From: Candidatus Dadabacteria bacterium
Lineage (GTDB): Bacteria > Bacteroidota > Bacteroidia > Chitinophagales > Chitinophagaceae
DNA length: 64,000 nt
Direction of reading: 5' to 3'
Assembly: GCA_050259715.1 (NCBI GenBank)
Contig: JBLNAY010000203.1
Location: forward strand, 12,798-76,797
A program made the translations under genes and the position numbers. The notes under the pieces were generated by a model. That model was not told the DNA's origin. It did no database searches and was given only the letters and a program-made list of their open reading frames with translations. The stretch's first letter is position 1. The number at the start of each line of letters is the position of its first letter. Shown one piece after another: positions 1 to 64,000 of the stretch.

Positions 1-157
1 AAAATGATCCACGATCAGTCCTTCGGTTCTCCATTTTATTGGCAAGAGAAATCTCGAAATCTCCCGGATACCATATCCATGTTGCTTGTTGAGAAATTGC
101 ACTATAAAAAATAGTCAAAAGGAAAAAAGTAAATGTTATTTTTTTAAGTTCTTTCAT
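1..157 (-). CDS. 5' fragment of an alpha-L-rhamnosidase (GH78, BT1001-like); runs off the window edge
   Basis: Manual translation from ATG at 157: MKELKKITFTFFLLTIFYSAISQQATWIWYPGDFEISLANKMENRRTDRGSF. Signal peptide followed by WIWYPGDxEI..N.M.NRRT.RG, which I recall as the N-terminus of BT1001-type GH78. Not in the ORF track. Confidence 0.7.
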   Translation of the reverse strand, partial: MKELKKITFTFFLLTIFYSAISQQATWIWYPGDFEISLANKMENRRTDRGSF

Positions 158-171
158 AAAGGAGTTACCGA

Positions 172-1764
172 TTAGTGTCCATTAAATAAAGAGTACAAAA
201 TCAACATGATTACAGCAAGTAAACCCCACGAAAGCCAAACGGTTTTTGTTGGTTTAGTAAGTCGTGCTGTTTCAGAATGAGTTGTATCAGCAGTCACTGC
301 ATTTCCATCCAGTAATGAAGTTATAACTGCAACAATTAACAGGAATAGAAATATATAAAAAGAAAGAAGTAAATAATGAGGCCAAAACGAATACTTGCCA
401 GGAGGAAACACCCATAAATAAACTACTCCAATTCCCAAGCTAAAGGCAGATCCGGCAGACAATACAAGGTTGACAGCTTTACGGGTAGTACGTTTCCAGA
501 AAACAGTTAGCAAAAAGACAACTGAAAGTGGCGGAGCTATAAAACCTAAGACAGATTGAAAGACATCGAAAAGGTTCAAACCCTTAATATTGTCAATAGC
601 TAATGCCATCATTATAGCAAATAAACAACCGCAAACCACGGTGATTCTTCCTGTTTTGATGATTTGGCTATTAGTAGCATCCGGGTTTATTTTTTTTGCA
701 TAAACATCAGTCGTAAAAACCGTACTTAAAGCATTCAGAGATGAGCCTATTGTTCCTACGAGTACAGCGATCAATACTACAATTACCAATCCATTCATGC
801 CGGATGGAAACAGGTTTGTTACCATAGTCATGTAGGCTTCTGTTGGATCGCTTAGTCCCGGGAAAAGAATGTAACAAAGAATGCCTGTCAGGATAAAAAG
901 AGGTAATGATAAAATCTTCAACCATCCTATAAAGCTGATTCCTAACTGTCCTTGTTCGAGGTTGCGAGCACCCAATACAGATTGTACCATGGCCTGGTCG
1001 GTACAGAAGAAAGCTATTGCTGCAACAGGGTACCCTAATAAAATTGCTGGCCATGGATACTGCGTATCTGTAGCAGGATGAATGAGATTCCAAAATTTAC
1101 CAGGGGTCCTGTGAAAGATTTCAGAAATACCGCCAACTTTCATAACTCCCATGATAGATAGAGTTAACGAAACAAGGATTAAAAGAATCATTTGAAAAAC
1201 ATTAACCCTTGCAATGGCTTTTAATCCACCTGCAAATGCAAATAAACCTGCAAATAAAACAAGAACAGTTACTGATTGCCACATCGGAATTCCCAGGATC
1301 TGCCTCACTAAGAATCCACCGGCGAATAACCCTAACGATAACCACGATATCAGTATTTTAATGAGAGCATACCATGCAAGAATTGTTTGTGTGGACTCGC
1401 CGTACCTGTTTCCCATAAACTCTGGCATCGTAGTCACGTTGGCAGCCAGGTACTTAGGAGCGAACACCACCGCCAGTAAGAACAGAAACACAAATGCATA
1501 CCAATCAAAATTAACGGCAACTATACCAGTCGTATAGCCAATACTGGCAAAAGCAAGAAGCATTGAAGGACCCACATTGGTTCCCCACATGTTAAATCCG
1601 ACACTTGGCCATTTCAATGATTTATTAGCCAGGAACAGTGATTCCCCCGTTTTCTTCTTCTTTGAAAAACTAGCCTGGTAACCTAAAACCAGTAAGATCA
1701 CCAGGTAACCGATAACAATAGCATAATCAAGAGCAGTAAGTTTCTCAATAATATTTTTTCCCAT
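172..1764 (-). CDS. Sodium:solute symporter (SSS, SGLT-like sugar transporter)
   Basis: About 14 hydrophobic segments; SLFLANKSLKW, GTNVGPS, FAGGLKAIARV and DQAMVQSVLGA motifs. Start overlaps the upstream stop (TAATG at 1762-1766). Confidence 0.9.
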   Translation of the reverse strand: MGKNIIEKLTALDYAIVIGYLVILLVLGYQASFSKKKKTGESLFLANKSLKWPSVGFNMWGTNVGPSMLLAFASIGYTTGIVAVNFDWYAFVFLFLLAVVFAPKYLAANVTTMPEFMGNRYGESTQTILAWYALIKILISWLSLGLFAGGFLVRQILGIPMWQSVTVLVLFAGLFAFAGGLKAIARVNVFQMILLILVSLTLSIMGVMKVGGISEIFHRTPGKFWNLIHPATDTQYPWPAILLGYPVAAIAFFCTDQAMVQSVLGARNLEQGQLGISFIGWLKILSLPLFILTGILCYILFPGLSDPTEAYMTMVTNLFPSGMNGLVIVVLIAVLVGTIGSSLNALSTVFTTDVYAKKINPDATNSQIIKTGRITVVCGCLFAIMMALAIDNIKGLNLFDVFQSVLGFIAPPLSVVFLLTVFWKRTTRKAVNLVLSAGSAFSLGIGVVYLWVFPPGKYSFWPHYLLLSFYIFLFLLIVAVITSLLDGNAVTADTTHSETARLTKPTKTVWLSWGLLAVIMLILYSLFNGH

Positions 1765-2858
1765 TACAAAACACCAGCTTTTTCGTGGATAATCTCTTCA
1801 AGACCATACTCTTTTAAGATATCAGCTACTTTTACCGGGGTGCCTGATTCCACTGATTTGTCCATTGATTGCAATAGAGCAATAGTTCCAATACCCTCCT
1901 TCAAATCAGGATAAGCTATAAAGTTTTGTTCAAGACTATCTGCAAAATATTCAAGATAATTCTGGTATTCTCCTGCATGATGGCTTTTCCCTTCAAAACG
2001 GAAATAATGTTTAAGCTTATGTTCCCAGGTAATGATTCGCTCCTCCCCTGTTTTATCGGTTATTGCGTAACGCAAATCCATATAATCAGCCTGGCTACAT
2101 CCTTCAGTGCATCTCAAAATGCAACTCATTTCACTATCTCTTGTCACCGGTTGCACTGGTCCTGTATAAGCACCACTAACGCGGGCTACCCTTCCGTCCT
2201 TCGCTTTAAAAATAAAATGCATTGTATCTGGATTTTTTAATCCACCTTTTCTTCCATTTGAACTCAACATGCCATATCCCATCACCTCCTCAATACCGGG
2301 TAGATACCATCTTATAAAATCAGTCGGATGGCTTAACCCGCCATACAACCATTTAAATGTTTGCTGAAGAGACCAACCCTTTTCTAAAAACCATCTATGA
2401 TCTGCATGATAATATCCTTCTATTGTGATCAATTCACCAATTAAACCTGCTTCGTAATCTGCCCTTTGACGTTTCATAGGTTCAAAAAACCGGGAACTCT
2501 GGCCAACAAATACTTTCTTCCCTGTTTTCCGCTGAAGTTCCAACAGTTCCTTTCCTTTAGAAAGATCATCAATAAAGGGTTTCGTACATATAACATGTTT
2601 ATCGTGAAGTAAAGCTTGTTTCACATGTTCAGCATGCAAGTGATCAGGTGTGTATATCGCAATAACATCGATGTGCGGATCGTCAAGCAAATCCTGGTAA
2701 CGGGTTGTGTAATTATGAAAATCAAATTCCTTTTCCCTCTTTTTACATAATTCTTCTTTGACATCACAAATGCTGCGCAATTCATATTTTTTACTCGCCA
2801 GCGCAGCAGACATGGTACTTCTTCCTTCACCTAATCCCAATATTCCTAATCTTAACAT
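1764..2858 (-). CDS. Gfo/Idh/MocA family NAD(P)-dependent oxidoreductase (cytoplasmic)
   Basis: N-terminal Rossmann LGILGLG, DVIAIYTPDHLHAEHVKQAL, HVICTKP (variant of CEKP), GQSSRF. No signal peptide. Confidence 0.88.
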   Translation of the reverse strand: MLRLGILGLGEGRSTMSAALASKKYELRSICDVKEELCKKREKEFDFHNYTTRYQDLLDDPHIDVIAIYTPDHLHAEHVKQALLHDKHVICTKPFIDDLSKGKELLELQRKTGKKVFVGQSSRFFEPMKRQRADYEAGLIGELITIEGYYHADHRWFLEKGWSLQQTFKWLYGGLSHPTDFIRWYLPGIEEVMGYGMLSSNGRKGGLKNPDTMHFIFKAKDGRVARVSGAYTGPVQPVTRDSEMSCILRCTEGCSQADYMDLRYAITDKTGEERIITWEHKLKHYFRFEGKSHHAGEYQNYLEYFADSLEQNFIAYPDLKEGIGTIALLQSMDKSVESGTPVKVADILKEYGLEEIIHEKAGVL

Positions 2859-2934
2859 ACTTCCCTTATTTGGATTTAATTATAACATGTATAGATTTTA
2901 ATATGCCTCCTCGAAAATCAATGTCGTCCGATGA

Positions 2935-5445
2935 TTACTCTACCTTTTGTAAAGACACCCACACTTCACCTTTTTTTGTGCCTTCAATTCCTTCCTGGTA
3001 TTTCTTCATTCTGTTATTCCAATCATCAACCCTGGGATTATTTTCTGTTGTTCTTGGATTCAATTCTGCCAGTGATGATCCTTTCGGGATACTAATTACT
3101 AACATCAACTGCCTTCCACTCCGGTAAACAAGTAATTGTTGAAAATCTGCATTACAGAATCCTTTAGATACTTCAGGCCATTTTTCAAATTGGTGTGCAT
3201 GATAATTCATATACTCATCTTGCAATACGGGATTTGAAACCAGGTTTGCTGTAAGCAGCACATGGTCCCACTGCCTGGCTGTGGAACTGTCCTTGCAAAA
3301 GGTTCGGTTAAATTCATAAAATGGATCGTAATACACTTTTGAGGTAGAACCGGGAAAAGCATTTTGAATTTTATTTCTTAGTTGCCCAGGATCTTTTATT
3401 TTATCAAAAACCACATAATGGTTTTGCCATTGGTATAAACTTCCCGCAGTTATGTTATTGTCCGAGAGTAATTTTTTGAATTCAGTAATATTGATTCCGG
3501 ACTTCCCTGAAATAAATTCTATGACTACGGCTAATTCATGATTTATTTGATGTCCTTTACTAACGTATTGTTTCTGATTTAATAAATGCCGGTATTGTGA
3601 CTGTAGCCCGGCGGAATCCTTTATACTAGCAGATACTGTAGGCCCATTATTCTGCCAGGCGTTACCCGGTCCATTTGCATTTTGTAAATACTTCAGAGTG
3701 GGAGTCCAGTTGTTCTTTACTGTTATACCTGAAGATCCTTCATCGGTGTACAGGTAAAACCAATGATATGGCAAATGAGCGTAAGGAGCTTTATATATGC
3801 TATCAATATAATTTTCTGAAATGATAGTACCCGGCTGTGCACTCAATGTATAAATTCCCGCAACATCATAAAGCTGTCTACCATATCTATGGATCTTGTT
3901 GGCAACTATCCTGTTATTCTTCATGATGTTATAGGACTGTGTCCATCCCCAGCCAAGAGAAATGCCAGTGTAGGGAACCTCTGAGACATCATTATGTTCA
4001 ATAGTCACATCCTTCACATAACCTGCTCCAATCGCAACACAACCCCAATCCTCATTCGCTACATCATTCACCAGGTTATTGGCAATTGATAATCCTGAAC
4101 ATACATCCCTGTCGTCAGAAGGTTTATAAGGTAAGTGCGCTTCTGTGGATTCATCAGAAAAGATTCCAGTCAATATGGCTGTTCCACCAATGTCCTGGAA
4201 GGTATTGCCTAAAATGGAAGAAGAATTGACGCCCTTATAATAGTCCAATGCCGTTGATCCCAGGTGATTGAAACTGCAATTTTCAACATTACAGTTCGAT
4301 GCATAGTTGACTGTAAAAGCTGCAATGGGACGGCCCACCCACGCCTGGTTCTCCAGGGTTTTCTTATCCAGAGTTCCCGGGATCTTCAATTTGTAAGCAT
4401 CCAATAAGTACATACCTGCTTGTAATGGCACATGTCCTTTAACAGATGGCCGCAACCACGATGTATGTTGAAATGAAATGTTTTTGAAATTCACATTTTT
4501 TACCGGGTGATCTGGATTGCCTTCAATTTTCACCAGCTGTTCTAATACAGGTGCTACAACAACTGCATCATTCATGTTTTCACCATCTAATGGCCAGTAA
4601 TAAATCTTACCAGCTTTTTTATCCAAATACCACTCTCCCGGTTGATCAAGAAACTGAATAGCATTCGAAAGGTAAAAAGCTGAATTGCCTGTTTCTTTTG
4701 ATATCCACGGAGAAGGCCATGGATGTTCGGATTCAATCCTGCTTTCCGGTTGGTAAAAAGAAAGAAGGGCACTATCGCCATGCACTTCTAATTTCCTGAC
4801 CCGTAAAATAGCAATAGCCCACCATTGATGAATAAACATCTCCAGACCAGTTACACCTGTTACATTCACTGAAGGTTTAGGAATCCAGAACTGCTGGCTT
4901 TTCTTGTTCCAGGATAGTATGCGGTACATGCTATCAGCATTTTTGTCACGCGCTCTTATTGCCTTCTTGTCATTTACCCATAATTCCCGAAAATTTAGAA
5001 TATCATTGCCGACTATAGGAGCATTTGCTACCCACACCTTACTTAGTGCTTTCTTTGGCAAACCATTGATTGGCTTAATAACTTTTTTCCACTCCCGTAT
5101 TTTTTCTCCGCCACTGAACACAACATGCTCACCTGCAGCTGCCATGATGTTTGTAGGACTATCGTCAGTACCTGAATCTTCTGGACGAATGAACAATGAC
5201 TCAGAAAATGAATACGATCCGCCTGAAACAATGATATCAATTCCGTTCTTGATGGAAGGCTCATTCAGACGACGCAGTTCCCTTGCTTTTCTTAATGCCA
5301 TTGCAACAGAAGCGACGGGTTTTTCTTTACTGCCGCTATTTTGATCTGAGCCGTTTATGGCAACATATATCTGAGCACTAACTCCAAACGGTAGTAAATT
5401 TATTAAAAGTAGAAATGAAAGAAGATATCTAAAATAATTAAACAT
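2935..5445 (-). CDS. GH141-like right-handed beta-helix glycosidase (BT1002-type alpha-L-fucosidase) with a C-terminal L-rhamnose/fucose mutarotase-like domain
   Basis: Signal peptide; IYVAINGSDQNSGSKEKP start; beta-helix repeats; GISLGWGW, AGIYTLSAQPGT and LYTDEGSS motifs. The C-terminal ~112 aa carry EYMNYH...WPEV...W..RMKKYQ, as in RhaM-type mutarotases. Confidence 0.75.
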   Translation of the reverse strand: MFNYFRYLLSFLLLINLLPFGVSAQIYVAINGSDQNSGSKEKPVASVAMALRKARELRRLNEPSIKNGIDIIVSGGSYSFSESLFIRPEDSGTDDSPTNIMAAAGEHVVFSGGEKIREWKKVIKPINGLPKKALSKVWVANAPIVGNDILNFRELWVNDKKAIRARDKNADSMYRILSWNKKSQQFWIPKPSVNVTGVTGLEMFIHQWWAIAILRVRKLEVHGDSALLSFYQPESRIESEHPWPSPWISKETGNSAFYLSNAIQFLDQPGEWYLDKKAGKIYYWPLDGENMNDAVVVAPVLEQLVKIEGNPDHPVKNVNFKNISFQHTSWLRPSVKGHVPLQAGMYLLDAYKLKIPGTLDKKTLENQAWVGRPIAAFTVNYASNCNVENCSFNHLGSTALDYYKGVNSSSILGNTFQDIGGTAILTGIFSDESTEAHLPYKPSDDRDVCSGLSIANNLVNDVANEDWGCVAIGAGYVKDVTIEHNDVSEVPYTGISLGWGWTQSYNIMKNNRIVANKIHRYGRQLYDVAGIYTLSAQPGTIISENYIDSIYKAPYAHLPYHWFYLYTDEGSSGITVKNNWTPTLKYLQNANGPGNAWQNNGPTVSASIKDSAGLQSQYRHLLNQKQYVSKGHQINHELAVVIEFISGKSGINITEFKKLLSDNNITAGSLYQWQNHYVVFDKIKDPGQLRNKIQNAFPGSTSKVYYDPFYEFNRTFCKDSSTARQWDHVLLTANLVSNPVLQDEYMNYHAHQFEKWPEVSKGFCNADFQQLLVYRSGRQLMLVISIPKGSSLAELNPRTTENNPRVDDWNNRMKKYQEGIEGTKKGEVWVSLQKVE

Positions 5446-5449
5446 TCGG

Positions 5450-6370
5450 CTAAAGCTGCCCCCTTTCAGTTGATGTTTTTAAGTTAGAAACCTGGAAAAT
5501 CGATTTTACATAAGCGGTGTTAGCTCCAAAATTCTTCTTTACATTTCGTGGGTCCTTTGCATCTCGTGAACGTTCAATTACGAGCCAACCACTCCAGTGC
5601 ATCTTATCAAGAGTTCTTTTAACACTCTTCATATCTAACCTCGTATTATCCTGGAGCAACACTCCATCATCATCTGTACAATGAATTTGAACTATGTATT
5701 TCTTACCTAATGTCTTTAACTCTTTATTCAAATTGCGTCCATTCTTGAGTGCATTGGAAAAATTGAAATAACTTTTAATGGCCGCACTGCCGACATGCTG
5801 CAGCAACTTTTTTTCATTCTTTGCATCCAACGCAGTCTCTATCCCAATGATAACTCCAGCTTTTTCAGCTAAATGGCCTGCCACTTTTAGACGGCTAATA
5901 ACAGAATCGCATAACTCCGGTCTCTTTACAAGATCACATTGAACACCCAATGGAAGAAAAGCAATTTTCACATTCATCAACTGCATTGTTTTTATGCAAT
6001 CTTCTACCGACTGAATGAATTCAGCTCTTTGACAAAACGATTGAGCATAATAACCGGTCATTGCCAGTGAAGGAATTTCTAAGTTAAGTTGTTTTGCTGT
6101 TGATAAGAATTGCTGCCTAACTGAATCATTAAGTAACTGGTTATCGAATGTTGGCCTGTTTCCTAAGCTACCCATATCAACTTCGACTCCGTCAGCGCCT
6201 ATTTGTTTTGTTAACGGGAATGCACCTAATTTCTGGCGCTTTAGTATCATAATATCTACTACAGCAACTTTGTACTGCTGTTCTTCTATTACCCGATTGT
6301 GTTGCGCAAATGAATTAATTTCCAACAGGGTAATGCAAGCAACGAGGACGAAATCTTTCAATAATCGCAT
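5450..6370 (-). CDS. Secreted xylose-isomerase-like TIM-barrel protein (AP_endonuc_2 / sugar phosphate isomerase-epimerase family)
   Basis: N-terminal signal peptide; GADGVEV, IGIET, QIHCTD and GWLVIER metal-site motifs typical of this fold. Confidence 0.8.
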   Translation of the reverse strand: MRLLKDFVLVACITLLEINSFAQHNRVIEEQQYKVAVVDIMILKRQKLGAFPLTKQIGADGVEVDMGSLGNRPTFDNQLLNDSVRQQFLSTAKQLNLEIPSLAMTGYYAQSFCQRAEFIQSVEDCIKTMQLMNVKIAFLPLGVQCDLVKRPELCDSVISRLKVAGHLAEKAGVIIGIETALDAKNEKKLLQHVGSAAIKSYFNFSNALKNGRNLNKELKTLGKKYIVQIHCTDDDGVLLQDNTRLDMKSVKRTLDKMHWSGWLVIERSRDAKDPRNVKKNFGANTAYVKSIFQVSNLKTSTERGQL

Positions 6371-6381
6371 TACTTACCTTT

Positions 6382-7818
6382 TTAGAATTGAACATTCTTT
6401 TTAAATACATTGGCAATTGTATCAAAACCTTTAAGTGCATTGGAAGGCAGCGATTCGCCCCGACTTCCAAATACTTTCAATGCATCATCTTTCTCAATAG
6501 TTACTCCGGATTCATCAAATTCACCTTTATTATTCATGACTTTTCCTACCGGCAAATGGAATTGCCCTGCAATAAAAGAATACATTGCCTTTCTTTTCGA
6601 AAGACCATAATCATGTCCTTCAGCTGCAAGATGCACATTCTGAACAAGGTCTGGGTCGTTATAAAATCCATATATTCTTTTCAGAAATGGCAATTCATTT
6701 TCTGGTACATGTTGCGTCCAGTCTTTCCCATCAGAAATGACTAACTGCGGTCTTGGTGCTGCCATCGAAGCAATTTCAACATTATTGGTACCGCCGCCAC
6801 ATAAATGAATTCCCATTCCACTTTCACAAGGACACCCACCACTGTGGTACGATGAAAGCATAGCCACAGGCACTGATAAGGTAATCCGGTTATCAATGGC
6901 TGTCATTAGCATAGTCTGGCTTCCTCCACCTGAGGCGCCGGTTATTGCAACACGAGTCGGATCAGCATCTTTAATAGTAAGCAGGTAATCCAAAATTCTT
7001 TCAGTATTTAATACTTGTATACTCTGTACCAAACTACGCCGGTGATCTTTTGGATCCACTTGTAAAACCGACTCCCCCTCCCAACCAAACAGGTCGTAGC
7101 TACATGCAATAGCTCCCATTTTTGCCTCCATTGCGCATCTATATTGACAATCTTCACGAAACCGACCTCTTGAAAAGTGCCCATCAGGATTCAGGATGAC
7201 AGGCAGTTTCCCTGTTGCTTTTAATGGCTTGTAAATCGAGCCACAAGCATATAAACCAGGTAAGGTTTCAATGGCAAAATTTTGAACCGTATAATTGCTA
7301 AACTTTCGAATTGATGTTACAATTGGCTTTGAATTAGGCCTTGCGGGGATAGGAGTTAGTTTTAAAGCAGTTAAAAAACAGCGCCTCAGTGAGTCTCTTC
7401 TTTTTTCCCAACTTATCCTATCTGCATATAGTTTGGAAAGCGCTATCATTTGCTCTTTTCCTTCTTCAACCGTTTTTAAATGATACTGGTATGCCTGCAG
7501 CTTATATTTTTTGTCTCCCTCTTTTGCAAATGTCAGATCCTGTGAAGCAAGGACGTTCATTAATGTAGCATCCAGTGCAGGACGATATCTCCATTTAGCA
7601 TAAGTAACCCATTTGTTATGCACCAGGTCTTCAGAATACCTGATTGTAACACCAAATGTTGCCTGTATATCCTTTATTACTTCTTCTAAAGGGAGGTTAA
7701 ATGCGTCATCAGAGGTTTGGGAAAAGGTGACATTTGAAACTATTATAAAGCAGATCAGCAGCAGATTTCTTACAACGAAATGGATAAATTTGTTTTTATT
7801 AGATAATGGATGGGGCAT
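6382..7818 (-). CDS. Alpha/beta-hydrolase carbohydrate esterase, CE19/BT1017-like pectin (RG-II) methylesterase, with a small N-terminal STN/DUF4974-like domain
   Basis: Signal peptide; nucleophile elbow GASGGG (Ser296); candidate acid in ISDGKDW and His402 in EGHDYG; Cys cluster GGCPC...HLC. Confidence 0.7.
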   Translation of the reverse strand: MPHPLSNKNKFIHFVVRNLLLICFIIVSNVTFSQTSDDAFNLPLEEVIKDIQATFGVTIRYSEDLVHNKWVTYAKWRYRPALDATLMNVLASQDLTFAKEGDKKYKLQAYQYHLKTVEEGKEQMIALSKLYADRISWEKRRDSLRRCFLTALKLTPIPARPNSKPIVTSIRKFSNYTVQNFAIETLPGLYACGSIYKPLKATGKLPVILNPDGHFSRGRFREDCQYRCAMEAKMGAIACSYDLFGWEGESVLQVDPKDHRRSLVQSIQVLNTERILDYLLTIKDADPTRVAITGASGGGSQTMLMTAIDNRITLSVPVAMLSSYHSGGCPCESGMGIHLCGGGTNNVEIASMAAPRPQLVISDGKDWTQHVPENELPFLKRIYGFYNDPDLVQNVHLAAEGHDYGLSKRKAMYSFIAGQFHLPVGKVMNNKGEFDESGVTIEKDDALKVFGSRGESLPSNALKGFDTIANVFKKNVQF

Positions 7819-7877
7819 ATAGCTGATAAAAGAAAAGGAATCTTAATCTAAGCTCAAAATAGAACATTGAAAAACTA

Positions 7878-7896
7878 AACTGTCCTGAACTGTCAT
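7878..7896 (-). promoter_or_regulatory. Candidate regulator-binding or promoter motif, copy 1 (minus strand ATGACAGTTCAGGACAGTT)
   Basis: 18/19 identical to 40306-40324; internal direct repeat ACTGTC at 10-bp period; 60 bp upstream of the esterase start. Confidence 0.5.
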
Positions 7897-8014
7897 TAAT
7901 TAACTAATACAAAGAAAACACTGCTTTCCGGGATAAACACCTTCCAAATACCGCATCTCAAATCCTCTGTAGTTCGCATCTATAGACTTCGTATATGGAT
8001 AAAAAGGAGTAAGA

Positions 8015-8111
8015 ATGAAGTCTGTATTGAGTTTGCAGGGGGTAAAGCCGTTCAAACTCCATACTAACTCCATGCAAACCCCATACTATCTTCATGATAA
8101 CCCTATAGTTC
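8015..8111. repeat. Intergenic 11-bp-periodic hairpin element, copy A
   Basis: Units GTATTGAGTTT|GCAGGGGGTAA|AGCCGTTCAAA|CTCCATACTAA|CTCCATGCAAA|CCCCATACTAT|CTTCATGATAA from 8024. Imperfect inverted repeat 8015-8042 / 8068-8095 (21/28). The 25-bp core 8029-8053 matches 42986-43010 at 24/25. Confidence 0.85.
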
Positions 8112-8226
8112 TTATTGGTTTGAGGAACTTTACTATTCTCTTATATAGACGGACCTGGAGGTCAGAAAATCGAAACATATAGAATTACCCTCGTGAACTG
8201 AACTTCTTTGTCTAAACTTCGAAAAT

Positions 8227-9807
8227 TTAAACGGACGTCGTCTGTTTAGCTAATTTCTTTTCCTTTCTGTGGTTAGCTCTCCATCCTGAATAAAGGAGAT
8301 TTTTATCAATTTCTGGTTTGGGAAAGAATAAACTTGAGAAATAACCAACAACAATCACTACAAGATGGCTGTATACCCCTAACATCAACTTATCATGCTT
8401 GAAGTTATAATACCCAAAATCTAATAAAAGAGTTTTGTGATCACCTATTCCAATTTTAGTTGAGGTGAGGAAGGCATATGAAGTAAACAGGACACAAGCA
8501 ATAATACCGATGTTTATGCCCTGCTTATTTGTTCTAGCACTAAACAGTCCTAAAAGAAATATACCAACTATCCCACCGGAGAAAATTGCATAAAGAGTAA
8601 ATACTATACCCAACACACCTTCACTGCCAGAATAAACATAGAAAATCCCAATAAGAATTGTAAGAATCCCAGAAAAAACAACAATACCTTTGCTAGCGTG
8701 CAGGTAGTGGCTGTCTGTTTTGCCGCTCTTGAACTTCTTGTAATAGTCTTCAACACCTACTGCGGCAAGGCTATTAAGATCTGCACTCAGGCTACAGATA
8801 GCTGCTGAAATCATGGCTGAAATAATTAAACCAACTACCCCAAAAGGAAGCCTTGTTTTAATAAAGTACGGAAATACCGCTTCGGCTTTAAGTCCTGTTG
8901 GTAATGGCTGTTGCTTGTAAAAAGCAAAAAGAGCAGTTCCTATGAACATAAATATCATCCAAACAGGTACTGTCAACAGTATACCCATTAATGAGGCTCT
9001 TATCGCACCCTTGTCTGTTTTTGCAGTTAAATATCGCTGTACAACTGTCTGGTCAGTTCCATATTTCTGAATGGCATAAAAAGCTCCGTTAATAGCCATT
9101 ACGATAAATGTAAGCCTGGTGAAATCAACAGTATAAGGACCAAAACCCGTTCTGCCATTTTCGGCTGCTATATGAAAAACTTCAGATGGTCCGCCATGAG
9201 TTGAAAAAAGTAATACTGACAAGCATATTATACCACTGGCAAATAGCATAAATCCCTGGAAAACGTCTAACCAAATAACAGCCTCTATACCCCCCAAGAG
9301 ATTGACAGTGATAATTATTAGTCCAACAATACATACGATAGCTATCATGTTGCCTCCCATAATATTTCCAAGAGCAATTGCAAGCAGGAAAAGAACAGTG
9401 CCCATGCCGGAGAACTGTCTCAATACAAAAGCTACAGAACTATAGTACCTGGCGAACGATCCAAATCGCTGTTCGAAATATTCGTATGTACTTAACCGAA
9501 TAACCTTTCTATATAGAGGAACAATAAACCAGATAACAGTTATTAAAACTATCGGAACCATAAGGCCCTGCACCAATAAAATCCAGTTTGACGAGTACCC
9601 GGTGCCGGGATATGCAAGAAAAGTTACACTGCTAATTAATGTTGACAACAAAGACATTCCTATAGCCCATGCCGGAATCCTTCCATGGGCGAGGAAATAA
9701 GACTTGGTTGAAATCTGGTTTTTCTTAAACCGAAAGCCAAAGTATAAGGTAGCTAGAAGAAAGAAAACAATTATAACATAATCGATGATATGCAGAGATG
9801 AATTCAT
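8227..9807 (-). CDS. Sodium:solute symporter (SSS, SiaT/NIS-like subgroup); candidate Dha or threonate importer
   Basis: Multi-TM protein; SSVTFLAYPG, LLGGIEAVIWLD and DQTVVQRYLT motifs. Last gene of the tightly packed ADH-aldolase-pdxA-kinase run. Confidence 0.88.
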   Translation of the reverse strand: MNSSLHIIDYVIIVFFLLATLYFGFRFKKNQISTKSYFLAHGRIPAWAIGMSLLSTLISSVTFLAYPGTGYSSNWILLVQGLMVPIVLITVIWFIVPLYRKVIRLSTYEYFEQRFGSFARYYSSVAFVLRQFSGMGTVLFLLAIALGNIMGGNMIAIVCIVGLIIITVNLLGGIEAVIWLDVFQGFMLFASGIICLSVLLFSTHGGPSEVFHIAAENGRTGFGPYTVDFTRLTFIVMAINGAFYAIQKYGTDQTVVQRYLTAKTDKGAIRASLMGILLTVPVWMIFMFIGTALFAFYKQQPLPTGLKAEAVFPYFIKTRLPFGVVGLIISAMISAAICSLSADLNSLAAVGVEDYYKKFKSGKTDSHYLHASKGIVVFSGILTILIGIFYVYSGSEGVLGIVFTLYAIFSGGIVGIFLLGLFSARTNKQGINIGIIACVLFTSYAFLTSTKIGIGDHKTLLLDFGYYNFKHDKLMLGVYSHLVVIVVGYFSSLFFPKPEIDKNLLYSGWRANHRKEKKLAKQTTSV

Positions 9808-9826
9808 ATAGCACTGATTAAAAAAA

Positions 9827-10963
9827 TTAATTAAAATTCCATTCAGCAGGCCACTGATAACTACCAGGTTTAATTGTTAGAAACAAATTGGGTAAATCTT
9901 TAACGGCCATCCGAACCACACCCTGGCTTAGTTCATGTGTAGGATAAAATGTACTTAACTCGCTTCTTTTAATGATAGAATAAGCTGTAGAGCCACCTTC
10001 AACCAGCAATTCCGTAACCTGATGCTCATTCAAAATGATATTGACTACTTCACTTATCTTATCAGCCAGCATCTTAGGATTGGTTGCATCATGTCCATGG
10101 TTACCAACAGCAATTATTGCCTTTCCCGATGTACTTAAAATAGATAACACATGGTGAGCCCAATTCAATAATTCAGCCTTTTCGATTTGTTGTGACTGGA
10201 AGATATTTTCAGGCATATAAGAAACATAGCGATTGTAATTTTTTATCCTCGAGACATTCAGATTGTAAGTAGTACCACTCACTAGCAGTATAGGGAGTGA
10301 ATAGTTCACTTCCTTACTTTCATCTGATTGGTTAAAGCCTAACGATTTTAAAAGAGCATCAAAAAAGGAAGCGCCTCCTGCCAGGAGTACCTCTGAATCC
10401 ATGAACTTAGTCCAATTTAAAACATCGCCCATAGTTTCCGCATCACCTACTGAGATGCCCGAGGGTAAATGACTTGTCTTTTCCTTAATGATGGACACGG
10501 GAACACCTTCATCACCCAGCATGTCTCTCACGAAAGAAGATTTGATTGGAAACTCCGGATCGTTAGAAAAGCCTGCCTGGTCAACCGGGGTATTCTGGAT
10601 AAAATACCTGCCATTCTTTATGGTCCTTCCTAATAAAGGATTTACTGGAATCAATAATCCCCTGTTTGCTTTCAGTGCCTCCATTTGAGCTTTCATTTCA
10701 GCAAGTACGTGCCCTCGTAAAACTGAATCTGTCTTCTTATAAATTAATTGCGGTTTTTGCGACAGAGCTTTTTCAGTTAATTCACTCATGACAGAAACGG
10801 CTTCATTCTTTTCTAACGATCTTGTATTTGTATACACAACAACGAGATCAGCATCTGGATATATACCAAGGTCAGATACTATAGCAATTTTTAAATTATA
10901 CCTCAGGCCAATTCCTGCTAGTTCGGCAGCTCCTGTGATATCATCAGCTATAACAACAATCAT
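9827..10963 (-). CDS. Four-carbon acid sugar kinase (DUF1537/YgbK family; D-threonate kinase-like)
   Basis: IADDITGA, YKKTDSVLRGH, LVEGGSTA and TIKPGS motifs. ATGA overlap with pdxA at 10960-10963. Confidence 0.9.
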   Translation of the reverse strand: MIVVIADDITGAAELAGIGLRYNLKIAIVSDLGIYPDADLVVVYTNTRSLEKNEAVSVMSELTEKALSQKPQLIYKKTDSVLRGHVLAEMKAQMEALKANRGLLIPVNPLLGRTIKNGRYFIQNTPVDQAGFSNDPEFPIKSSFVRDMLGDEGVPVSIIKEKTSHLPSGISVGDAETMGDVLNWTKFMDSEVLLAGGASFFDALLKSLGFNQSDESKEVNYSLPILLVSGTTYNLNVSRIKNYNRYVSYMPENIFQSQQIEKAELLNWAHHVLSILSTSGKAIIAVGNHGHDATNPKMLADKISEVVNIILNEHQVTELLVEGGSTAYSIIKRSELSTFYPTHELSQGVVRMAVKDLPNLFLTIKPGSYQWPAEWNFN

Positions 10964-11997
10964 GATTTCTTCCTGTTTTTACTCAACTGCACTGCAGATT
11001 CTATTGCCAGCAGCATAGCATCGGGACTTGCAATACCTTTTCCTGCTATTTCGAATGCCGTCCCATGATCTACAGAAGTTCTTATAATAGGAAGACCCAT
11101 TGTAATGTTAACTCCTTTGACACTATCCATTTGTTTTTTTTCAGCATTCCATTTAAAACCCGATAACTTAAACGGGATATGCCCCTGGTCGTGATACATT
11201 GAAACAACACCACCATAAGCACCTGTCGCAGCTTTTGCAAATAATGTATCGGAGGGAACAGGACCCTCAACATCATATCCAGCTTTCCTGGCTTCTAAAA
11301 CTGCTGGGCCGATTTCAAGTTCTTCTTCGGTGCCAAATAAACCATTATCACCCGCATGTGGATTCAAACCAGCAACACCTATTTTTAAATTCTTCTCTCC
11401 AAGTTGTTGCAAGCCGTTTCTTAATAAGCTTATAACTTCCAGGATCCGGTCTTTCTTAACGAGATCACAAGCCTGGCGTAAGGAAACATGGGTTGAAACA
11501 TGAATCACTTTCATGTTCTCTTCAACCAACAACATTGCATATTTCTTTGTACCTGTGTAATGGGCGTATATTTCTGTATGGCCTGCAAAATGATGACCTG
11601 CTTCGTTAATCGATTTTTTATTTATTGGCCCCGTAACGGTGGCATCAACTTCCCCGGCTAAGGCCAACTCAATCACCTTTCTGACAGCTTCAAAAGAAGC
11701 ATTACCAGCCATGGCAGAAATCTGTCCAAGCTTTAACTGCCCGACTGATACATTATTAAGATCTAAAACATCAATCACACCAAATGTAAACCGCGCTTGA
11801 TTGACTTCATTAATGGGATTAAACAAAACATTTAAGCCTAATAGATCTGAAATGTGCTTAAACACTTTTATATCACCGACTATCAAGGGTCGGCAGATTG
11901 AATAGACTCTTTTGTTTAATAGCGCTTTGATAGCAATTTCAGGACCAATGCTAGCCGGATCACCCATTGTGACGGCTATAATAGGAAGTTGATTCAT
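10960..11997 (-). CDS. pdxA2: PdxA-family dehydrogenase, PdxA2 type (D-threonate/erythronate 4-phosphate dehydrogenase)
   Basis: TMGDPASIGPE, GHTE, HVSTHVSL, LNPHAGD, MYHDQGHIP and RTSVDHGTAF motifs. Coupled to a DUF1537 kinase, which is the established pdxA2 context. Confidence 0.88.
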   Translation of the reverse strand: MNQLPIIAVTMGDPASIGPEIAIKALLNKRVYSICRPLIVGDIKVFKHISDLLGLNVLFNPINEVNQARFTFGVIDVLDLNNVSVGQLKLGQISAMAGNASFEAVRKVIELALAGEVDATVTGPINKKSINEAGHHFAGHTEIYAHYTGTKKYAMLLVEENMKVIHVSTHVSLRQACDLVKKDRILEVISLLRNGLQQLGEKNLKIGVAGLNPHAGDNGLFGTEEELEIGPAVLEARKAGYDVEGPVPSDTLFAKAATGAYGGVVSMYHDQGHIPFKLSGFKWNAEKKQMDSVKGVNITMGLPIIRTSVDHGTAFEIAGKGIASPDAMLLAIESAVQLSKNRKKS

Positions 11998-12006
11998 CTT
12001 TTACAT

Positions 12007-12918
12007 TCAAACTTTTAATATGTTCTGCTTCTTGAAACTTTCATAGTCAGCTATGAGCTTCAATTCATCTGCCTGGGATAATGGCTGGAGAGGAGGCATT
12101 ACAAAATGTTCACATAATCCTTCATGATGCATTAATAGTTTTAATGCCCATAATGATTCTCCCAGTAATCTTCCCTTTTGATATATTTCCCCAAGTTTGT
12201 CAGATTGTTGCTGGTAAATAAATGCAAGGTCTTTGTCTGACTTTTCAACTGCGTCCACCATTTGTCGGTAGATTCCAGGAGAAAGGTTACCTGTACTTGG
12301 AATTAGTCCGTCACTTCCATTAATCAAAGCGTACGCAGACCGGGCTGCCCAACCGAGATAATGCACAAAATCATCCCTTTTCTTCCATAAGTGCATTGAA
12401 GTATTTAATCGTTCATCACTTCTCTCTGAATCCTTTGTTCCGATGATATTTGGGTGATAACTCAATTGCTCAATTATTTCCAAAGGAATGGACATATGCG
12501 TCGTTCCTGGTATGTTATAAATTATCAAAGGTCCCGGAAGATAATCAGCAAGTTGTTCAAAGTAGTTTCTAATTTCTTTGTTTGATAATGAATAATAGGA
12601 AGGCAAATGTGCTGCAACTACATCGACTCCATTATCAAAACAATATTTACCGAAGTCAATAGAATCTTCAAGGCAATTCGAAGCTATCCCTGCATATAGA
12701 AAAATTCCAGGATTCCTGTGTCGGACTGCTGTCTTAACGTATTGTTTTTTCATGTGCAAAGGAACAGACGCTGCCTCACCCGTGGTTCCTAATATAAACG
12801 GCATTACACGGTGACCTAAGAAACTCTCGAATATCTTTTCTAATGCACCTTCATCAAGTTTAAAATCGGAAGTTAAAGGTGTAATTGCAGGAACAATTAT
12901 CTGTTTATCTTTTTTCAT
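12007..12918 (-). CDS. DHDPS/NAL-family class I aldolase (aldolase 1)
   Basis: GTTGE, IIYNIP and Schiff-base GTKDS motifs. ATG at 12918 overlaps the Fe-ADH stop (TGATG); the ORF track starts one codon earlier on TTG. Confidence 0.88.
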   Translation of the reverse strand: MKKDKQIIVPAITPLTSDFKLDEGALEKIFESFLGHRVMPFILGTTGEAASVPLHMKKQYVKTAVRHRNPGIFLYAGIASNCLEDSIDFGKYCFDNGVDVVAAHLPSYYSLSNKEIRNYFEQLADYLPGPLIIYNIPGTTHMSIPLEIIEQLSYHPNIIGTKDSERSDERLNTSMHLWKKRDDFVHYLGWAARSAYALINGSDGLIPSTGNLSPGIYRQMVDAVEKSDKDLAFIYQQQSDKLGEIYQKGRLLGESLWALKLLMHHEGLCEHFVMPPLQPLSQADELKLIADYESFKKQNILKV

Positions 12919-14069
12919 CAATAAGCTGCATTATATATTTCGATCGCATCTGCCTCAGTGATAAGCCGCGGATTGTTCTTCAGAAGTCTTTGAATTTTCA
13001 GAGCATTAGCTGCCATCCCGGGAATTACTTCCTTAGGTATATTCACTTCTCTTAATCGGGATGGAATACCGCACTGTGAAATTACAAGCCTGATTTTCTC
13101 TATACCTTTTTTTGCCGTAATGACATCATCTGCATGTTTTTCACATCCCAGTGCTACAGCTACATCTGCATACTTTGCAGGTGAAGCAGGCAAATTATAC
13201 TCTATTACATAAGGCAACAATAAAGCATTTGAAAGTCCATGTGCAAGATGGAACATGCTTCCTAATGGATAGGATAAAGCATGTACAGCAGCAGTATTCA
13301 CAGGACCTAGACAAAACCCTCCCAGAAGACTCCCCATTGCAACATTTGACCGAGCTTCTTTATTAGACCCATTTTTAACTGCTTCAACAAGACTGCCTGC
13401 GATAAGTTGAATTCCTCTCAATGCATACATATCAATAAGCGGATGAGCAAATTTATTGGTATAAGCTTCAAGACAATGAGTCAATGCATCTAATCCTGTT
13501 GCCGCTGTAATTGCAGGTGGTACTGACAACGTTAAAAGAGGATCTACTATTACAAGATCAGGAACAAGGTATTGACTAATAATTCCTTTCTTCTGATTGT
13601 CCTCATCAAGTAAGATTGCATTAGGTGAAACCTCACTACCGGTTCCTGCCGTTGCAGGTAAACAGATCAACTTCTTTTTCCTTTGTTTTAATAACCCTAT
13701 ACCGACATATTCATACAGTGTCTGATCATTGTCCAACTGTGCGGCAATTAATTTCGCCACATCTAACACACTTCCACCACCTACTCCAATTACCACATCA
13801 GGATTGAATTCCTCAACTTCTTCATACAAAGTTTTAAAATCAGCAAATGTTGGTTCGTTTATTATTGTTGTGTTAATAAGAACATCTATTCGTCTTGATG
13901 AAATCTCTTTAATAATATCCTGCAACTGAAGAACAAGGGGTGAGATTGTTATTATTAAAACTTTTTTTGCAAATGTATTCGCGACTTCTTCTGCCAATTG
14001 AGCTAAACTCCCATTTCCAAAAACCAGCTTTCCTGGAAAATTGATATTTATCTGTTCGGGTATATCCAT
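12918..14069 (-). CDS. Iron-containing alcohol dehydrogenase / aldehyde reductase
   Basis: GGGSVLD, TAGTGSE, DALTHCLEAY, HALSYP and HGLSNA (Asp/His3 metal ligands). Confidence 0.92.
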   Translation of the reverse strand: MDIPEQININFPGKLVFGNGSLAQLAEEVANTFAKKVLIITISPLVLQLQDIIKEISSRRIDVLINTTIINEPTFADFKTLYEEVEEFNPDVVIGVGGGSVLDVAKLIAAQLDNDQTLYEYVGIGLLKQRKKKLICLPATAGTGSEVSPNAILLDEDNQKKGIISQYLVPDLVIVDPLLTLSVPPAITAATGLDALTHCLEAYTNKFAHPLIDMYALRGIQLIAGSLVEAVKNGSNKEARSNVAMGSLLGGFCLGPVNTAAVHALSYPLGSMFHLAHGLSNALLLPYVIEYNLPASPAKYADVAVALGCEKHADDVITAKKGIEKIRLVISQCGIPSRLREVNIPKEVIPGMAANALKIQRLLKNNPRLITEADAIEIYNAAY

Positions 14070-14177
14070 ATCGTTTGTAATTTTCTTTCCTCCTTTTACC
14101 AGAGGAATAATTATATTTTACTAATATTCTGAGCCGTCTGTATATCTCACAAATGTGATTACTCCGTTATGGCTATT

Positions 14178-15158
14178 TTAAATGGGAGGATCTAAAGGTA
14201 CCTTTGGCAACATTATTTCCTGCACATCAACAGGTTCGATCTGCAGTCTATCACACCAGATTATAAAAGTCGTATGAATATCATCTAAAGTCTTTTTTTG
14301 CTCAGGGGTAAGCTCCAGGGCATGCGCACGACTAATCGTTCTAACTGGCAATCCTCTTTTTCGCAAAAAGTATTTAGCACTCATTGGATATGCAATATGG
14401 ATTAAAGGATCTACACGTGTAAGCTCGGATTGTAACCATTCAACCTCTTTTGCTTTTTCCGGATTACTTGCATTATTACACATCCATACTAAAACTTCAG
14501 GATAGAAATTTCCGGATATTGACGACATTCCTTTTGCACCCATACGTAATGAGTACATTGCATTAGGAGTGTGAGCATCATAAAACTCCAACTTAGTACT
14601 TTCTCTCGCTATCTCAATTTTAGCTTTAACGTACTCCAGCCTAATAGAAGTATCCTTGTGATATACAAATCTTTGCGTATCCAGTAAGTATTTGAATACA
14701 TCGGCAGACAGTATTCTTTTATATGGGGCAGGGCACTCATACATCCCGAGTGGAATATTTTCGGTCAACCTTAGCATCTTTTCGAAATTTCGTAACAGTA
14801 CATTATCATTATCATCCACATTCGCATAATGGCCTGTAATCAGGATGGCAGCGTCAATACCTGTTTGGTAAATCCTTTTTGTAAATTCCGCTTTGTCCTC
14901 AATAGTTAATCCGAAAGATCCTGTTGCGACCACCGGCACTCGCCCATTGACGTACTTTACAATATGTTCAGTTAATTCCAATCTCTCATCTTCTGTAATA
15001 CTATACATCTCACTGCTTAAACAGTTTGCAAAAAATCCTTTTACTCCAGCAGCCAAGTAAAAGTCAATTAACCTTGAGACTACGTCGAGATCTACTTTGG
15101 CCTTAAGGTTAAAAGGTGTAATCATCACTGGCACAAACTTCTTATCAGTAGTCAACAT
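14178..15158 (-). CDS. DHDPS/NAL-family aldolase (aldolase 2, CLSSE variant)
   Basis: PVMITPF start; FANCLSSEM in place of GTTGE; GMYECP; Schiff-base-position HKDTS. Confidence 0.82.
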   Translation of the reverse strand: MLTTDKKFVPVMITPFNLKAKVDLDVVSRLIDFYLAAGVKGFFANCLSSEMYSITEDERLELTEHIVKYVNGRVPVVATGSFGLTIEDKAEFTKRIYQTGIDAAILITGHYANVDDNDNVLLRNFEKMLRLTENIPLGMYECPAPYKRILSADVFKYLLDTQRFVYHKDTSIRLEYVKAKIEIARESTKLEFYDAHTPNAMYSLRMGAKGMSSISGNFYPEVLVWMCNNASNPEKAKEVEWLQSELTRVDPLIHIAYPMSAKYFLRKRGLPVRTISRAHALELTPEQKKTLDDIHTTFIIWCDRLQIEPVDVQEIMLPKVPLDPPI

Positions 15159-15325
15159 ATTACTTGTATTTAATTGTTCTTCCGGTCAGGAAGTTATAAT
15201 TATAATTTGTTACAGCTTTCCTGTGCTTTATGGTTGTTCTACAAAGTTCACCAGGGTACAAATATTATCAATTGTAATACTGATTACACCATTGCTTTGG
15301 ATTAAACCTTTATTTTTAAACCTCA

Positions 15326-16951
15326 TCATGAGTCAAACTTGTTAATTTGCCTTTCCATACCCGCATGTACAACGTCTTCTTTCAAAATCTGAAGTTTTAA
15401 TCTCCTCTTATTTGCTGTTAATAAAAGCCCGGCGAGGAAAATGGACAGTGTACCAACAACAATGATCATGTTCACATGTAATGGACTTGCAAGAAATTGG
15501 TAATCAGAAGGAAGTTTTTTTGAAAATGTCATCCAAAGTATCACAACTATACCAATGAGAGTGGCAGTAAAGGCCTCTGCACTTTTAGTTTGCCTGCTTA
15601 TGATTCCAAGTAAGAATAACCCAAGCATTCCACCTGCGAATATGCCGGATAATTCCCACCATGCATCCAGGAGGCTCTTGACTCCAATCATAGAAATACC
15701 AGTTATTAGACCAAGAATGCCAAATACAATTGTGGCAGCATGAAGGACAAATAGCTTTCTCTTTTCCCCCAATTTTGGATAAAAATATCTCTTGTAAATG
15801 TCCATTGTAAATACAGTTGCCGAAGCATTCATACCCGAACTTATAGTACTCATAGCAGCAGACAGAATTGCCGATACAATAAGACCTACAAGACCCATAG
15901 GAATTTTGGTAACCATGAAGTGTGGTAATACTTTATCCCCATAATCTGCGGGTTTCAAATCGGCAGTCAATTGATTTATCTGACCGGAGGTAGCGTGTAT
16001 TCCTAACTTATCAATTGCAACCTGTTGTTTGACTGATTCGATCAGTTCCGGGTGTATTTGATAATATGCAAACAAACTGGTACCAATAACAAAGAACAGC
16101 AATGAAGCGGGTACGTATAGTGCAACACACATCCAAACAGACTTTGATGCCTGGCGTGAAGAGGTGGCAGTGTGATAACGCTGAATATAATTTTGGTCCA
16201 TTCCAAAATTGTTCAGGTTAATAAAAAATCCATAAAAGAATACCACCCAGAATGTAGATTCTATAAAATTTGGAGAAAAACTTCCAAGGCTGAATTTCCC
16301 TTGTGTTGATCCGATTTTAATTAAGCCTGATATGCCGCCCGGCATTTCAGTAATGACAAGGTACAAAATGAGCACAGCTCCTAACGTTTTTATAATTCCC
16401 TGGACCACCTCTGTCCAGATTACTGCCTCCATTCCTCCTAATACTGTATAGATGATAATTGAAATTCCCATTACAATCATGATGAGGGACATGTCAAATC
16501 CTGTCAATGCCTGGAGGCTTAATGCAATTCCAAAGAATATGGAACCCATTCTTGCCAATTGAGTTAACAGAAAACAAATTACAGTATAAGTCCTTGCCCA
16601 GGGTCCAAACCTGTTTTCGAGGTGTGTATAAGCAGAAATTTCACCGGTCTTCCTGTAAAATGGTACGAAGTATTTAGAAGCTATCCATGCAGCAAATGGC
16701 ATAGATAAACTGAATACAAAGGAATTCCAGTTGGTCCCAAAAGCTTTTCCGGGTACTCCCAGGAAGGTATTGCTACTTAGGAATGTGGCATATATTGATA
16801 AACCTATCGCCCACCCGGGAACTCGTCCCGATGCCTTAGTGAATTGGTCAGAGTTCTTGTTTCGTCTTGAAAAGTAGAAGCCTACAAGTATCATTCCCAG
16901 TAGATAAATAAAAATTACTGTAAGGTCAAATACAGGTAGATTTTTTACCAT
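15326..16951 (-). CDS. Sodium:solute symporter (SSS, SiaT/NIS-like); candidate Kdo importer
   Basis: SSNTFLGVPG, VLGGMEAVIWTE and DQNYIQRYHT motifs. Lies between the GH33-like gene and aldolase 2. Confidence 0.88.
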   Translation of the reverse strand: MVKNLPVFDLTVIFIYLLGMILVGFYFSRRNKNSDQFTKASGRVPGWAIGLSIYATFLSSNTFLGVPGKAFGTNWNSFVFSLSMPFAAWIASKYFVPFYRKTGEISAYTHLENRFGPWARTYTVICFLLTQLARMGSIFFGIALSLQALTGFDMSLIMIVMGISIIIYTVLGGMEAVIWTEVVQGIIKTLGAVLILYLVITEMPGGISGLIKIGSTQGKFSLGSFSPNFIESTFWVVFFYGFFINLNNFGMDQNYIQRYHTATSSRQASKSVWMCVALYVPASLLFFVIGTSLFAYYQIHPELIESVKQQVAIDKLGIHATSGQINQLTADLKPADYGDKVLPHFMVTKIPMGLVGLIVSAILSAAMSTISSGMNASATVFTMDIYKRYFYPKLGEKRKLFVLHAATIVFGILGLITGISMIGVKSLLDAWWELSGIFAGGMLGLFLLGIISRQTKSAEAFTATLIGIVVILWMTFSKKLPSDYQFLASPLHVNMIIVVGTLSIFLAGLLLTANKRRLKLQILKEDVVHAGMERQINKFDS

Positions 16952-16961
16952 AATTCGTATT

Positions 16962-18101
16962 TTAATCTGACGTTACTTCACCTTTATTAGGGGGAGAATA
17001 TCCTTTCAGCTGTGGCCATTCACCATTGAGTATTTCTTTTAACTCCAGTTTCGAAGGATCAATTTGTACATACTTGATTCTTTCTCTTCTCCATGTATAA
17101 ACAATATGAACCATACCATCTGATGATTGTATAACTGAAGGATAGGAATACTGGCTTATAGGTGAATCTTCCAGTATCAGGGCAGCATACCATTTCTTAC
17201 CATCTTTACTTACGGAAACATTTAATGGAGTACGTGGTCCCTTCCCATTCGGTAAACTATCAGCAGGTAAAACATGATTATATACAAGAAGTTGTCTTCC
17301 ATCTTTTAGACTGACAGCATCTAATCCAGAATTATTGTTCGGCATACACGTTTTGGTTGGTTCCGACCAACTTTCTCCATTATCAGTAGACCATGACTCT
17401 ACTATTGATCTTTGTTTACTCCGGCTAAGTATTTGAAGTTTTTCACCAGGATATACTAAAATGGTTGGTTGTATGATGTTCAACTTTTTTACATCGTTAA
17501 TAGGTCCGACCTTTCGCCATGTTTTCCCCTGGTCATCGGAAATCTCAACGTAAACTCTCCAACCTGGACTACCCTCGACACTTGAGGGAGCTATAAGTCG
17601 GCCACTTTGTAATCTGATTGGTTTGTTTTTAGAAGGTCCAAGAAAACCTTGCTGCAGAGGAATTTTTTCTGACCAGGTAATTCCATGGTCTTTCGAAACT
17701 TTCATAAATCCTTTCCAGTCAGCTACATTCTTACCTATTTTATAAAACAACAATAAATCGCCTCCTGGAACCTGGTACAATACAGGATTGTAACATGGTT
17801 TTCGAACACTATCATTCAAAATACCATTTGCTACAGAAACAGGCTCTGTCCATTTATTATTAACGTTCCTGCTAACCCAAATTTCTACATCCGGATTACC
17901 TTCTTTGGTACCTCCAAACCATGCTGTGATAAGTCCTTTAGGAGTTTCTGCGATTGTTGCGCAATGACTTTGTGGAAAGGGAGCTTTATCAAAAATAAAT
18001 TCGTCAACAACAATGCCTTTCTTCCATACAGAATTTTGCTGTGCTTTACCATTTACGGCTGTGAAGAAGAAAAGTGTAATAGCAAATAATAAAGATTTCA
18101 T
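16962..18101 (-). CDS. BNR/Asp-box sialidase-fold glycosidase (GH33-like; candidate Kdo hydrolase, cf. the BT1013 C-terminal module)
   Basis: Signal peptide; Asp-boxes SKDHGITW, SDDQGKTW, STDNGESW and SKDGKKW; YSYPS motif. Confidence 0.78.
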   Translation of the reverse strand: MKSLLFAITLFFFTAVNGKAQQNSVWKKGIVVDEFIFDKAPFPQSHCATIAETPKGLITAWFGGTKEGNPDVEIWVSRNVNNKWTEPVSVANGILNDSVRKPCYNPVLYQVPGGDLLLFYKIGKNVADWKGFMKVSKDHGITWSEKIPLQQGFLGPSKNKPIRLQSGRLIAPSSVEGSPGWRVYVEISDDQGKTWRKVGPINDVKKLNIIQPTILVYPGEKLQILSRSKQRSIVESWSTDNGESWSEPTKTCMPNNNSGLDAVSLKDGRQLLVYNHVLPADSLPNGKGPRTPLNVSVSKDGKKWYAALILEDSPISQYSYPSVIQSSDGMVHIVYTWRRERIKYVQIDPSKLELKEILNGEWPQLKGYSPPNKGEVTSD

Positions 18102-18832
18102 TATTGGTTTCCTGCAGGTTTTTGTTTCTGTTGATCAGCAGCTTTCTTTGCCTTCACCGCATCTGTGTAAGTTTTATACAACTGCCGCCAATTTCTTCCA
18201 TTGTTGTTTAAGAGTTGTTCACTTTTAGTCTTGTAGATTTCAAAGATCGCTGATATTTCCTTCATGTTTTTATAATCGATAGCCTGCTCACGTGCCTGTT
18301 TCAGGTAAACTGTAATCTTAGTTTCCTCTTCAGAAGTCAGATCCGGAACAATTGCTTTATAACCAGCCAACGTAAAAGCAACCTTACCTACAGTATACTT
18401 ATCAAGAATAACTTCAACCTGCGACGAAGATAATTCCATGTTCAATGTATTCATTAAACTATCATGTATACTTTTAGGCATCGCAGAAGTGGCAATGATT
18501 TGTCTTTCTAGATCAGAAAGCTTGTTCCCGGTAGTTGGATTTATGCCCGCAGGTACTGTTGATGCCGGGTGCTCATTATGCCAATCCCGAATGGCCTTCA
18601 AATGAGTGGCAATGACTGTAGCTATTCGTTGCTCTTTAATTTCATTGTTCAACTTTAGCGAAGCTGCCCATTCAGCAGCTCTTTTCTCCTGGTCAAGATC
18701 AGATTTCATTCTAGCATCATCCGACGATTTCACCTGCAGTCCATACGTCACTTGCTGACCAAATGCTGTACCCTGAGTTAAGCATACAATACTCAACATG
18801 GGAATTGCTATAACTGTATTTATTATTTTCAT
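18101..18832 (-). CDS. Secreted DUF3826-like helical protein
   Basis: Signal peptide; ILDKYTVGKVAFTLAGYKAIVPDL and AREQAIDYKNMKEISAIFEIYK; paralogous to 39581-40270. Confidence 0.7.
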   Translation of the reverse strand: MKIINTVIAIPMLSIVCLTQGTAFGQQVTYGLQVKSSDDARMKSDLDQEKRAAEWAASLKLNNEIKEQRIATVIATHLKAIRDWHNEHPASTVPAGINPTTGNKLSDLERQIIATSAMPKSIHDSLMNTLNMELSSSQVEVILDKYTVGKVAFTLAGYKAIVPDLTSEEETKITVYLKQAREQAIDYKNMKEISAIFEIYKTKSEQLLNNNGRNWRQLYKTYTDAVKAKKAADQQKQKPAGNQ

Positions 18833-18838
18833 AATTCA

Positions 18839-21604
18839 TTATTTGTTAACTGTAAAAGAGTATTTACCACTACCTATTTTGATAACTACATTATCTACTT
18901 CAACCCTGATTAGCTCAATTCCTTTTACTTCTTTAAGGTTTTTTCCTGATTCTTTTACCAGTTGATCTGAGATTGCAGGAAGGTAAATGATCGCTTCTGA
19001 ATTAGCAGGGATATCGATGTTCCATGACAGACCGTTTTCCTGTTTCTTCCAATCACTTTTGATTTGTCCGTATGGCGACTGGTACGAGCTGTTAACGTAA
19101 TTCAAGCCACAATTAAATGCAGGCTTCATAATGGTAGTTTTAAATGCGACTGCTGAACTATCGGAACGTATTCCCGCAAGATCTTCGTACATCCATATTA
19201 ATAGATCACCCAATAGCATGACATGATTTTGTGAATTCATTGCGGGATCAGCTGTATTACCATTCCATAATTCCCATATAGTAGTTGCGCCATTTTTAAC
19301 CATGTAGCCCCAACTCGGGTAGGTTGTATTACTTGCCAGTTTATAAGCCAGATCAGGGCGGTTAAAATAGGTCAACCAGCGCATGATCCATTGAGTGCCA
19401 ACAACACCAGTACTTATATGAGTATAATTTTGAACGACAATTTTATCTGTAATATTCCGGAATATCTTTTCTGATTCGCTCTCCGGAGCAATTTTGAAAG
19501 CTAGTGGAAGAAGATTGGCTGTAACAGTATTATTGCTATATCGGCCGGTAGCTTGATTGTAAAAGGTTTTATTAAATGCACCTTTTACCTTCATTGCTTC
19601 TGTTTCAAATTCATTCACATCTGCTGTACGATTCGACAGTAAAGCAAATCCTTTCATCACCTGCAATAAATGATAATAATACGCTGTCGCCAATAATTTC
19701 GGATCTGTGATCCTTGCAGAATCTTTACTGTGAATGAGTTCAGGTGATTCAGGCGGCACACACCAATCGCCATAGCTATCTTTCGTCATAATATAAGCAG
19801 TGGTAAGGTATTTACGTTTCATATACCCCATCCACTTCTTCATTGATGTATAATGTTTCAGTATAGGTTTATTATCACCAAATTGCCTGTACAGCATATC
19901 GGCTATTTTCAGGTAGGCTCCAGGCCATGTCATATTATCTTTATAATAGTACCAGAAATTTGGAGCAACATCCGGTATACTTCCTTCTGCAGTTTGCGCA
20001 TCTGCAATATCATCCAGCCATTTAGAATATAATTTTGCATTACTAAACAGGAAACTCTCACCATAGGCTCCGGTTGTTCTGTCTCCCAACCAGGGCTGTC
20101 GTTCATTGCGTTGCGGGCAGTCAATCGGCATTCCTTTATAATTGCTACGGATACCCCAGAAAGCGTTTTTATGTACCTTGTTGATAATCTCATTTGAGGT
20201 TTCAAGTGAACCAATTGTTTTCATGTTGTCATAGATCACTTCTCCGACGAAATCAGTTAACGAAGGAGTGCCAGGATAGCCCTCTACTTCAACATACCTG
20301 AACCCATGAAAAACAAATCTAGGTGACCATGTCTCTACACCACCACCTTTCAAAGTATATACATCAGTAACTTTCGCATCCCTGAGGTTAGCTGTATAAA
20401 GTTCACCATTAGGTTTAAGGCTCTCGGCATACCGAAGTGTAATTCTGTTTCCCTTGTTACCGTAAACTTTTATTTTTACCCAGCCAGCCATGTTCTGGCC
20501 CATATCAAGAATATACCGTTTCCCATTCATTTGCTTAATGGAAACTGGATGAACATAATCCAAGATTTGCATGTTTGGATTCATCTGTGCTTCCAACACA
20601 CCACCCGGTGCTTTAACCAACTCCGCTGAAATCCATTTACTGTCATTATATCCGTTTTTATTCCAGCCATTCAGTTCCTTCATCGCATTGTATTCCTCTC
20701 CGTCATATTCATTATTAGTTCTGATTGGGCCATCAGCAGTCACCTTCCAGGTTTGATCTGATTTGAAGATTTTGAGAGTACCATCATTATATTGTATTTC
20801 CAACTGCACAATCATTTTCGGAAAACCGAATGTGTGCCACTTCTGTGGTTTATAATTCTGCCGCATAGTAAAGAACCGCCCATTCCCCAGAACTGTTCCA
20901 ATTGTGTTCTTACCTTGATTCAACTGACTAGTGACATCGAATGTGTTGTATTTTATTGTTTTGCTATAATCAGTTGGTGAAGGTGCCAACACCTGGTCAC
21001 CTATTATGTTCCCGTTAATGTATAGTTCGTAAAGACCCAGGCCAGATATGTAAACAGTTGCTTTTTTAATTTTACTAACACTGTAGAATTCCTTTCTGAA
21101 ATATCGGGCAGAAAGGCGGGAAAATTTAGTTACAGAGTCCCAAGGGAAAGCTCTATCTAAACCAATCCATTTAGCTTTCCAATCAGTTGGTTGCAGAAAG
21201 CCCATACTGAAATAAGCACGCTTACTGCAGGCTGCTGTACCATTATTAATCCAAACTTTTACTTTCCAAAAACATTGCTGGCGACTGTTTAATTTTCTTC
21301 CTTTATATGAAACCAGGATTGATTTATCAGAATCAACTTTACCTGAATTCCAAACATCTCCATCATCAATCGACAGTTTTGCTTCTGATGTAGATACTAT
21401 AATCTGATAAGCTACTTGTTTGATGGCTCTTCCCTCTGCTGAAATCTTCCAACTGAAACGTGGTGCCGTGGCATCTATACCAATAGGGTTGAATAACATT
21501 TCACATTGTAGATTCTGAACTTCCAGGGGCTCAGAAGCAAACAGCAGGTTAATTGAAAAGCAAAAAAATAACAAGTGAGTTATATACGGAGCTTTAATTG
21601 TCAT
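18839..21604 (-). CDS. Alpha-L-rhamnosidase (GH78)
   Basis: Signal peptide; YFRKEF, ISGLGLYEL, FHGFRYVEV, PIDCPQRNERQPWLGD, ATTIWELW and SQNHVMLLGD motifs. Confidence 0.93.
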   Translation of the reverse strand: MTIKAPYITHLLFFCFSINLLFASEPLEVQNLQCEMLFNPIGIDATAPRFSWKISAEGRAIKQVAYQIIVSTSEAKLSIDDGDVWNSGKVDSDKSILVSYKGRKLNSRQQCFWKVKVWINNGTAACSKRAYFSMGFLQPTDWKAKWIGLDRAFPWDSVTKFSRLSARYFRKEFYSVSKIKKATVYISGLGLYELYINGNIIGDQVLAPSPTDYSKTIKYNTFDVTSQLNQGKNTIGTVLGNGRFFTMRQNYKPQKWHTFGFPKMIVQLEIQYNDGTLKIFKSDQTWKVTADGPIRTNNEYDGEEYNAMKELNGWNKNGYNDSKWISAELVKAPGGVLEAQMNPNMQILDYVHPVSIKQMNGKRYILDMGQNMAGWVKIKVYGNKGNRITLRYAESLKPNGELYTANLRDAKVTDVYTLKGGGVETWSPRFVFHGFRYVEVEGYPGTPSLTDFVGEVIYDNMKTIGSLETSNEIINKVHKNAFWGIRSNYKGMPIDCPQRNERQPWLGDRTTGAYGESFLFSNAKLYSKWLDDIADAQTAEGSIPDVAPNFWYYYKDNMTWPGAYLKIADMLYRQFGDNKPILKHYTSMKKWMGYMKRKYLTTAYIMTKDSYGDWCVPPESPELIHSKDSARITDPKLLATAYYYHLLQVMKGFALLSNRTADVNEFETEAMKVKGAFNKTFYNQATGRYSNNTVTANLLPLAFKIAPESESEKIFRNITDKIVVQNYTHISTGVVGTQWIMRWLTYFNRPDLAYKLASNTTYPSWGYMVKNGATTIWELWNGNTADPAMNSQNHVMLLGDLLIWMYEDLAGIRSDSSAVAFKTTIMKPAFNCGLNYVNSSYQSPYGQIKSDWKKQENGLSWNIDIPANSEAIIYLPAISDQLVKESGKNLKEVKGIELIRVEVDNVVIKIGSGKYSFTVNK

Positions 21605-24410
21605 TTATATTTATTTGTTGTCCTGGCCTAAAATCAAAATAAAGTATGATTTGAAGTGACCTTGATGGATCCTTCTCATAATCATAAAATATGTTTTTCA
21701 TTCCCATAGGACCTGTTGTTTCAGCACGCTGACTCTTCGTTCCAATTGAAGGTATGCCCTGCATAAAAGAAATATCACCTGATGGAAAAAGAGGTTCATA
21801 ATTATGCCATTGATCTGTTTTAGGTGCGGCACTAAACAATCTCAGAAACAGGTCTTCATTCTCTGTATAAATTGTAAAAGGTCCAGCTGTTGTAGTAAAC
21901 CGGCACCAATACATATTTGAATGATATCCTTTGAATTCAGGATAGAGCCATGATTCTGCAGTTTCTGTATTATTGTATTGTTTAGTCCATATATCAAACC
22001 GGTTTCCTTTCAACCTGTTTTTCCAGACTCTATATGGCCCATAGCCTAAATAAGTGACACTTTTAATAGCATTGTTGGGAAAGCAAAAATTTACCCCATC
22101 AAACCATGTATAATATTCTGCAGGAAAATAATTGACTTGCATTTTGATAATGCCTGAGGGTAAAACTGACCATCGAAGAGTGTTGTAATTCTCTTTTCTG
22201 TCGAATGAAGATGTAATCACTAAAGTATCAGCAGAATAATGGTACTTGAATTCTGAAAAGTTGTTTACACCTTCCTGTACAATTGGTCCGGTACTCAGTG
22301 GAATAATACCATTCTCATTTTTTATATTATTGATATGCCCATTATGCCTATTAATATCAAATTTTAAGTCATTTACTGAAACAGAATATATTGAATCATG
22401 TTCTGTGACAACAGCTTTTTGGAAATTATTATTTCCAATCTGATTAAGATAACTAGCAACTACCTGTTTTGGAAGCACAATTGGATAACTCCACGTGAAT
22501 AATTGTCTTCCATATGGGTCAAAAGAAGTAATGTACAGCACGTCGAACTGATACCAATTCTGTGGTAGTTTCACATTCAGTATTCCTTTTTGTGTTGGAC
22601 TTATGTCAGGGGAAACTGCAGATCCCGATAATGAATCTTTCCTGCCAGTTAATATCTTCAACTTCCATTGAAATCTGCATTGAGAAATATTTGTGAAACT
22701 GAAACGATTTTCAATTATGAATTTGCCATTGAATTCATTTGTCAATTGTTTTGTTAAAAAATGTACAGGGCTCCATATTTCTTTAATAGCATTATAACTT
22801 CCTTCTTTCTCGTGAAAGGGTCCAACGATCCCATCAGCTCCATGAAACTTATCTGTGTCTATTGTATCATTCCTATCCTTTCTTACTACTCCTTCATCAG
22901 CGAGGTCCCAAAGAAAGCCTCCTGCACTTAATGGATCATTCCACATCTTTTCCCAATAATCCTGCAAGCCTGCACCATGACCTCCGTCAAACCAACCATG
23001 AAGAAATTCAGTGGGCATAATTATATCATGGCCAGCTTCATAATTGCCAATACCATAATTATACTCTCTATAATGTTGTGCATCAATACCATTAAATGAC
23101 TCCCATGGATGTACCACAGTTCTTTTCTGTATATCATAAGCAGCGAACGAAGGATCCAACTGTCGATTGTGTCCTCCTTCATTCCCATTGGACCATAGAA
23201 TGATAGATGGATGATTCACATCGTGATCCAGCATTTCTTTTACTAACTTACTCCCTGTAGGTGTATCGTAGCTGCCATGCCAACCTGCTAATTCATCCAT
23301 TACAAAAAGACCAAGTGAATCACATATATCGAGAAAATGTTCATCCGGTGGATAATGTGACATCCGAACAGCATTCATGTTCATGTCCTTCATCATCAGC
23401 ACATCTTCTATACTTAATGCTTTACTTGTTGTTCTGCCTGTAGTTGGATAGAAAGAGTGCCTGTTTACTCCTCTCATTTTCATTTTCACACCGTTCACAT
23501 AAATACCATCTCTTTGCTTCACTTCTACTGTCCGGAAGCCAAATTTTTGGCGATAAACATGAACAGCTTTCCCGTTTTTATAAAGTGTAAATACCGCTGT
23601 GTAAAGATTTGGAAACTCCGGGGACCATAGCTGTGGAGAAGAAAATTGATAGTCTATTATATTCTCTCCTTCTATCGCTGATTTAAAAAATTCTTTACTA
23701 GGTATTTGTTTATTATTATAGAAGACCCTGATGCCGATTCTATCACCTCCTTTTATTTTTACTTTCGATATGAATCGCCCACTTGCTTGAGCGTCAATTG
23801 CAACATATGCGATATGCTGTTGAGGAAATATTTGGAGGTAAACCGGCCTGAAAACGCCACCGAAGATCCAGAAGTCACCTTTTCTTTCAGCCGCATTCAC
23901 TGAGGGATTAGATGAATGTTTTGAAACGGTTACCTCTAGTAAATTAGTTGTCCCATAATTTAGTAAATGACTGACATTATATTGAAATGCATAAAAAGCT
24001 CCCTGGTGAATCTCTCCTGCAGAACGACCATTAACCTTTACATCTGCATCGGTCATGACACCTTCAAAAACAAGGTTAATTGCTTTATTTTTCCATGAAT
24101 CCGGAGCAGTAAACTGGAGTTTATATAGGCCTTGTTCCTTACCTTTTAGTGTGTCCTTATCTAACCCGTAATTGTATTTTCCAAAACCGTGGAGCTCCCA
24201 GCATGATGGAACAGGGATAGTTGTCCACTTTCCTGAGTTCATGCCAGAAGTACAATAAAATTGCCACTTTTTAGTATCCTCATTTCCAGTGCCCGTCAAA
24301 TACATTCTCTCAGTCTCCTGTGCAAAAAGACCATTGCAAAAGATTACCAGAAACAAAGATGGTAGAAGAATATTTAAGTAAACTGATATGTAGTTCCTGG
24401 CACCTATCAT
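21594..24410 (-). CDS. GH2 glycosidase (beta-galactosidase/uronidase type)
   Basis: FEGVM, GGVFRPVYL, GVNRH, NMNAVRMSHYP, WSNGNE (acid/base) and PTEFLH (nucleophile region) motifs. Confidence 0.9.
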   Translation of the reverse strand: MIGARNYISVYLNILLPSLFLVIFCNGLFAQETERMYLTGTGNEDTKKWQFYCTSGMNSGKWTTIPVPSCWELHGFGKYNYGLDKDTLKGKEQGLYKLQFTAPDSWKNKAINLVFEGVMTDADVKVNGRSAGEIHQGAFYAFQYNVSHLLNYGTTNLLEVTVSKHSSNPSVNAAERKGDFWIFGGVFRPVYLQIFPQQHIAYVAIDAQASGRFISKVKIKGGDRIGIRVFYNNKQIPSKEFFKSAIEGENIIDYQFSSPQLWSPEFPNLYTAVFTLYKNGKAVHVYRQKFGFRTVEVKQRDGIYVNGVKMKMRGVNRHSFYPTTGRTTSKALSIEDVLMMKDMNMNAVRMSHYPPDEHFLDICDSLGLFVMDELAGWHGSYDTPTGSKLVKEMLDHDVNHPSIILWSNGNEGGHNRQLDPSFAAYDIQKRTVVHPWESFNGIDAQHYREYNYGIGNYEAGHDIIMPTEFLHGWFDGGHGAGLQDYWEKMWNDPLSAGGFLWDLADEGVVRKDRNDTIDTDKFHGADGIVGPFHEKEGSYNAIKEIWSPVHFLTKQLTNEFNGKFIIENRFSFTNISQCRFQWKLKILTGRKDSLSGSAVSPDISPTQKGILNVKLPQNWYQFDVLYITSFDPYGRQLFTWSYPIVLPKQVVASYLNQIGNNNFQKAVVTEHDSIYSVSVNDLKFDINRHNGHINNIKNENGIIPLSTGPIVQEGVNNFSEFKYHYSADTLVITSSFDRKENYNTLRWSVLPSGIIKMQVNYFPAEYYTWFDGVNFCFPNNAIKSVTYLGYGPYRVWKNRLKGNRFDIWTKQYNNTETAESWLYPEFKGYHSNMYWCRFTTTAGPFTIYTENEDLFLRLFSAAPKTDQWHNYEPLFPSGDISFMQGIPSIGTKSQRAETTGPMGMKNIFYDYEKDPSRSLQIILYFDFRPGQQININDN

Positions 24411-24419
24411 AATACTCAG

Positions 24420-26270
24420 CTATTCCCGGGGAGTTAACGTTTTAAACGATGTGATGTAATAAACAGCTTTCTTATCCTGTTCTCCTCCGTTTGGAAGATC
24501 GTACATCTGGTCTGTTGGAGTATCCGCATCAGGAAAACGGCGCATAGGGCCAGTTCTGAAGACTACACGATCAATGCTGGAGAGAGGAGCAAAAAATAAT
24601 CCCTGTGAATTCTTTCCATTAATTGAAACTGTATAGAACCTGGTATCTGTATTTAATTCTACCCGGAAATTGTACTGTTCACCAGCTTTGAACTTCACCA
24701 GGCTTTTATTCTTGTAGCCTGCTTTTGTAATTATACTTCCGGCTGAATCAAACGAAAGTCTAACGCCAGCTGTACCCTTACAATCAGTAAACTCAATATC
24801 CATCCAACCATTATTATCTTGCTCTGGAATGACTGTAAATTCTGTTATTAGCCTTTTAGAAGATGGTATTATTCTTTCTGCCCTGGCGTAATCAAAAGGA
24901 TCCCAATCATGGAGAGTTAGTGCTTTTGTACCTGTACCAGTTTTTTCAATTGTCACAGGGGTCCACAAGCCACTATTATAATTCCAATAAGTTAGTTCTT
25001 TGCCATTCTGCATTTCATTGAATACTTCATTTATATCTGAAGTTACCTTATCTGTAATTGGCACAGGTATGGTTGCTACCCAAATATCTTCTTTGTTCAT
25101 GCTATAGGTCACCCACACATTTCCATCCGGCGGTCTACCATTTCCTTCAATTATTCCACGGATATATTGAGGTCCATAGGATTTATAGGCACCTCCATAT
25201 CTCATTGAGGTAATCTCTCCATTAACTAATAGAAGATTGGTAAAGTTTAACCCATCCTTGCTTACTGATAGAGCTAATGGCCATCTAAATTCAGAAGGAT
25301 TATATACAGTTGCATATTTTCCATCTGAAGTTTTCTGCCCCCACATTTTAGCATTCCCATTTACGACATGTGGCGCTCTTAAAGGATTATATACCCAAGT
25401 TTTTCCTTCATCTAAACTGATAGATGTTAACCCGTTTTTCCAGAAGCCCACAACCCTGCCATCAGGTAAATGATACCAGCAAAAGGCTTTTAAATCTTTC
25501 TTCAATGGAATAATAGGATCATCCCGATCGGCTTCTTCAACCCACTGTTGTACCTGTAGTGGGTTATTTAATATCTCGTTACATGCTTTTACAAAACCTT
25601 TGTCTTTACTTGAAGAATAGATTGGAAAAGCAGAATTAGTTTGATTCCATTTTTTATTATACCTCAGAAAATATATTGGTCCATAACTCCCATCCTTATA
25701 TATTTCACGAACAGCGCGACCCATACCAAGCCCATCGTTAGGATCATCACCAGCGCCTAAAACGATTCCATAATACGCAAGAGTTAATAACCTGTTTTTC
25801 TTTGAAACATAAAAACCCATTCTCTGGTGATTGACAGAATATACATCTTTAGCCACTTCCATTCTTCCTTCCTTAGTTGTCCCATCAGGAATTTTAACCG
25901 GGGGAAAGATAATCACAGGTTTACTCCAATGATAACCATCTTTTGATGTTACAAGAAAAGTTTGACCAGGAGGAATATGTTCCCCAACAGGATCACTAAG
26001 AAAATGAAGATAAAACTGGTTATTCCAATATGCTATCATTGGAGCATGATTGTATGTCCAATTTGTGCCACCGGCAAGTTCAGGATGTTCCCTATTCGCG
26101 CGGAATACTTGTATATTATGAACACCTACTGCTGGTGCGAGTTGGCCATGATGATAATCCACATTTACCAGGGTGCTACCTGTATAATGAACAGTGTCTT
26201 GCCCCAGCACAGAAATCCATATAATAAAAAACAGAAAGCTTAATAATCCTTTCATTCTAATTATAAACAC
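24420..26270 (-). CDS. GH143-like beta-propeller (candidate 3-deoxy-D-lyxo-heptulosarate [Dha] hydrolase, BT1020 N-terminal module)
   Basis: VDYHHGQL.PAVGVHNIQVFRANREHP, TYNHAPMIAYW and VNHQRMGFY motifs plus Asp-boxes, matching my recall of the BT1020 N-module. The true start is probably the ATG at 26255. Confidence 0.72.
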   Translation of the reverse strand: MFIIRMKGLLSFLFFIIWISVLGQDTVHYTGSTLVNVDYHHGQLAPAVGVHNIQVFRANREHPELAGGTNWTYNHAPMIAYWNNQFYLHFLSDPVGEHIPPGQTFLVTSKDGYHWSKPVIIFPPVKIPDGTTKEGRMEVAKDVYSVNHQRMGFYVSKKNRLLTLAYYGIVLGAGDDPNDGLGMGRAVREIYKDGSYGPIYFLRYNKKWNQTNSAFPIYSSSKDKGFVKACNEILNNPLQVQQWVEEADRDDPIIPLKKDLKAFCWYHLPDGRVVGFWKNGLTSISLDEGKTWVYNPLRAPHVVNGNAKMWGQKTSDGKYATVYNPSEFRWPLALSVSKDGLNFTNLLLVNGEITSMRYGGAYKSYGPQYIRGIIEGNGRPPDGNVWVTYSMNKEDIWVATIPVPITDKVTSDINEVFNEMQNGKELTYWNYNSGLWTPVTIEKTGTGTKALTLHDWDPFDYARAERIIPSSKRLITEFTVIPEQDNNGWMDIEFTDCKGTAGVRLSFDSAGSIITKAGYKNKSLVKFKAGEQYNFRVELNTDTRFYTVSINGKNSQGLFFAPLSSIDRVVFRTGPMRRFPDADTPTDQMYDLPNGGEQDKKAVYYITSFKTLTPRE

Positions 26271-26319
26271 CTTTTAAAAGATAGAATAACTTTTAAAATC
26301 CTTTTAAAATCAATTATTA

Positions 26320-27099
26320 TTATCCCTTTATTATTTCCAGCCATGTATGCGCCATCAAGTGGGCGCCAGCAAGTGATGGATGTACTCCATCGCCTGTCCA
26401 ATAAACACCTGGTGCTTGCTTTTGAGCGTTATCATATATTGATTGGTAAGGAATAAATACTGCATCAAACTCACGAGCCAGTTCCCTCGCAACAGCACGG
26501 TACTCATTAAAAGTTGGGTACCATTTTTCATCCACAGCTTTAATGCCAGGAACAGCATAAGGCTCACCGATGATCAATTGAACACCAGGAAGGTTTTGTT
26601 TAGTTGTTTCCAAAAGTTTTTTATAATCATCATGATAAGTCTTAATAGTTCCGGTATATTTATTTGTAAGTGTATGCCAGAAATCATTTACTCCAACCAA
26701 TATACTTAATACGTTTGGTTTTAAATCCAGGCAGTCCTTCTGCCATCTGTCTGTCAATTGATAAACTTTATTACCGCTAATACCTTTATTATAAACTTTT
26801 AGATTTTTTGGAGCATACTTGTATAATAAGCCTGATCCTGCGATCATTGCATAACCATTCCCTAATGCTGCAGAATTATTAAAATTGGCATCATCTCTTT
26901 TACGCCCGGCGTCTGTAATTGAATCTCCCTGGAAAAGCACTATATCGTCTTTCTTTATAGTAATCTTTTTATTCTTATTCACTTGTTCTGCAGCAAAGGC
27001 CTTATTGATTATTTGAGGAATGGTAAATGCAGAGACAGTGGCGAGTGTACTGTCTCTTAAAAAAGTTCTACGGCTATTGACTTTCGAATGTTCTTTCAT
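26320..27099 (-). CDS. SGNH/GDSL-family esterase with a twin-arginine (Tat) leader
   Basis: SRRTFL leader; FQGDSIT, GISGN, GVND and DGVHP blocks. Confidence 0.88.
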   Translation of the reverse strand: MKEHSKVNSRRTFLRDSTLATVSAFTIPQIINKAFAAEQVNKNKKITIKKDDIVLFQGDSITDAGRKRDDANFNNSAALGNGYAMIAGSGLLYKYAPKNLKVYNKGISGNKVYQLTDRWQKDCLDLKPNVLSILVGVNDFWHTLTNKYTGTIKTYHDDYKKLLETTKQNLPGVQLIIGEPYAVPGIKAVDEKWYPTFNEYRAVARELAREFDAVFIPYQSIYDNAQKQAPGVYWTGDGVHPSLAGAHLMAHTWLEIIKG

Positions 27100-27117
27100 T
27101 TGTACTTAGAATTAATG

Positions 27118-28071
27118 TTAAGAGTTTTTGTTTTGAGTAGCTTTTTTCAGACGATTAATCGTTTTTTTATTAACTGTGAATATAGTTCCATGTTTATGTC
27201 CCATGGGCAAACTAACCTGTTGTGTTGCATCAATGAATGTTTTAAAATCTTTTGTCTTTTTTGCACCGAAGATCTTATCCCTATATTGATCATAATAAAT
27301 GAGAAATTCATTATTTACTTTGGCAGCAGTAGGTCCCTCTGAAAAAGCAGGAGTGAAAGGTTCTGAAGGTTTGGTGAAAGGCCCCAAAGGATTTTTTGCA
27401 AAAGCAACACGGATGTTTCTGAATGGCCGAGTATTATCCTTCAATAGCAAAACATAATCATTCTTACTTCTCTTGATAATTTCACAATCGATGACACTAA
27501 AGCCCGGATCAAGGAACAACTTTGTATCAGAAAATGTTTTAAAATCCTTTGTAATTGTGTAATACATCCGGTGGTTGTTATTCTCATCCTCCTGTCCTTT
27601 TGGAAACCGGAAAGGTATCGTTGAGGCCCATGTGATAATAAACTGTTTGTTATCATCATCATAGAACAGTTCCGGCGCCCAAACATTTACAGTCTCTGGT
27701 TCCCTTTGCATCACCGGTATTGCTCTTTGTTCTGACCAGTGTATAAGGTCTTTTGAGCTGGCATAACCAAATGATTTTGACCCCTTCCAGGCACTGGTAA
27801 ATACGAGGTGGTACGTTCCATCAGGCCCTTTTACAATAGATGGATCACGCATTACTTTATCGTCGACTGTGGGTCTGAGGAAACTTGTATCAAAATCTTT
27901 CCAGTGATAACCATCATAACTAAATGCTAACCGTAAACCGTCTGTTGCAGGTTCCCGGAATGTTGAAAATAAGTAAGCTTTCTGGTGACAAGAGACTGAT
28001 GTACTCAACAGAAAGAATCCAATCCATATTTTTGAAACAAACCTCATTACCAGAATTAATTTACTTTTCAA
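27118..28071 (-). CDS. GH43-like five-bladed beta-propeller lipoprotein (candidate alpha-L-arabinofuranosidase, BT1021-like)
   Basis: Lipobox-like SVSC; MRDPSI, WAPE, SVIDCEI and SEGPT motifs. Confidence 0.75.
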   Translation of the reverse strand: MKSKLILVMRFVSKIWIGFFLLSTSVSCHQKAYLFSTFREPATDGLRLAFSYDGYHWKDFDTSFLRPTVDDKVMRDPSIVKGPDGTYHLVFTSAWKGSKSFGYASSKDLIHWSEQRAIPVMQREPETVNVWAPELFYDDDNKQFIITWASTIPFRFPKGQEDENNNHRMYYTITKDFKTFSDTKLFLDPGFSVIDCEIIKRSKNDYVLLLKDNTRPFRNIRVAFAKNPLGPFTKPSEPFTPAFSEGPTAAKVNNEFLIYYDQYRDKIFGAKKTKDFKTFIDATQQVSLPMGHKHGTIFTVNKKTINRLKKATQNKNS

Positions 28072-29482
28072 GGATTAACACCCAATCATTTCCTTCCCTT
28101 GTTTTACCTGGTGGATCAAAGGCTTGAATACCTTTATTCTTAAACACTCCAATTGCTTTCCTGCTTCCATCCTTAGGACTATACCAGGTTGCTTTTACAT
28201 TAGATCCAATGATTTTGCCCATCACCACACTAAAAGGTCTGCCGGTATAATCATAAAAAAACGCATAATCTTTCCCACGAGTTGCTGCTATATAATCATA
28301 CTTATGGCCCTGGTTACCTGCTATTAAAGTTTGATCTGGTACCCGCTCGAAATATGGTTTTGACATGATCAGTTTTTTCAAATAGATCATCTGGTTCGCA
28401 CCACTATCATTTATTGCAGTATACCAGTACTTCTTAGAGCCATAAGCACTTCCTTTATCTGTCGGTTTGTGCATCTGCATCACACTATTATGACCATAGG
28501 TGTGACCTGCAGCACCTGCGAAAACTGACCAGTAGGCATATCTTCTAACATCTGGTGCCTGCCAGTAAGGTTTGGTGGTATCATGAAGACCATGCGGAAT
28601 GAGTTCATAAGATGGTTCAGCATCGAGCGAAGGCTTCACAGGTTTTAAGTTGTAATCAATTTGAAGAAATTTATAATTATCAGGGCCAAACTGGTGTTCT
28701 CCATTTGAAGTATCCAGGTCATAACTCCTGTGACCTGATTGAAACATATTGAAATCCAACCATGGCTCATTATGGAACCACTGGCTAGAAGTTGTTCTTC
28801 CAAAAGGATGAAAAGTTACCAGGTGGTTTTTATCATTCGCTTTTAAGGTCCTGCCAATAATTTTCCATGTTTCAAGTGAGTCAATAGGTTTGATATCACC
28901 GCCATTCACCCATATTATATTCCATTTATTCCTGTACCTGTCCGCCAGCCATTTTGCATAGCTACGTGCTTCCTCCCTGCTTACAAGGCCACTTTTCACA
29001 TTTGACCCCCATACAGGTACCATAGCCATGTAAATACCTTTTTTAGCTGCCAGGTCAACAATATAATCAACATGATCCCAGAAGTCATATTCTTTTGCTG
29101 AAGAAAATGAAGTGCCGGGTGTACTAAGTGGTGTTGCTACATTCTTGTTAATTAATGCTGAATCACCATAAGCATTTACAGCGCCCACAGTATGGAGTAC
29201 CATCACCTGGATGACATTAAAACCTTTTTTTCTCCTGTTTTCTAAATATTTCTCCGCTTCTTGCCTATTCAATTTTGCAAACAACAACCAACCAGTATCA
29301 CCTAACCAAAAGAAAGGTTCACCATTGTCATTTTCAAGATACCGGTGATTTTTAGAGACTGACAGTTTTCTTCCGTTGCTGTTCTGTGCAGATACACAAA
29401 TAGTCAACAAGAATAAACCAGCTGTTAATAAAAGAATTTTATTCAATGCTTTTGCCATCAGACTCCTGGTTTGTTTTAACAC
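28061..29482 (-). CDS. GH140 apiosidase (DUF4038 plus collagen-binding-like C-terminal domain)
   Basis: FFWLGDTGW, WVNGGD, DFNMFQSGH, DAEPSYE and GHTYG motifs. The start is probably at 29458 (MAKAL). Confidence 0.88.
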   Translation of the reverse strand: MLKQTRSLMAKALNKILLLTAGLFLLTICVSAQNSNGRKLSVSKNHRYLENDNGEPFFWLGDTGWLLFAKLNRQEAEKYLENRRKKGFNVIQVMVLHTVGAVNAYGDSALINKNVATPLSTPGTSFSSAKEYDFWDHVDYIVDLAAKKGIYMAMVPVWGSNVKSGLVSREEARSYAKWLADRYRNKWNIIWVNGGDIKPIDSLETWKIIGRTLKANDKNHLVTFHPFGRTTSSQWFHNEPWLDFNMFQSGHRSYDLDTSNGEHQFGPDNYKFLQIDYNLKPVKPSLDAEPSYELIPHGLHDTTKPYWQAPDVRRYAYWSVFAGAAGHTYGHNSVMQMHKPTDKGSAYGSKKYWYTAINDSGANQMIYLKKLIMSKPYFERVPDQTLIAGNQGHKYDYIAATRGKDYAFFYDYTGRPFSVVMGKIIGSNVKATWYSPKDGSRKAIGVFKNKGIQAFDPPGKTREGNDWVLILEK

Positions 29483-32400
29483 TCAACCATGCCACTACAG
29501 GTGTTTGTTGAGGAGATTTAATATCTAGAATATTATTTAATGTAATATCGGTTTTACTAAATTGTAATCCTGTTTTCGGATCTATAAAGTAAAGGGTATA
29601 TTTACCTGGTTTAACATTAATTTGAATGTTATTAGCATTGCTGTTATAGATAATATAGCCATTCGATCCTTCTAATATATATTGTCCTGAACTTCCTGGA
29701 AATGATTTCATTGAAGAGGCAGCAGCCAGCAATAAAGAATCCACTTTGGGTAGTACAGGTAAAGATCCACCAGCCATTAACACCGCCCAACCAAATTGAT
29801 CATAACTTTCGCCTGAATAAATCACTGCTTTTAAGGGAAACTTTTGCTTGTATTCATTTACCGCACGGTACACCTGTTCGAAAGAAGTTCTCTTTGGATG
29901 AAGAAGCCGGGCGTGCTGACGGGGTGCAAGGTTCTGTCCACCGTTAGGGGCGTAAGTGTTGCCATCTTCCTGGTAATGCCAATATCGAATATCAATCAGA
30001 TCAATAACTGCAGCTCGTGCCGGATCTGAAAGTATAGAATCCTGTACATCCTTAGTTGTGCTCAACCCTATGATTTCTCTTTTGCCTGTCTCTTTTTCCC
30101 ATTGCTTAATCACATCCAACCAGAACTGAACAAAATTTAATGGACCGGTATATTCTGCACTTATTAACTGTATGACACCAGAATTATCTTTAAAGTTGTC
30201 GAGACACTTCCTTATATAAGCTGTATGTAAATTTCTCCTGGCTGGATTAGTAACGTCATAAAATTGCTCTGCCATGAAGAGCCGCTTGTCTCCGGCATAG
30301 TTTACTGGCTCAGGGAAGCCGGTACTATTAATGTTGTTCGCCGTACGCCAAGGGAAATCTGCATAGTGAGCACCCGCTTCAATTATATTATGCTGGAAAT
30401 AATTATGATGTACCAGTAATAACGATTTTTGATCTGCCAGGTCGGCAAACTTTTTTAAACGATCCCAGTACCAGGTATTGTACTTTGTAAGATCATATTT
30501 ACTTAGTCCATCCCAGGCGGTATCCTTGCCACTACGGGCAAAAGGCAATTCATAAAATGGTGGCCATACTTCACCATCCATTCTCCTGATTCTTTCATGA
30601 TCATCCCGGCGACGATCATACCATAAACCATAATTATGTTCTAATCCAACCAAATTGCTTCTCTGCATTTGATCCGTAAGACTATCCAGGTCATCCGTTA
30701 ATCCCTGCCCGGTTCTGCCGGCAACAAAACGTGTTATATGCGGTTTCATAGATGGAAGATCCTTTGGTTGTATGCTTCCATTCCACCATGGCACTTCCTG
30801 CCTTTTTCCACTAACAACTGTATTGCGACGCACTATCCATCCATTCGCTATATGCATCGCAGGAGCTTTTTTCACCTGGTATGCTTCATGTATTCCAATC
30901 ACATCAATCGATGGCGCTGCACCGGCAGTAATTGGAAGCTTTATATCATTTGTCACTTCATCAATCCAATCATACAATCGTGGAGCAGGTGAGTATGCTT
31001 TTTTGGTCAATGCCATTGCAACATTCACAGGTGGACTGCTGGAGGCTTCTGTTTCAATTGGTAGTATATACGCTCGTTTCAAAACAGCTGATCCAAGCCT
31101 TTCAGACAATTGAGCATAATACAAGCTTCTTGGCTGTATTTGTTCATTGGAACTTTCCCAATAACCATCTCCGGCAAATTGTGCCCATGATCCAAATGAA
31201 TAGTTATTAGCTGTTGGTGGTTTATAACAATCTATACGTGCAGCAGTACACTGATAAAAAACAGAATTAGCTGCACTCCATCCAGCACCTTGCCCATCCT
31301 GTTCCCTGTTGCCAAAACGTAAAGCATTCCCGTCAACATTTACAATATCAAATAAAACACCGGATGCCCAGCTATCTATTGTACCACTGAAATTATACGG
31401 GCGAACAGACAGGCATTGTACAAATGCATTCGGACCGGGAGCACAGAATCCAACAGCAAAATCATGGTAGCCATTTTCAGCATAACATCTCTGTATTAAT
31501 GTTTGCTGTCCAAGTGTGTAAAATGAATAACGCCTTTGGCCACCAATTTCTGAAACAGGTGCCAACGACTTACAATCTTCAATGGTCACTCTTTTCGTCC
31601 ATGGTAACACCATTACTGCTGATCCTGCGAAATGTTTAAAATTTATTTCTCTTACCCATGCATCCGCTACATTCTCAAGAGTTATTGCCATCCAACGGTG
31701 CGCTTCATCCTTAAGATTGTTTTTGTCATATTCTGATTCTAAAGAGAGATTCTCGATGCCAATATTCTGAATTCTACCCGGCCACTCCAATTTAGCTATT
31801 GTACCGCCGCCATATGTTGCATCTAAAGCAGTAGTTAATGGTACATCCAAAGTAATTTCGTTTCCATTTACTGCTGAAATAGTACGTTCAAAATAAATGT
31901 CTCTTTCTCCTGGCTTCCAACCAAGGGCACTGATGCCACCCCCGAATGTCTGTGTTCCAAGAACGTTGATCCATGCAGCTGTCGAAGGCCTATGTACTAT
32001 AACATTATCGCCAACATTCAACGAACCTTTTGTCTCGACATGGATTTTCGTTGCATTTACAGGCAAATAATTATCAGTTATTGCTATTTCAGCACTTGTT
32101 GTTTTATCAGTGTTTCCAAATACCCGTATTAATGTCTCCCTGTCTTTACCAGCACCAATAATAATTGTTCCGCCCGGCCCTACTCCACTTCCTCTGAGGA
32201 TAACTCCGGATGACCGGATCTTTAATCCACCATTAATTAAATATGTTCCTTTTTGTAATAAAACAGCACCTCTAAAACCTTTTGAATCTACAGGTAAAGA
32301 ACTTACATAATCAATTGCGGATTGAAGACGTGCAGTAGCGTCCCCTTTTGATATGGGTACAAACACCTTAACAGGGACAAGTGGAATGTCAATATCTGAA

Positions 32401-32618
32401 GCTGCATATCCGCAGTATGAAAAATCAGGAATTCGATTACCAAGAGAATCGGCTTTATACTCAATCTTTCCTTTTGTAATTGTTAATGGCGAAACGGTTT
32501 TCGGTTTTTGTGCATCAACAACGAAGGAGTTAAAAAGGGAAAAAAGGAAAACTCCCAAAAAGAGCAAAGGACGCCTACTGGACGTCCTAAAATTCTTTAC
32601 AAATTGAAAATTCTTCAC
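29439..32618 (-). CDS. Two-module secreted protein: N-terminal pectate-lyase-3-like beta-helix plus DUF6298 TIM-barrel-like module
   Basis: IPDFSYCGY, LQSAID and GVILRGSG beta-helix motifs; C-terminal half with DHERIRRMDG, HNIIEAGAH and DIRYW. Confidence 0.7.
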   Translation of the reverse strand: MKNFQFVKNFRTSSRRPLLFLGVFLFSLFNSFVVDAQKPKTVSPLTITKGKIEYKADSLGNRIPDFSYCGYAASDIDIPLVPVKVFVPISKGDATARLQSAIDYVSSLPVDSKGFRGAVLLQKGTYLINGGLKIRSSGVILRGSGVGPGGTIIIGAGKDRETLIRVFGNTDKTTSAEIAITDNYLPVNATKIHVETKGSLNVGDNVIVHRPSTAAWINVLGTQTFGGGISALGWKPGERDIYFERTISAVNGNEITLDVPLTTALDATYGGGTIAKLEWPGRIQNIGIENLSLESEYDKNNLKDEAHRWMAITLENVADAWVREINFKHFAGSAVMVLPWTKRVTIEDCKSLAPVSEIGGQRRYSFYTLGQQTLIQRCYAENGYHDFAVGFCAPGPNAFVQCLSVRPYNFSGTIDSWASGVLFDIVNVDGNALRFGNREQDGQGAGWSAANSVFYQCTAARIDCYKPPTANNYSFGSWAQFAGDGYWESSNEQIQPRSLYYAQLSERLGSAVLKRAYILPIETEASSSPPVNVAMALTKKAYSPAPRLYDWIDEVTNDIKLPITAGAAPSIDVIGIHEAYQVKKAPAMHIANGWIVRRNTVVSGKRQEVPWWNGSIQPKDLPSMKPHITRFVAGRTGQGLTDDLDSLTDQMQRSNLVGLEHNYGLWYDRRRDDHERIRRMDGEVWPPFYELPFARSGKDTAWDGLSKYDLTKYNTWYWDRLKKFADLADQKSLLLVHHNYFQHNIIEAGAHYADFPWRTANNINSTGFPEPVNYAGDKRLFMAEQFYDVTNPARRNLHTAYIRKCLDNFKDNSGVIQLISAEYTGPLNFVQFWLDVIKQWEKETGKREIIGLSTTKDVQDSILSDPARAAVIDLIDIRYWHYQEDGNTYAPNGGQNLAPRQHARLLHPKRTSFEQVYRAVNEYKQKFPLKAVIYSGESYDQFGWAVLMAGGSLPVLPKVDSLLLAAASSMKSFPGSSGQYILEGSNGYIIYNSNANNIQINVKPGKYTLYFIDPKTGLQFSKTDITLNNILDIKSPQQTPVVAWLSVKTNQESDGKSIE

Positions 32619-32655
32619 GTAGGAAAATGGATTTTATTGATAATAAATCTATTCC

Positions 32656-34314
32656 TCAATTAAGAGATAATAATGGTTTACTTACAACTGGTGCTACCGT
32701 TTTAACATCAACAAGGCCATTCAGGTAATGTTCAATATTGGAGTATCCATCTTTTCTAATAACTGAGGCATCAGCAGCATTCCTGGGATTTAATCCATTC
32801 TTTGCTTCATAATCATCCGGCATACCATCATTGTCGGAATCCTTATAAGGAGTTCCCTTGTATGTAGGATAACCGCCTACCTGCGAAGGATCAGTGATAA
32901 TGCCTATCTTGTAAGAATCAATCGGTAAACGCCTATGTTTAAACTGTGTAGCTGGTAATTTCACCCCTTCCTTATAATTGATTTTTCCAGTCCTCACTTG
33001 TTCCACAATACGTCGATCCACTGCGTCCCTAACCGGAAGAATAGCTCCAACATTATTCAACACATAATCATGCGCCTGTTGTGCAGGAACAATAGTCATT
33101 TGCGGCATAGGTAATGGCTTATTTACCTTCATATAGTCCGTGTATTTATCTGTATTTGGTAACTCTTCCACCTGGACACCTCCATTCCAGTTATCTTTTG
33201 TGATTTCAGGATAACCTTCCATAATATTACCATTGACATAAGCGCGTCCAAATACGAGGTACTTTAATTTGCTTCTACCCGATTCAGGTTTAAGTATTCT
33301 ATGACCAACAGCTGTATTTTTAGGTGTTGCGGGCCCTGGCTTGAAATAGTTATTAATAATATTAAACTGTGCTCTATAATCACCCCCATCAACAGAGCGG
33401 TGGACCCAGTTAAATACAATATTATTGGCAAAATTGAAAATGCCATTCCAACCTACAGAAGGATTACGACCGGTGTTATCCGCCCATAAGTTCCGCATAA
33501 AACTACAATTCTCTCCACCCAGTGTACTTCCAAATGCGTGGTTCCAGGTATCGAGTGATTCTGAGAAGATTGAATTCTGTATTGTAATATTAGCTGTACC
33601 CATCTTTTCTTCAATCTTGCCGGTACTGTCGTTGTACATATGACGGTACATGGACATATTCTCGTCCAATCCCCAACTGGCAGAGACATGATCAATCATA
33701 ATATTTCCAACAGGATTCCCACCGATAGCATCATCTCTCCTGCCCACATTGGTTTCACCACGGCGAAAACGCATAAAACGTATGATTACATCATGGGTAT
33801 TTACCCATACGGTTTCTCCTGCAATACAAACGCCGTCACCTGGTGCTGATTGACCTGCGATCGTGAGATATGGTGCCCTGATAATTACAGGCGTTTTTAA
33901 CCGGATAATTCCAGCAACATTAAAGACTATAGTACGGGCGCCACCTTGTTCACATGCCCAACGGAAACTTCCCGGGCCATCATCATTTAGGTTAGTGACA
34001 ACAATCACTCTTCCACCACGACCACCAAAGCTGTATTTACCACCTCCTTCTGCACCGGGGAAAGCTGGTACTTCTGCCTGCGGAAGATCCGTAGGCCTCG
34101 TTCCCCATGGAATGTAAGGCTTACCCTTTTTAGCTTCTGCATCAATAATAGGTAAGGCTTTTGCCCATGCCTCATCTGAATGTTTTGTTGCTGCTGTCAT
34201 TAAACTGTCCGCCCACGCTTTAGTTTCTGCCGGCACATCAGGATATTGGGCAAAAGCTGCATTCGACAAACCTATTAAAGCTGCACAAGTGGTAATAAAT
34301 AAGCTGTTTCTCAT
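32656..34314 (-). CDS. Pectate lyase PL1 (BT1023-like)
   Basis: AFPGAEGGG, GRGG, IAGQSAPG.G, DHVSASWGLDE and GRNP motifs; C-terminal DSDNDGMPD Ca-binding loop. Confidence 0.88.
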   Translation of the reverse strand: MRNSLFITTCAALIGLSNAAFAQYPDVPAETKAWADSLMTAATKHSDEAWAKALPIIDAEAKKGKPYIPWGTRPTDLPQAEVPAFPGAEGGGKYSFGGRGGRVIVVTNLNDDGPGSFRWACEQGGARTIVFNVAGIIRLKTPVIIRAPYLTIAGQSAPGDGVCIAGETVWVNTHDVIIRFMRFRRGETNVGRRDDAIGGNPVGNIMIDHVSASWGLDENMSMYRHMYNDSTGKIEEKMGTANITIQNSIFSESLDTWNHAFGSTLGGENCSFMRNLWADNTGRNPSVGWNGIFNFANNIVFNWVHRSVDGGDYRAQFNIINNYFKPGPATPKNTAVGHRILKPESGRSKLKYLVFGRAYVNGNIMEGYPEITKDNWNGGVQVEELPNTDKYTDYMKVNKPLPMPQMTIVPAQQAHDYVLNNVGAILPVRDAVDRRIVEQVRTGKINYKEGVKLPATQFKHRRLPIDSYKIGIITDPSQVGGYPTYKGTPYKDSDNDGMPDDYEAKNGLNPRNAADASVIRKDGYSNIEHYLNGLVDVKTVAPVVSKPLLSLN

Positions 34315-34337
34315 GATCTCTGTTTCAACATTTAATT

Positions 34338-34370
34338 AAAAAATGAAGGGGAGACATTCTCCCCTTTTTT
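34338..34370 (-). terminator. Intrinsic terminator downstream of susD
   Basis: 9-bp perfect stem AAGGGGAGA (34346-54) / TCTCCCCTT (34358-66) with a 3-nt loop and A/T tracts on both sides. It starts just after the susD stop at 34372. Confidence 0.8.
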
Positions 34371-34371
34371 A

Positions 34372-36291
34372 CTATTGTAATGGGTCGAATGTACCACCCC
34401 ACGTATTGTTTTGTTGAAGATTTGGATTATTGGTAATGGCAGCCAATGGAATTGGGAAAAAGTAATAACTAGGTTGCCAATTGATGAATTTAGAATCCAG
34501 GTTTGTAGTAGAATTCACAGCTTTAGCATCATTGTTTACAGTAACTGTAAAATAGTTAGTATACATATTATCTAAATCCTGTACATCCCTGTATTTTGGA
34601 TTGGTAGGATTTGAAAGTTCTGCTGCCGTAGGTATGCCTGTTCCAGTCTTTAATGTAATCCTGACCTTATTTCTACGGGTACCATTTAATGTACTTTCAA
34701 CCAATTTCCAACGTCTTAAATCCCAGAAACGTTTTCCTTCAAATGCAAACTCTATTTGTCTTTCCTTAAGAATAGCAGTAAATAACTGCGAGCGGCTCAT
34801 TCCGGCATCAAGACCATATAGGCCATTAGTTCCGGCTTCAATCCCTGCTCTTTTCCTTACAGCAATCAAACCTGTGTAACCTTCATCAGCAGCCCCGGTT
34901 TTATTAATACCTACTGCACTTTCTGCTAAATTCAACAGCACTTCAGCATATCGGATCTCGATCCAGTCCAAACCGCTATACTGTTCATCATTGTTTGTAT
35001 AAGAACCCTCAGAAATGGCTTTTCTAGTATAAAAACCTGTATTTGAAGCTGCACCGCTTACAAAATTAGTTTCGGTCGACTTGCTTGAAGTCTCATAATA
35101 AGTCCATATTCTTTGATTCGCATTGTTATTTAAAGGCCATGTAGCTCCATTGTAAGCAATAGTTGCATCAAAACGAGGATCCCTGTTTTTGTAAAATAAC
35201 TGATCGGAATAAGAATACTTACCTGTTGCATCACCTGGCATTTTACCATCTTTCATTGGATAAGCCTTCACTAATTCCCAGGTAGGTTGATTGGATCCAC
35301 CACCGGTTAGCGTTGGATTCAAATACCGTGGACGTGTTGACTTTTCCCATCCATTGTTCTTTTTAGTCTGATCCGTTGTTACATTGTTGTACTCTGTAAC
35401 CATGACAGCCTCCGGGTTATTCACTTCAGTAAACCACAAGTTTTTATAAGCCGCAGCACCACCAGTCTGGAATAACCCAAATCCGTTTGCATCAAGAATT
35501 TGTTTTGCTTTTACATTAGCATCGTAAGCGGCTTGCCATCTTGACGCCTGATCATTAGGATTAAACTGTGGGCTCGCATAGTATAGCAAAGCTCTTCCTT
35601 TTAAAGCAGCAGCTGCACCACTGGTAATGCGTCCCCAGGCAGCACTTGCCCATTTTCCAGGCAGATTTGAAGTTGCATAATCAAGATCGGCCACAATTTG
35701 ATTCATACATTCGGCTGTGGTATTTCTTGGCAGTAATGCAGCATCCTTTGCTTCCTGGCCAACTCCCTCTAATGGCTCCAGAATTAACGGAACACCGCCA
35801 TAGATTCTTACGAGATCCCAATAACGGAATGCTCTGAAAAATCTTGCCTGTGCTTCAAACCTTGCCTTTGTACCCTCAGGTAAAGTACTCTTCCTGATTG
35901 ATTGAATAAAAGTATTCAACTGCCGAATCTTACCCCAATTGTTACCCGGCACTGTGGCATTGGTATTCAAACTGGTACCAAAATCATTGATCTCACTGCT
36001 TGACACTGTGATAGTACCTTCAAGGATAGGACTCATTGTGCTGCTATAAGACTCTTCTGTCAACTGTGGTTGTACACCACTTAATGCACTACCCGTATTT
36101 TGTCCGCCCCAGGTAGGAAGGTTCACATCATAAATAGCATCCATGTTCAGCTGCACCAGATTAGAATCGTTAAATACAAGTTCTGGTGTCAGTTTGGTCA
36201 GATCTTGCTTATCCAGAACCTTATTGCAGGCGGTCAATGCGACGAGGCCCGTGATTCCGGAAACAGCAAAAATTATTTTAATAGCTTTCAT
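34372..36291 (-). CDS. susD: RagB/SusD family outer-membrane lipoprotein
   Basis: Lipobox LTAC; RAFRYWDLVRIYGGVPL, EIRYAEVLLNLAE and ERQIEFAFEGKRFWDLRRW motifs. Confidence 0.96.
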   Translation of the reverse strand: MKAIKIIFAVSGITGLVALTACNKVLDKQDLTKLTPELVFNDSNLVQLNMDAIYDVNLPTWGGQNTGSALSGVQPQLTEESYSSTMSPILEGTITVSSSEINDFGTSLNTNATVPGNNWGKIRQLNTFIQSIRKSTLPEGTKARFEAQARFFRAFRYWDLVRIYGGVPLILEPLEGVGQEAKDAALLPRNTTAECMNQIVADLDYATSNLPGKWASAAWGRITSGAAAALKGRALLYYASPQFNPNDQASRWQAAYDANVKAKQILDANGFGLFQTGGAAAYKNLWFTEVNNPEAVMVTEYNNVTTDQTKKNNGWEKSTRPRYLNPTLTGGGSNQPTWELVKAYPMKDGKMPGDATGKYSYSDQLFYKNRDPRFDATIAYNGATWPLNNNANQRIWTYYETSSKSTETNFVSGAASNTGFYTRKAISEGSYTNNDEQYSGLDWIEIRYAEVLLNLAESAVGINKTGAADEGYTGLIAVRKRAGIEAGTNGLYGLDAGMSRSQLFTAILKERQIEFAFEGKRFWDLRRWKLVESTLNGTRRNKVRITLKTGTGIPTAAELSNPTNPKYRDVQDLDNMYTNYFTVTVNNDAKAVNSTTNLDSKFINWQPSYYFFPIPLAAITNNPNLQQNNTWGGTFDPLQ

Positions 36292-36306
36292 TATAATTAA
36301 TTTGAA

Positions 36307-39300
36307 TTACAGGTTAAGATTTACGCCAAGAGAGAAACTTCTCAATTGTGGGAACTTATCATATGAACTGTTTGAACCATCTTTATAATCAAAAGCATTA
36401 TATAAGTTCAACGGGTTAGTTCCTACTAAATATATACGGGCACTGTTAAACCTTGCCTTATTTATAATTCTTTGCGGTAACGTGTATGATAGGTTGAAAG
36501 TAGTTACACGGGCTGTAAATGAGTTCCTGAACCAGAAATCTGTTGGTCTATCATATGACCATGTATAAAGTGGAGCCGGGTAAGCTGCATCCGGAGTTTC
36601 TGGCGTCCAGTGATTAGCCCAGAATGCAGGACGGTTGGAATAAGCTTCTGCTTTCTTTATAGCAGCACTTTCTACAGTATTAGTGCCGCCCCAACTCATA
36701 CCCATAACAACGTTAAGACTAAGCGTTTTGTAGGATACACCCCAGTTTAATCCTAAACCATAATGATTGTCACTCTTAGGAGTTAAGAAATCAAGGTCAT
36801 TATCATCTATTTTTCCATCAGGACCCGTATAGTTTCCTGAAGCATCTTTAGGTCCTCTTACATCCTGGAAATATATCGCTCCTGGTTTTAATTGTTGACC
36901 ATAAATAGTATAACCAGGGTTTTTTGCTAACCATGCATCAACATCTGCCTGGGATCTAATAATACCCAAAGAATGTAATCCCTTATACCCCATGTCGTCT
37001 GATTTACCGGTAGGGTCCAGATAAGTACCAATATCACCTTTAGGGACATCACTCACCAGGATTTTATTATCTGCCCAGTTAAAGTTTGTTGTTACATTAT
37101 AACCCCAGTTTTTACCTATACGATCTCTCCAGTTAGCTGACAATTCGTAACCGAATGTATTAGCTGCTCCAAAATTTTCCGTAGGCAATGCTGTACCAAT
37201 CAGAATAGATGGAGAAGAACTAAGGGTAGACAATAGATCCCTACGATAATCAATGTAAGCATCAAAACTTGCAGATAAACGGTTGCGGAGAAAACGAGCG
37301 TCGATACCACCATTGAGTTTATCAATATTATCCCACTGAACAGCTCTGTTGGCCATTTCCAAAGTAGTTACCACACCGAGTCCACGGCTGGTATTACCTC
37401 CAAATACTGCAGCTCTGGATGATTGCAATTGATAGCTTCTCAGCCACTGGTATCTTTTTGTATTGTCTGTACCCAGGTGTCCATAAGACCCTCTGATTTT
37501 CAAGTAATTCACAGTATTAAGTATACCATTGAAAAACTTTTCTTCAGAGGCAACCCAACCTGCAGACACTGATGGGAAGTATCCCCAACGATTTTCAGGT
37601 GCAAAGTTTTGGCTCGCATCAGCCCTGAATTGAACTTGTAACAGATATTTGTTGGCAAAACTATAATCAAGCCTTCCAATATAAGCCAGGCGACCACCTT
37701 CAGAAATAGTACTAGCCTGGTCAGATGAACCATCAGAATTTAAAGGATCTGTACCAGTTGCAAAATTTTGATTATCCAACCCCCCGATCAGCACACCATC
37801 TCTTGACGCAGCAACTCCTTCGAGGTAGTTTTCATTTTGTTCATATCCGAACAAAACCCCCAGCTGGTGCCTGCCAAACGTTCTGTCAAAGTTTACAGAT
37901 GCATTCAACTGGTAGTCATCAGTGTAAGTAGGATTCAAACGAACACGATCTCCATTATTTGTTCTGATCACTTTTACGACAGAATCGCCATAGAGATGAT
38001 TATGAGTTCCCGCTCTGCTGAATTGATATTCATTAATCCAAGTACCATATTGCTTTCCCCAACTGTTATTGAAGTTCTTATTATAATTCACAGCTGCTCT
38101 TAATCCTTTAAGGAACGGAAATTCATAACTCAAACTTCCCAGGAAGTTCATACCATTACCTTTAGAACTAGTATAGTTATCCGACTGGTGAATAGCAAAA
38201 TAATGATAGTTGTTAATTGAATTTGTACCAGCATTTTCCGCATCCTGCTGTACAGCCGGTAATCCATTCACAAAAGGAGGATTAAAACGTGGCTGATTGA
38301 GTAGAACTTTCCAGTCATTATCCAGGCTTTCACCTCCTTGCTTAGAAAAAGTGTTTTTCTTACTGGAAAGATTAGAGCTAAGAGATAAGCCTAGTTTTAG
38401 ACCTGTAGTCAATTTGATATCAGAACTAGCACGGAACGTGTAACGATTAAAGCGGCTTCCGTCGAAGTTACTATTTTGGGTTTGATAAGTAAAGCCAGCA
38501 AAATAAGTTGCCTTGTCGGAACCACCGGTTATATTAATAGCATGCCTGGTTTCAACCGCTTGTTGCCATGCCTGGTCCAACCAATTGTACTCGTGAGTTT
38601 TGAAATACTCCAGTTCATCAGGCATATACATTTTTGTATTTGTTGAATCAAAGGCCCAGGGAGTAGAATAGTTAGCACGGTTATAGTCATTTAAATAAGT
38701 GGCTAGTTCATACCCACTCATCATCTTGGGAAAGTATGGAGCATCACTAATACCTACCGACCCACTATAACTAATCTGGGACTGACCGGCCCTACCACGC
38801 TTTGTTTTTACAATCACTACTCCGTTTCCACCCTTAATACCATAAATAGCTGCTGCGGCATCTTTCAATACAGACAAGCTTTCCACTTCAGTGGCATCCA
38901 ACATATCAAAGTCTGTCTTCGTACGAATTACGTCATCGATTACGTACAACACATCTGTTCCTGTTCCATCTTTTGAAAAAAACTTTGGATTCCGGATCAC
39001 AATGTTTGCAGGCTCACCAGGTCTGGAATAGCCACCCACCACATTCACACCAACAATTTGTCCTTTCAATGCTTCGGAGAGGTTACCAACTGGAATGTCT
39101 TCAATTTTCTTTACATCAATGGAGGCAACAGAACCTGTTAAATGAGACTTTTTTTGAGTGCCATAACCCACGACAACCACCTCATCCATTTGTTTGTTGT
39201 CTTTATCGAGGTTAATGGTAAATGTGTTTTGTTTACCAACAGGTATTTCGCGATAAAGAAAACCAACCATTGTGATCTTCAATACCGATTCGTCAGAAGC

Positions 39301-39501
39301 AGCAATTCTGAACTGACCTTTTTCATCAGTAGCGGTTTGACGGTCTGTACCTTTTACAGCTACAGTCGCTCCAACCAACGGTTCGCGGGTCTCCTGGTTG
39401 AGGATGACACCACTAACTGTTCTTTGCTGTGCAAATACTATTGAGCAGCCCAATAACATCATCACAAGCAATAAAGAACCTCTTTTTAGTTCTTGATACA
39501 T
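36307..39501 (-). CDS. susC: SusC/RagA TonB-dependent transporter
   Basis: EVVVVGYGTQKK, VLKDAAAAIYG..G.NGVVIVKTK and RWGYFPSVS motifs; immediately upstream of susD. Confidence 0.97.
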   Translation of the reverse strand: MYQELKRGSLLLVMMLLGCSIVFAQQRTVSGVILNQETREPLVGATVAVKGTDRQTATDEKGQFRIAASDESVLKITMVGFLYREIPVGKQNTFTINLDKDNKQMDEVVVVGYGTQKKSHLTGSVASIDVKKIEDIPVGNLSEALKGQIVGVNVVGGYSRPGEPANIVIRNPKFFSKDGTGTDVLYVIDDVIRTKTDFDMLDATEVESLSVLKDAAAAIYGIKGGNGVVIVKTKRGRAGQSQISYSGSVGISDAPYFPKMMSGYELATYLNDYNRANYSTPWAFDSTNTKMYMPDELEYFKTHEYNWLDQAWQQAVETRHAINITGGSDKATYFAGFTYQTQNSNFDGSRFNRYTFRASSDIKLTTGLKLGLSLSSNLSSKKNTFSKQGGESLDNDWKVLLNQPRFNPPFVNGLPAVQQDAENAGTNSINNYHYFAIHQSDNYTSSKGNGMNFLGSLSYEFPFLKGLRAAVNYNKNFNNSWGKQYGTWINEYQFSRAGTHNHLYGDSVVKVIRTNNGDRVRLNPTYTDDYQLNASVNFDRTFGRHQLGVLFGYEQNENYLEGVAASRDGVLIGGLDNQNFATGTDPLNSDGSSDQASTISEGGRLAYIGRLDYSFANKYLLQVQFRADASQNFAPENRWGYFPSVSAGWVASEEKFFNGILNTVNYLKIRGSYGHLGTDNTKRYQWLRSYQLQSSRAAVFGGNTSRGLGVVTTLEMANRAVQWDNIDKLNGGIDARFLRNRLSASFDAYIDYRRDLLSTLSSSPSILIGTALPTENFGAANTFGYELSANWRDRIGKNWGYNVTTNFNWADNKILVSDVPKGDIGTYLDPTGKSDDMGYKGLHSLGIIRSQADVDAWLAKNPGYTIYGQQLKPGAIYFQDVRGPKDASGNYTGPDGKIDDNDLDFLTPKSDNHYGLGLNWGVSYKTLSLNVVMGMSWGGTNTVESAAIKKAEAYSNRPAFWANHWTPETPDAAYPAPLYTWSYDRPTDFWFRNSFTARVTTFNLSYTLPQRIINKARFNSARIYLVGTNPLNLYNAFDYKDGSNSSYDKFPQLRSFSLGVNLNL

Positions 39502-39580
39502 AAGGAGATTTTAAAGTATAGAAATAGAGATATAGCAATGGTTATGTTACATTGTCTCGTAAAAAAAGCAATAACAATTC

Positions 39581-40270
39581 TTACCTGGAATGGGGCTTTT
39601 GGCTATTACGCCTTTTTTCCCATTCTTCTCCTTCTTTCTTCAAATCATAACCCTGTGCGGCCAGGTAATTATTGATCCGGCCTTTGTACTTACCAAACCA
39701 TCCATGTTTTTTCTCAGATGATTCAGCATCCATCGCATGCTCTCTTGCTTCAACCAGCCAGGTCATGATTTGTTGCTTTTGCTCATTGGTTAGGGTGGGT
39801 ATCATATCTACAAATGCATTGTACGTTACATTCAATACATTGTAAGTTAATCCGTCCTTCACCTTTACAATTTGTTCCGGTGACAGTTCAGATGATAATG
39901 CCTTAATAAAATTGGTATGAATAACAGCAATTTTAGTATCACAAAGATCTTGTTGTTTTTTGATCTCTTCAGCAGTCAGTTCCTTAGTATCTGCCTTTGA
40001 CTTTATTGCTTTTACCTTCTCGTCTCTTTCTGTGTATACGTTATTTAAATTCCTGTAATGATCTGCTATAATATGCGAAACCCTGGATGCTTTTCCATTG
40101 TCGCTAATACCTAGACTTGCGACTATTTTCTCGGCACGGCTATTTATAGTCCTGGTATATGCGGCTTCCTTATCACCGACAGGTGTTTGTTCCTGCTGAG
40201 AGAAGCAAGGCAAGCTAATCGTAATCACAAGTATAAAGCCCAACAAATTTCTCATATAGCTCATTTGCAT
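39581..40270 (-). CDS. Secreted DUF3826 protein
   Basis: Signal peptide; IVKVKDGLTYNV, AREHAMD and HGWFGKYKGRINNYL motifs. First gene of the susC/susD unit. Confidence 0.75.
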   Translation of the reverse strand: MQMSYMRNLLGFILVITISLPCFSQQEQTPVGDKEAAYTRTINSRAEKIVASLGISDNGKASRVSHIIADHYRNLNNVYTERDEKVKAIKSKADTKELTAEEIKKQQDLCDTKIAVIHTNFIKALSSELSPEQIVKVKDGLTYNVLNVTYNAFVDMIPTLTNEQKQQIMTWLVEAREHAMDAESSEKKHGWFGKYKGRINNYLAAQGYDLKKEGEEWEKRRNSQKPHSR

Positions 40271-40305
40271 ATTGACTTTACTAAAGTAGGTTCATCCCGC
40301 CCCGT

Positions 40306-40324
40306 AACTGTCCTGCACTGTCAT
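40306..40324 (-). promoter_or_regulatory. Candidate regulator-binding or promoter motif, copy 2 (minus strand ATGACAGTGCAGGACAGTT)
   Basis: 18/19 identical to 7878-7896. A -7-like TACTTTAG lies 17 bp downstream (40281-40288). Confidence 0.5.
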
Positions 40325-40432
40325 ATAAAATTCCGCAAACGTTCCCGGAGAATAGAGACTTCTCAAACTGTGAATATCAGTTTAAAAGCATTGATAATCT
40401 GCTGCTTATCGACGAAATAGTTTATCATTATG

Positions 40433-42895
40433 TTAATCTGCTGCTAATGTAATAGTAGAACTTTCAAGGCCTTCTGAGCTAGCATTCAATTTTATATTGC
40501 CAGGTCTGTTTTGAGATTTAAGTATCACTAAGGCGAGGCCATTATAAACATGGATTTGTGAACCTTTAAATGCTTCATGACTAACTGGATTTCCATTATC
40601 CACTGCAACGATAGAGGCGCTACCTGAAACTTTAAATTGCACTGAGTTCTTCGCAGCAGGAACTAAGTTCCCATCTTTATCAGTAATCCGTACTGTAATA
40701 AACACAAGATCATTATCCCCGAGCCGCACCCTTTTTTTATCCGGGAGTAGCTCTATTCTAGCTGGTTGACCAGCTGTTTTAATTTGCTTTATCAAAACTA
40801 CATGCCCATTCTTACGGCTTACTGCTTTTATAGTACCGGGTTGATATTTAACTCTCCACATTACATGCAGGCTGTCCCCCTGTTTTTTCTGTGTTCCTAA
40901 AGATTTACCATTTAAAAATAGTTCCACTTCATCTGCATTATTATAATAAGCCCATACATCTACCTGCTGCCCTTGTGTCCAGTTCCAGTGAGGGAACAGG
41001 TGCAAAACCGGTTTTTTCGTCCACTCACTTTGATAGAGGTAATAAACATCTTTTGGAAATCCGGCGAGATCAATAATGCCATAATAAGAACTACGTGCCG
41101 GCCACTGGTAAGGAACCGGTTCACCGAGGAAATCAAAACCACTCCATACAAAGCAGCCGGCTATAAACTCAAACTTTTTTACTGCTTTCCAGCTTTCCTC
41201 GTGCGAAGCACCCCAGAAAGCATAAGCATTATCATACGCAGTAACTGTATAATCTGGATTACCTTTTGTGAACGGCTTTGCATCCGGTGGCCAGATGCGT
41301 GCACTATCGGAAGGAAGATCATAGTGACCTCTTGTAGCCAATGCTGATGCCGTTTCAGTTGCAATGAACTTTCCTCCCGTAAAACGCTCCGGCAAAACCG
41401 GGTAGTCAAAAAGCTTATAATTGAATCCAAGTACATCCAAAGCACCTGATTTATAGATATAATTCTTTCCAGGATTATTCTCCGTCAATGCTGATGTGAC
41501 AGGACGCGTAGAATCAACGGATTTAACGATCCTTACCAGGTCCCTGGTTATCGCTACACCAGTGCTATCAAACTGCTCCCTTATTTCATTTCCTATACTC
41601 CAGATAATCACAGATGGATGATTACGGTCTCTCTTCACCATGTCTTCAAGGTCCTGTTGGTGCCAATCCTTAAAATCTATGCTGTAATCGTATTTATTCT
41701 TTTTCTTCTCCCAGATATCAAAAGCTTCGTCCATAACCAGAAAGCCCATTTTATCACATAAGTCTAACAATTCTGATGCGGGTGGATTATGCGCCGTGCG
41801 GATAGCATTACATCCCATTTCTTTTAACAGCTTCAATTGCCTTTCAATCGCCCGCACTTTTACGGCCGCTCCCAACGCACCTAAATCATGATGATTACAA
41901 ACTCCAAGGATCTTCAAATGCTTACCATTAAGAAAAAAACCTTTTTTGCTATCAAAATAGAAACGGCGAATTCCAAAAGTCGTTTCTGTTCTGTCAATAA
42001 CACGCCCGTTTGAAACAATATTTGTAACGCATCTATATAAAAAAGGCTGCTCAACAGACCATAACTTTGGTTTTTTTATAGTTGTATTCAGCAGGTGAAC
42101 TAATGACGAATCGGTACCTACAGTTATTCTCTTCTGCACTACAGCCACCAGTTTTCCCGAAGGATCAAAAACCTCCTGTTTTAATTGTACCGGGGTCGTC
42201 TTACCTGTTGTATTAAGAATATTCGTTCCAATTGATAGTGTTGCTTCCTGTGAAATTACATAGGGTGTTTTAATGAAATTCCCCCAATGAGAAACAGCTA
42301 TGCTATTAGTGATTTCCAGCCATACTTTCCGGTATATGCCCGATCCGGTGTACCAGCGTGAATTCGGTTGCTCAGAGTTATCAACCCGAACAGCTATAAT
42401 ATTTTGAGAACCAGCTGGAAAAATAAACCTGCTCACGTCATATTGGAAAGAGCTGTATCCATAAGGTCTTTTTCCTAAAAAATGCCCATTGATCCAGACT
42501 TCACTATTCCGGTATACTCCATCAAAATTGATATATACTCTTTTGTTTCTGCTATTAACCGGCAGCTGAAACGATTTTCTATACCATCCTATACCTGCAG
42601 GCAATGCTCCCTGGTTGAAAGTAGTTGGATTTTTTTCATCAAAGCTGCCTTCAATACTCCAGTCATGGGGAAGATCTAACTTTCGCCAGGCCGCATCATC
42701 ATATTTGATGTTCTTTGCCAGGCTATCATCCCCCAGGTAGAACTTCCAATCATTATTGAAATTGATAATCTCACGTTGGGAGCACACTTTGATAGAAACA
42801 AACAGTAATAAAATAGAAAATATCTTTTTCACTTGCATTTTCCTCATAAGCCATTTTAAAGCCACGTACATCCTTTTTGAATCGTTATTCTCCAT
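40433..42895 (-). CDS. GH2 glycosidase (beta-galactosidase-type, DUF4982 and Ig domains)
   Basis: LPHDWSIE, YINFDGVY, SRWYTGSGIYR, GVCNHHD, NAIRTAHNP, WSIGNE and ATETAS motifs. Confidence 0.92.
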   Translation of the reverse strand: MENNDSKRMYVALKWLMRKMQVKKIFSILLLFVSIKVCSQREIINFNNDWKFYLGDDSLAKNIKYDDAAWRKLDLPHDWSIEGSFDEKNPTTFNQGALPAGIGWYRKSFQLPVNSRNKRVYINFDGVYRNSEVWINGHFLGKRPYGYSSFQYDVSRFIFPAGSQNIIAVRVDNSEQPNSRWYTGSGIYRKVWLEITNSIAVSHWGNFIKTPYVISQEATLSIGTNILNTTGKTTPVQLKQEVFDPSGKLVAVVQKRITVGTDSSLVHLLNTTIKKPKLWSVEQPFLYRCVTNIVSNGRVIDRTETTFGIRRFYFDSKKGFFLNGKHLKILGVCNHHDLGALGAAVKVRAIERQLKLLKEMGCNAIRTAHNPPASELLDLCDKMGFLVMDEAFDIWEKKKNKYDYSIDFKDWHQQDLEDMVKRDRNHPSVIIWSIGNEIREQFDSTGVAITRDLVRIVKSVDSTRPVTSALTENNPGKNYIYKSGALDVLGFNYKLFDYPVLPERFTGGKFIATETASALATRGHYDLPSDSARIWPPDAKPFTKGNPDYTVTAYDNAYAFWGASHEESWKAVKKFEFIAGCFVWSGFDFLGEPVPYQWPARSSYYGIIDLAGFPKDVYYLYQSEWTKKPVLHLFPHWNWTQGQQVDVWAYYNNADEVELFLNGKSLGTQKKQGDSLHVMWRVKYQPGTIKAVSRKNGHVVLIKQIKTAGQPARIELLPDKKRVRLGDNDLVFITVRITDKDGNLVPAAKNSVQFKVSGSASIVAVDNGNPVSHEAFKGSQIHVYNGLALVILKSQNRPGNIKLNASSEGLESSTITLAAD

Positions 42896-42949
42896 TAAGA
42901 TAAAAATAGAGTTTTCACAGTCGATGAATAAAGTTCCGATGGTCCCATT

Positions 42950-43052
42950 ACGCAGTTAGTATGGAGTTTGTATGGGGTTTGTACGGAGTTTGCATGGGGT
43001 AAAGCCGTTCTAAAGCCGTTCATACTCCATGCAAACTCCATAGTAACTGCGT
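42950..43052. repeat. Intergenic 11-bp-periodic hairpin element, copy B
   Basis: Eight 11-mers from 42959: GTATGGAGTTT|GTATGGGGTTT|GTACGGAGTTT|GCATGGGGTAA|AGCCGTTCTAA|AGCCGTTCATA|CTCCATGCAAA|CTCCATAGTAA. Terminal 21-bp inverted repeat 42950-42970 / 43032-43052 (20/21). Confidence 0.88.
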
Positions 43053-43106
43053 GATAATTCCTTAAATAATCCATATCCATATTCTTAACTCTAAAGAAAA
43101 TTCAGA

Positions 43107-44537
43107 TCAGCATACCTGAATTACATCCATGTTCAGCAAGGCTCCTAATTTTTCAATCTTAGCGGCAATATGTCCAACTCCCACAGCACAGTGATGGGCA
43201 GGGCCATAGCTATTCCAGGTGTTTACAAATGCTCTTGCCCCTATAGAGAATTTATAACGGCTATTAGTATTCCCAATCTGCAGGATGGGTCCCGCTACAG
43301 ACTCTGCCTCCGCTACAAGTAACATTAATTTTCCTCCCTGTTGTTCAACAACAGAGAGCAAGGTTACAGGACCATTCCTCACACTCATCTCAACTGAAAG
43401 ACCACTTCCTACTTTGCCATGGTAAACCTGTAGCGGACGCACCTTCGTTTTACCTTCAGCAATGGCAATATGACCCGGTCCATCATGGCCCATAAGTACC
43501 ACATCTTCTTTAAAGTCCATAGCATAATATTCTGTGAAGGAACCTCCGGCACCAAAGGAATCCATGATTTTCATCGCTTGCGCATTCTTTATCTCGTACT
43601 CTCCAGCCACAGGAATTCCCCTGCCTGTAAGTAAAGAATTGCCCAGGATGATTGAACTAATAGTATCCTCGTTATCCAAATTCCCGCTTCCTTTATAATA
43701 ATAAGCAAGGGAACCTAACTTATATTGTTCAACCAGCAGGTCGAGGGCTACAGAAGTTCTCGCAGCTCTTTCCAATTCACCCAATGAACAATCTTCCTGC
43801 ACATCAAAAGATTCATAAAATAACTTTACTCTTTCTTTAACTTGTCCATCATTGACTTCTTTACGGAGCGCAGCTAATTCATCTACTTCCAGGAGTTCTA
43901 TGTGACCTCCAAAAGCGGCATATTGTAATGTAAGATCGCTATAGATATCCAGCATACCGCTGTAATAATGGCCAAGGCAACCCAGTCGGTTGTTCGCCAT
44001 TATATTTGCGACTTTAGCTGCTTCCACCCATTCTTTTATTTCATTCCAGCACGCTTCATCATTTTCAAGAGTTCCGGTTACCTGGTGGAACTTTATCCCT
44101 GTTCTTTTAAATACATTGGCTATCTCCGGAACAGGGCATGGAGAACAGAAGGCCAGCCACTCTCCTGTCATTTTCGTACGATCGTTCATCTTATTGAAAG
44201 TTGAATAATCTATAGCATCAGATGGAGATAGATTCAATATTATAACCGGGACTTTTGCCCTTTGCACTACCGGTAAAACAGTTGATGATAAAGCATAAGT
44301 GGTGACATAAAGAAAGATAACATCAACATCGTTGATTCGGAATTGCTTACCTGCCTCGAAAGCTTTTTCTGTTGTATCAACCAAACCAACATTAATAATG
44401 TCTGGATGAATTGATGAAAGCTTTTGATGTACCGTTTCAAGGTATCCTTCTAATCTTTCTTTTAATTCTGCAAATTGTTCCCAGTAAGCATCCAGTCCTA
44501 TTCCAAATAATCCTATTTTCAAAGATGAGGATTGCAT
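43107..44537 (-). CDS. apsI: L-fucose/L-arabinose isomerase family protein, probable D-apiose isomerase
   Basis: KIGLFGIGLDAYW, TYALSSTVLP, C.VPEIANV, GEYEIKN, MGHDGPGH and YHGKVG motifs. The locus also encodes a GH140 apiosidase. Confidence 0.68.
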   Translation of the reverse strand: MQSSSLKIGLFGIGLDAYWEQFAELKERLEGYLETVHQKLSSIHPDIINVGLVDTTEKAFEAGKQFRINDVDVIFLYVTTYALSSTVLPVVQRAKVPVIILNLSPSDAIDYSTFNKMNDRTKMTGEWLAFCSPCPVPEIANVFKRTGIKFHQVTGTLENDEACWNEIKEWVEAAKVANIMANNRLGCLGHYYSGMLDIYSDLTLQYAAFGGHIELLEVDELAALRKEVNDGQVKERVKLFYESFDVQEDCSLGELERAARTSVALDLLVEQYKLGSLAYYYKGSGNLDNEDTISSIILGNSLLTGRGIPVAGEYEIKNAQAMKIMDSFGAGGSFTEYYAMDFKEDVVLMGHDGPGHIAIAEGKTKVRPLQVYHGKVGSGLSVEMSVRNGPVTLLSVVEQQGGKLMLLVAEAESVAGPILQIGNTNSRYKFSIGARAFVNTWNSYGPAHHCAVGVGHIAAKIEKLGALLNMDVIQVC

Positions 44538-44552
44538 AAGATTTTTAGGGTG

Positions 44553-45671
44553 TTAATTTGGCGAACCTACAAAATGAACACTACTCCTACCAAGGTCCTT
44601 TGATGTAGCAACTGCAATGCCTCTTTGTTGCTTCTTATTAACAGCATTATAGAAGTGATATACTACACCCTTATGTTTTACAACCAGTGATTTGTGTGCA
44701 TACATATCATCGTAAGGTTCTGATGACTCAATTAAGTTATCGCCGGTCCAATCGGTCCAGTGAACAAGATCGTAAGAAGACGCAAAACGATTAAAGGCAC
44801 CCTTCCGATCCTGCCAGAAAGCTCCATAATAGAACATCACCCATAGATTTCGAATTTTTTGAATAACAGGATCACCTGTAATACCAACCGGGTGATGAAC
44901 AATCGGTTCTGTATGCATTCTCTTCCAGTTTACCATATCATTTGAAACAGCCATACCTATTCGTTCGAACCATCTTGTTTTTTTGTTGTCTTTTGCCGTA
45001 TCTCCATTTGCATTATAAAACATAACAAAGGGATATCCAGTTGCTTTTTTCTTGTCCCAAATCACACTGCTCTTGTATTCTTTCTTATTTTCCCACCATC
45101 TCACATCGTTATCTATAGATGTGAGAACAGGATTTCCTAAACGTTGCCATTCGTGAGGGATTTCAGGACTAGTTGAAGTAAAGGCCATTCCTATTGAAAG
45201 TAGCCCTGCTTCATATCCCTTTTCCTTTCCACCAAAATAGCTCATCCAATATTTGTTCTGATATTTCTTAATCTTATAACTACCTGCCCACTTCGTATTA
45301 ACCAGGGAAAGATATCCCGCTTTTTGATTTGCATCCCATTGAGTACTGTCATTACTGAATGAGAGAATTTTACCGAGTGTCTTCCAATGAAGCAGATCTT
45401 TACTACTGGCCAAAAAAGTTTGGTAGCCGCGACCATCGAATAAAATATAAGACATGTACCACATTTTACCGTTTCGGAATATTGTCGGGCAATCAATCTT
45501 TTGGCTATCAGAAGTTGGCACTATAACGAGCCCATACTTATATGGAGTCTTCACTTCATTGTAAACAGCTTGCATCTTTTCTTGAGAAACGGCATGGTCT
45601 ATAGCCTGTCCGAATGCACCGGAGTGAATAACTGCAAACAAAAGTGACAGCCAAAGTAGTTTTCTGCTCAT
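44553..45671 (-). CDS. GH137-like beta-L-arabinofuranosidase (BT0996 N-terminal module)
   Basis: VYNEVKTPYKYGLV, KIDCPTIF, DGRGY and ERIGMAVS motifs, matching my recall of the BT0996 N-module; signal peptide. Confidence 0.72.
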   Translation of the reverse strand: MSRKLLWLSLLFAVIHSGAFGQAIDHAVSQEKMQAVYNEVKTPYKYGLVIVPTSDSQKIDCPTIFRNGKMWYMSYILFDGRGYQTFLASSKDLLHWKTLGKILSFSNDSTQWDANQKAGYLSLVNTKWAGSYKIKKYQNKYWMSYFGGKEKGYEAGLLSIGMAFTSTSPEIPHEWQRLGNPVLTSIDNDVRWWENKKEYKSSVIWDKKKATGYPFVMFYNANGDTAKDNKKTRWFERIGMAVSNDMVNWKRMHTEPIVHHPVGITGDPVIQKIRNLWVMFYYGAFWQDRKGAFNRFASSYDLVHWTDWTGDNLIESSEPYDDMYAHKSLVVKHKGVVYHFYNAVNKKQQRGIAVATSKDLGRSSVHFVGSPN

Positions 45672-48475
45672 TGTTTTTTTGTAACAACTCTTTCGTTAAA
45701 ATTTCTTCCACTTACATTAAAAATATAACTGCCTGAACCAACCAGCACCTTCAACTTCCCGTTTTCTGTACCTTGTACTACAACATTTTTGTTTGTGATA
45801 ACACTTGTATTATTCACTTGTACCTGGGAGAGGGTATCTGCAGGCAAGTAAACAATCGCCGTAGTGTTTACAGGTATTTGCACATGCAATTGAAAGCTCG
45901 TTGTTGTCTTATTCCAGTCAGAACGAATCAAACCATAAGGACATTCATAAGATGATTTGACATAATTAATATCCCTCACAAGCTGCGGGTTAATTGAAAT
46001 GTTTTTATATCCAACAGAACCATCTTGCTGGTTAATACCTCCAAGTGCACTATAGAACCATTCCATTAAATGTCCAAGCATCAGGTGATTATTAGATACT
46101 AAAGGAGAAGCTGTCCATGATTCTGTTAAAGCAGTAGCTCCCTTTGCTATTTGATACCCATAGCCGGGGACATCCATCCTGCTATTCATGTCATAAATCA
46201 CATCAGAACGGCCTTCCTGTTGTAGCACTTGCAAAAGATATCTATAACCAATATCACCTGAAGTGAGGCTGTTATTTCTTTTACGAATATCTCTTACAAT
46301 ATTGTCAACTACCGCCTGGCGAAATTCTGATGGTACCAAATTCATGTAAACAGCCATAGCATTTGCGGTTTGACTGCCAGTACCATATTCCAATTTTTCC
46401 TTGTTGAAAAATGTTTTATTAAATGCCTCTTTAACTTCTTTTGCTTTTTTGGCAAAGAGATCACTTTCCTCACTTTTGCCAAGTACGGCGGCAACCTGGC
46501 TCATTATATTTAAATCATAATAATAAATAGCAGTTGCAGTTATTCCCATTGCTGTTAATTGGGCAAGCCCCTGGCGTGCCGGGCCAAGATCGTACCAATC
46601 GCCTAATCCAAAAGAAAGAATGTTCTCCTTCGCTCTCGTTTGCAGGTACGAGACATAACGCTTCATCATTGAATAGTTCTCCCGCAATACATCCACATCG
46701 CCATACCATTGATATAAATACCAGGGTGTGATAACACCTGCGCTCCCCCATTCGGGTGACTCGAGGAAAATGCCATCCATGAAGTCCATTATAACATATA
46801 ATGGTGCATATTCAGGAATAGAGCCATCACTTGCCTGAGCCGTGCGTATGTCGGAAAGAGTTTTTTTAAAGTATCGAAGTATATCATAGTTGTAGCGGAT
46901 AGAATTACCCATCAAATGCACTTGCTCTAACCAACCTAACTTCTCCCTGTGGGGACAATCTGTGAGTACACTTTGCATGTTGCTTCGGATGGACCAGTCA
47001 ATAAGATCTCTTGTCCTGTTGAATAGGGAATTAGAGCATGAAAAAGTACCTACCTGTTCAGCTGCAGTTCGAGTGTGCAGCCCTTTTAAATCAAGAACCA
47101 CAGCGGTGTTTTTACTGTTTGAATATCCACGTGGCACACTCTGTTCTAACTGGAGGTACCTGAAGCCATAATATGAAAATTCAGGATGCCATGTTTCTAT
47201 TCCTTCTCCTTTGAGTATATAGGTAAAGTACACAGGGCTGCCTGTGGCTTTCTGACTAACAGTACCATCTTCCTTGAGTAACTCACCCGGAATGATCTTC
47301 ACAGTGTCACCCCTTTTTCCTTTTACTTTGATTAAGGGAATTCCGGAAGCATTCTGTCCAAGGTCGTAGACATACACCCTATCATTTAGAGCTTTGATTT
47401 TATGAGGATTAAGAGTATCCATAATCTTCACAGCATCCGCTTTCTGTGAAAACAATGCAGGTGGCCCATCTACAACAACAACTTGTTTCCAGTTTGTTGA
47501 ATTGAACGAATTTGTATTCCAGCCTCTTTGTTCCAGTGAAGCATTATAGTCCTCTCCACCATAAATACTGGAAAATGTAACTGGCCCAGATGAAGTCCTC
47601 CAACTTTGATCACTTATAACATTCGTTGTTTTTCCATCTTTATATTCAATATAGAGCCGGCAAATCAATTTCGGAAAGCCAAATGCGCCCGTATGCTTTC
47701 TATAACGTTGCCGTGGCATAAAATACAATCCATTACCAAGTTGTACACCAAGTACATTTATTCCTTTTTTTAGGTTATTGGTCACGTCAAAAGGCACGTA
47801 TAGTGCTTCTTTATCGTACTTCGTCCAGCCCGGATCAAGGAAATGATCGCCTACCTTTTTACCATTTACACTCAGGTCAAAATGGCCTAAGCCACAGATA
47901 AAAATTGTGGCTCTTGCAACAGGTGATTTCAATGCAAATTCTTTCCTGAATATGGGTAAAACTTCTTTAACATTTGCTCCCTTGCCGCTGCCTTTTCCAT
48001 GTTCAGCCGGGATGGTGATCAATGAATCAGGAATTTTTTCATATGCAATCCATTTAGCGCCTGCCCAATCATCTTTTTTGAAAATACCTACCTGGAAATA
48101 AGAGATCTTACTCCATGCAGATTGATGACCTTTATTATCCCATGTCATTACCTTCCAGTAATAAGTGTTGGCAGGAACAAGTGTCTTACCGGAATATTGA
48201 ATGTTTATGGATTGATCCGACAGGGTCTTCTTACTGTCCCACACCTCACCATTATTATTTTTCAACCGGGAAATATCCTTTGATATTATAATCCTATATG
48301 CTTTTTGTAATATTCCTCTCCCATTTGACAGTAGTTGCCAACTAAACAAAGGTTGTGTTGCTTCAACTCCCAATGGGTTCTCTTCATTTTCACATTTCAA
48401 TTTCATAACAGAAAAAGATTGTGAAAACAAGTCACCGGATATAAATAAAAGCAATATAAAAATCCAATTCCTCAT
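45668..48475 (-). CDS. Alpha-L-rhamnosidase (GH78)
   Basis: CGLGHFDL, YYGFRYLQL, LTDCPHREKLGWLEQ, GATALTESW and SNNHLMLGH motifs. Confidence 0.92.
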   Translation of the reverse strand: MRNWIFILLLFISGDLFSQSFSVMKLKCENEENPLGVEATQPLFSWQLLSNGRGILQKAYRIIISKDISRLKNNNGEVWDSKKTLSDQSINIQYSGKTLVPANTYYWKVMTWDNKGHQSAWSKISYFQVGIFKKDDWAGAKWIAYEKIPDSLITIPAEHGKGSGKGANVKEVLPIFRKEFALKSPVARATIFICGLGHFDLSVNGKKVGDHFLDPGWTKYDKEALYVPFDVTNNLKKGINVLGVQLGNGLYFMPRQRYRKHTGAFGFPKLICRLYIEYKDGKTTNVISDQSWRTSSGPVTFSSIYGGEDYNASLEQRGWNTNSFNSTNWKQVVVVDGPPALFSQKADAVKIMDTLNPHKIKALNDRVYVYDLGQNASGIPLIKVKGKRGDTVKIIPGELLKEDGTVSQKATGSPVYFTYILKGEGIETWHPEFSYYGFRYLQLEQSVPRGYSNSKNTAVVLDLKGLHTRTAAEQVGTFSCSNSLFNRTRDLIDWSIRSNMQSVLTDCPHREKLGWLEQVHLMGNSIRYNYDILRYFKKTLSDIRTAQASDGSIPEYAPLYVIMDFMDGIFLESPEWGSAGVITPWYLYQWYGDVDVLRENYSMMKRYVSYLQTRAKENILSFGLGDWYDLGPARQGLAQLTAMGITATAIYYYDLNIMSQVAAVLGKSEESDLFAKKAKEVKEAFNKTFFNKEKLEYGTGSQTANAMAVYMNLVPSEFRQAVVDNIVRDIRKRNNSLTSGDIGYRYLLQVLQQEGRSDVIYDMNSRMDVPGYGYQIAKGATALTESWTASPLVSNNHLMLGHLMEWFYSALGGINQQDGSVGYKNISINPQLVRDINYVKSSYECPYGLIRSDWNKTTTSFQLHVQIPVNTTAIVYLPADTLSQVQVNNTSVITNKNVVVQGTENGKLKVLVGSGSYIFNVSGRNFNERVVTKKQ

Positions 48476-48490
48476 GAAAATATTGCAGGT

Positions 48491-49507
48491 TTAATTCATT
48501 TCTACAGTTGCCTTAATCACTCCCGTTTCAGCTTTTAACCAACTTGGGAACTCAGTTTTTACCTGTTCAAATTGCACCCGGTGAGTTATATACGTTGTAG
48601 GTTTCACTAAACCTTTTTTCATGCAATTAATTACATGTTGAAAATCCTCCATGGTAGCATTGCGGCTACTCATTAAAGTGCCTTCTCTTTTATGAAATTC
48701 AGGGTGACTAAAAGTAATTTCATCTTTTTGCAATCCCACCAGGACATACCTTGCACCATGTGCCATAAATCGAAATGAATTATTAATTGCTTTCTGACTT
48801 CCTGTAGCATCAATAACCACTGTTGGCATATCCCCATTAGTGATTACTTTAAGTTGCTCTAAAGCATCAGTTTCTATAGGGTTGACAGTAAATGGAACAT
48901 TTAATTTCTCTTTACAGAAATTCAGTCGATTATCATTAATGTCTATAATAATCACCCTTCCACCCGAAATGCGTGCAAATTCAGCTATTCCCAATCCTAT
49001 AGGTCCTGCTCCAACAACAAGCACGAACTCTCCCTCTTTTACACCGGCTCTCCTGACACCGTGGGCACCAATGGCAAGTGGTTCAACGAGGCTCAATTCA
49101 TCAAAGCTTAATCCTTCACCATGCAACAATGAATAAGAAGGAACAGATAAAAATTCAGCGAATCCCCCATTGATGTGAACACCACATACCTTGATATCTG
49201 TACAACAATTCGGTAAACCGGAACGACACGCAATGCAATTACCACAATAGAAGTACGGTATAAAAGTGACTCTTTCTCCCAGCTGAAAACCGTCAGCACC
49301 TTCTGCTTCAATAAGTTCTCCCGCAAGTTCATGTCCGAGTATCCTCGGGTATTCGAAATAAGGCTGTGTACCTTCAAATGCATGCAGATCAGTGCCACAA
49401 ATTCCTATCCGCTTAATTTTAATTATTGCTTGCCCTTTTTCCAGAACAGGTCTTTGCCTTTCTTCATAACAAAATTCACCCGGTTTGCTACATACTAAAG
49501 TCTTCAT
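48491..49507 (-). CDS. lgoD: Zn-dependent alcohol dehydrogenase, L-galactonate 5-dehydrogenase (YjjN/LgoD)-like
   Basis: GICGTDLH, GHE, structural Zn C..C..C...C and VGAGPIG motifs; C-terminal EFHKREGTLMSSRNAT typical of YjjN. Confidence 0.75.
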   Translation of the reverse strand: MKTLVCSKPGEFCYEERQRPVLEKGQAIIKIKRIGICGTDLHAFEGTQPYFEYPRILGHELAGELIEAEGADGFQLGERVTFIPYFYCGNCIACRSGLPNCCTDIKVCGVHINGGFAEFLSVPSYSLLHGEGLSFDELSLVEPLAIGAHGVRRAGVKEGEFVLVVGAGPIGLGIAEFARISGGRVIIIDINDNRLNFCKEKLNVPFTVNPIETDALEQLKVITNGDMPTVVIDATGSQKAINNSFRFMAHGARYVLVGLQKDEITFSHPEFHKREGTLMSSRNATMEDFQHVINCMKKGLVKPTTYITHRVQFEQVKTEFPSWLKAETGVIKATVEMN

Positions 49508-49518
49508 CTATTATTCAT

Positions 49519-52500
49519 TTATTGAACGTCAAGTGAGTTAACCGACAGTTGCTCTGCTGCTGGTGCATCAAGTATTATTAAATACTGACCTGCATTGATC
49601 ATAGTTCCTGTCGTTATAGTGAAATAATTATTTTTTCCTTCTCTTGTAGGCAAAAATGTTACGTCTTTCTCTTTTAATAGGGTTCCCCCCGGTGAAAGTA
49701 ATTGGAAATGACCCATTATAGAATCTTCAAGAGGATTATTATAGGAGATAGTAATTGAGTAGATATCTGCTACACCGGTCGATATCGACCACTCAATTCT
49801 ATTAGCAGCAGAGGGTTTTTGAAATATAACACGATCTTTTCCATCCACTTTTCCCTTGACAATTGAAGGTCCGGAAATCTTACCATTAATAGCTTTATAA
49901 GTAATTACAGGTTTAAGATCAAAGGCGGGTTCCATTATCGTTGCAGGCACAGCAACCACAGGGTACATATTTCTTCCTATTGTTCCTTCCGCCAACAATG
50001 ATAATTGTTCTCCTGTCCGGAATTTTTTTCTGTAGAATAAATATTTTCTGCCAGTATTATTTTCCAAATAAGATGTTGTTACATTAAAACTCATTAGCCA
50101 GGCAGGTGTATTCTTATAAGAAGTATCGATACCTATATAAATATCTGCGTCCTGCAACACTCTTAAATGAGCTAATATTCCCTTATCGGAGACCGGGAAC
50201 TGTGGTGTTTTAAGCCATGTTGCACCATACAATTCAGCCGGTAGAGAAGAGATTGAAATAGTTTTATCAGAATATTGAAGCTCCCCTGTATTCAACCATT
50301 CTTCTATGGAACTCCTTGATTGACTGTGGCTTTCCAACAATTCTAAAATAGCCTGTGATGCAGGTGCCGCTTTCAAATCCTGGTTTAAACTAGCAATTGC
50401 AATAGCAGAAATGATCGCCTGCCCTGAGAGTACCTGTGGAAAGTTAATAGATAACAATCCACCTGAAACTTTCACTTTCACCGATTTCTTCAAAGCAGCA
50501 TTGTGACCCACCTCTTTCCAAATATCAAGATTGTTCAATACTATTTTGCCATTTACAGCAACATCAAATAGTCTCATACCCGTTCCATTCAGTTGGGCAT
50601 TGCCACCTACCCATGGTTCTGTAAAATACAGTTCTACAAGATATTCACCATCCTGCACCGGGAATTCATAAGCAAGTTTCTCACGACCAAAACGAAAGCT
50701 TTGAAATAACTTCCAATCCTTAGTACCGTTAATGGGATCATTAGTTGAACGCTGGCTTGCAAAAAAAGGTAACATGCCCGGAAAATCTTTTGTCCAGGAA
50801 AAAGAACCCCATTTGACTTTATCATTCTTTTCACGATCAGGCGCCCACAAGTTGCCATTAGAATCTTTATACGCGGGCCCTCCACAATTTACCCTATATA
50901 AATATTTATAACCTTTTTCCGGCTGCAAAATATTTTTCTGACCTGTATATAGCCTCTTGAAATTTGGAGCTTGGGGAAGATGATGAAGAACAATACAATC
51001 CTTTGCTACCCTTTTTCCATTTACATATCCTACAGCATAAAGTACATTGTATTTTATAGGAACGTCATTCCACTGAAAATGAGTACCGATAGCACCTCTT
51101 TTCTTTCTTCCGAAAGAAGCTGATAAAACATCATTATATAGCTCGACTTCATCACAATTCGAATAAACATCTATTCCGCTTTTAACTCCGTTAGTTGTCC
51201 ACCTGTCCGGCCAAGTATGGGATGAGATATAAACCATTGGATTGGTCTTTTTAGATGCATAATTGGATCTATACATGTAGTAGACATCTAAAGGTTCTTC
51301 CCATGGAGTGAGCAATCCTTTATAGTTTACCGGCCCAATCCTGTCCAACTCTCTAAAACCTTCACCGCTTTGGGCTCGTCCTGGATTATCATGAGAGGTA
51401 AGTAACCACATAAACTGTCCTGTACTGCTGTCCCTCACTGCTTCTGCTAACCGGATTTTCATTTCCAGTAGTTTAGTTATACGATCCTCACTATAGATTC
51501 CATTTTGTACAAACGGCCCTTCTGAATGAAGGCCCAATGTACGCCAGGCGCCATACTCACCAACTAAAATTTGTTTCTTAAGATCTTCACCGTATGTAAG
51601 TGGATTACCGCCATAGGTTCCCGTCCAGTTTTGCGGAACATCCCAGTCTGTACCTGAACCACCATTACAGGTTGTTACCAGTCGTTGAGAAGATGCTGTC
51701 GGATCAAGTTGACGTATGAGCTCAGTACATTCTTTTGCAAATTCTTCAGGTAGTTTACTTTCGTTTTGCAATCCCCACAAGATTACAGAAGGACTGTTAC
51801 GTCTTTCAACAACCCAATCATGTAGCAGCTGCTTAAAGTTAGCTCTGAATGCAGGTGTATCGTACCAGTCATGAGCACTCAACTGCGGCCACCAGAGTAT
51901 TCCAAGACTATCCCAGTAGTTCTGATATCTCAGGTTGTGTGGTTGGTGGGCATCTCTGAAAGCATTAAACCCTGCTGCAACAACTTGTTTAGCTCTCGTA
52001 AGTATTTGTTCTGAACTGAAAGCATGACTGTCACCTAGCAAATGTTCATATTCAGCGATTCCATTAATAAATACAGGCTTACCATTTAGAAAGAATTGTT
52101 TGCTATCCTGTTTGCCAATTGGCCAACTGATCCATCGAATACCATAAGGTGTAATAACCCTGTCTATTGTCATACCGTTTTCAGATATGTCAGTAACTAC
52201 TTTATACAAGTATGGATCTTCTAAAGACCAGAGTCTTGGATGAACTATCGAAGCTTTTTGTGTGACTATAATATCTGACCCGGAACTTATTTGTTTTGTT
52301 GTACTGCTACGGTTTACTAAACTGCCCTGTGCATTAAGAATTTTTGTAACAACAGTTATGGTTCTATTTTGTTTACTGTAATTCTTTAATTCTGTAGTAT
52401 AATTCAGAATGGCAGCTTTTTGGGAGATAGTAGTATCATTCCAGATGTGTACTCCAAATGGTTTGACTCGAACAACATCTGTAATGATCAAATGTACAGG

Positions 52501-53118
52501 TCGGAATATGCCAAGAGGTTGTGATCCTTCAGAAAATCCCCTGTCTTCAGAACATCCCCCACAGACCCACGGAAGATCCTGTATGTTCGGCGGGTGGTCT
52601 GCTCTTACGGCTAGTAAATTGTTTTTATCATACCTGACTGCATTTGTAATGTCAATGGTGAATGTTGTTCTTCCTCCGGCATGATAAGCTACCTTTTTAC
52701 CGTTAAGCCATACTGACGCATAAGAGCCAACACCTTCAAAGTAGAGAAATATTCTTTTAGAGGATGGTTGTGGCTTTAGAGAAAACGACTTACGATACCA
52801 TGCATATCCATGCAGGTTCCCGTGTCGTAGCCGGCGATAGCCAAAGTAATCGTCCCAGTTATGGGGAACCTTTACTGATTTCCATTTTCTATCATTATAT
52901 CCGGCAGATGTAAATTCATCAAAAGCATTCTTATTGGAAACATCAATAATAGTTTTCCAATGGTCATCAAGGGGGATATCAGTGCGTACACCTTTTTGTC
53001 CATACGAATACGTTGACAAAAAGATGGCAATGATGAAAAGAACCAGGAAAATTGAATTAATGTTTTGAAGGCTCTTGCATTTATGACAAAATATATTATA
53101 GTATTTGCAAGTTACCAT
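49519..53118 (-). CDS. GH2 with malectin (CBM57) and further beta-sandwich domains (candidate beta-D-glucuronidase, BT0996 C-terminal part)
   Basis: PHNWDDYFGY, YFEGVGS, FRDAHQPH, WGLQNE and VGEYGAW motifs; malectin-like YRVNCGGP...ELYFTEP...RLFDVAVNG. The start codon is uncertain. Confidence 0.85.
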   Translation of the reverse strand: MVTCKYYNIFCHKCKSLQNINSIFLVLFIIAIFLSTYSYGQKGVRTDIPLDDHWKTIIDVSNKNAFDEFTSAGYNDRKWKSVKVPHNWDDYFGYRRLRHGNLHGYAWYRKSFSLKPQPSSKRIFLYFEGVGSYASVWLNGKKVAYHAGGRTTFTIDITNAVRYDKNNLLAVRADHPPNIQDLPWVCGGCSEDRGFSEGSQPLGIFRPVHLIITDVVRVKPFGVHIWNDTTISQKAAILNYTTELKNYSKQNRTITVVTKILNAQGSLVNRSSTTKQISSGSDIIVTQKASIVHPRLWSLEDPYLYKVVTDISENGMTIDRVITPYGIRWISWPIGKQDSKQFFLNGKPVFINGIAEYEHLLGDSHAFSSEQILTRAKQVVAAGFNAFRDAHQPHNLRYQNYWDSLGILWWPQLSAHDWYDTPAFRANFKQLLHDWVVERRNSPSVILWGLQNESKLPEEFAKECTELIRQLDPTASSQRLVTTCNGGSGTDWDVPQNWTGTYGGNPLTYGEDLKKQILVGEYGAWRTLGLHSEGPFVQNGIYSEDRITKLLEMKIRLAEAVRDSSTGQFMWLLTSHDNPGRAQSGEGFRELDRIGPVNYKGLLTPWEEPLDVYYMYRSNYASKKTNPMVYISSHTWPDRWTTNGVKSGIDVYSNCDEVELYNDVLSASFGRKKRGAIGTHFQWNDVPIKYNVLYAVGYVNGKRVAKDCIVLHHLPQAPNFKRLYTGQKNILQPEKGYKYLYRVNCGGPAYKDSNGNLWAPDREKNDKVKWGSFSWTKDFPGMLPFFASQRSTNDPINGTKDWKLFQSFRFGREKLAYEFPVQDGEYLVELYFTEPWVGGNAQLNGTGMRLFDVAVNGKIVLNNLDIWKEVGHNAALKKSVKVKVSGGLLSINFPQVLSGQAIISAIAIASLNQDLKAAPASQAILELLESHSQSRSSIEEWLNTGELQYSDKTISISSLPAELYGATWLKTPQFPVSDKGILAHLRVLQDADIYIGIDTSYKNTPAWLMSFNVTTSYLENNTGRKYLFYRKKFRTGEQLSLLAEGTIGRNMYPVVAVPATIMEPAFDLKPVITYKAINGKISGPSIVKGKVDGKDRVIFQKPSAANRIEWSISTGVADIYSITISYNNPLEDSIMGHFQLLSPGGTLLKEKDVTFLPTREGKNNYFTITTGTMINAGQYLIILDAPAAEQLSVNSLDVQ

Positions 53119-55897
53119 TGAGTTTATAGGTCTTTCCTCTTACCGTTTTAAATGAAACTGTTTTGCCGTTGTACCGCACTAAACAATCATTACCTGCCAA
53201 TGAAAGAATATCAGCATGATCCATCATCCCATTCCTCCATTTTATATTCAACTGGAAACCTCCTCTGGCCCGGATCCCTTTTACTTCTCCATTGGAGAAT
53301 GCGGAGGGTAAAGCAGGTAAAAGATCAATATATTTTGTATGACTTTGAATAAGCAGTTCGCCGATACCAGCTGCTCCTCCGAAATTGCCGTCTATCTGAA
53401 AAGGAGGATGTGCATCAAACAGGTTTATATAAGAACCGGCACTTCCTTTTTCTGCCGGAGAAAGCAACATCTGTATTAACTTGTAAGCATGATCGCCCTC
53501 TTTGAATCTCGCCCAATAATTGATTTTCCACGCCAGGCTCCATCCTGTTGCAGCATCACCACGATACAACAATGATTGCTTTGCTGCATTCATCATCTCC
53601 GGATTTTCGTCCCAGTTAAACTCTTTCCCAGGATAGACACCCCATAGATGTGAAACATGCCGATGTTTATTGCTCGTATCATCTATATCCTGCAGCCATT
53701 CCTGTAATTGACCATATTTGCCAATCTGGTAAGGAGCTATGCGCGTCAGCTTTTGTTGCAAGCTATCGCGGAAGATTTTATCAGTATTTAATATTTCACT
53801 TGCCTGTATTACTGCTTTAAATAACGAACGTATGATCTCATGATCCATTGTTGGACCGGCGACTAACCCACCATTTTCCGGTGAATTCGAAGGAGCACTG
53901 ATCAACCATCCGCTTTTAGGATCTTTTACCAGGAAGTTGTTGAAGAACTGTGCAGAACTTCTCATCACCGGGTATGCTCTATTCTTCAAAAAATTCTTAT
54001 CCTTGGTAAATAAATAATGTTCCCACAAATGATGGCTCAACCATCCTGCTCCACTGACCCAGATACCATGATTCGAAGCATTAATGGGTGCCGTTCCTCT
54101 CCATTCATCTGTGTTATGGTGAAGCACCCATCCGGGCGCATTATAATATTCTTTTGCGGTTTCTTTTCCAGCTTTCGCTAATTCATCAATCATTGTAAAT
54201 AATGGCTCATGCATCTGTGAAAGATTCAGTAATTCAGCAGGCCAGTAATTCATTTCCGCATTGATGTTCGTTGTATACTTACTCCCCCATGGTGGGGTTA
54301 GCAGGTCATTCCAGATTCCTTGCAAATTTGCAGGCCTTGTACCCGGTCTTGAACTAGAAATTAGCAGGTATCTTCCGAATTGCGCATACAATGCAACTAA
54401 AGAGGGATCGCTGGAATTAGCAAAGGCAGCGATCCTTTGATCAGTTGGAAGCTTTTCGTTAGCTGTTCTTCCAAGGTCAATAGAAAAGGTATTAAAGTAT
54501 TTTTGGTATTCACTAATATGTGAAGATCTTACCTGTAAATAAGTCTTTCCCTCAAGTGTTTTCAACGCCTTTTTACATAGTGTAACAGGATCTCCTGAAA
54601 CATCTTTATAATTCCTGTAGTTAGTGCCCGCACTAAGATAAAGAGTCACATCATCTGCATTGTTTACCACTATTTTATTTCCATCCACCTTCACAGTACC
54701 CTTATTCGTACGCACCAGTAAAAAACTTTCACCCTTCAGAATCCCATGATTAACTCTCAGCGACAGTTCAATTGTCCTGTTATTTGCTTTCGTTACTGAG
54801 GAATATTTATGAGGACTATTCAACAGAGCTTCAAAGTTTATCGCACCAGGTTTGCTGGCAGTCATATGCACAACAATAACCTGGTTAGGTTCACTCGCAA
54901 AATATTCCCTGGAATACTGAATACCTCCTGATATAAAACTCGTATGTGCTGTAGCAGTAGTTAGATCGAGATCTCTTTTATAACCAGAAACATTCTCCAG
55001 ATCTTTGAAGTTGAGCCAGAGATCACCAAATGGTTGATAGTCTGCCTGGTAGTGTGGGGTTGATGGTGGTTCATCATTCTGAATATAATATTTCCAGTTT
55101 CCCCCGAGTGAAAGCTTGTCATTCTCATTTCCTTCAGGATAAATACCGATATGTCTGGAAGTATCTTTATAACCGGCAATACCTCCTTTATCAAAATAGT
55201 TTAGAACCTGAACTGCTATTGTATTTTTTCCTTTAACAAGTGCGTCTTTTGGAATAATATACTTTCTTGCTTCCGTAGTGTTCATGGAGCCTACCAGCCG
55301 GCCATTTACGTAAGTAAAATCCTGGTCACGAATTCGATTTAGATCCAATATTAAATCCTTCCCGGTCCATTCCTGTGGCAGGATGATAGTTGTTCTGAGC
55401 CAAACCGCACCATCGAGTCCCTGAAATCCAACCGACTCCCAACCATCATAAGCAGGAACTTTCATTTCCTTCCATTTGCTATCATCAAAACCCGGAAGTG
55501 CAGGGTTAGCACTGATCCCTTTTAGTGATGTTACAGATTTGAACCATTGCTCCCTGTTTCCTTCATCACTCTTTGTGCCCATGAACTGTTTTTCGGCCAA
55601 TTCTTCAGCTTCCTTTTGCCTGCCTTCAAATAATAAATTTCGTATCTCAGGCAAGTATTTGTAAGCCCCTTTTCTATTGTAGTCACGTGGGCCTCCTGTC
55701 CAGAGAGTTTCTTCATTGAATTGCAGATGGTCTTTCTCAACACCCCCAAACACCATAGCCCCCAATCTTCCGTTTCCAATAGGTAAAGCACTTGTCCACT
55801 TTTCCGCTGGTTTATTATACCATAATATAAGTTGTTGGGAAAAGGTTCTCCCAAAAAGAAATACAAGATGAGCAATTATGAATAAAGTTCTTTTCAC
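53096..55897 (-). CDS. GH95 (alpha-L-fucosidase/alpha-L-galactosidase, cf. BT1010) with an inserted jelly-roll domain
   Basis: ALPIGNGRLGAM, NEETLWTG, QFGRYLLISSS, ANLQGIW, KYTTNINAEMNYW, HRHVSHL and HPPFQIDGNFG motifs. Confidence 0.93.
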   Translation of the reverse strand: MKRTLFIIAHLVFLFGRTFSQQLILWYNKPAEKWTSALPIGNGRLGAMVFGGVEKDHLQFNEETLWTGGPRDYNRKGAYKYLPEIRNLLFEGRQKEAEELAEKQFMGTKSDEGNREQWFKSVTSLKGISANPALPGFDDSKWKEMKVPAYDGWESVGFQGLDGAVWLRTTIILPQEWTGKDLILDLNRIRDQDFTYVNGRLVGSMNTTEARKYIIPKDALVKGKNTIAVQVLNYFDKGGIAGYKDTSRHIGIYPEGNENDKLSLGGNWKYYIQNDEPPSTPHYQADYQPFGDLWLNFKDLENVSGYKRDLDLTTATAHTSFISGGIQYSREYFASEPNQVIVVHMTASKPGAINFEALLNSPHKYSSVTKANNRTIELSLRVNHGILKGESFLLVRTNKGTVKVDGNKIVVNNADDVTLYLSAGTNYRNYKDVSGDPVTLCKKALKTLEGKTYLQVRSSHISEYQKYFNTFSIDLGRTANEKLPTDQRIAAFANSSDPSLVALYAQFGRYLLISSSRPGTRPANLQGIWNDLLTPPWGSKYTTNINAEMNYWPAELLNLSQMHEPLFTMIDELAKAGKETAKEYYNAPGWVLHHNTDEWRGTAPINASNHGIWVSGAGWLSHHLWEHYLFTKDKNFLKNRAYPVMRSSAQFFNNFLVKDPKSGWLISAPSNSPENGGLVAGPTMDHEIIRSLFKAVIQASEILNTDKIFRDSLQQKLTRIAPYQIGKYGQLQEWLQDIDDTSNKHRHVSHLWGVYPGKEFNWDENPEMMNAAKQSLLYRGDAATGWSLAWKINYWARFKEGDHAYKLIQMLLSPAEKGSAGSYINLFDAHPPFQIDGNFGGAAGIGELLIQSHTKYIDLLPALPSAFSNGEVKGIRARGGFQLNIKWRNGMMDHADILSLAGNDCLVRYNGKTVSFKTVRGKTYKLNGNLQIL

Positions 55898-55907
55898 TGG
55901 CTGTTAT

Positions 55908-57494
55908 TTATTCAAACGTGATATTCTCGAAAACAGATGTATCTTTTACCAGGGGTTTAACGACATTAGTAAAATTGTTATTCTTTATTAAAATATTTTT
56001 TGTTTTATCTCCTTTCACATTCAGGAATACCTCTGTCCCTTTCACTGGGTTAGAGTTATACAGGAAAACATCCTGTACATTCTGAAGATCAATAACAGGT
56101 CTACCGTCAACCGGCTTCATAGTTTTGAATCCATCAATAGTCAGCCCTGTTACATTTTCTCCCATTAATGAAGGCCCACTCCTTGTTGTTATTCGCACAT
56201 TATGAAATTCGATGTTCTTAGCTTCTTTAATAGTTGCGCCTTGCTCTGCATCAAATTGGATATCATTGAAAGTAACATCTTCAACCGGCATTTCTGCAAG
56301 GCCGTTAATATATATTGCTTCTTTAGTTTGAGCAGTAATATTACTTAAGTGAATGTTACGGAATACAGGTGTTCGTTCAGAAAAAGGTTCAGGTTGATTG
56401 CGGGAATATTGCATATCCAATACAACAGCTTGTTGACCGATATTTTTCATAATTACATTATTAATCCTTACTTCTTCAACTACGCCACCTCTTCCCCTGG
56501 TCGTTTTAATACGTATACCACGATCAGTACCATCAAAAACGCAATTGGAAATTGTAATCTTCTTTACGCCTCCACTCATCTCACTGCCGATAACAACACC
56601 ACCATGACCAGCCAACATAGTGCAGTTGGTGATAGTATAATTTTCTGCGGGTGCTGCTTTTGTTCTTCCGGGAACATCTTTGCCCGATTTAATAGTTATA
56701 CAATCATCCCCTACACTTATATGGCAATTGCTAATGTGAACATATTTACAACTTTCAGGGTTAATCCCATCCGTGTTTGGAGAATGAGGGTTATTAATGG
56801 TTACTCCATCAACAGTTACATTTTCACAGAACTCGGGGTTAATTGTCCAGAAAGGTGAATTAGTAATGTAAATTCCTTCAACACGAACATTTTTACAATA
56901 CATAGGTTGAATAAATGGAGGCCGGAGGAAACCTCTTTTCATTTGGGCGGCATCATCAGGAAGCAATATGTTTTTATTCAGGCTATCAAACAAGTATTGG
57001 GATTTTGTTCGGGCCTGACCGGGTTTATAGTTTAGAACAAAGTCCCACCATTTCTTTCCATGACCGTCTATTTTACCCCTTCCACTTATAGTTATATTCT
57101 CGGCCTTATAAGCATAGAATAATGGAGAAAAGCTCTTAACATCGACACCTTCATACCGTGTCTCTACAAAGGGCAAGTAATCATCAAAATTATCAGAGAA
57201 ATGTAATTCAGCTCCTGCATCAATCAGAATAGTGATGTTGCTCTTTAAGTGTATTGGTCCGGTAAGATATTTACCTGCAGGGAAATATACCGTTCCACCC
57301 CCTTTCTTTGCAGCAGCATCAATAGCCGCCGCTATCGCTTTAGTGCATAATTTACTACTATCGTTTTTTGCCCCATAACTGATGACATTATAATAAATCT
57401 GCGCATTTGCAGTAGTAAATAGTCCGATTGATATAAACAAGAAGGAGAAAATTGTAAACTTCCGCATTGTATTATTGTAACTTAATAAGTACAT
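55908..57494 (-). CDS. GH28 alpha-D-galacturonidase/polygalacturonase
   Basis: NTDG, GDDCITIKSG, GHGGVVIGSE and RIKT catalytic motifs. The start is probably at 57467 (MRKF). Confidence 0.94.
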   Translation of the reverse strand: MYLLSYNNTMRKFTIFSFLFISIGLFTTANAQIYYNVISYGAKNDSSKLCTKAIAAAIDAAAKKGGGTVYFPAGKYLTGPIHLKSNITILIDAGAELHFSDNFDDYLPFVETRYEGVDVKSFSPLFYAYKAENITISGRGKIDGHGKKWWDFVLNYKPGQARTKSQYLFDSLNKNILLPDDAAQMKRGFLRPPFIQPMYCKNVRVEGIYITNSPFWTINPEFCENVTVDGVTINNPHSPNTDGINPESCKYVHISNCHISVGDDCITIKSGKDVPGRTKAAPAENYTITNCTMLAGHGGVVIGSEMSGGVKKITISNCVFDGTDRGIRIKTTRGRGGVVEEVRINNVIMKNIGQQAVVLDMQYSRNQPEPFSERTPVFRNIHLSNITAQTKEAIYINGLAEMPVEDVTFNDIQFDAEQGATIKEAKNIEFHNVRITTRSGPSLMGENVTGLTIDGFKTMKPVDGRPVIDLQNVQDVFLYNSNPVKGTEVFLNVKGDKTKNILIKNNNFTNVVKPLVKDTSVFENITFE

Positions 57495-59046
57495 GTTTTA
57501 ATTCTTTTCCATTATATATTTTTCGTTCATTCTCATAAACTGTCAAGCCTGCTTCTCTGCCATAATGAGTACCGTTTTTATCCCATATAATGGAAATGGT
57601 TTTACCATGATATGGAAGTTTATCCAGGAAAAACCAGCTCCATTTATTTTTCGGAATTAGCGGAAATATTTCAAGTACATTATCTTCTCTTGGTTTTAAT
57701 CCAATAAGATCATTAATTACAAGGTCAGCAAAACAGGAATGATTATAATAACTGCTTCTTGGATTATCACCTTTTAACCATTCTCCTGTTTTCTCATCCT
57801 GGTATTCACCTAAATACGGTCGGCCTCTTTTTTGGTGAGACCAGGCATATTTATGCAGTTCATCATAGAAAACACTTGAATTCATAAGTGAATGATAAGG
57901 GTACCTCGTGAGAAGATTAGAAAGTCCTTTCAATGTTTGTGTGGTGGCAAACGGCCATACAGCGCCATCCCATTCACATCCATGTCCTGAGCCATGAGTT
58001 CTGAATAATGGATGCCTTCTTTCAGCTGTTGTTATTCCCCAGGGTGCCTTGAAACCGTTTGTATCAAGTAATTGATCCCATTGTACGGCATATTTCCTAT
58101 CTGAAGTGGGAAGATTAAAATACCAGGGAATATAGCCAAGTTCTTCGCGTGCATCATCCAGTTGCCCATTTGTATGGAGCACTTTATAAAAATTCTTTTT
58201 ATAATCCCACAGGCTGTCATTTACCAATTTCTGAAGTTTCGAAGCTTTATAACTATATTTTAGTTTCAAACTGTCGATTGAAAGTACTTCAGCCATTTTG
58301 GTCATCGCCCATGCGTTGCCAAACATATAACTGTTAATAGTTGGCCTCCTGTTTTGCTCTTTGCGGCTACCACTGATAGATTCTTCCATAGCATCCCTAA
58401 CGTCATATTGCCAGAATAAACCGGAGGAAACTTGCTTTTCGTTTTCCCAAGTTGTATAATCCTGGTCCAGGGCTGAGATATTTTTCCTTAGAAATTCTTT
58501 GTCTTTATTTACCAGGTAGCGATTGTAGATTGCATATTGTAACCAACTACTAAATGCATGCAGGTGAGGTTTTGGAGTCTTTGGATCTACATACAACCAA
58601 AAGTTGATATAATTATTAAGGTACTTTTGATTCCGCAACCATCTAAGTTCGCTTATGTGGTGACCCAAAGCACTACTCACTGTATTATATTTTCCTGCAT
58701 GACCAACAGGTGTGATGAATTCTGTAAAAACGAATCCATCAGGTGTTTGCTTCAGATGTTTCCTTATTGCCCACCACCTGTAATAATATATATTTTCAAT
58801 AATGCTGTCAGGGCATTCAAAGAGAGGGATGTTTTCTGATAACCATTCATAAGCCTGGCTATTAGTAACAAAATTCTTTACTGTTTCAGAATCAATTGAA
58901 TTAAAGTAGGCAACATATTTCTTTAGTTTGGCTGTGGCTAATCCTACAGACTTTTCCTGCGCGATACCCTGCGACATGAACAATATGATAGCAGCCACAG
59001 TAGCAAATATCTTTCCAGGCAAAAAATAGTTTCTCATATTATTCAA
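57472..59046 (-). CDS. GH142-like (alpha/alpha)6 glycosidase (candidate beta-L-arabinofuranosidase, BT1020 C-terminal module)
   Basis: NIPLFECPD, YYYRWW, DAMEESIS, REELGYIPW, WDGAVWP and YNHSCFADLVI motifs. Confidence 0.7.
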   Translation of the reverse strand: MNNMRNYFLPGKIFATVAAIILFMSQGIAQEKSVGLATAKLKKYVAYFNSIDSETVKNFVTNSQAYEWLSENIPLFECPDSIIENIYYYRWWAIRKHLKQTPDGFVFTEFITPVGHAGKYNTVSSALGHHISELRWLRNQKYLNNYINFWLYVDPKTPKPHLHAFSSWLQYAIYNRYLVNKDKEFLRKNISALDQDYTTWENEKQVSSGLFWQYDVRDAMEESISGSRKEQNRRPTINSYMFGNAWAMTKMAEVLSIDSLKLKYSYKASKLQKLVNDSLWDYKKNFYKVLHTNGQLDDAREELGYIPWYFNLPTSDRKYAVQWDQLLDTNGFKAPWGITTAERRHPLFRTHGSGHGCEWDGAVWPFATTQTLKGLSNLLTRYPYHSLMNSSVFYDELHKYAWSHQKRGRPYLGEYQDEKTGEWLKGDNPRSSYYNHSCFADLVINDLIGLKPREDNVLEIFPLIPKNKWSWFFLDKLPYHGKTISIIWDKNGTHYGREAGLTVYENERKIYNGKELKHVLIKLQ

Positions 59047-61804
59047 ATAACCAGTCTAATTCCTTTTTTACTCCACTGGCAGTAAGACCGGCATCATGAA
59101 CCGGAAAATCAATTGCATCATCAACAAAACCCAACACAAGACATACACCTTTAGGTAAGGTCAAAGTGTTGGTACCAGCTTTGAAAGTAAATGTATGTAT
59201 ATCAACAGGGGGCATTCCCGAGATGATCATTGCATTACTGATCTTAGTTTCAGCCTGCCCATAATCATTAGCTGAGGCATCTGTTTCAAGTTGTGGTGGT
59301 TGCAAAAATCTTATGTCCTTTGAGTTGAAATAGCCAACAACTACTTTTACAGCCTTCTTATTGATAAATTTTATAGTAGTACCATCTGCAATCTGTTTAG
59401 ATTTTGACAATTTAAATCCATTCAACTCTTTCAGTTCAGTAGCAAAATCTTTGATATATGTCGCAGTATCAGTAAATAGTTCTTTCCCTGCAGCAATTGA
59501 GTAAAATGCTTCTGGTTTTGTAATTAAGTCTACTTCAGCATTATTAAAAACAACTTCCTCTTTTTGGTTAGCTACTTTCACGGGCGATTTTAATGAATCA
59601 ATATTACGCCTGAAGTTGGCAAGTTCCTGTTCATAATAAGGCAGAAGTTCTATCCATGTCTTATTTTTTCCATCGTTGCCTCCAATAGGAATCTTACGTT
59701 GGCTGGTCTGCATACTATTCGCATATAGGTAACTGTTCCTGGTAAGATTAACGAGCTTGTTGAAATAAATTAAACTCTTCTGTAAATGAGAATATCCCAT
59801 TTCAAGATCCTTCAAATCAGAAGAGTACTTGTATTTTAATACATCTAATGCAGCAGTTGCTTTTTCAGCATAACAATTTGCCAGGGCATCATAGATGTAC
59901 ATATCATTCTTCAACCTTGCAAACTCCTCTTTATTCAATGTTACAAATGAGGATGCCTTTTCTATAGCTTGCACCGCTTTCTGGCCATGCTGCCTAACTT
60001 CATTTATTACCTTGACTGGTGTTTCTCCTATGTGCTTTTCCTTCTTCCATTCCTTTTCAGCATATTCTGTCAACATCTCTCCTTCCGGTCCCTCTGAATT
60101 ATACAATAACGTGAACAAACCATATCTGTAAGGATTGATTAATTGTGTCATGAACATTCCGAGTGTAAGGGTCTGACGATTCCCATCTGTTATTCCAAAG
60201 CGTCTTAACAACTTCGGAGCAATCTCACCTTCCTGTTCATATGAATCCAGGATGTACTTGCCAGTTGCCAGGTCCGTTCCATATTTTTTAGAAAGCAGGT
60301 CACTCCAGTAATTAATTTCCTGTTGACGATCCCTGTTGGCATTCCATGCATAACGGGACCAGCTTTTATACCAGATCCAATCACGATCAATCTGAAGCAA
60401 CCTTTGATTTGTTTTATCAGCAGTATAAGGCCAATCCCAATAGGAAGCCTGTGGATATAAATGCAAGCCATTTCCATGGTGAATATTATGCATTGCGTGT
60501 ACTGATTTTTGGATAAAGTCAGGAGAACCATAGCGGAAGGGTTCCAGGTTAGCCATGATGTGAACATTTTCTATCTGTATAGAACCGAGGCTACTTAATT
60601 TCCGATGTAATTCTGCCCATGGACCACGCGGAGTATACGTGGTCAGTGCTTCGCCATTATACTTTGCTTCCGTATAAAGATTTTTGTACAGGGGAAGAGC
60701 TGCATCCATCACAGCAGGTGCATCAGTATCATGAGCTCTTAATACTATCGGAGGTTCCTCTGTCTTTCCCAATGCTTTCAAACCATCTTTAACTCCGGGG
60801 ATAATAGTTTTTGTAAACCACTCTATATCATCCTGGCCTACCCCTTCCATTGCTTCGCCAAGAGCAACCATCAAACCTACATTTGGATATTTCTCCACAA
60901 AGGCAGCAATGGATTTTCTTGTATAATCTGCTATTATAGGAACAATATGGCGGTTTCGATCCTGTGTCACCATATTATTCTTCTCAGCAAAAGGTTTGGA
61001 TACAATGATGTTATAGAACATCTGTATCACCCAAATACCCCTTTTATCTGCTTCAGAAGTTAAGAAACTAAATATTTCCTCATTCTTCCTGAAAGTAGCA
61101 TCATCCACTTCCACTGCATATGGGTATTCCTTTAATTTAACGAGTGAAGCGAATGGATGTCCATTCCAAAGGTAAAGAGAATTCATCCGGTTTTGAACCA
61201 TTGAATCCAATACTCTTATCCAAAGTGCCTTATCATAAAACCATGGAAAAGTTTCAGGTGTATATGGATACTCATATACTTTCCTTCCCGGCAAATAGGT
61301 TGATTTTTGTAATCCAATGCACTCACCTCTTAATACCATCTGAGGTCGGTCTGTGAATGAAATTGTTGATGGTAACTGCCCTGAAGCATTAATTCTATCA
61401 CTCAACTCCAAACAACCATATAATGCGCCTGAAATGTCAGAGCCGTTTACCAGTATAACCTGATTTTTTGATGTTAGTTTGAAACCTTCCTTACCACTAA
61501 TGTTCGTAGTATCTAATTTATAAGTAGATGCTGCAACAGACTCCAGTTTATCTTTTCTTGTTGTAATAATAATTAAAGGGCTGCCATTGATTGCATTCAT
61601 ATTCTCCTGCCTGGTTAAGCGAACTATGTACCCTGCCTTAGTTAAGGAGTTTGATAACCTTTCAACTCCAAAAGAAACACGTGCATGTGGATGAACAGGC
61701 AATAAGATAGTTACTCTTTTTTGCTCAGTTGTTTTTTGGGAATTACCGATTTGAAACAAGAACAAACTGAAGATTACAATTATGATTTTTGGCAGCAATT
61801 TCAT
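59039..61804 (-). CDS. GH138-like alpha-D-galacturonidase (BT0997-like)
   Basis: YEYPYTPETFPWFYD, LYLWNGHPFASLV, IQMFYNI, LRAHDTD and HLYPQASYWDWP motifs. Confidence 0.75.
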   Translation of the reverse strand: MKLLPKIIIVIFSLFLFQIGNSQKTTEQKRVTILLPVHPHARVSFGVERLSNSLTKAGYIVRLTRQENMNAINGSPLIIITTRKDKLESVAASTYKLDTTNISGKEGFKLTSKNQVILVNGSDISGALYGCLELSDRINASGQLPSTISFTDRPQMVLRGECIGLQKSTYLPGRKVYEYPYTPETFPWFYDKALWIRVLDSMVQNRMNSLYLWNGHPFASLVKLKEYPYAVEVDDATFRKNEEIFSFLTSEADKRGIWVIQMFYNIIVSKPFAEKNNMVTQDRNRHIVPIIADYTRKSIAAFVEKYPNVGLMVALGEAMEGVGQDDIEWFTKTIIPGVKDGLKALGKTEEPPIVLRAHDTDAPAVMDAALPLYKNLYTEAKYNGEALTTYTPRGPWAELHRKLSSLGSIQIENVHIMANLEPFRYGSPDFIQKSVHAMHNIHHGNGLHLYPQASYWDWPYTADKTNQRLLQIDRDWIWYKSWSRYAWNANRDRQQEINYWSDLLSKKYGTDLATGKYILDSYEQEGEIAPKLLRRFGITDGNRQTLTLGMFMTQLINPYRYGLFTLLYNSEGPEGEMLTEYAEKEWKKEKHIGETPVKVINEVRQHGQKAVQAIEKASSFVTLNKEEFARLKNDMYIYDALANCYAEKATAALDVLKYKYSSDLKDLEMGYSHLQKSLIYFNKLVNLTRNSYLYANSMQTSQRKIPIGGNDGKNKTWIELLPYYEQELANFRRNIDSLKSPVKVANQKEEVVFNNAEVDLITKPEAFYSIAAGKELFTDTATYIKDFATELKELNGFKLSKSKQIADGTTIKFINKKAVKVVVGYFNSKDIRFLQPPQLETDASANDYGQAETKISNAMIISGMPPVDIHTFTFKAGTNTLTLPKGVCLVLGFVDDAIDFPVHDAGLTASGVKKELDWLFE

Positions 61805-61831
61805 AGCTCTCGATAAACTGTTCCTTTACAT

Positions 61832-63250
61832 TTATTTAAGAGTATTCAAATACACTTCCAGCATGGTATAGCCTTCAGTATTCGTATTATTTCTATCTTC
61901 TTTATTCGTTGGATTTAAACTCATATTTAACTCCCAATCATCTGGCATTCCATCTTTATCTGTATCAACGGGAGCCTGTGCTGACTGGTAAGAAGGCCAT
62001 CCCCCTACAGCTGCAGGTGAATCTATTATTCCCGGTTTCCCAAACGATCCAATTCCGGATGCCTGGCGAGATCTTGTTTCGCTCACAATCCTCGCATCAA
62101 CTGCATCTCTTTTAGGGAATGTTGCACCGGCATTTTCCAATACATTCTTCAAGGCATCTTTAGCAAGTTCCGTTGATACAGTAGAAGAAATCTGAAATGC
62201 TTTTCCTGCTTTTGCCGACAGGCTAAGTTCAGACGGAATATGAGAGAGGTCCAATCCGTCCCAGTTGTGATTGGTCAACCTGTTATCACCTTCCATAATA
62301 TTTCCGTTAAGGTACCATTGGCCAACACCTGTTGAATTAGTTCCTGCATCCAGCGCCTGCATAAACCTCAAATTACTGGAAGTGGCGGGTCCAGGCATAT
62401 AGTAATTGTTAATAATATTCACCTGTGATACTCCACCGGGAATTTTAACATCACCACCATAAGGTGCATTCGCAGATCCCCAGTTGTAAATGACATTATT
62501 CCTGTAATCAACTAAAGCAATAGTATCATGAGCCCTGGAACCATTGAACCTAACCGTCCTGCTATTTTGATGCGCAATTAAGTTATGGTGATAACTAGCA
62601 TACTGGCCACCCCACACGCCACCATAAGAACGAACACCTTTATGATGTCCTGCCTTGTAAAGACCCTCACTTACAATACACCATTGTACTGTTGTATTCT
62701 TTGTATCATACATTGCGGCACACTCTTCATTAGCCCAACTGAAAGAACAATGGTCTATTATTACATCATGACAGTTCTCCATATCAAAAGCATAAAGGCC
62801 ACTCATTAAAGTACCTCCCGGCCGTGAACGCATATATCGAATTATGATATTCCCTTTGTTACCTTCCCTGGATGCTCCGCTAAGAATAAACGAATGTCCT
62901 CTAAGGCATATCCCATCGCCAGGCGCTGTTTGACCTGCTATGGTTACATTCGAACGCCTGATAACCAAAGGAGATTTAAGATCTATAATACCACTGATGG
63001 TAAATACTATAGTGATCGGCTCACCCGGATATTGAGTCAAAGCGTCTCGAAAACTACCGGATCCTTCATCGTTAAGATTACTCACTTTAACCACTTGACC
63101 ACCCCTACCGCCTGTAGCATATTTACCAAAACCTTCTGCACCCGGGAATGCAATTAGTTGAGATTCCCCTTGCAAACAACCAATAATAAATGTTGCCGCC
63201 AACATGAGTTTCCTAAATATTCCCAGATTTTTACTCATGCTGTTGTTCAT
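61832..63250 (-). CDS. Pectate lyase PL1 (second copy)
   Basis: AFPGAEGFG, GGRGG, IAGQTAPGDG, DHCSFSWANEE, HNLIAH..SR and DTDKDGMPD motifs. Confidence 0.88.
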   Translation of the reverse strand: MNNSMSKNLGIFRKLMLAATFIIGCLQGESQLIAFPGAEGFGKYATGGRGGQVVKVSNLNDEGSGSFRDALTQYPGEPITIVFTISGIIDLKSPLVIRRSNVTIAGQTAPGDGICLRGHSFILSGASREGNKGNIIIRYMRSRPGGTLMSGLYAFDMENCHDVIIDHCSFSWANEECAAMYDTKNTTVQWCIVSEGLYKAGHHKGVRSYGGVWGGQYASYHHNLIAHQNSRTVRFNGSRAHDTIALVDYRNNVIYNWGSANAPYGGDVKIPGGVSQVNIINNYYMPGPATSSNLRFMQALDAGTNSTGVGQWYLNGNIMEGDNRLTNHNWDGLDLSHIPSELSLSAKAGKAFQISSTVSTELAKDALKNVLENAGATFPKRDAVDARIVSETRSRQASGIGSFGKPGIIDSPAAVGGWPSYQSAQAPVDTDKDGMPDDWELNMSLNPTNKEDRNNTNTEGYTMLEVYLNTLK

Positions 63251-63262
63251 TAAAGATTGCTT

Positions 63263-64000
63263 TTAAATTAAGGTATGGTATAAGTTGCTGAAATATTGAA
63301 GATGGATCAGATCTGTTGGTAGGCTTTTTTGATTCCACGATTCGTGCATGGCCAACGCTGTACCTAAGGCTGTAGCTTGCGACATGGAGGCCGCAAAAAC
63401 TTCCAAATTAGGATAAGCATTCGCCAATAAATTCATGTAGATTTTATTTTTACTGAACCCTCCATCCACAAACAGTCTTTTAACATCCGAACCCAATAAT
63501 ACGAGGTTGGTTGATGCAACCTGCTTATCGATAAGGTCAATTATTAATTGGTGATAAGCTTCTTCACTACTATTATATTCACTGAGATCTCGTAATGTAA
63601 AACCAGTAGCAATGGACTTCAGATCCCTTCTGCTCTTTAAATTAGAAACTAGTTCAGAGTTATATTCAACCTCCTTATAAAACTCTGGCTTTTTATTAAA
63701 ATAAATGGCTATTCTTTTCACTCCTTCTTCATGCTCCATGCCGGCAAATAAACGGGAAGCCTTTACAGGTTCACCTTTATACTGCAGGTAACACAGGCAA
63801 TCACTTTCCAATTCTCCAGAGGTAAGAGGAGTTTTGTTGAAAGGATTTAAACTAATACACCAGGTGCCGCTCGAAATCAATACGAATGGTTCTGTAAAAC
63901 TTACAAGGTATGGTATCAAAGCAGCAGAACTATCATGTAAGCCAATGCCAACCAGGTAGTTACTCCCTGGGAATATGGCAGGAAATACTTCATTATATGG
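63263..64000 (-). CDS. 3' part of an FGGY-family carbohydrate kinase (rhamnulokinase-like); start lies beyond the window
   Basis: The frame stays open to base 64000 (...VGIGLHDSSAALIPYL...); LISSGTW and VDGGFSKN...ATALG motifs. Confidence 0.8.
   Translation of the reverse strand, partial: PYNEVFPAIFPGSNYLVGIGLHDSSAALIPYLVSFTEPFVLISSGTWCISLNPFNKTPLTSGELESDCLCYLQYKGEPVKASRLFAGMEHEEGVKRIAIYFNKKPEFYKEVEYNSELVSNLKSRRDLKSIATGFTLRDLSEYNSSEEAYHQLIIDLIDKQVASTNLVLLGSDVKRLFVDGGFSKNKIYMNLLANAYPNLEVFAASMSQATALGTALAMHESWNQKSLPTDLIHLQYFSNLYHTLI

Follow-up and report, generated by a model that had tools for sequence, protein, structure and literature searches.

The window, meaning the whole 64-kb stretch of DNA analysed here, is a one-strand RG-II-type PUL with SusC/D, GH141, GH78, GH2, GH140, GH95 and GH28 genes. 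Within it lie five adjoining genes, here called the cassette, and three hydrolase genes that bear on its possible role:

8227-9807, minus strand: SSS1, sodium:solute symporter of the SiaT (sialic-acid transporter) branch, 526 aa
9827-10963, minus strand: KIN, short divergent DUF1537 acid-sugar kinase, 378 aa
10960-11997, minus strand: PDXA, PdxA2-like NAD-dependent oxidative decarboxylase, 345 aa
12007-12921, minus strand: ALD1, class I pyruvate-dependent aldolase of the DHDPS/NAL family, 303-304 aa
12918-14069, minus strand: FEADH, iron-containing (group III) alcohol dehydrogenase, 383 aa
16962-18101, minus strand: BNR33, secreted sialidase-fold (BNR_2) hydrolase with BNR_2 match and signal peptide
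24420-26270, minus strand: GH143-type sialidase-fold hydrolase, 616 aa, with PF24067 match and signal peptide
57472-59046, minus strand: MGH1-like (alpha/alpha)6 glycosidase with PF22422 match and signal peptide

An initial annotation of this DNA had described the five genes with their coordinates and junctions, and all were confirmed on the minus strand from the ORFs, from the sequence and from the Pfam and NCBIfam models with which the five ORFs were assigned to families. The junctions are translationally coupled: the FEADH stop codon and the ALD1 ATG overlap as TGATG, and PDXA and KIN as ATGA; gaps of 9 bp and 19 bp, also read from the sequence, separate ALD1 from PDXA and KIN from SSS1. 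The likelier true start of ALD1 is the ATG at 12918, one codon past the TTG at 12921 given in the ORF list. Signal peptides are present on the hydrolases and on none of the four cassette enzymes. The window also encodes a second aldolase and transporter (ALD2 and SSS2) besides the cassette's own; SSS2, like SSS1, is SiaT-like.

GH143 is the family that releases Dha (3-deoxy-D-lyxo-hept-2-ulosaric acid), a rare plant acid sugar of RG-II, from side chain D. The protein encoded at 24420-26270, annotated earlier as GH143-like within an RG-II locus, matches PF24067 (the BT_1020-like N-terminal propeller, a GH143 marker) with 406 bits, and consists of the GH143 part alone with an N-terminal signal sequence. 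The product of 57472-59046 (258 bits against PF22422) is probably a partner of GH142 type, which would remove arabinose from the Dha of chain D.

The five cassette proteins

ALD1 belongs to the DHDPS family of Pfam (132 bits). Its catalytic motifs are intact, and at least 95% of 58 orthologs share G45-T-T-G-E49, K163-D-S-E166 (containing the Schiff-base Lys), Y109, Y135 and N136. The best PDB match, to a generic DapA, reaches only 108 bits, and the DapA-specific Arg after YNxP is absent from ALD1. Identity to NanA-type aldolases is approximately 30%, and gene context separates the two.

FEADH matches the Pfam models Fe-ADH (138 bits) and ADH_Fe_C (174 bits). It reached the cut-off of no NCBIfam equivalog model, the scores being 265 bits for ErcA (the top match), 253 for lactaldehyde reductase (cut-off 523) and 223 for 4-hydroxybutyrate dehydrogenase. 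The protein is about equidistant from DhaT, methanol dehydrogenase and 4-hydroxybutyrate dehydrogenase, and its GGGS motif and Asp/His metal ligands are retained across 52 orthologs.

The kinase and the decarboxylase are adjacent and overlapping, and belong to the same two families as the D-threonate enzymes of Salmonella and its relatives, where the DUF1537 kinase DtnK acts with the decarboxylating PdxA2 (Zhang et al., 2016, PNAS 113:E4161, as related in PMC10971088). KIN matches SBD_N at 114 bits and NBD_C at 20.9, under the cut-off of the latter; its top NCBIfam model is D-threonate kinase (106 bits, cut-off 450). An AlphaFold2 model of KIN (pLDDT 92.9) has the two-domain DUF1537 fold and matches all solved DUF1537 kinases across both domains (TM 0.77-0.80), Salmonella STM0162 being the top structural match, at only 16-20% identity to the solved enzymes. 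Across 33 sequences there is no variation at residues M1-D8 and G11 (N-terminal, ADDxTG region) or at G323-G324.

PDXA scores 344 bits against Pfam PdxA and 323 against the NCBIfam equivalog, whose cut-off is 583. It is nearer to the structures of PdxA2 and D-threonate-4-P dehydrogenase (268-292 bits, 46% identity) than to E. coli PdxA (183 bits, 36%), shares the HDQGHIP signature with PdxA2 and falls within the PdxA2 superclade, apart from true PdxA. Cassette copies form a separate clade, and every one has an 11-aa insertion between the HDQG and GVNIT motifs that is present in none of the characterized relatives. Both proteins are thus subfamilies distinct from DtnK and PdxA2. Because KIN is so divergent and PDXA forms its own clade with the insertion, the specificity of the pair for D-threonate is something that we infer.

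SSS1 exceeds the TIGR00813 cut-off (205 against 184 bits), and its best PDB match is SiaT of P. mirabilis (5nv9, 239.5 bits), followed by a match at 154.

Distribution of the cassette and linkage to GH143

The five-gene cassette is a conserved unit across several bacterial phyla. A survey anchored on KIN gave 80 loci from other genomes, 59 of them with both aldolase and kinase (ALD1+KIN loci). Because the same full set of five genes recurs jointly in 48 of the 80, the arrangement is far beyond chance. The ALD1+KIN loci come from Chitinophagaceae, Sphingobacteriaceae, Cyclobacteriaceae, Saprospiraceae, Planctomycetota, Chlorobiota and Balneolota; SSS1 was found in 55 of the 59 and FEADH in 52, being absent from seven. 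In Prevotellaceae the content of the cassette is kept and the gene order shuffled; one such locus, L074, has no FEADH gene and carries an FGGY kinase gene and a fucose-isomerase-like gene directly upstream of ALD1. An FGGY kinase gene also follows SSS1 in six Mucilaginibacter-type loci. Among informative metagenome loci, PDXA and/or KIN lay beside an ALD1-type aldolase (at least 37% identity) in 16 of 18, compared with 0 of 17 comparison loci of other (NanA-like) aldolases.

The initial annotation had tied its proposal to the company of GH143, and the cassette is indeed found mostly with it: of 36 genomes with the cassette, 35 have GH143, as do none of 12 genomes with only a distant PdxA and kinase pair (Fisher p 2e-10, a value that ignores shared ancestry). 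A sample of 401 genomes from the window's phylum showed the same co-occurrence, with GH143 in 4/5 cassette genomes and 13/396 others (p 1e-5, or 2e-4 once the window's own genome is excluded, shared ancestry again being ignored). In this sample the cassette is missing from 13 of the 17 GH143 genomes. Over both comparisons, two cassette genomes are without GH143, namely G239 and that of locus L053. GH143 marks RG-II degraders generally, and co-occurrence alone does not tell whether the sugar is Dha, Kdo or another constituent of RG-II. Some copies of the cassette lie in sulfatase-rich loci without RG-II character, and in four MAG loci of non-RG-II context a GH143-like gene follows it, directly or behind a GntP permease gene.

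An MGH1-like gene lies after or near GH143 and the cassette in 21 of the 59 ALD1+KIN loci. BNR33 (299 bits against BNR_2) is immediately upstream of the cassette in 15 of the 59, where ALD2 and SSS2 are at times absent, and relatives with 31% identity stand alongside the aldolase, Fe-ADH and PdxA2 sets of Pantoea and of a Subdoligranulum record. It is possible from these relationships that BNR33 is a second, cassette-linked enzyme releasing an ulosonic acid (Dha or Kdo).

A candidate route for Dha

The initial annotation read the five genes as one catabolic unit for Dha by way of D-threuronate and D-threonate, and every element of this reading open to computation held; we give it a probability of about 0.6. 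The substrate, the single reactions and the order of steps that we infer are these. GH143, possibly with BNR33, would act as a periplasmic sialidase-fold hydrolase and free Dha from RG-II, and the SiaT-like SSS1 is proposed to import it across the inner membrane. ALD1, as a Dha aldolase working through its lysine Schiff base, would yield pyruvate and D-threuronate, a four-carbon aldehyde acid, which FEADH, the proposed D-threuronate reductase, would convert with NAD(P)H to D-threonate. KIN is proposed as the D-threonate 4-kinase giving 4-phospho-D-threonate, and PDXA as the 4-phospho-D-threonate dehydrogenase that would oxidize C3 and decarboxylate, producing DHAP and CO2. The net reaction, from Dha and ATP to pyruvate, DHAP and CO2, would be redox-neutral. 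Fischer re-derivation reproduced the stereochemistry put forward earlier, leading from Dha (C4 left, C5 left, C6 right) to D-threuronate and D-threonate.

Kdo and Dha are the sole native 2-keto-3-deoxy acids among the RG-II sugars, and therefore no dehydratase is needed. Only Dha, of these, leaves an aldehyde fragment still bearing the carboxylate required for PdxA-type beta-decarboxylation. To our knowledge, Dha has never been demonstrated as a substrate for any of these enzyme families. The searchable literature yielded no Dha catabolic route, in agreement with the initial annotation, which knew of none; the route to pyruvate, DHAP and CO2 is apparently undescribed, and the cassette is a well-supported prediction of a new pathway.

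Parts of the scheme resemble known systems. Sialic acid (nan) utilization employs a sialidase, a SiaT/NanT transporter and the N-acetylneuraminate lyase NanA, which releases pyruvate from a 3-deoxy-2-ulosonic acid. The cassette and its surroundings are alike in having a periplasmic sialidase-fold hydrolase, a SiaT-like SSS importer and a DHDPS/NAL class I aldolase; however, the aldehyde product would be the acid D-threuronate where the nan route gives ManNAc, and the steps that follow therefore use wholly different enzymes. In the E. coli D-glucarate/galactarate pathway, GarL is the aldolase, GarR the tartronate-semialdehyde reductase and GarK the glycerate kinase, and Dha is the C7 homolog of 5-keto-4-deoxyglucarate. 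The common strategy would be to remove pyruvate from a keto-deoxy diacid, reduce the aldehyde acid and phosphorylate the hydroxy acid, although all the families differ (GarL is a class II HpcH-type enzyme, GarR a beta-hydroxyacid dehydrogenase and GarK a glycerate kinase). The cassette's fragment would be one carbon longer, and an extra oxidative decarboxylation would therefore be needed to reach triose phosphate. With DtnK and PdxA2 the cassette would share the end products DHAP and CO2, but it adds a front end of transporter, aldolase and reductase, and would make D-threonate intracellularly instead of importing it.

The nearest gene sets are the proteobacterial 'pdxA-like' clusters of ExPEC E. 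coli island GR6, S. meliloti pSymB and Pantoea ananatis pPANA10 (PMC12928451), to which no substrate is assigned in the literature. They share a sialidase-fold protein, a transporter, a DHDPS-family aldolase, an Fe-ADH, DUF1537 and PdxA2, at low identity (aldolase approximately 25%, Fe-ADH 34-40%, kinase 23%, PdxA 43%). They differ in that their PdxA2 lacks the insertion, the hydrolase is of BNR33/COG4692 type instead of GH143, the transporter varies (SSS, ABC or CitT-like) and a YhcH/NanQ-like anomerase is present. The GR6 set has a kinase 40% identical to DtnK (PMC12928451). In Pantoea ananatis, the Fe-ADH, DHDPS-type aldolase, SSS, sialidase-fold and YhcH genes face a PdxA2 that is 75% identical to the characterized D-threonate-4-P dehydrogenase.

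Other substrates and step orders

Dha and Kdo are configured identically from C4 to C6, and ALD1 could for this reason act on Kdo. The aldolase and transporter might then serve Kdo or another ulosonic acid, with KIN and PDXA acting on an unrelated C4 acid or on a different acid sugar of RG-II, for example aceric acid, and the genes merely co-regulated within a single operon. The FGGY kinase and isomerase-like genes beside ALD1 in L074 would make a plausible route for D-arabinose, the Kdo product, and the FGGY kinase gene behind SSS1 in the Mucilaginibacter-type loci points the same way; GH143 ties the cassette solely to RG-II as a whole, and the window's second aldolase and transporter likewise have no assigned role. 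We nevertheless consider this doubtful. The five genes stay joined across phyla, also beyond RG-II loci, and the nearly constant association of ALD1-type aldolases with PDXA or KIN favours one pathway. D-Arabinose is neutral and requires no Fe-ADH, DUF1537 or PdxA2, and aceric acid, known only from RG-II, yields no 2-oxo acid for a pyruvate-type aldolase.

We judged it unlikely that the substrate and net reaction are the same but the steps follow another order. PDXA would act first on free Dha, oxidizing the C5 hydroxyl with loss of C7 to give 2,5-diketo-3-deoxyhexonate; KIN would phosphorylate the new C6 hydroxyl beside the ketone, as OtnK does on 3-oxo-tetronate; and ALD1 would release pyruvate and hydroxypyruvaldehyde phosphate, which FEADH would reduce to DHAP. 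By our own derivation mass and redox balance close equally well, and non-canonical substrates would be compatible with the separate PDXA clade and its insertion, and with the strong divergence and atypical C-terminal domain of KIN. Against this, the PdxA2 that accompanies the same enzymes in Pantoea is close to the characterized dehydrogenase and has no insertion, which suggests that the insertion marks a lineage. Moreover, phosphorylated C4 compounds are the substrates of characterized PdxA and PdxA2 enzymes, and hydroxypyruvaldehyde phosphate would be a reactive intermediate.

It is quite improbable that ALD1 cleaves 2-keto-3-deoxy-L-fuconate or -L-rhamnonate and that FEADH is a FucO-like lactaldehyde reductase, in a non-phosphorylative route for the fucose and rhamnose of RG-II, with KIN and PDXA a separate tetronate module. 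Rhamnose and fucose are abundant in RG-II, several GH78 genes and one GH95 gene lie in the locus, and lactaldehyde reductase is the second NCBIfam match of FEADH, close behind ErcA; but the score is far under the FucO cut-off, FEADH is about equidistant from DhaT, methanol dehydrogenase and 4-hydroxybutyrate dehydrogenase, and the 64-kb window has no sugar dehydrogenase, lactonase and dehydratase set beside the cassette that would supply the keto-deoxy acid. The strict linkage of ALD1 to PDXA and KIN would also be left unexplained.

Hardly credible is a vitamin B6 role for KIN and PDXA, from 4-hydroxythreonine through 4-phosphohydroxythreonine towards PLP with an incidental position in the PUL: Salmonella STM0162/PdxA2 shows that such pairs are capable of it (Thiaville, 2016, as related in PMC10971088 and PMC9997740) and the GR6 pair has been interpreted in this way (PMC12928451), but here the pair is joined to genes for an aldolase, an alcohol dehydrogenase and a transporter and shows a genome-wide link with GH143, and B. 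thetaiotaomicron has PdxA without DUF1537. A separate, higher-scoring housekeeping PdxA on contig C15 of the genome also weakens the assignment of that function to PDXA. Similarly, a role for KIN as 3-oxo-isoapionate kinase is weakened by a second, OiaK-like DUF1537 gene, which adjoins an OiaX-like RLP gene just outside the window and forms with it a separate apiose module.

Gene content and setting of the cassette

The five open reading frames that the initial annotation had proposed as a catabolic route for 3-deoxy-D-lyxo-hept-2-ulosaric acid (Dha) were recovered where it had placed them, in a window that is one minus-strand gene array, and Pfam and NCBIfam searches returned the enzyme or transporter family claimed for each.

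Genes of the cassette, assigned with Pfam and NCBIfam
8227–9807, minus strand: SSS1, sodium:solute symporter
9827–10963, minus strand: KIN, DUF1537 protein with a strong N-terminal and a weak C-terminal domain match
10960–11997, minus strand: PDXA, PdxA family
12007–12921, minus strand: ALD1, DHDPS/NAL-family aldolase
12918–14069, minus strand: FEADH, iron-containing alcohol dehydrogenase

The junctions, read directly from the sequence, also agree with the earlier description (TGATG, ATGA, a 9 bp gap and a 19 bp gap), and the start of ALD1 is most likely the ATG at 12918. The remainder of the window is an RG-II-type PUL, with SusC/D, GH141, three GH78/GH2 pairs, a GH140 apiosidase, DUF6298, GH95 and GH28. 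The GH143-like gene claimed for this locus is present at 24420–26270; it encodes a 616 aa protein of predicted Dha hydrolase activity that matches the BT_1020 N-terminal propeller (PF24067) with 406.5 bits over 235 of 236 profile positions. Signal peptides are found on the hydrolases of the window and on none of the four cassette enzymes. A scan for sigma-70 promoters and terminators gave no excess over shuffled sequence (32 against 34 expected and 5 against 7.1, respectively) and is therefore uninformative on operon limits in this phylum.

Predicted pathway and roles of the encoded proteins

Amongst the sugars of RG-II, only Kdo and Dha are aldolase substrates without the action of a dehydratase. 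In the Fischer projection of Dha, C4 and C5 point left and C6 points right, as in C4–C6 of Kdo. ALD1 would cleave Dha by a retro-aldol reaction between C3 and C4, yielding pyruvate and OHC-CHOH-CHOH-COOH (D-threuronate), and reduction of the aldehyde by FEADH would give, when renumbered from the carboxylate, D-threonate. KIN is predicted to phosphorylate D-threonate at C4, and a PdxA2-type oxidation at C3 by PDXA, with loss of C1, would yield DHAP and regain the NADH spent by FEADH. Our own derivation from established structures bears out the earlier claim that the stereochemistry closes from Dha through D-threuronate to D-threonate. On the sequence evidence, we consider it probable (about 0.6) that the cassette converts Dha to pyruvate, DHAP and CO2 in this order. 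The glucarate/galactarate pathway uses the same strategy of aldolase, semialdehyde reductase and kinase, the route proposed here being one carbon longer.

ALD1 (PF00701, 132 bits) carries the class I aldolase machinery, namely a GTTGE loop (G45–E49), Y109, Y135 and the Schiff-base lysine K163 (KDSE), conserved in at least 95% of 58 orthologues; Y109 is nearly invariant in a 28-sequence set. Its scores lie under the equivalog cut-offs for dapA (119 against 206) and NanA (107.5 against 281). It reads YNIPGTTH, the Arg that follows YNxP in DapA being absent, and PDB comparison places it close to no characterised enzyme. Metagenome contigs scanned with an alignment of ALD1 yielded 80 loci with a clear identity gap between aldolase groups; a metagenome scan with ALD1 as a single-sequence query gave no matches. 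Where enough flanking sequence was available, PDXA and/or KIN lay nearby in 16/18 cases for ALD1-type aldolases (≥37% identity) and in 0/17 for aldolases at ≤33%, which are set in sialidase–SSS loci typical of sialic acid use. ALD1 thus forms a subfamily of its own that is linked with the kinase/dehydrogenase pair. A plasmid search with ALD1 led to an unrelated rhizobial peptide-transporter locus.

FEADH has the domains of group III Fe-ADHs (PF00465, 138 bits; PF25137, 174 bits), and its GGGS NAD motif and Asp/His metal ligands are conserved in 52 orthologues. It reaches no equivalog cut-off and is about equidistant from DhaT, methanol dehydrogenase, FucO and 4-hydroxybutyrate dehydrogenase, the last of which has as its substrate the analogue of the proposed one that carries no hydroxyl groups. 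SSS1 exceeds the cut-off of TIGR00813 (204.7 bits against 184), and its best structural match is SiaT (5nv9, 239.5 bits; next match 154). A Gly of SSS1 aligns with the carboxylate-binding Arg135 of SiaT, and a nearby Arg is not conserved.

The main alternative concerns the substrate, as ALD1 may accept Kdo as well. A Prevotellaceae locus (L074, 3534–6453) has genes for an FGGY kinase and a fucose-isomerase-like protein directly upstream of ALD1, and FEADH is missing there. The window itself has an arabinose/fucose-isomerase-like gene at 43107–44537 and an FGGY kinase gene at 63263–64000, and six Mucilaginibacter-type loci have an FGGY kinase gene after SSS1; such genes might provide a D-arabinose route by which the aldehyde from Kdo cleavage is metabolised. 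That aldehyde, D-arabinose, is neutral, and only with Dha does the aldehyde fragment retain the carboxylate on which a beta-decarboxylating dehydrogenase depends. The window also encodes, at 14178–18101, a sialic-acid-style triad of a secreted sialidase-fold protein (BNR33), a second symporter (SSS2) and a second aldolase (ALD2). SSS2 is likewise nearest by far to the sialic-acid transporter SiaT and keeps the residue aligned with Arg135; ALD2 belongs to a distinct DHDPS subfamily with NCLSSE and YECP motifs. Possibly this triad serves Kdo. BNR33 may instead belong with the Dha cassette, because it lies directly upstream of the cassette also in loci without ALD2 and SSS2, and because relatives of it (31% identity) accompany clusters in Pantoea and Subdoligranulum.

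KIN matches SBD_N (PF07005) with 113.9 bits against a cut-off of 25, and D7, D8 and G11 of its ADDxTG motif are invariant in 33 orthologues; the C-terminal domain scores 20.9 with Pfam NBD_C, under the cut-off of 28.3. An AlphaFold2 model (pLDDT 92.9) aligns over about 415 columns with all five solved DUF1537 proteins (TM 0.77–0.80, E about 1e-21) and predicts a complete two-domain DUF1537 kinase fold. The closest structure is Salmonella STM0162, identity to the solved DUF1537 kinases being 16–20%. The best DUF1537 model for KIN is that of DtnK (NF047819), which matches residues 2–245 only and gives 105.7 bits, short of the equivalog cut-off of 450; OtnK gives 62.6 and OiaK no match.

Exactly two DUF1537 genes are present in the genome, KIN and one situated 6 kb left of the window, which itself spans G000:C203:12798-76797. 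The latter encodes a 470 aa protein scoring 420 bits with the OiaK model, beside an OiaX-like RuBisCO-like protein (488 bits). Both scores are below the curated cut-off of 700, and the two proteins may be variants. With an Asp/Glu-racemase-like protein and an SBF-family transporter they make up a D-apiose oxidative module (3683–8361 of L003, G000:C203:1-12900), flanked by PL4-like, DUF6250, GH78 and GH2 genes. This suggests that apiose is served separately and that KIN is a different enzyme; with the lack of any match of KIN to OiaK, it led us to reject a 3-oxo-isoapionate kinase role for KIN. An ApnO-type role for PDXA was set aside, the ApnO structure paper making no mention of PdxA.

PDXA (PF04166, 343.6 bits) is closer to PdxA2 structures (268–292 bits; 2hi1 280, 6e85 268) than to E. 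coli PdxA (183), and a tree separates true PdxA from a PDXA/PdxA2 superclade with 99/98 support, PDXA having the signature HDQGHIP. Within this superclade it forms its own clade, with 46% identity to 6e85 and 323.3 bits, below the cut-off of 583, with the D-threonate-4-phosphate dehydrogenase equivalog NF002891. A second PdxA-family gene elsewhere in the genome (G000:C15:21963-22826; 359 bits) is 33% identical to PDXA and groups with E. coli PdxA, which argues that PDXA is not the vitamin B6 enzyme. Between its HDQGHIP and GVNIT motifs, PDXA carries an 11-residue insertion (residues about 281–291), (W/F)(N/D)xxxxx(M/W)xSV. All cassette copies share the insertion whatever their phylum, a Firmicute record among them, and it is absent from the pair-only copies, the housekeeping copy and all solved structures. 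In a Sedimentisphaerales MAG (L055, 8981–9838), the PDXA frame turns into unrelated sequence at the insertion region, pointing to a frameshift, a pseudogene or an error of assembly.

Conservation of the cassette and its association with GH143

A scan anchored on the kinase, with each species represented by one genome, gave 80 loci, onto which all window proteins were mapped. The complete set FEADH–ALD1–PDXA–KIN–SSS1 was found in 48 of these, and aldolase with kinase in 59, seven of which lack FEADH. The same gene order occurs in Chitinophagaceae, Sphingobacteriaceae, Cyclobacteriaceae, Saprospiraceae, Planctomycetota, Chlorobiota and Balneolota; in Prevotellaceae it differs, being ALD1–SSS1–(FEADH)–PDXA–KIN. 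This constancy of content while order is shuffled is good evidence for a single function. The commonest neighbours are RG-II genes: GH142-like (21 loci), GH78 (17), BNR33 (15), GH143 (13) and GH140 (8).

Lower-identity loci that have only PDXA (38–43%) and KIN (29–35%) served as the control group. When whole genomes were searched for GH143 (PF24067), it was found in 35/36 cassette carriers and in 0/12 pair-only controls (Fisher p 2e-10, computed, like the values that follow, without phylogenetic correction). A sample of 401 genomes was drawn evenly from the phylum of the window, the cassette being scored where kinase and aldolase were adjacent. GH143 was present in 17 of these genomes, the cassette in five, and both in 4/5 cassette genomes (p 1e-5, or 2e-4 without the window's own genome, again without phylogenetic correction). 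The link also holds separately within Bacteroidota and within eight Planctomycetota genomes. In both comparisons, then, the cassette is not found mainly in genomes without GH143, the distribution that the initial annotation had named as counting against its reading. Two cassette genomes lack GH143.

The reverse linkage fails, as 13/17 GH143 genomes of the phylum sample are without the cassette, and B. thetaiotaomicron has GH143 and no DUF1537 gene at all. This suggests that many RG-II degraders do not use Dha or have another route. The co-occurrence with GH143 points to RG-II or ulosonic-acid glycans and not to Dha specifically.

Inspection of the neighbours of six exceptional loci (L045, L048, L098, L102, L123 and L131) revealed no alternative fate for the aldehyde. 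In L048, from a Bacteroidia MAG without GH143, an insertion-bearing PDXA and KIN lie at 8012–10154 between an AAA/DUF4143 gene and isoleucyl-tRNA synthetase, with no aldolase, ADH or SSS within 10 kb; the pair may be an orphaned remnant or have another use. In metagenome contig L098 (5084–6895), an ALD1-type aldolase gene is immediately preceded by a URO-D-like gene and by a transketolase encoded as two separate halves (N-terminal and pyrimidine/C-terminal). The split resembles the arrangement of the apulose-4-phosphate transketolase of the non-oxidative apiose route. URO-D-like genes follow the cassette in L045 as well.

Related clusters, sulfatase-rich loci and wider significance

Similar gene sets occur in distant bacteria. 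Island GR6 of ExPEC E. coli encodes a CitT-like carrier, NanQ-like and COG4692 sialidase-fold proteins, a DapA-like aldolase, an Fe-ADH, a DUF1537 protein 40% identical to DtnK and a PdxA2 sharing 75% identity with that of Salmonella; a related cluster is reported in S. meliloti, and the authors name no substrate and lean to a PLP role (PMC12928451). Plasmid pPANA10 of Pantoea ananatis has genes for an SDR, YhcH, an exo-alpha-sialidase, an SSS, a DHDPS-family aldolase and an Fe-ADH facing PdxA2. A comparable enzyme set is found on pSymB of S. meliloti, and another in a Subdoligranulum record, the PDXA of which is 55% identical to that of the window and has the insertion. The aldolases of the pPANA10, pSymB and Subdoligranulum clusters are only about 25% identical to ALD1 and to ALD2, which suggests that these clusters are analogous to the cassette and not orthologous.

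The PdxA2 of pPANA10 is annotated as D-threonate-4-phosphate dehydrogenase, is 75% identical to 6e85 and lacks the insertion. Since the same functional set thus also occurs with an insertion-free, near-canonical enzyme, the insertion appears to be a lineage marker. The Pantoea set also bears on the order of steps. A sequence in which PDXA acts on Dha first, followed by kinase, aldolase and reductase, also balances and has the same net result, but the presence of this near-canonical enzyme favours the order through D-threonate, and we consider the PDXA-first order improbable.

The cassette is also present in five sulfatase-rich, non-RG-II loci of aquatic-type Bacteroidota (L021, L024, L034, L061 and L085; about 400–18600 in each), carried by Cytophagia, Saprospiraceae, unclassified Bacteroidota MAGs and a genome of the phylum sample, G239. 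Its neighbours there are genes for a TonB-dependent receptor, an FGE-sulfatase/BNR_2 fusion, one or two sulfatases, a GntP permease, a bicupin and a Laminin_G_3 protein, with a GH143-like propeller (37–40% identical) that is absent in G239. What unites the RG-II and non-RG-II settings is therefore not RG-II but a hydrolase of sialidase fold or GH143 type. 5-O-methyl-Kdo and Dha make up the scales of prasinophytes and the thecae of Tetraselmis (PMC10762512), so that an algal ulosonic-acid glycan is a plausible, if speculative, target; it could be a sulfated one, such as that of green-algal scales or thecae. Aceric acid was rejected as the substrate because its quaternary carboxyl carbon cannot give the 2-oxo acid for a pyruvate-type aldolase, and because the cassette also lies outside RG-II loci.

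[quoted passage not shown] To our knowledge, its depolymerisation has been mapped enzyme by enzyme and the intracellular fate of its rare acid sugars has not. The earlier remark that no characterised Dha route was known agrees with the open-access literature on heptulosarate, threonate, threuronate, Kdo aldolase and DtnK, where no account of Dha catabolism was found, absence there not being proof. According to a 2026 RG-II preprint, the routes by which other gut microbes use Kdo and further released products are still unconfirmed. The five-gene observation is confirmed, and its interpretation is supported as far as sequence analysis reaches; the pathway would combine known kinds of enzyme for a substrate without a described route.

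A wider reading, to which we give even odds, is that this is the first Dha catabolic pathway and the missing physiological source of D-threonate for DtnK/PdxA2, joining a sialic-acid-style front to a tetronate-style back end. It would exist in divergent versions in at least six phyla, in Bacteroidota and Planctomycetota of soil, Prevotellaceae of the rumen, Pantoea, rhizobia and ExPEC E. coli among others, and be re-used in the sulfatase-rich loci of aquatic Bacteroidota, possibly on Dha-/Kdo-rich scales and thecae of green microalgae. If the Dha assignment is correct, the cassette would provide a complete route for Dha into central metabolism, functions for four uncharacterised enzyme subfamilies and one transporter, and a reason for D-threonate enzymes in so many plant-associated bacteria. 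It would also serve as a marker in genomes, setting RG-II degraders that burn Dha apart from those barred from this route, such as B. thetaiotaomicron, with a bearing on cross-feeding in soil, rumen and gut, and would hint at bacterial recycling of Dha-rich algal cell coverings.

Elsewhere in the window, at 2935–5445, the GH141 protein has a C-terminal L-rhamnose mutarotase (rhaM) domain (38 bits), an unusual fusion for a secreted glycosidase.
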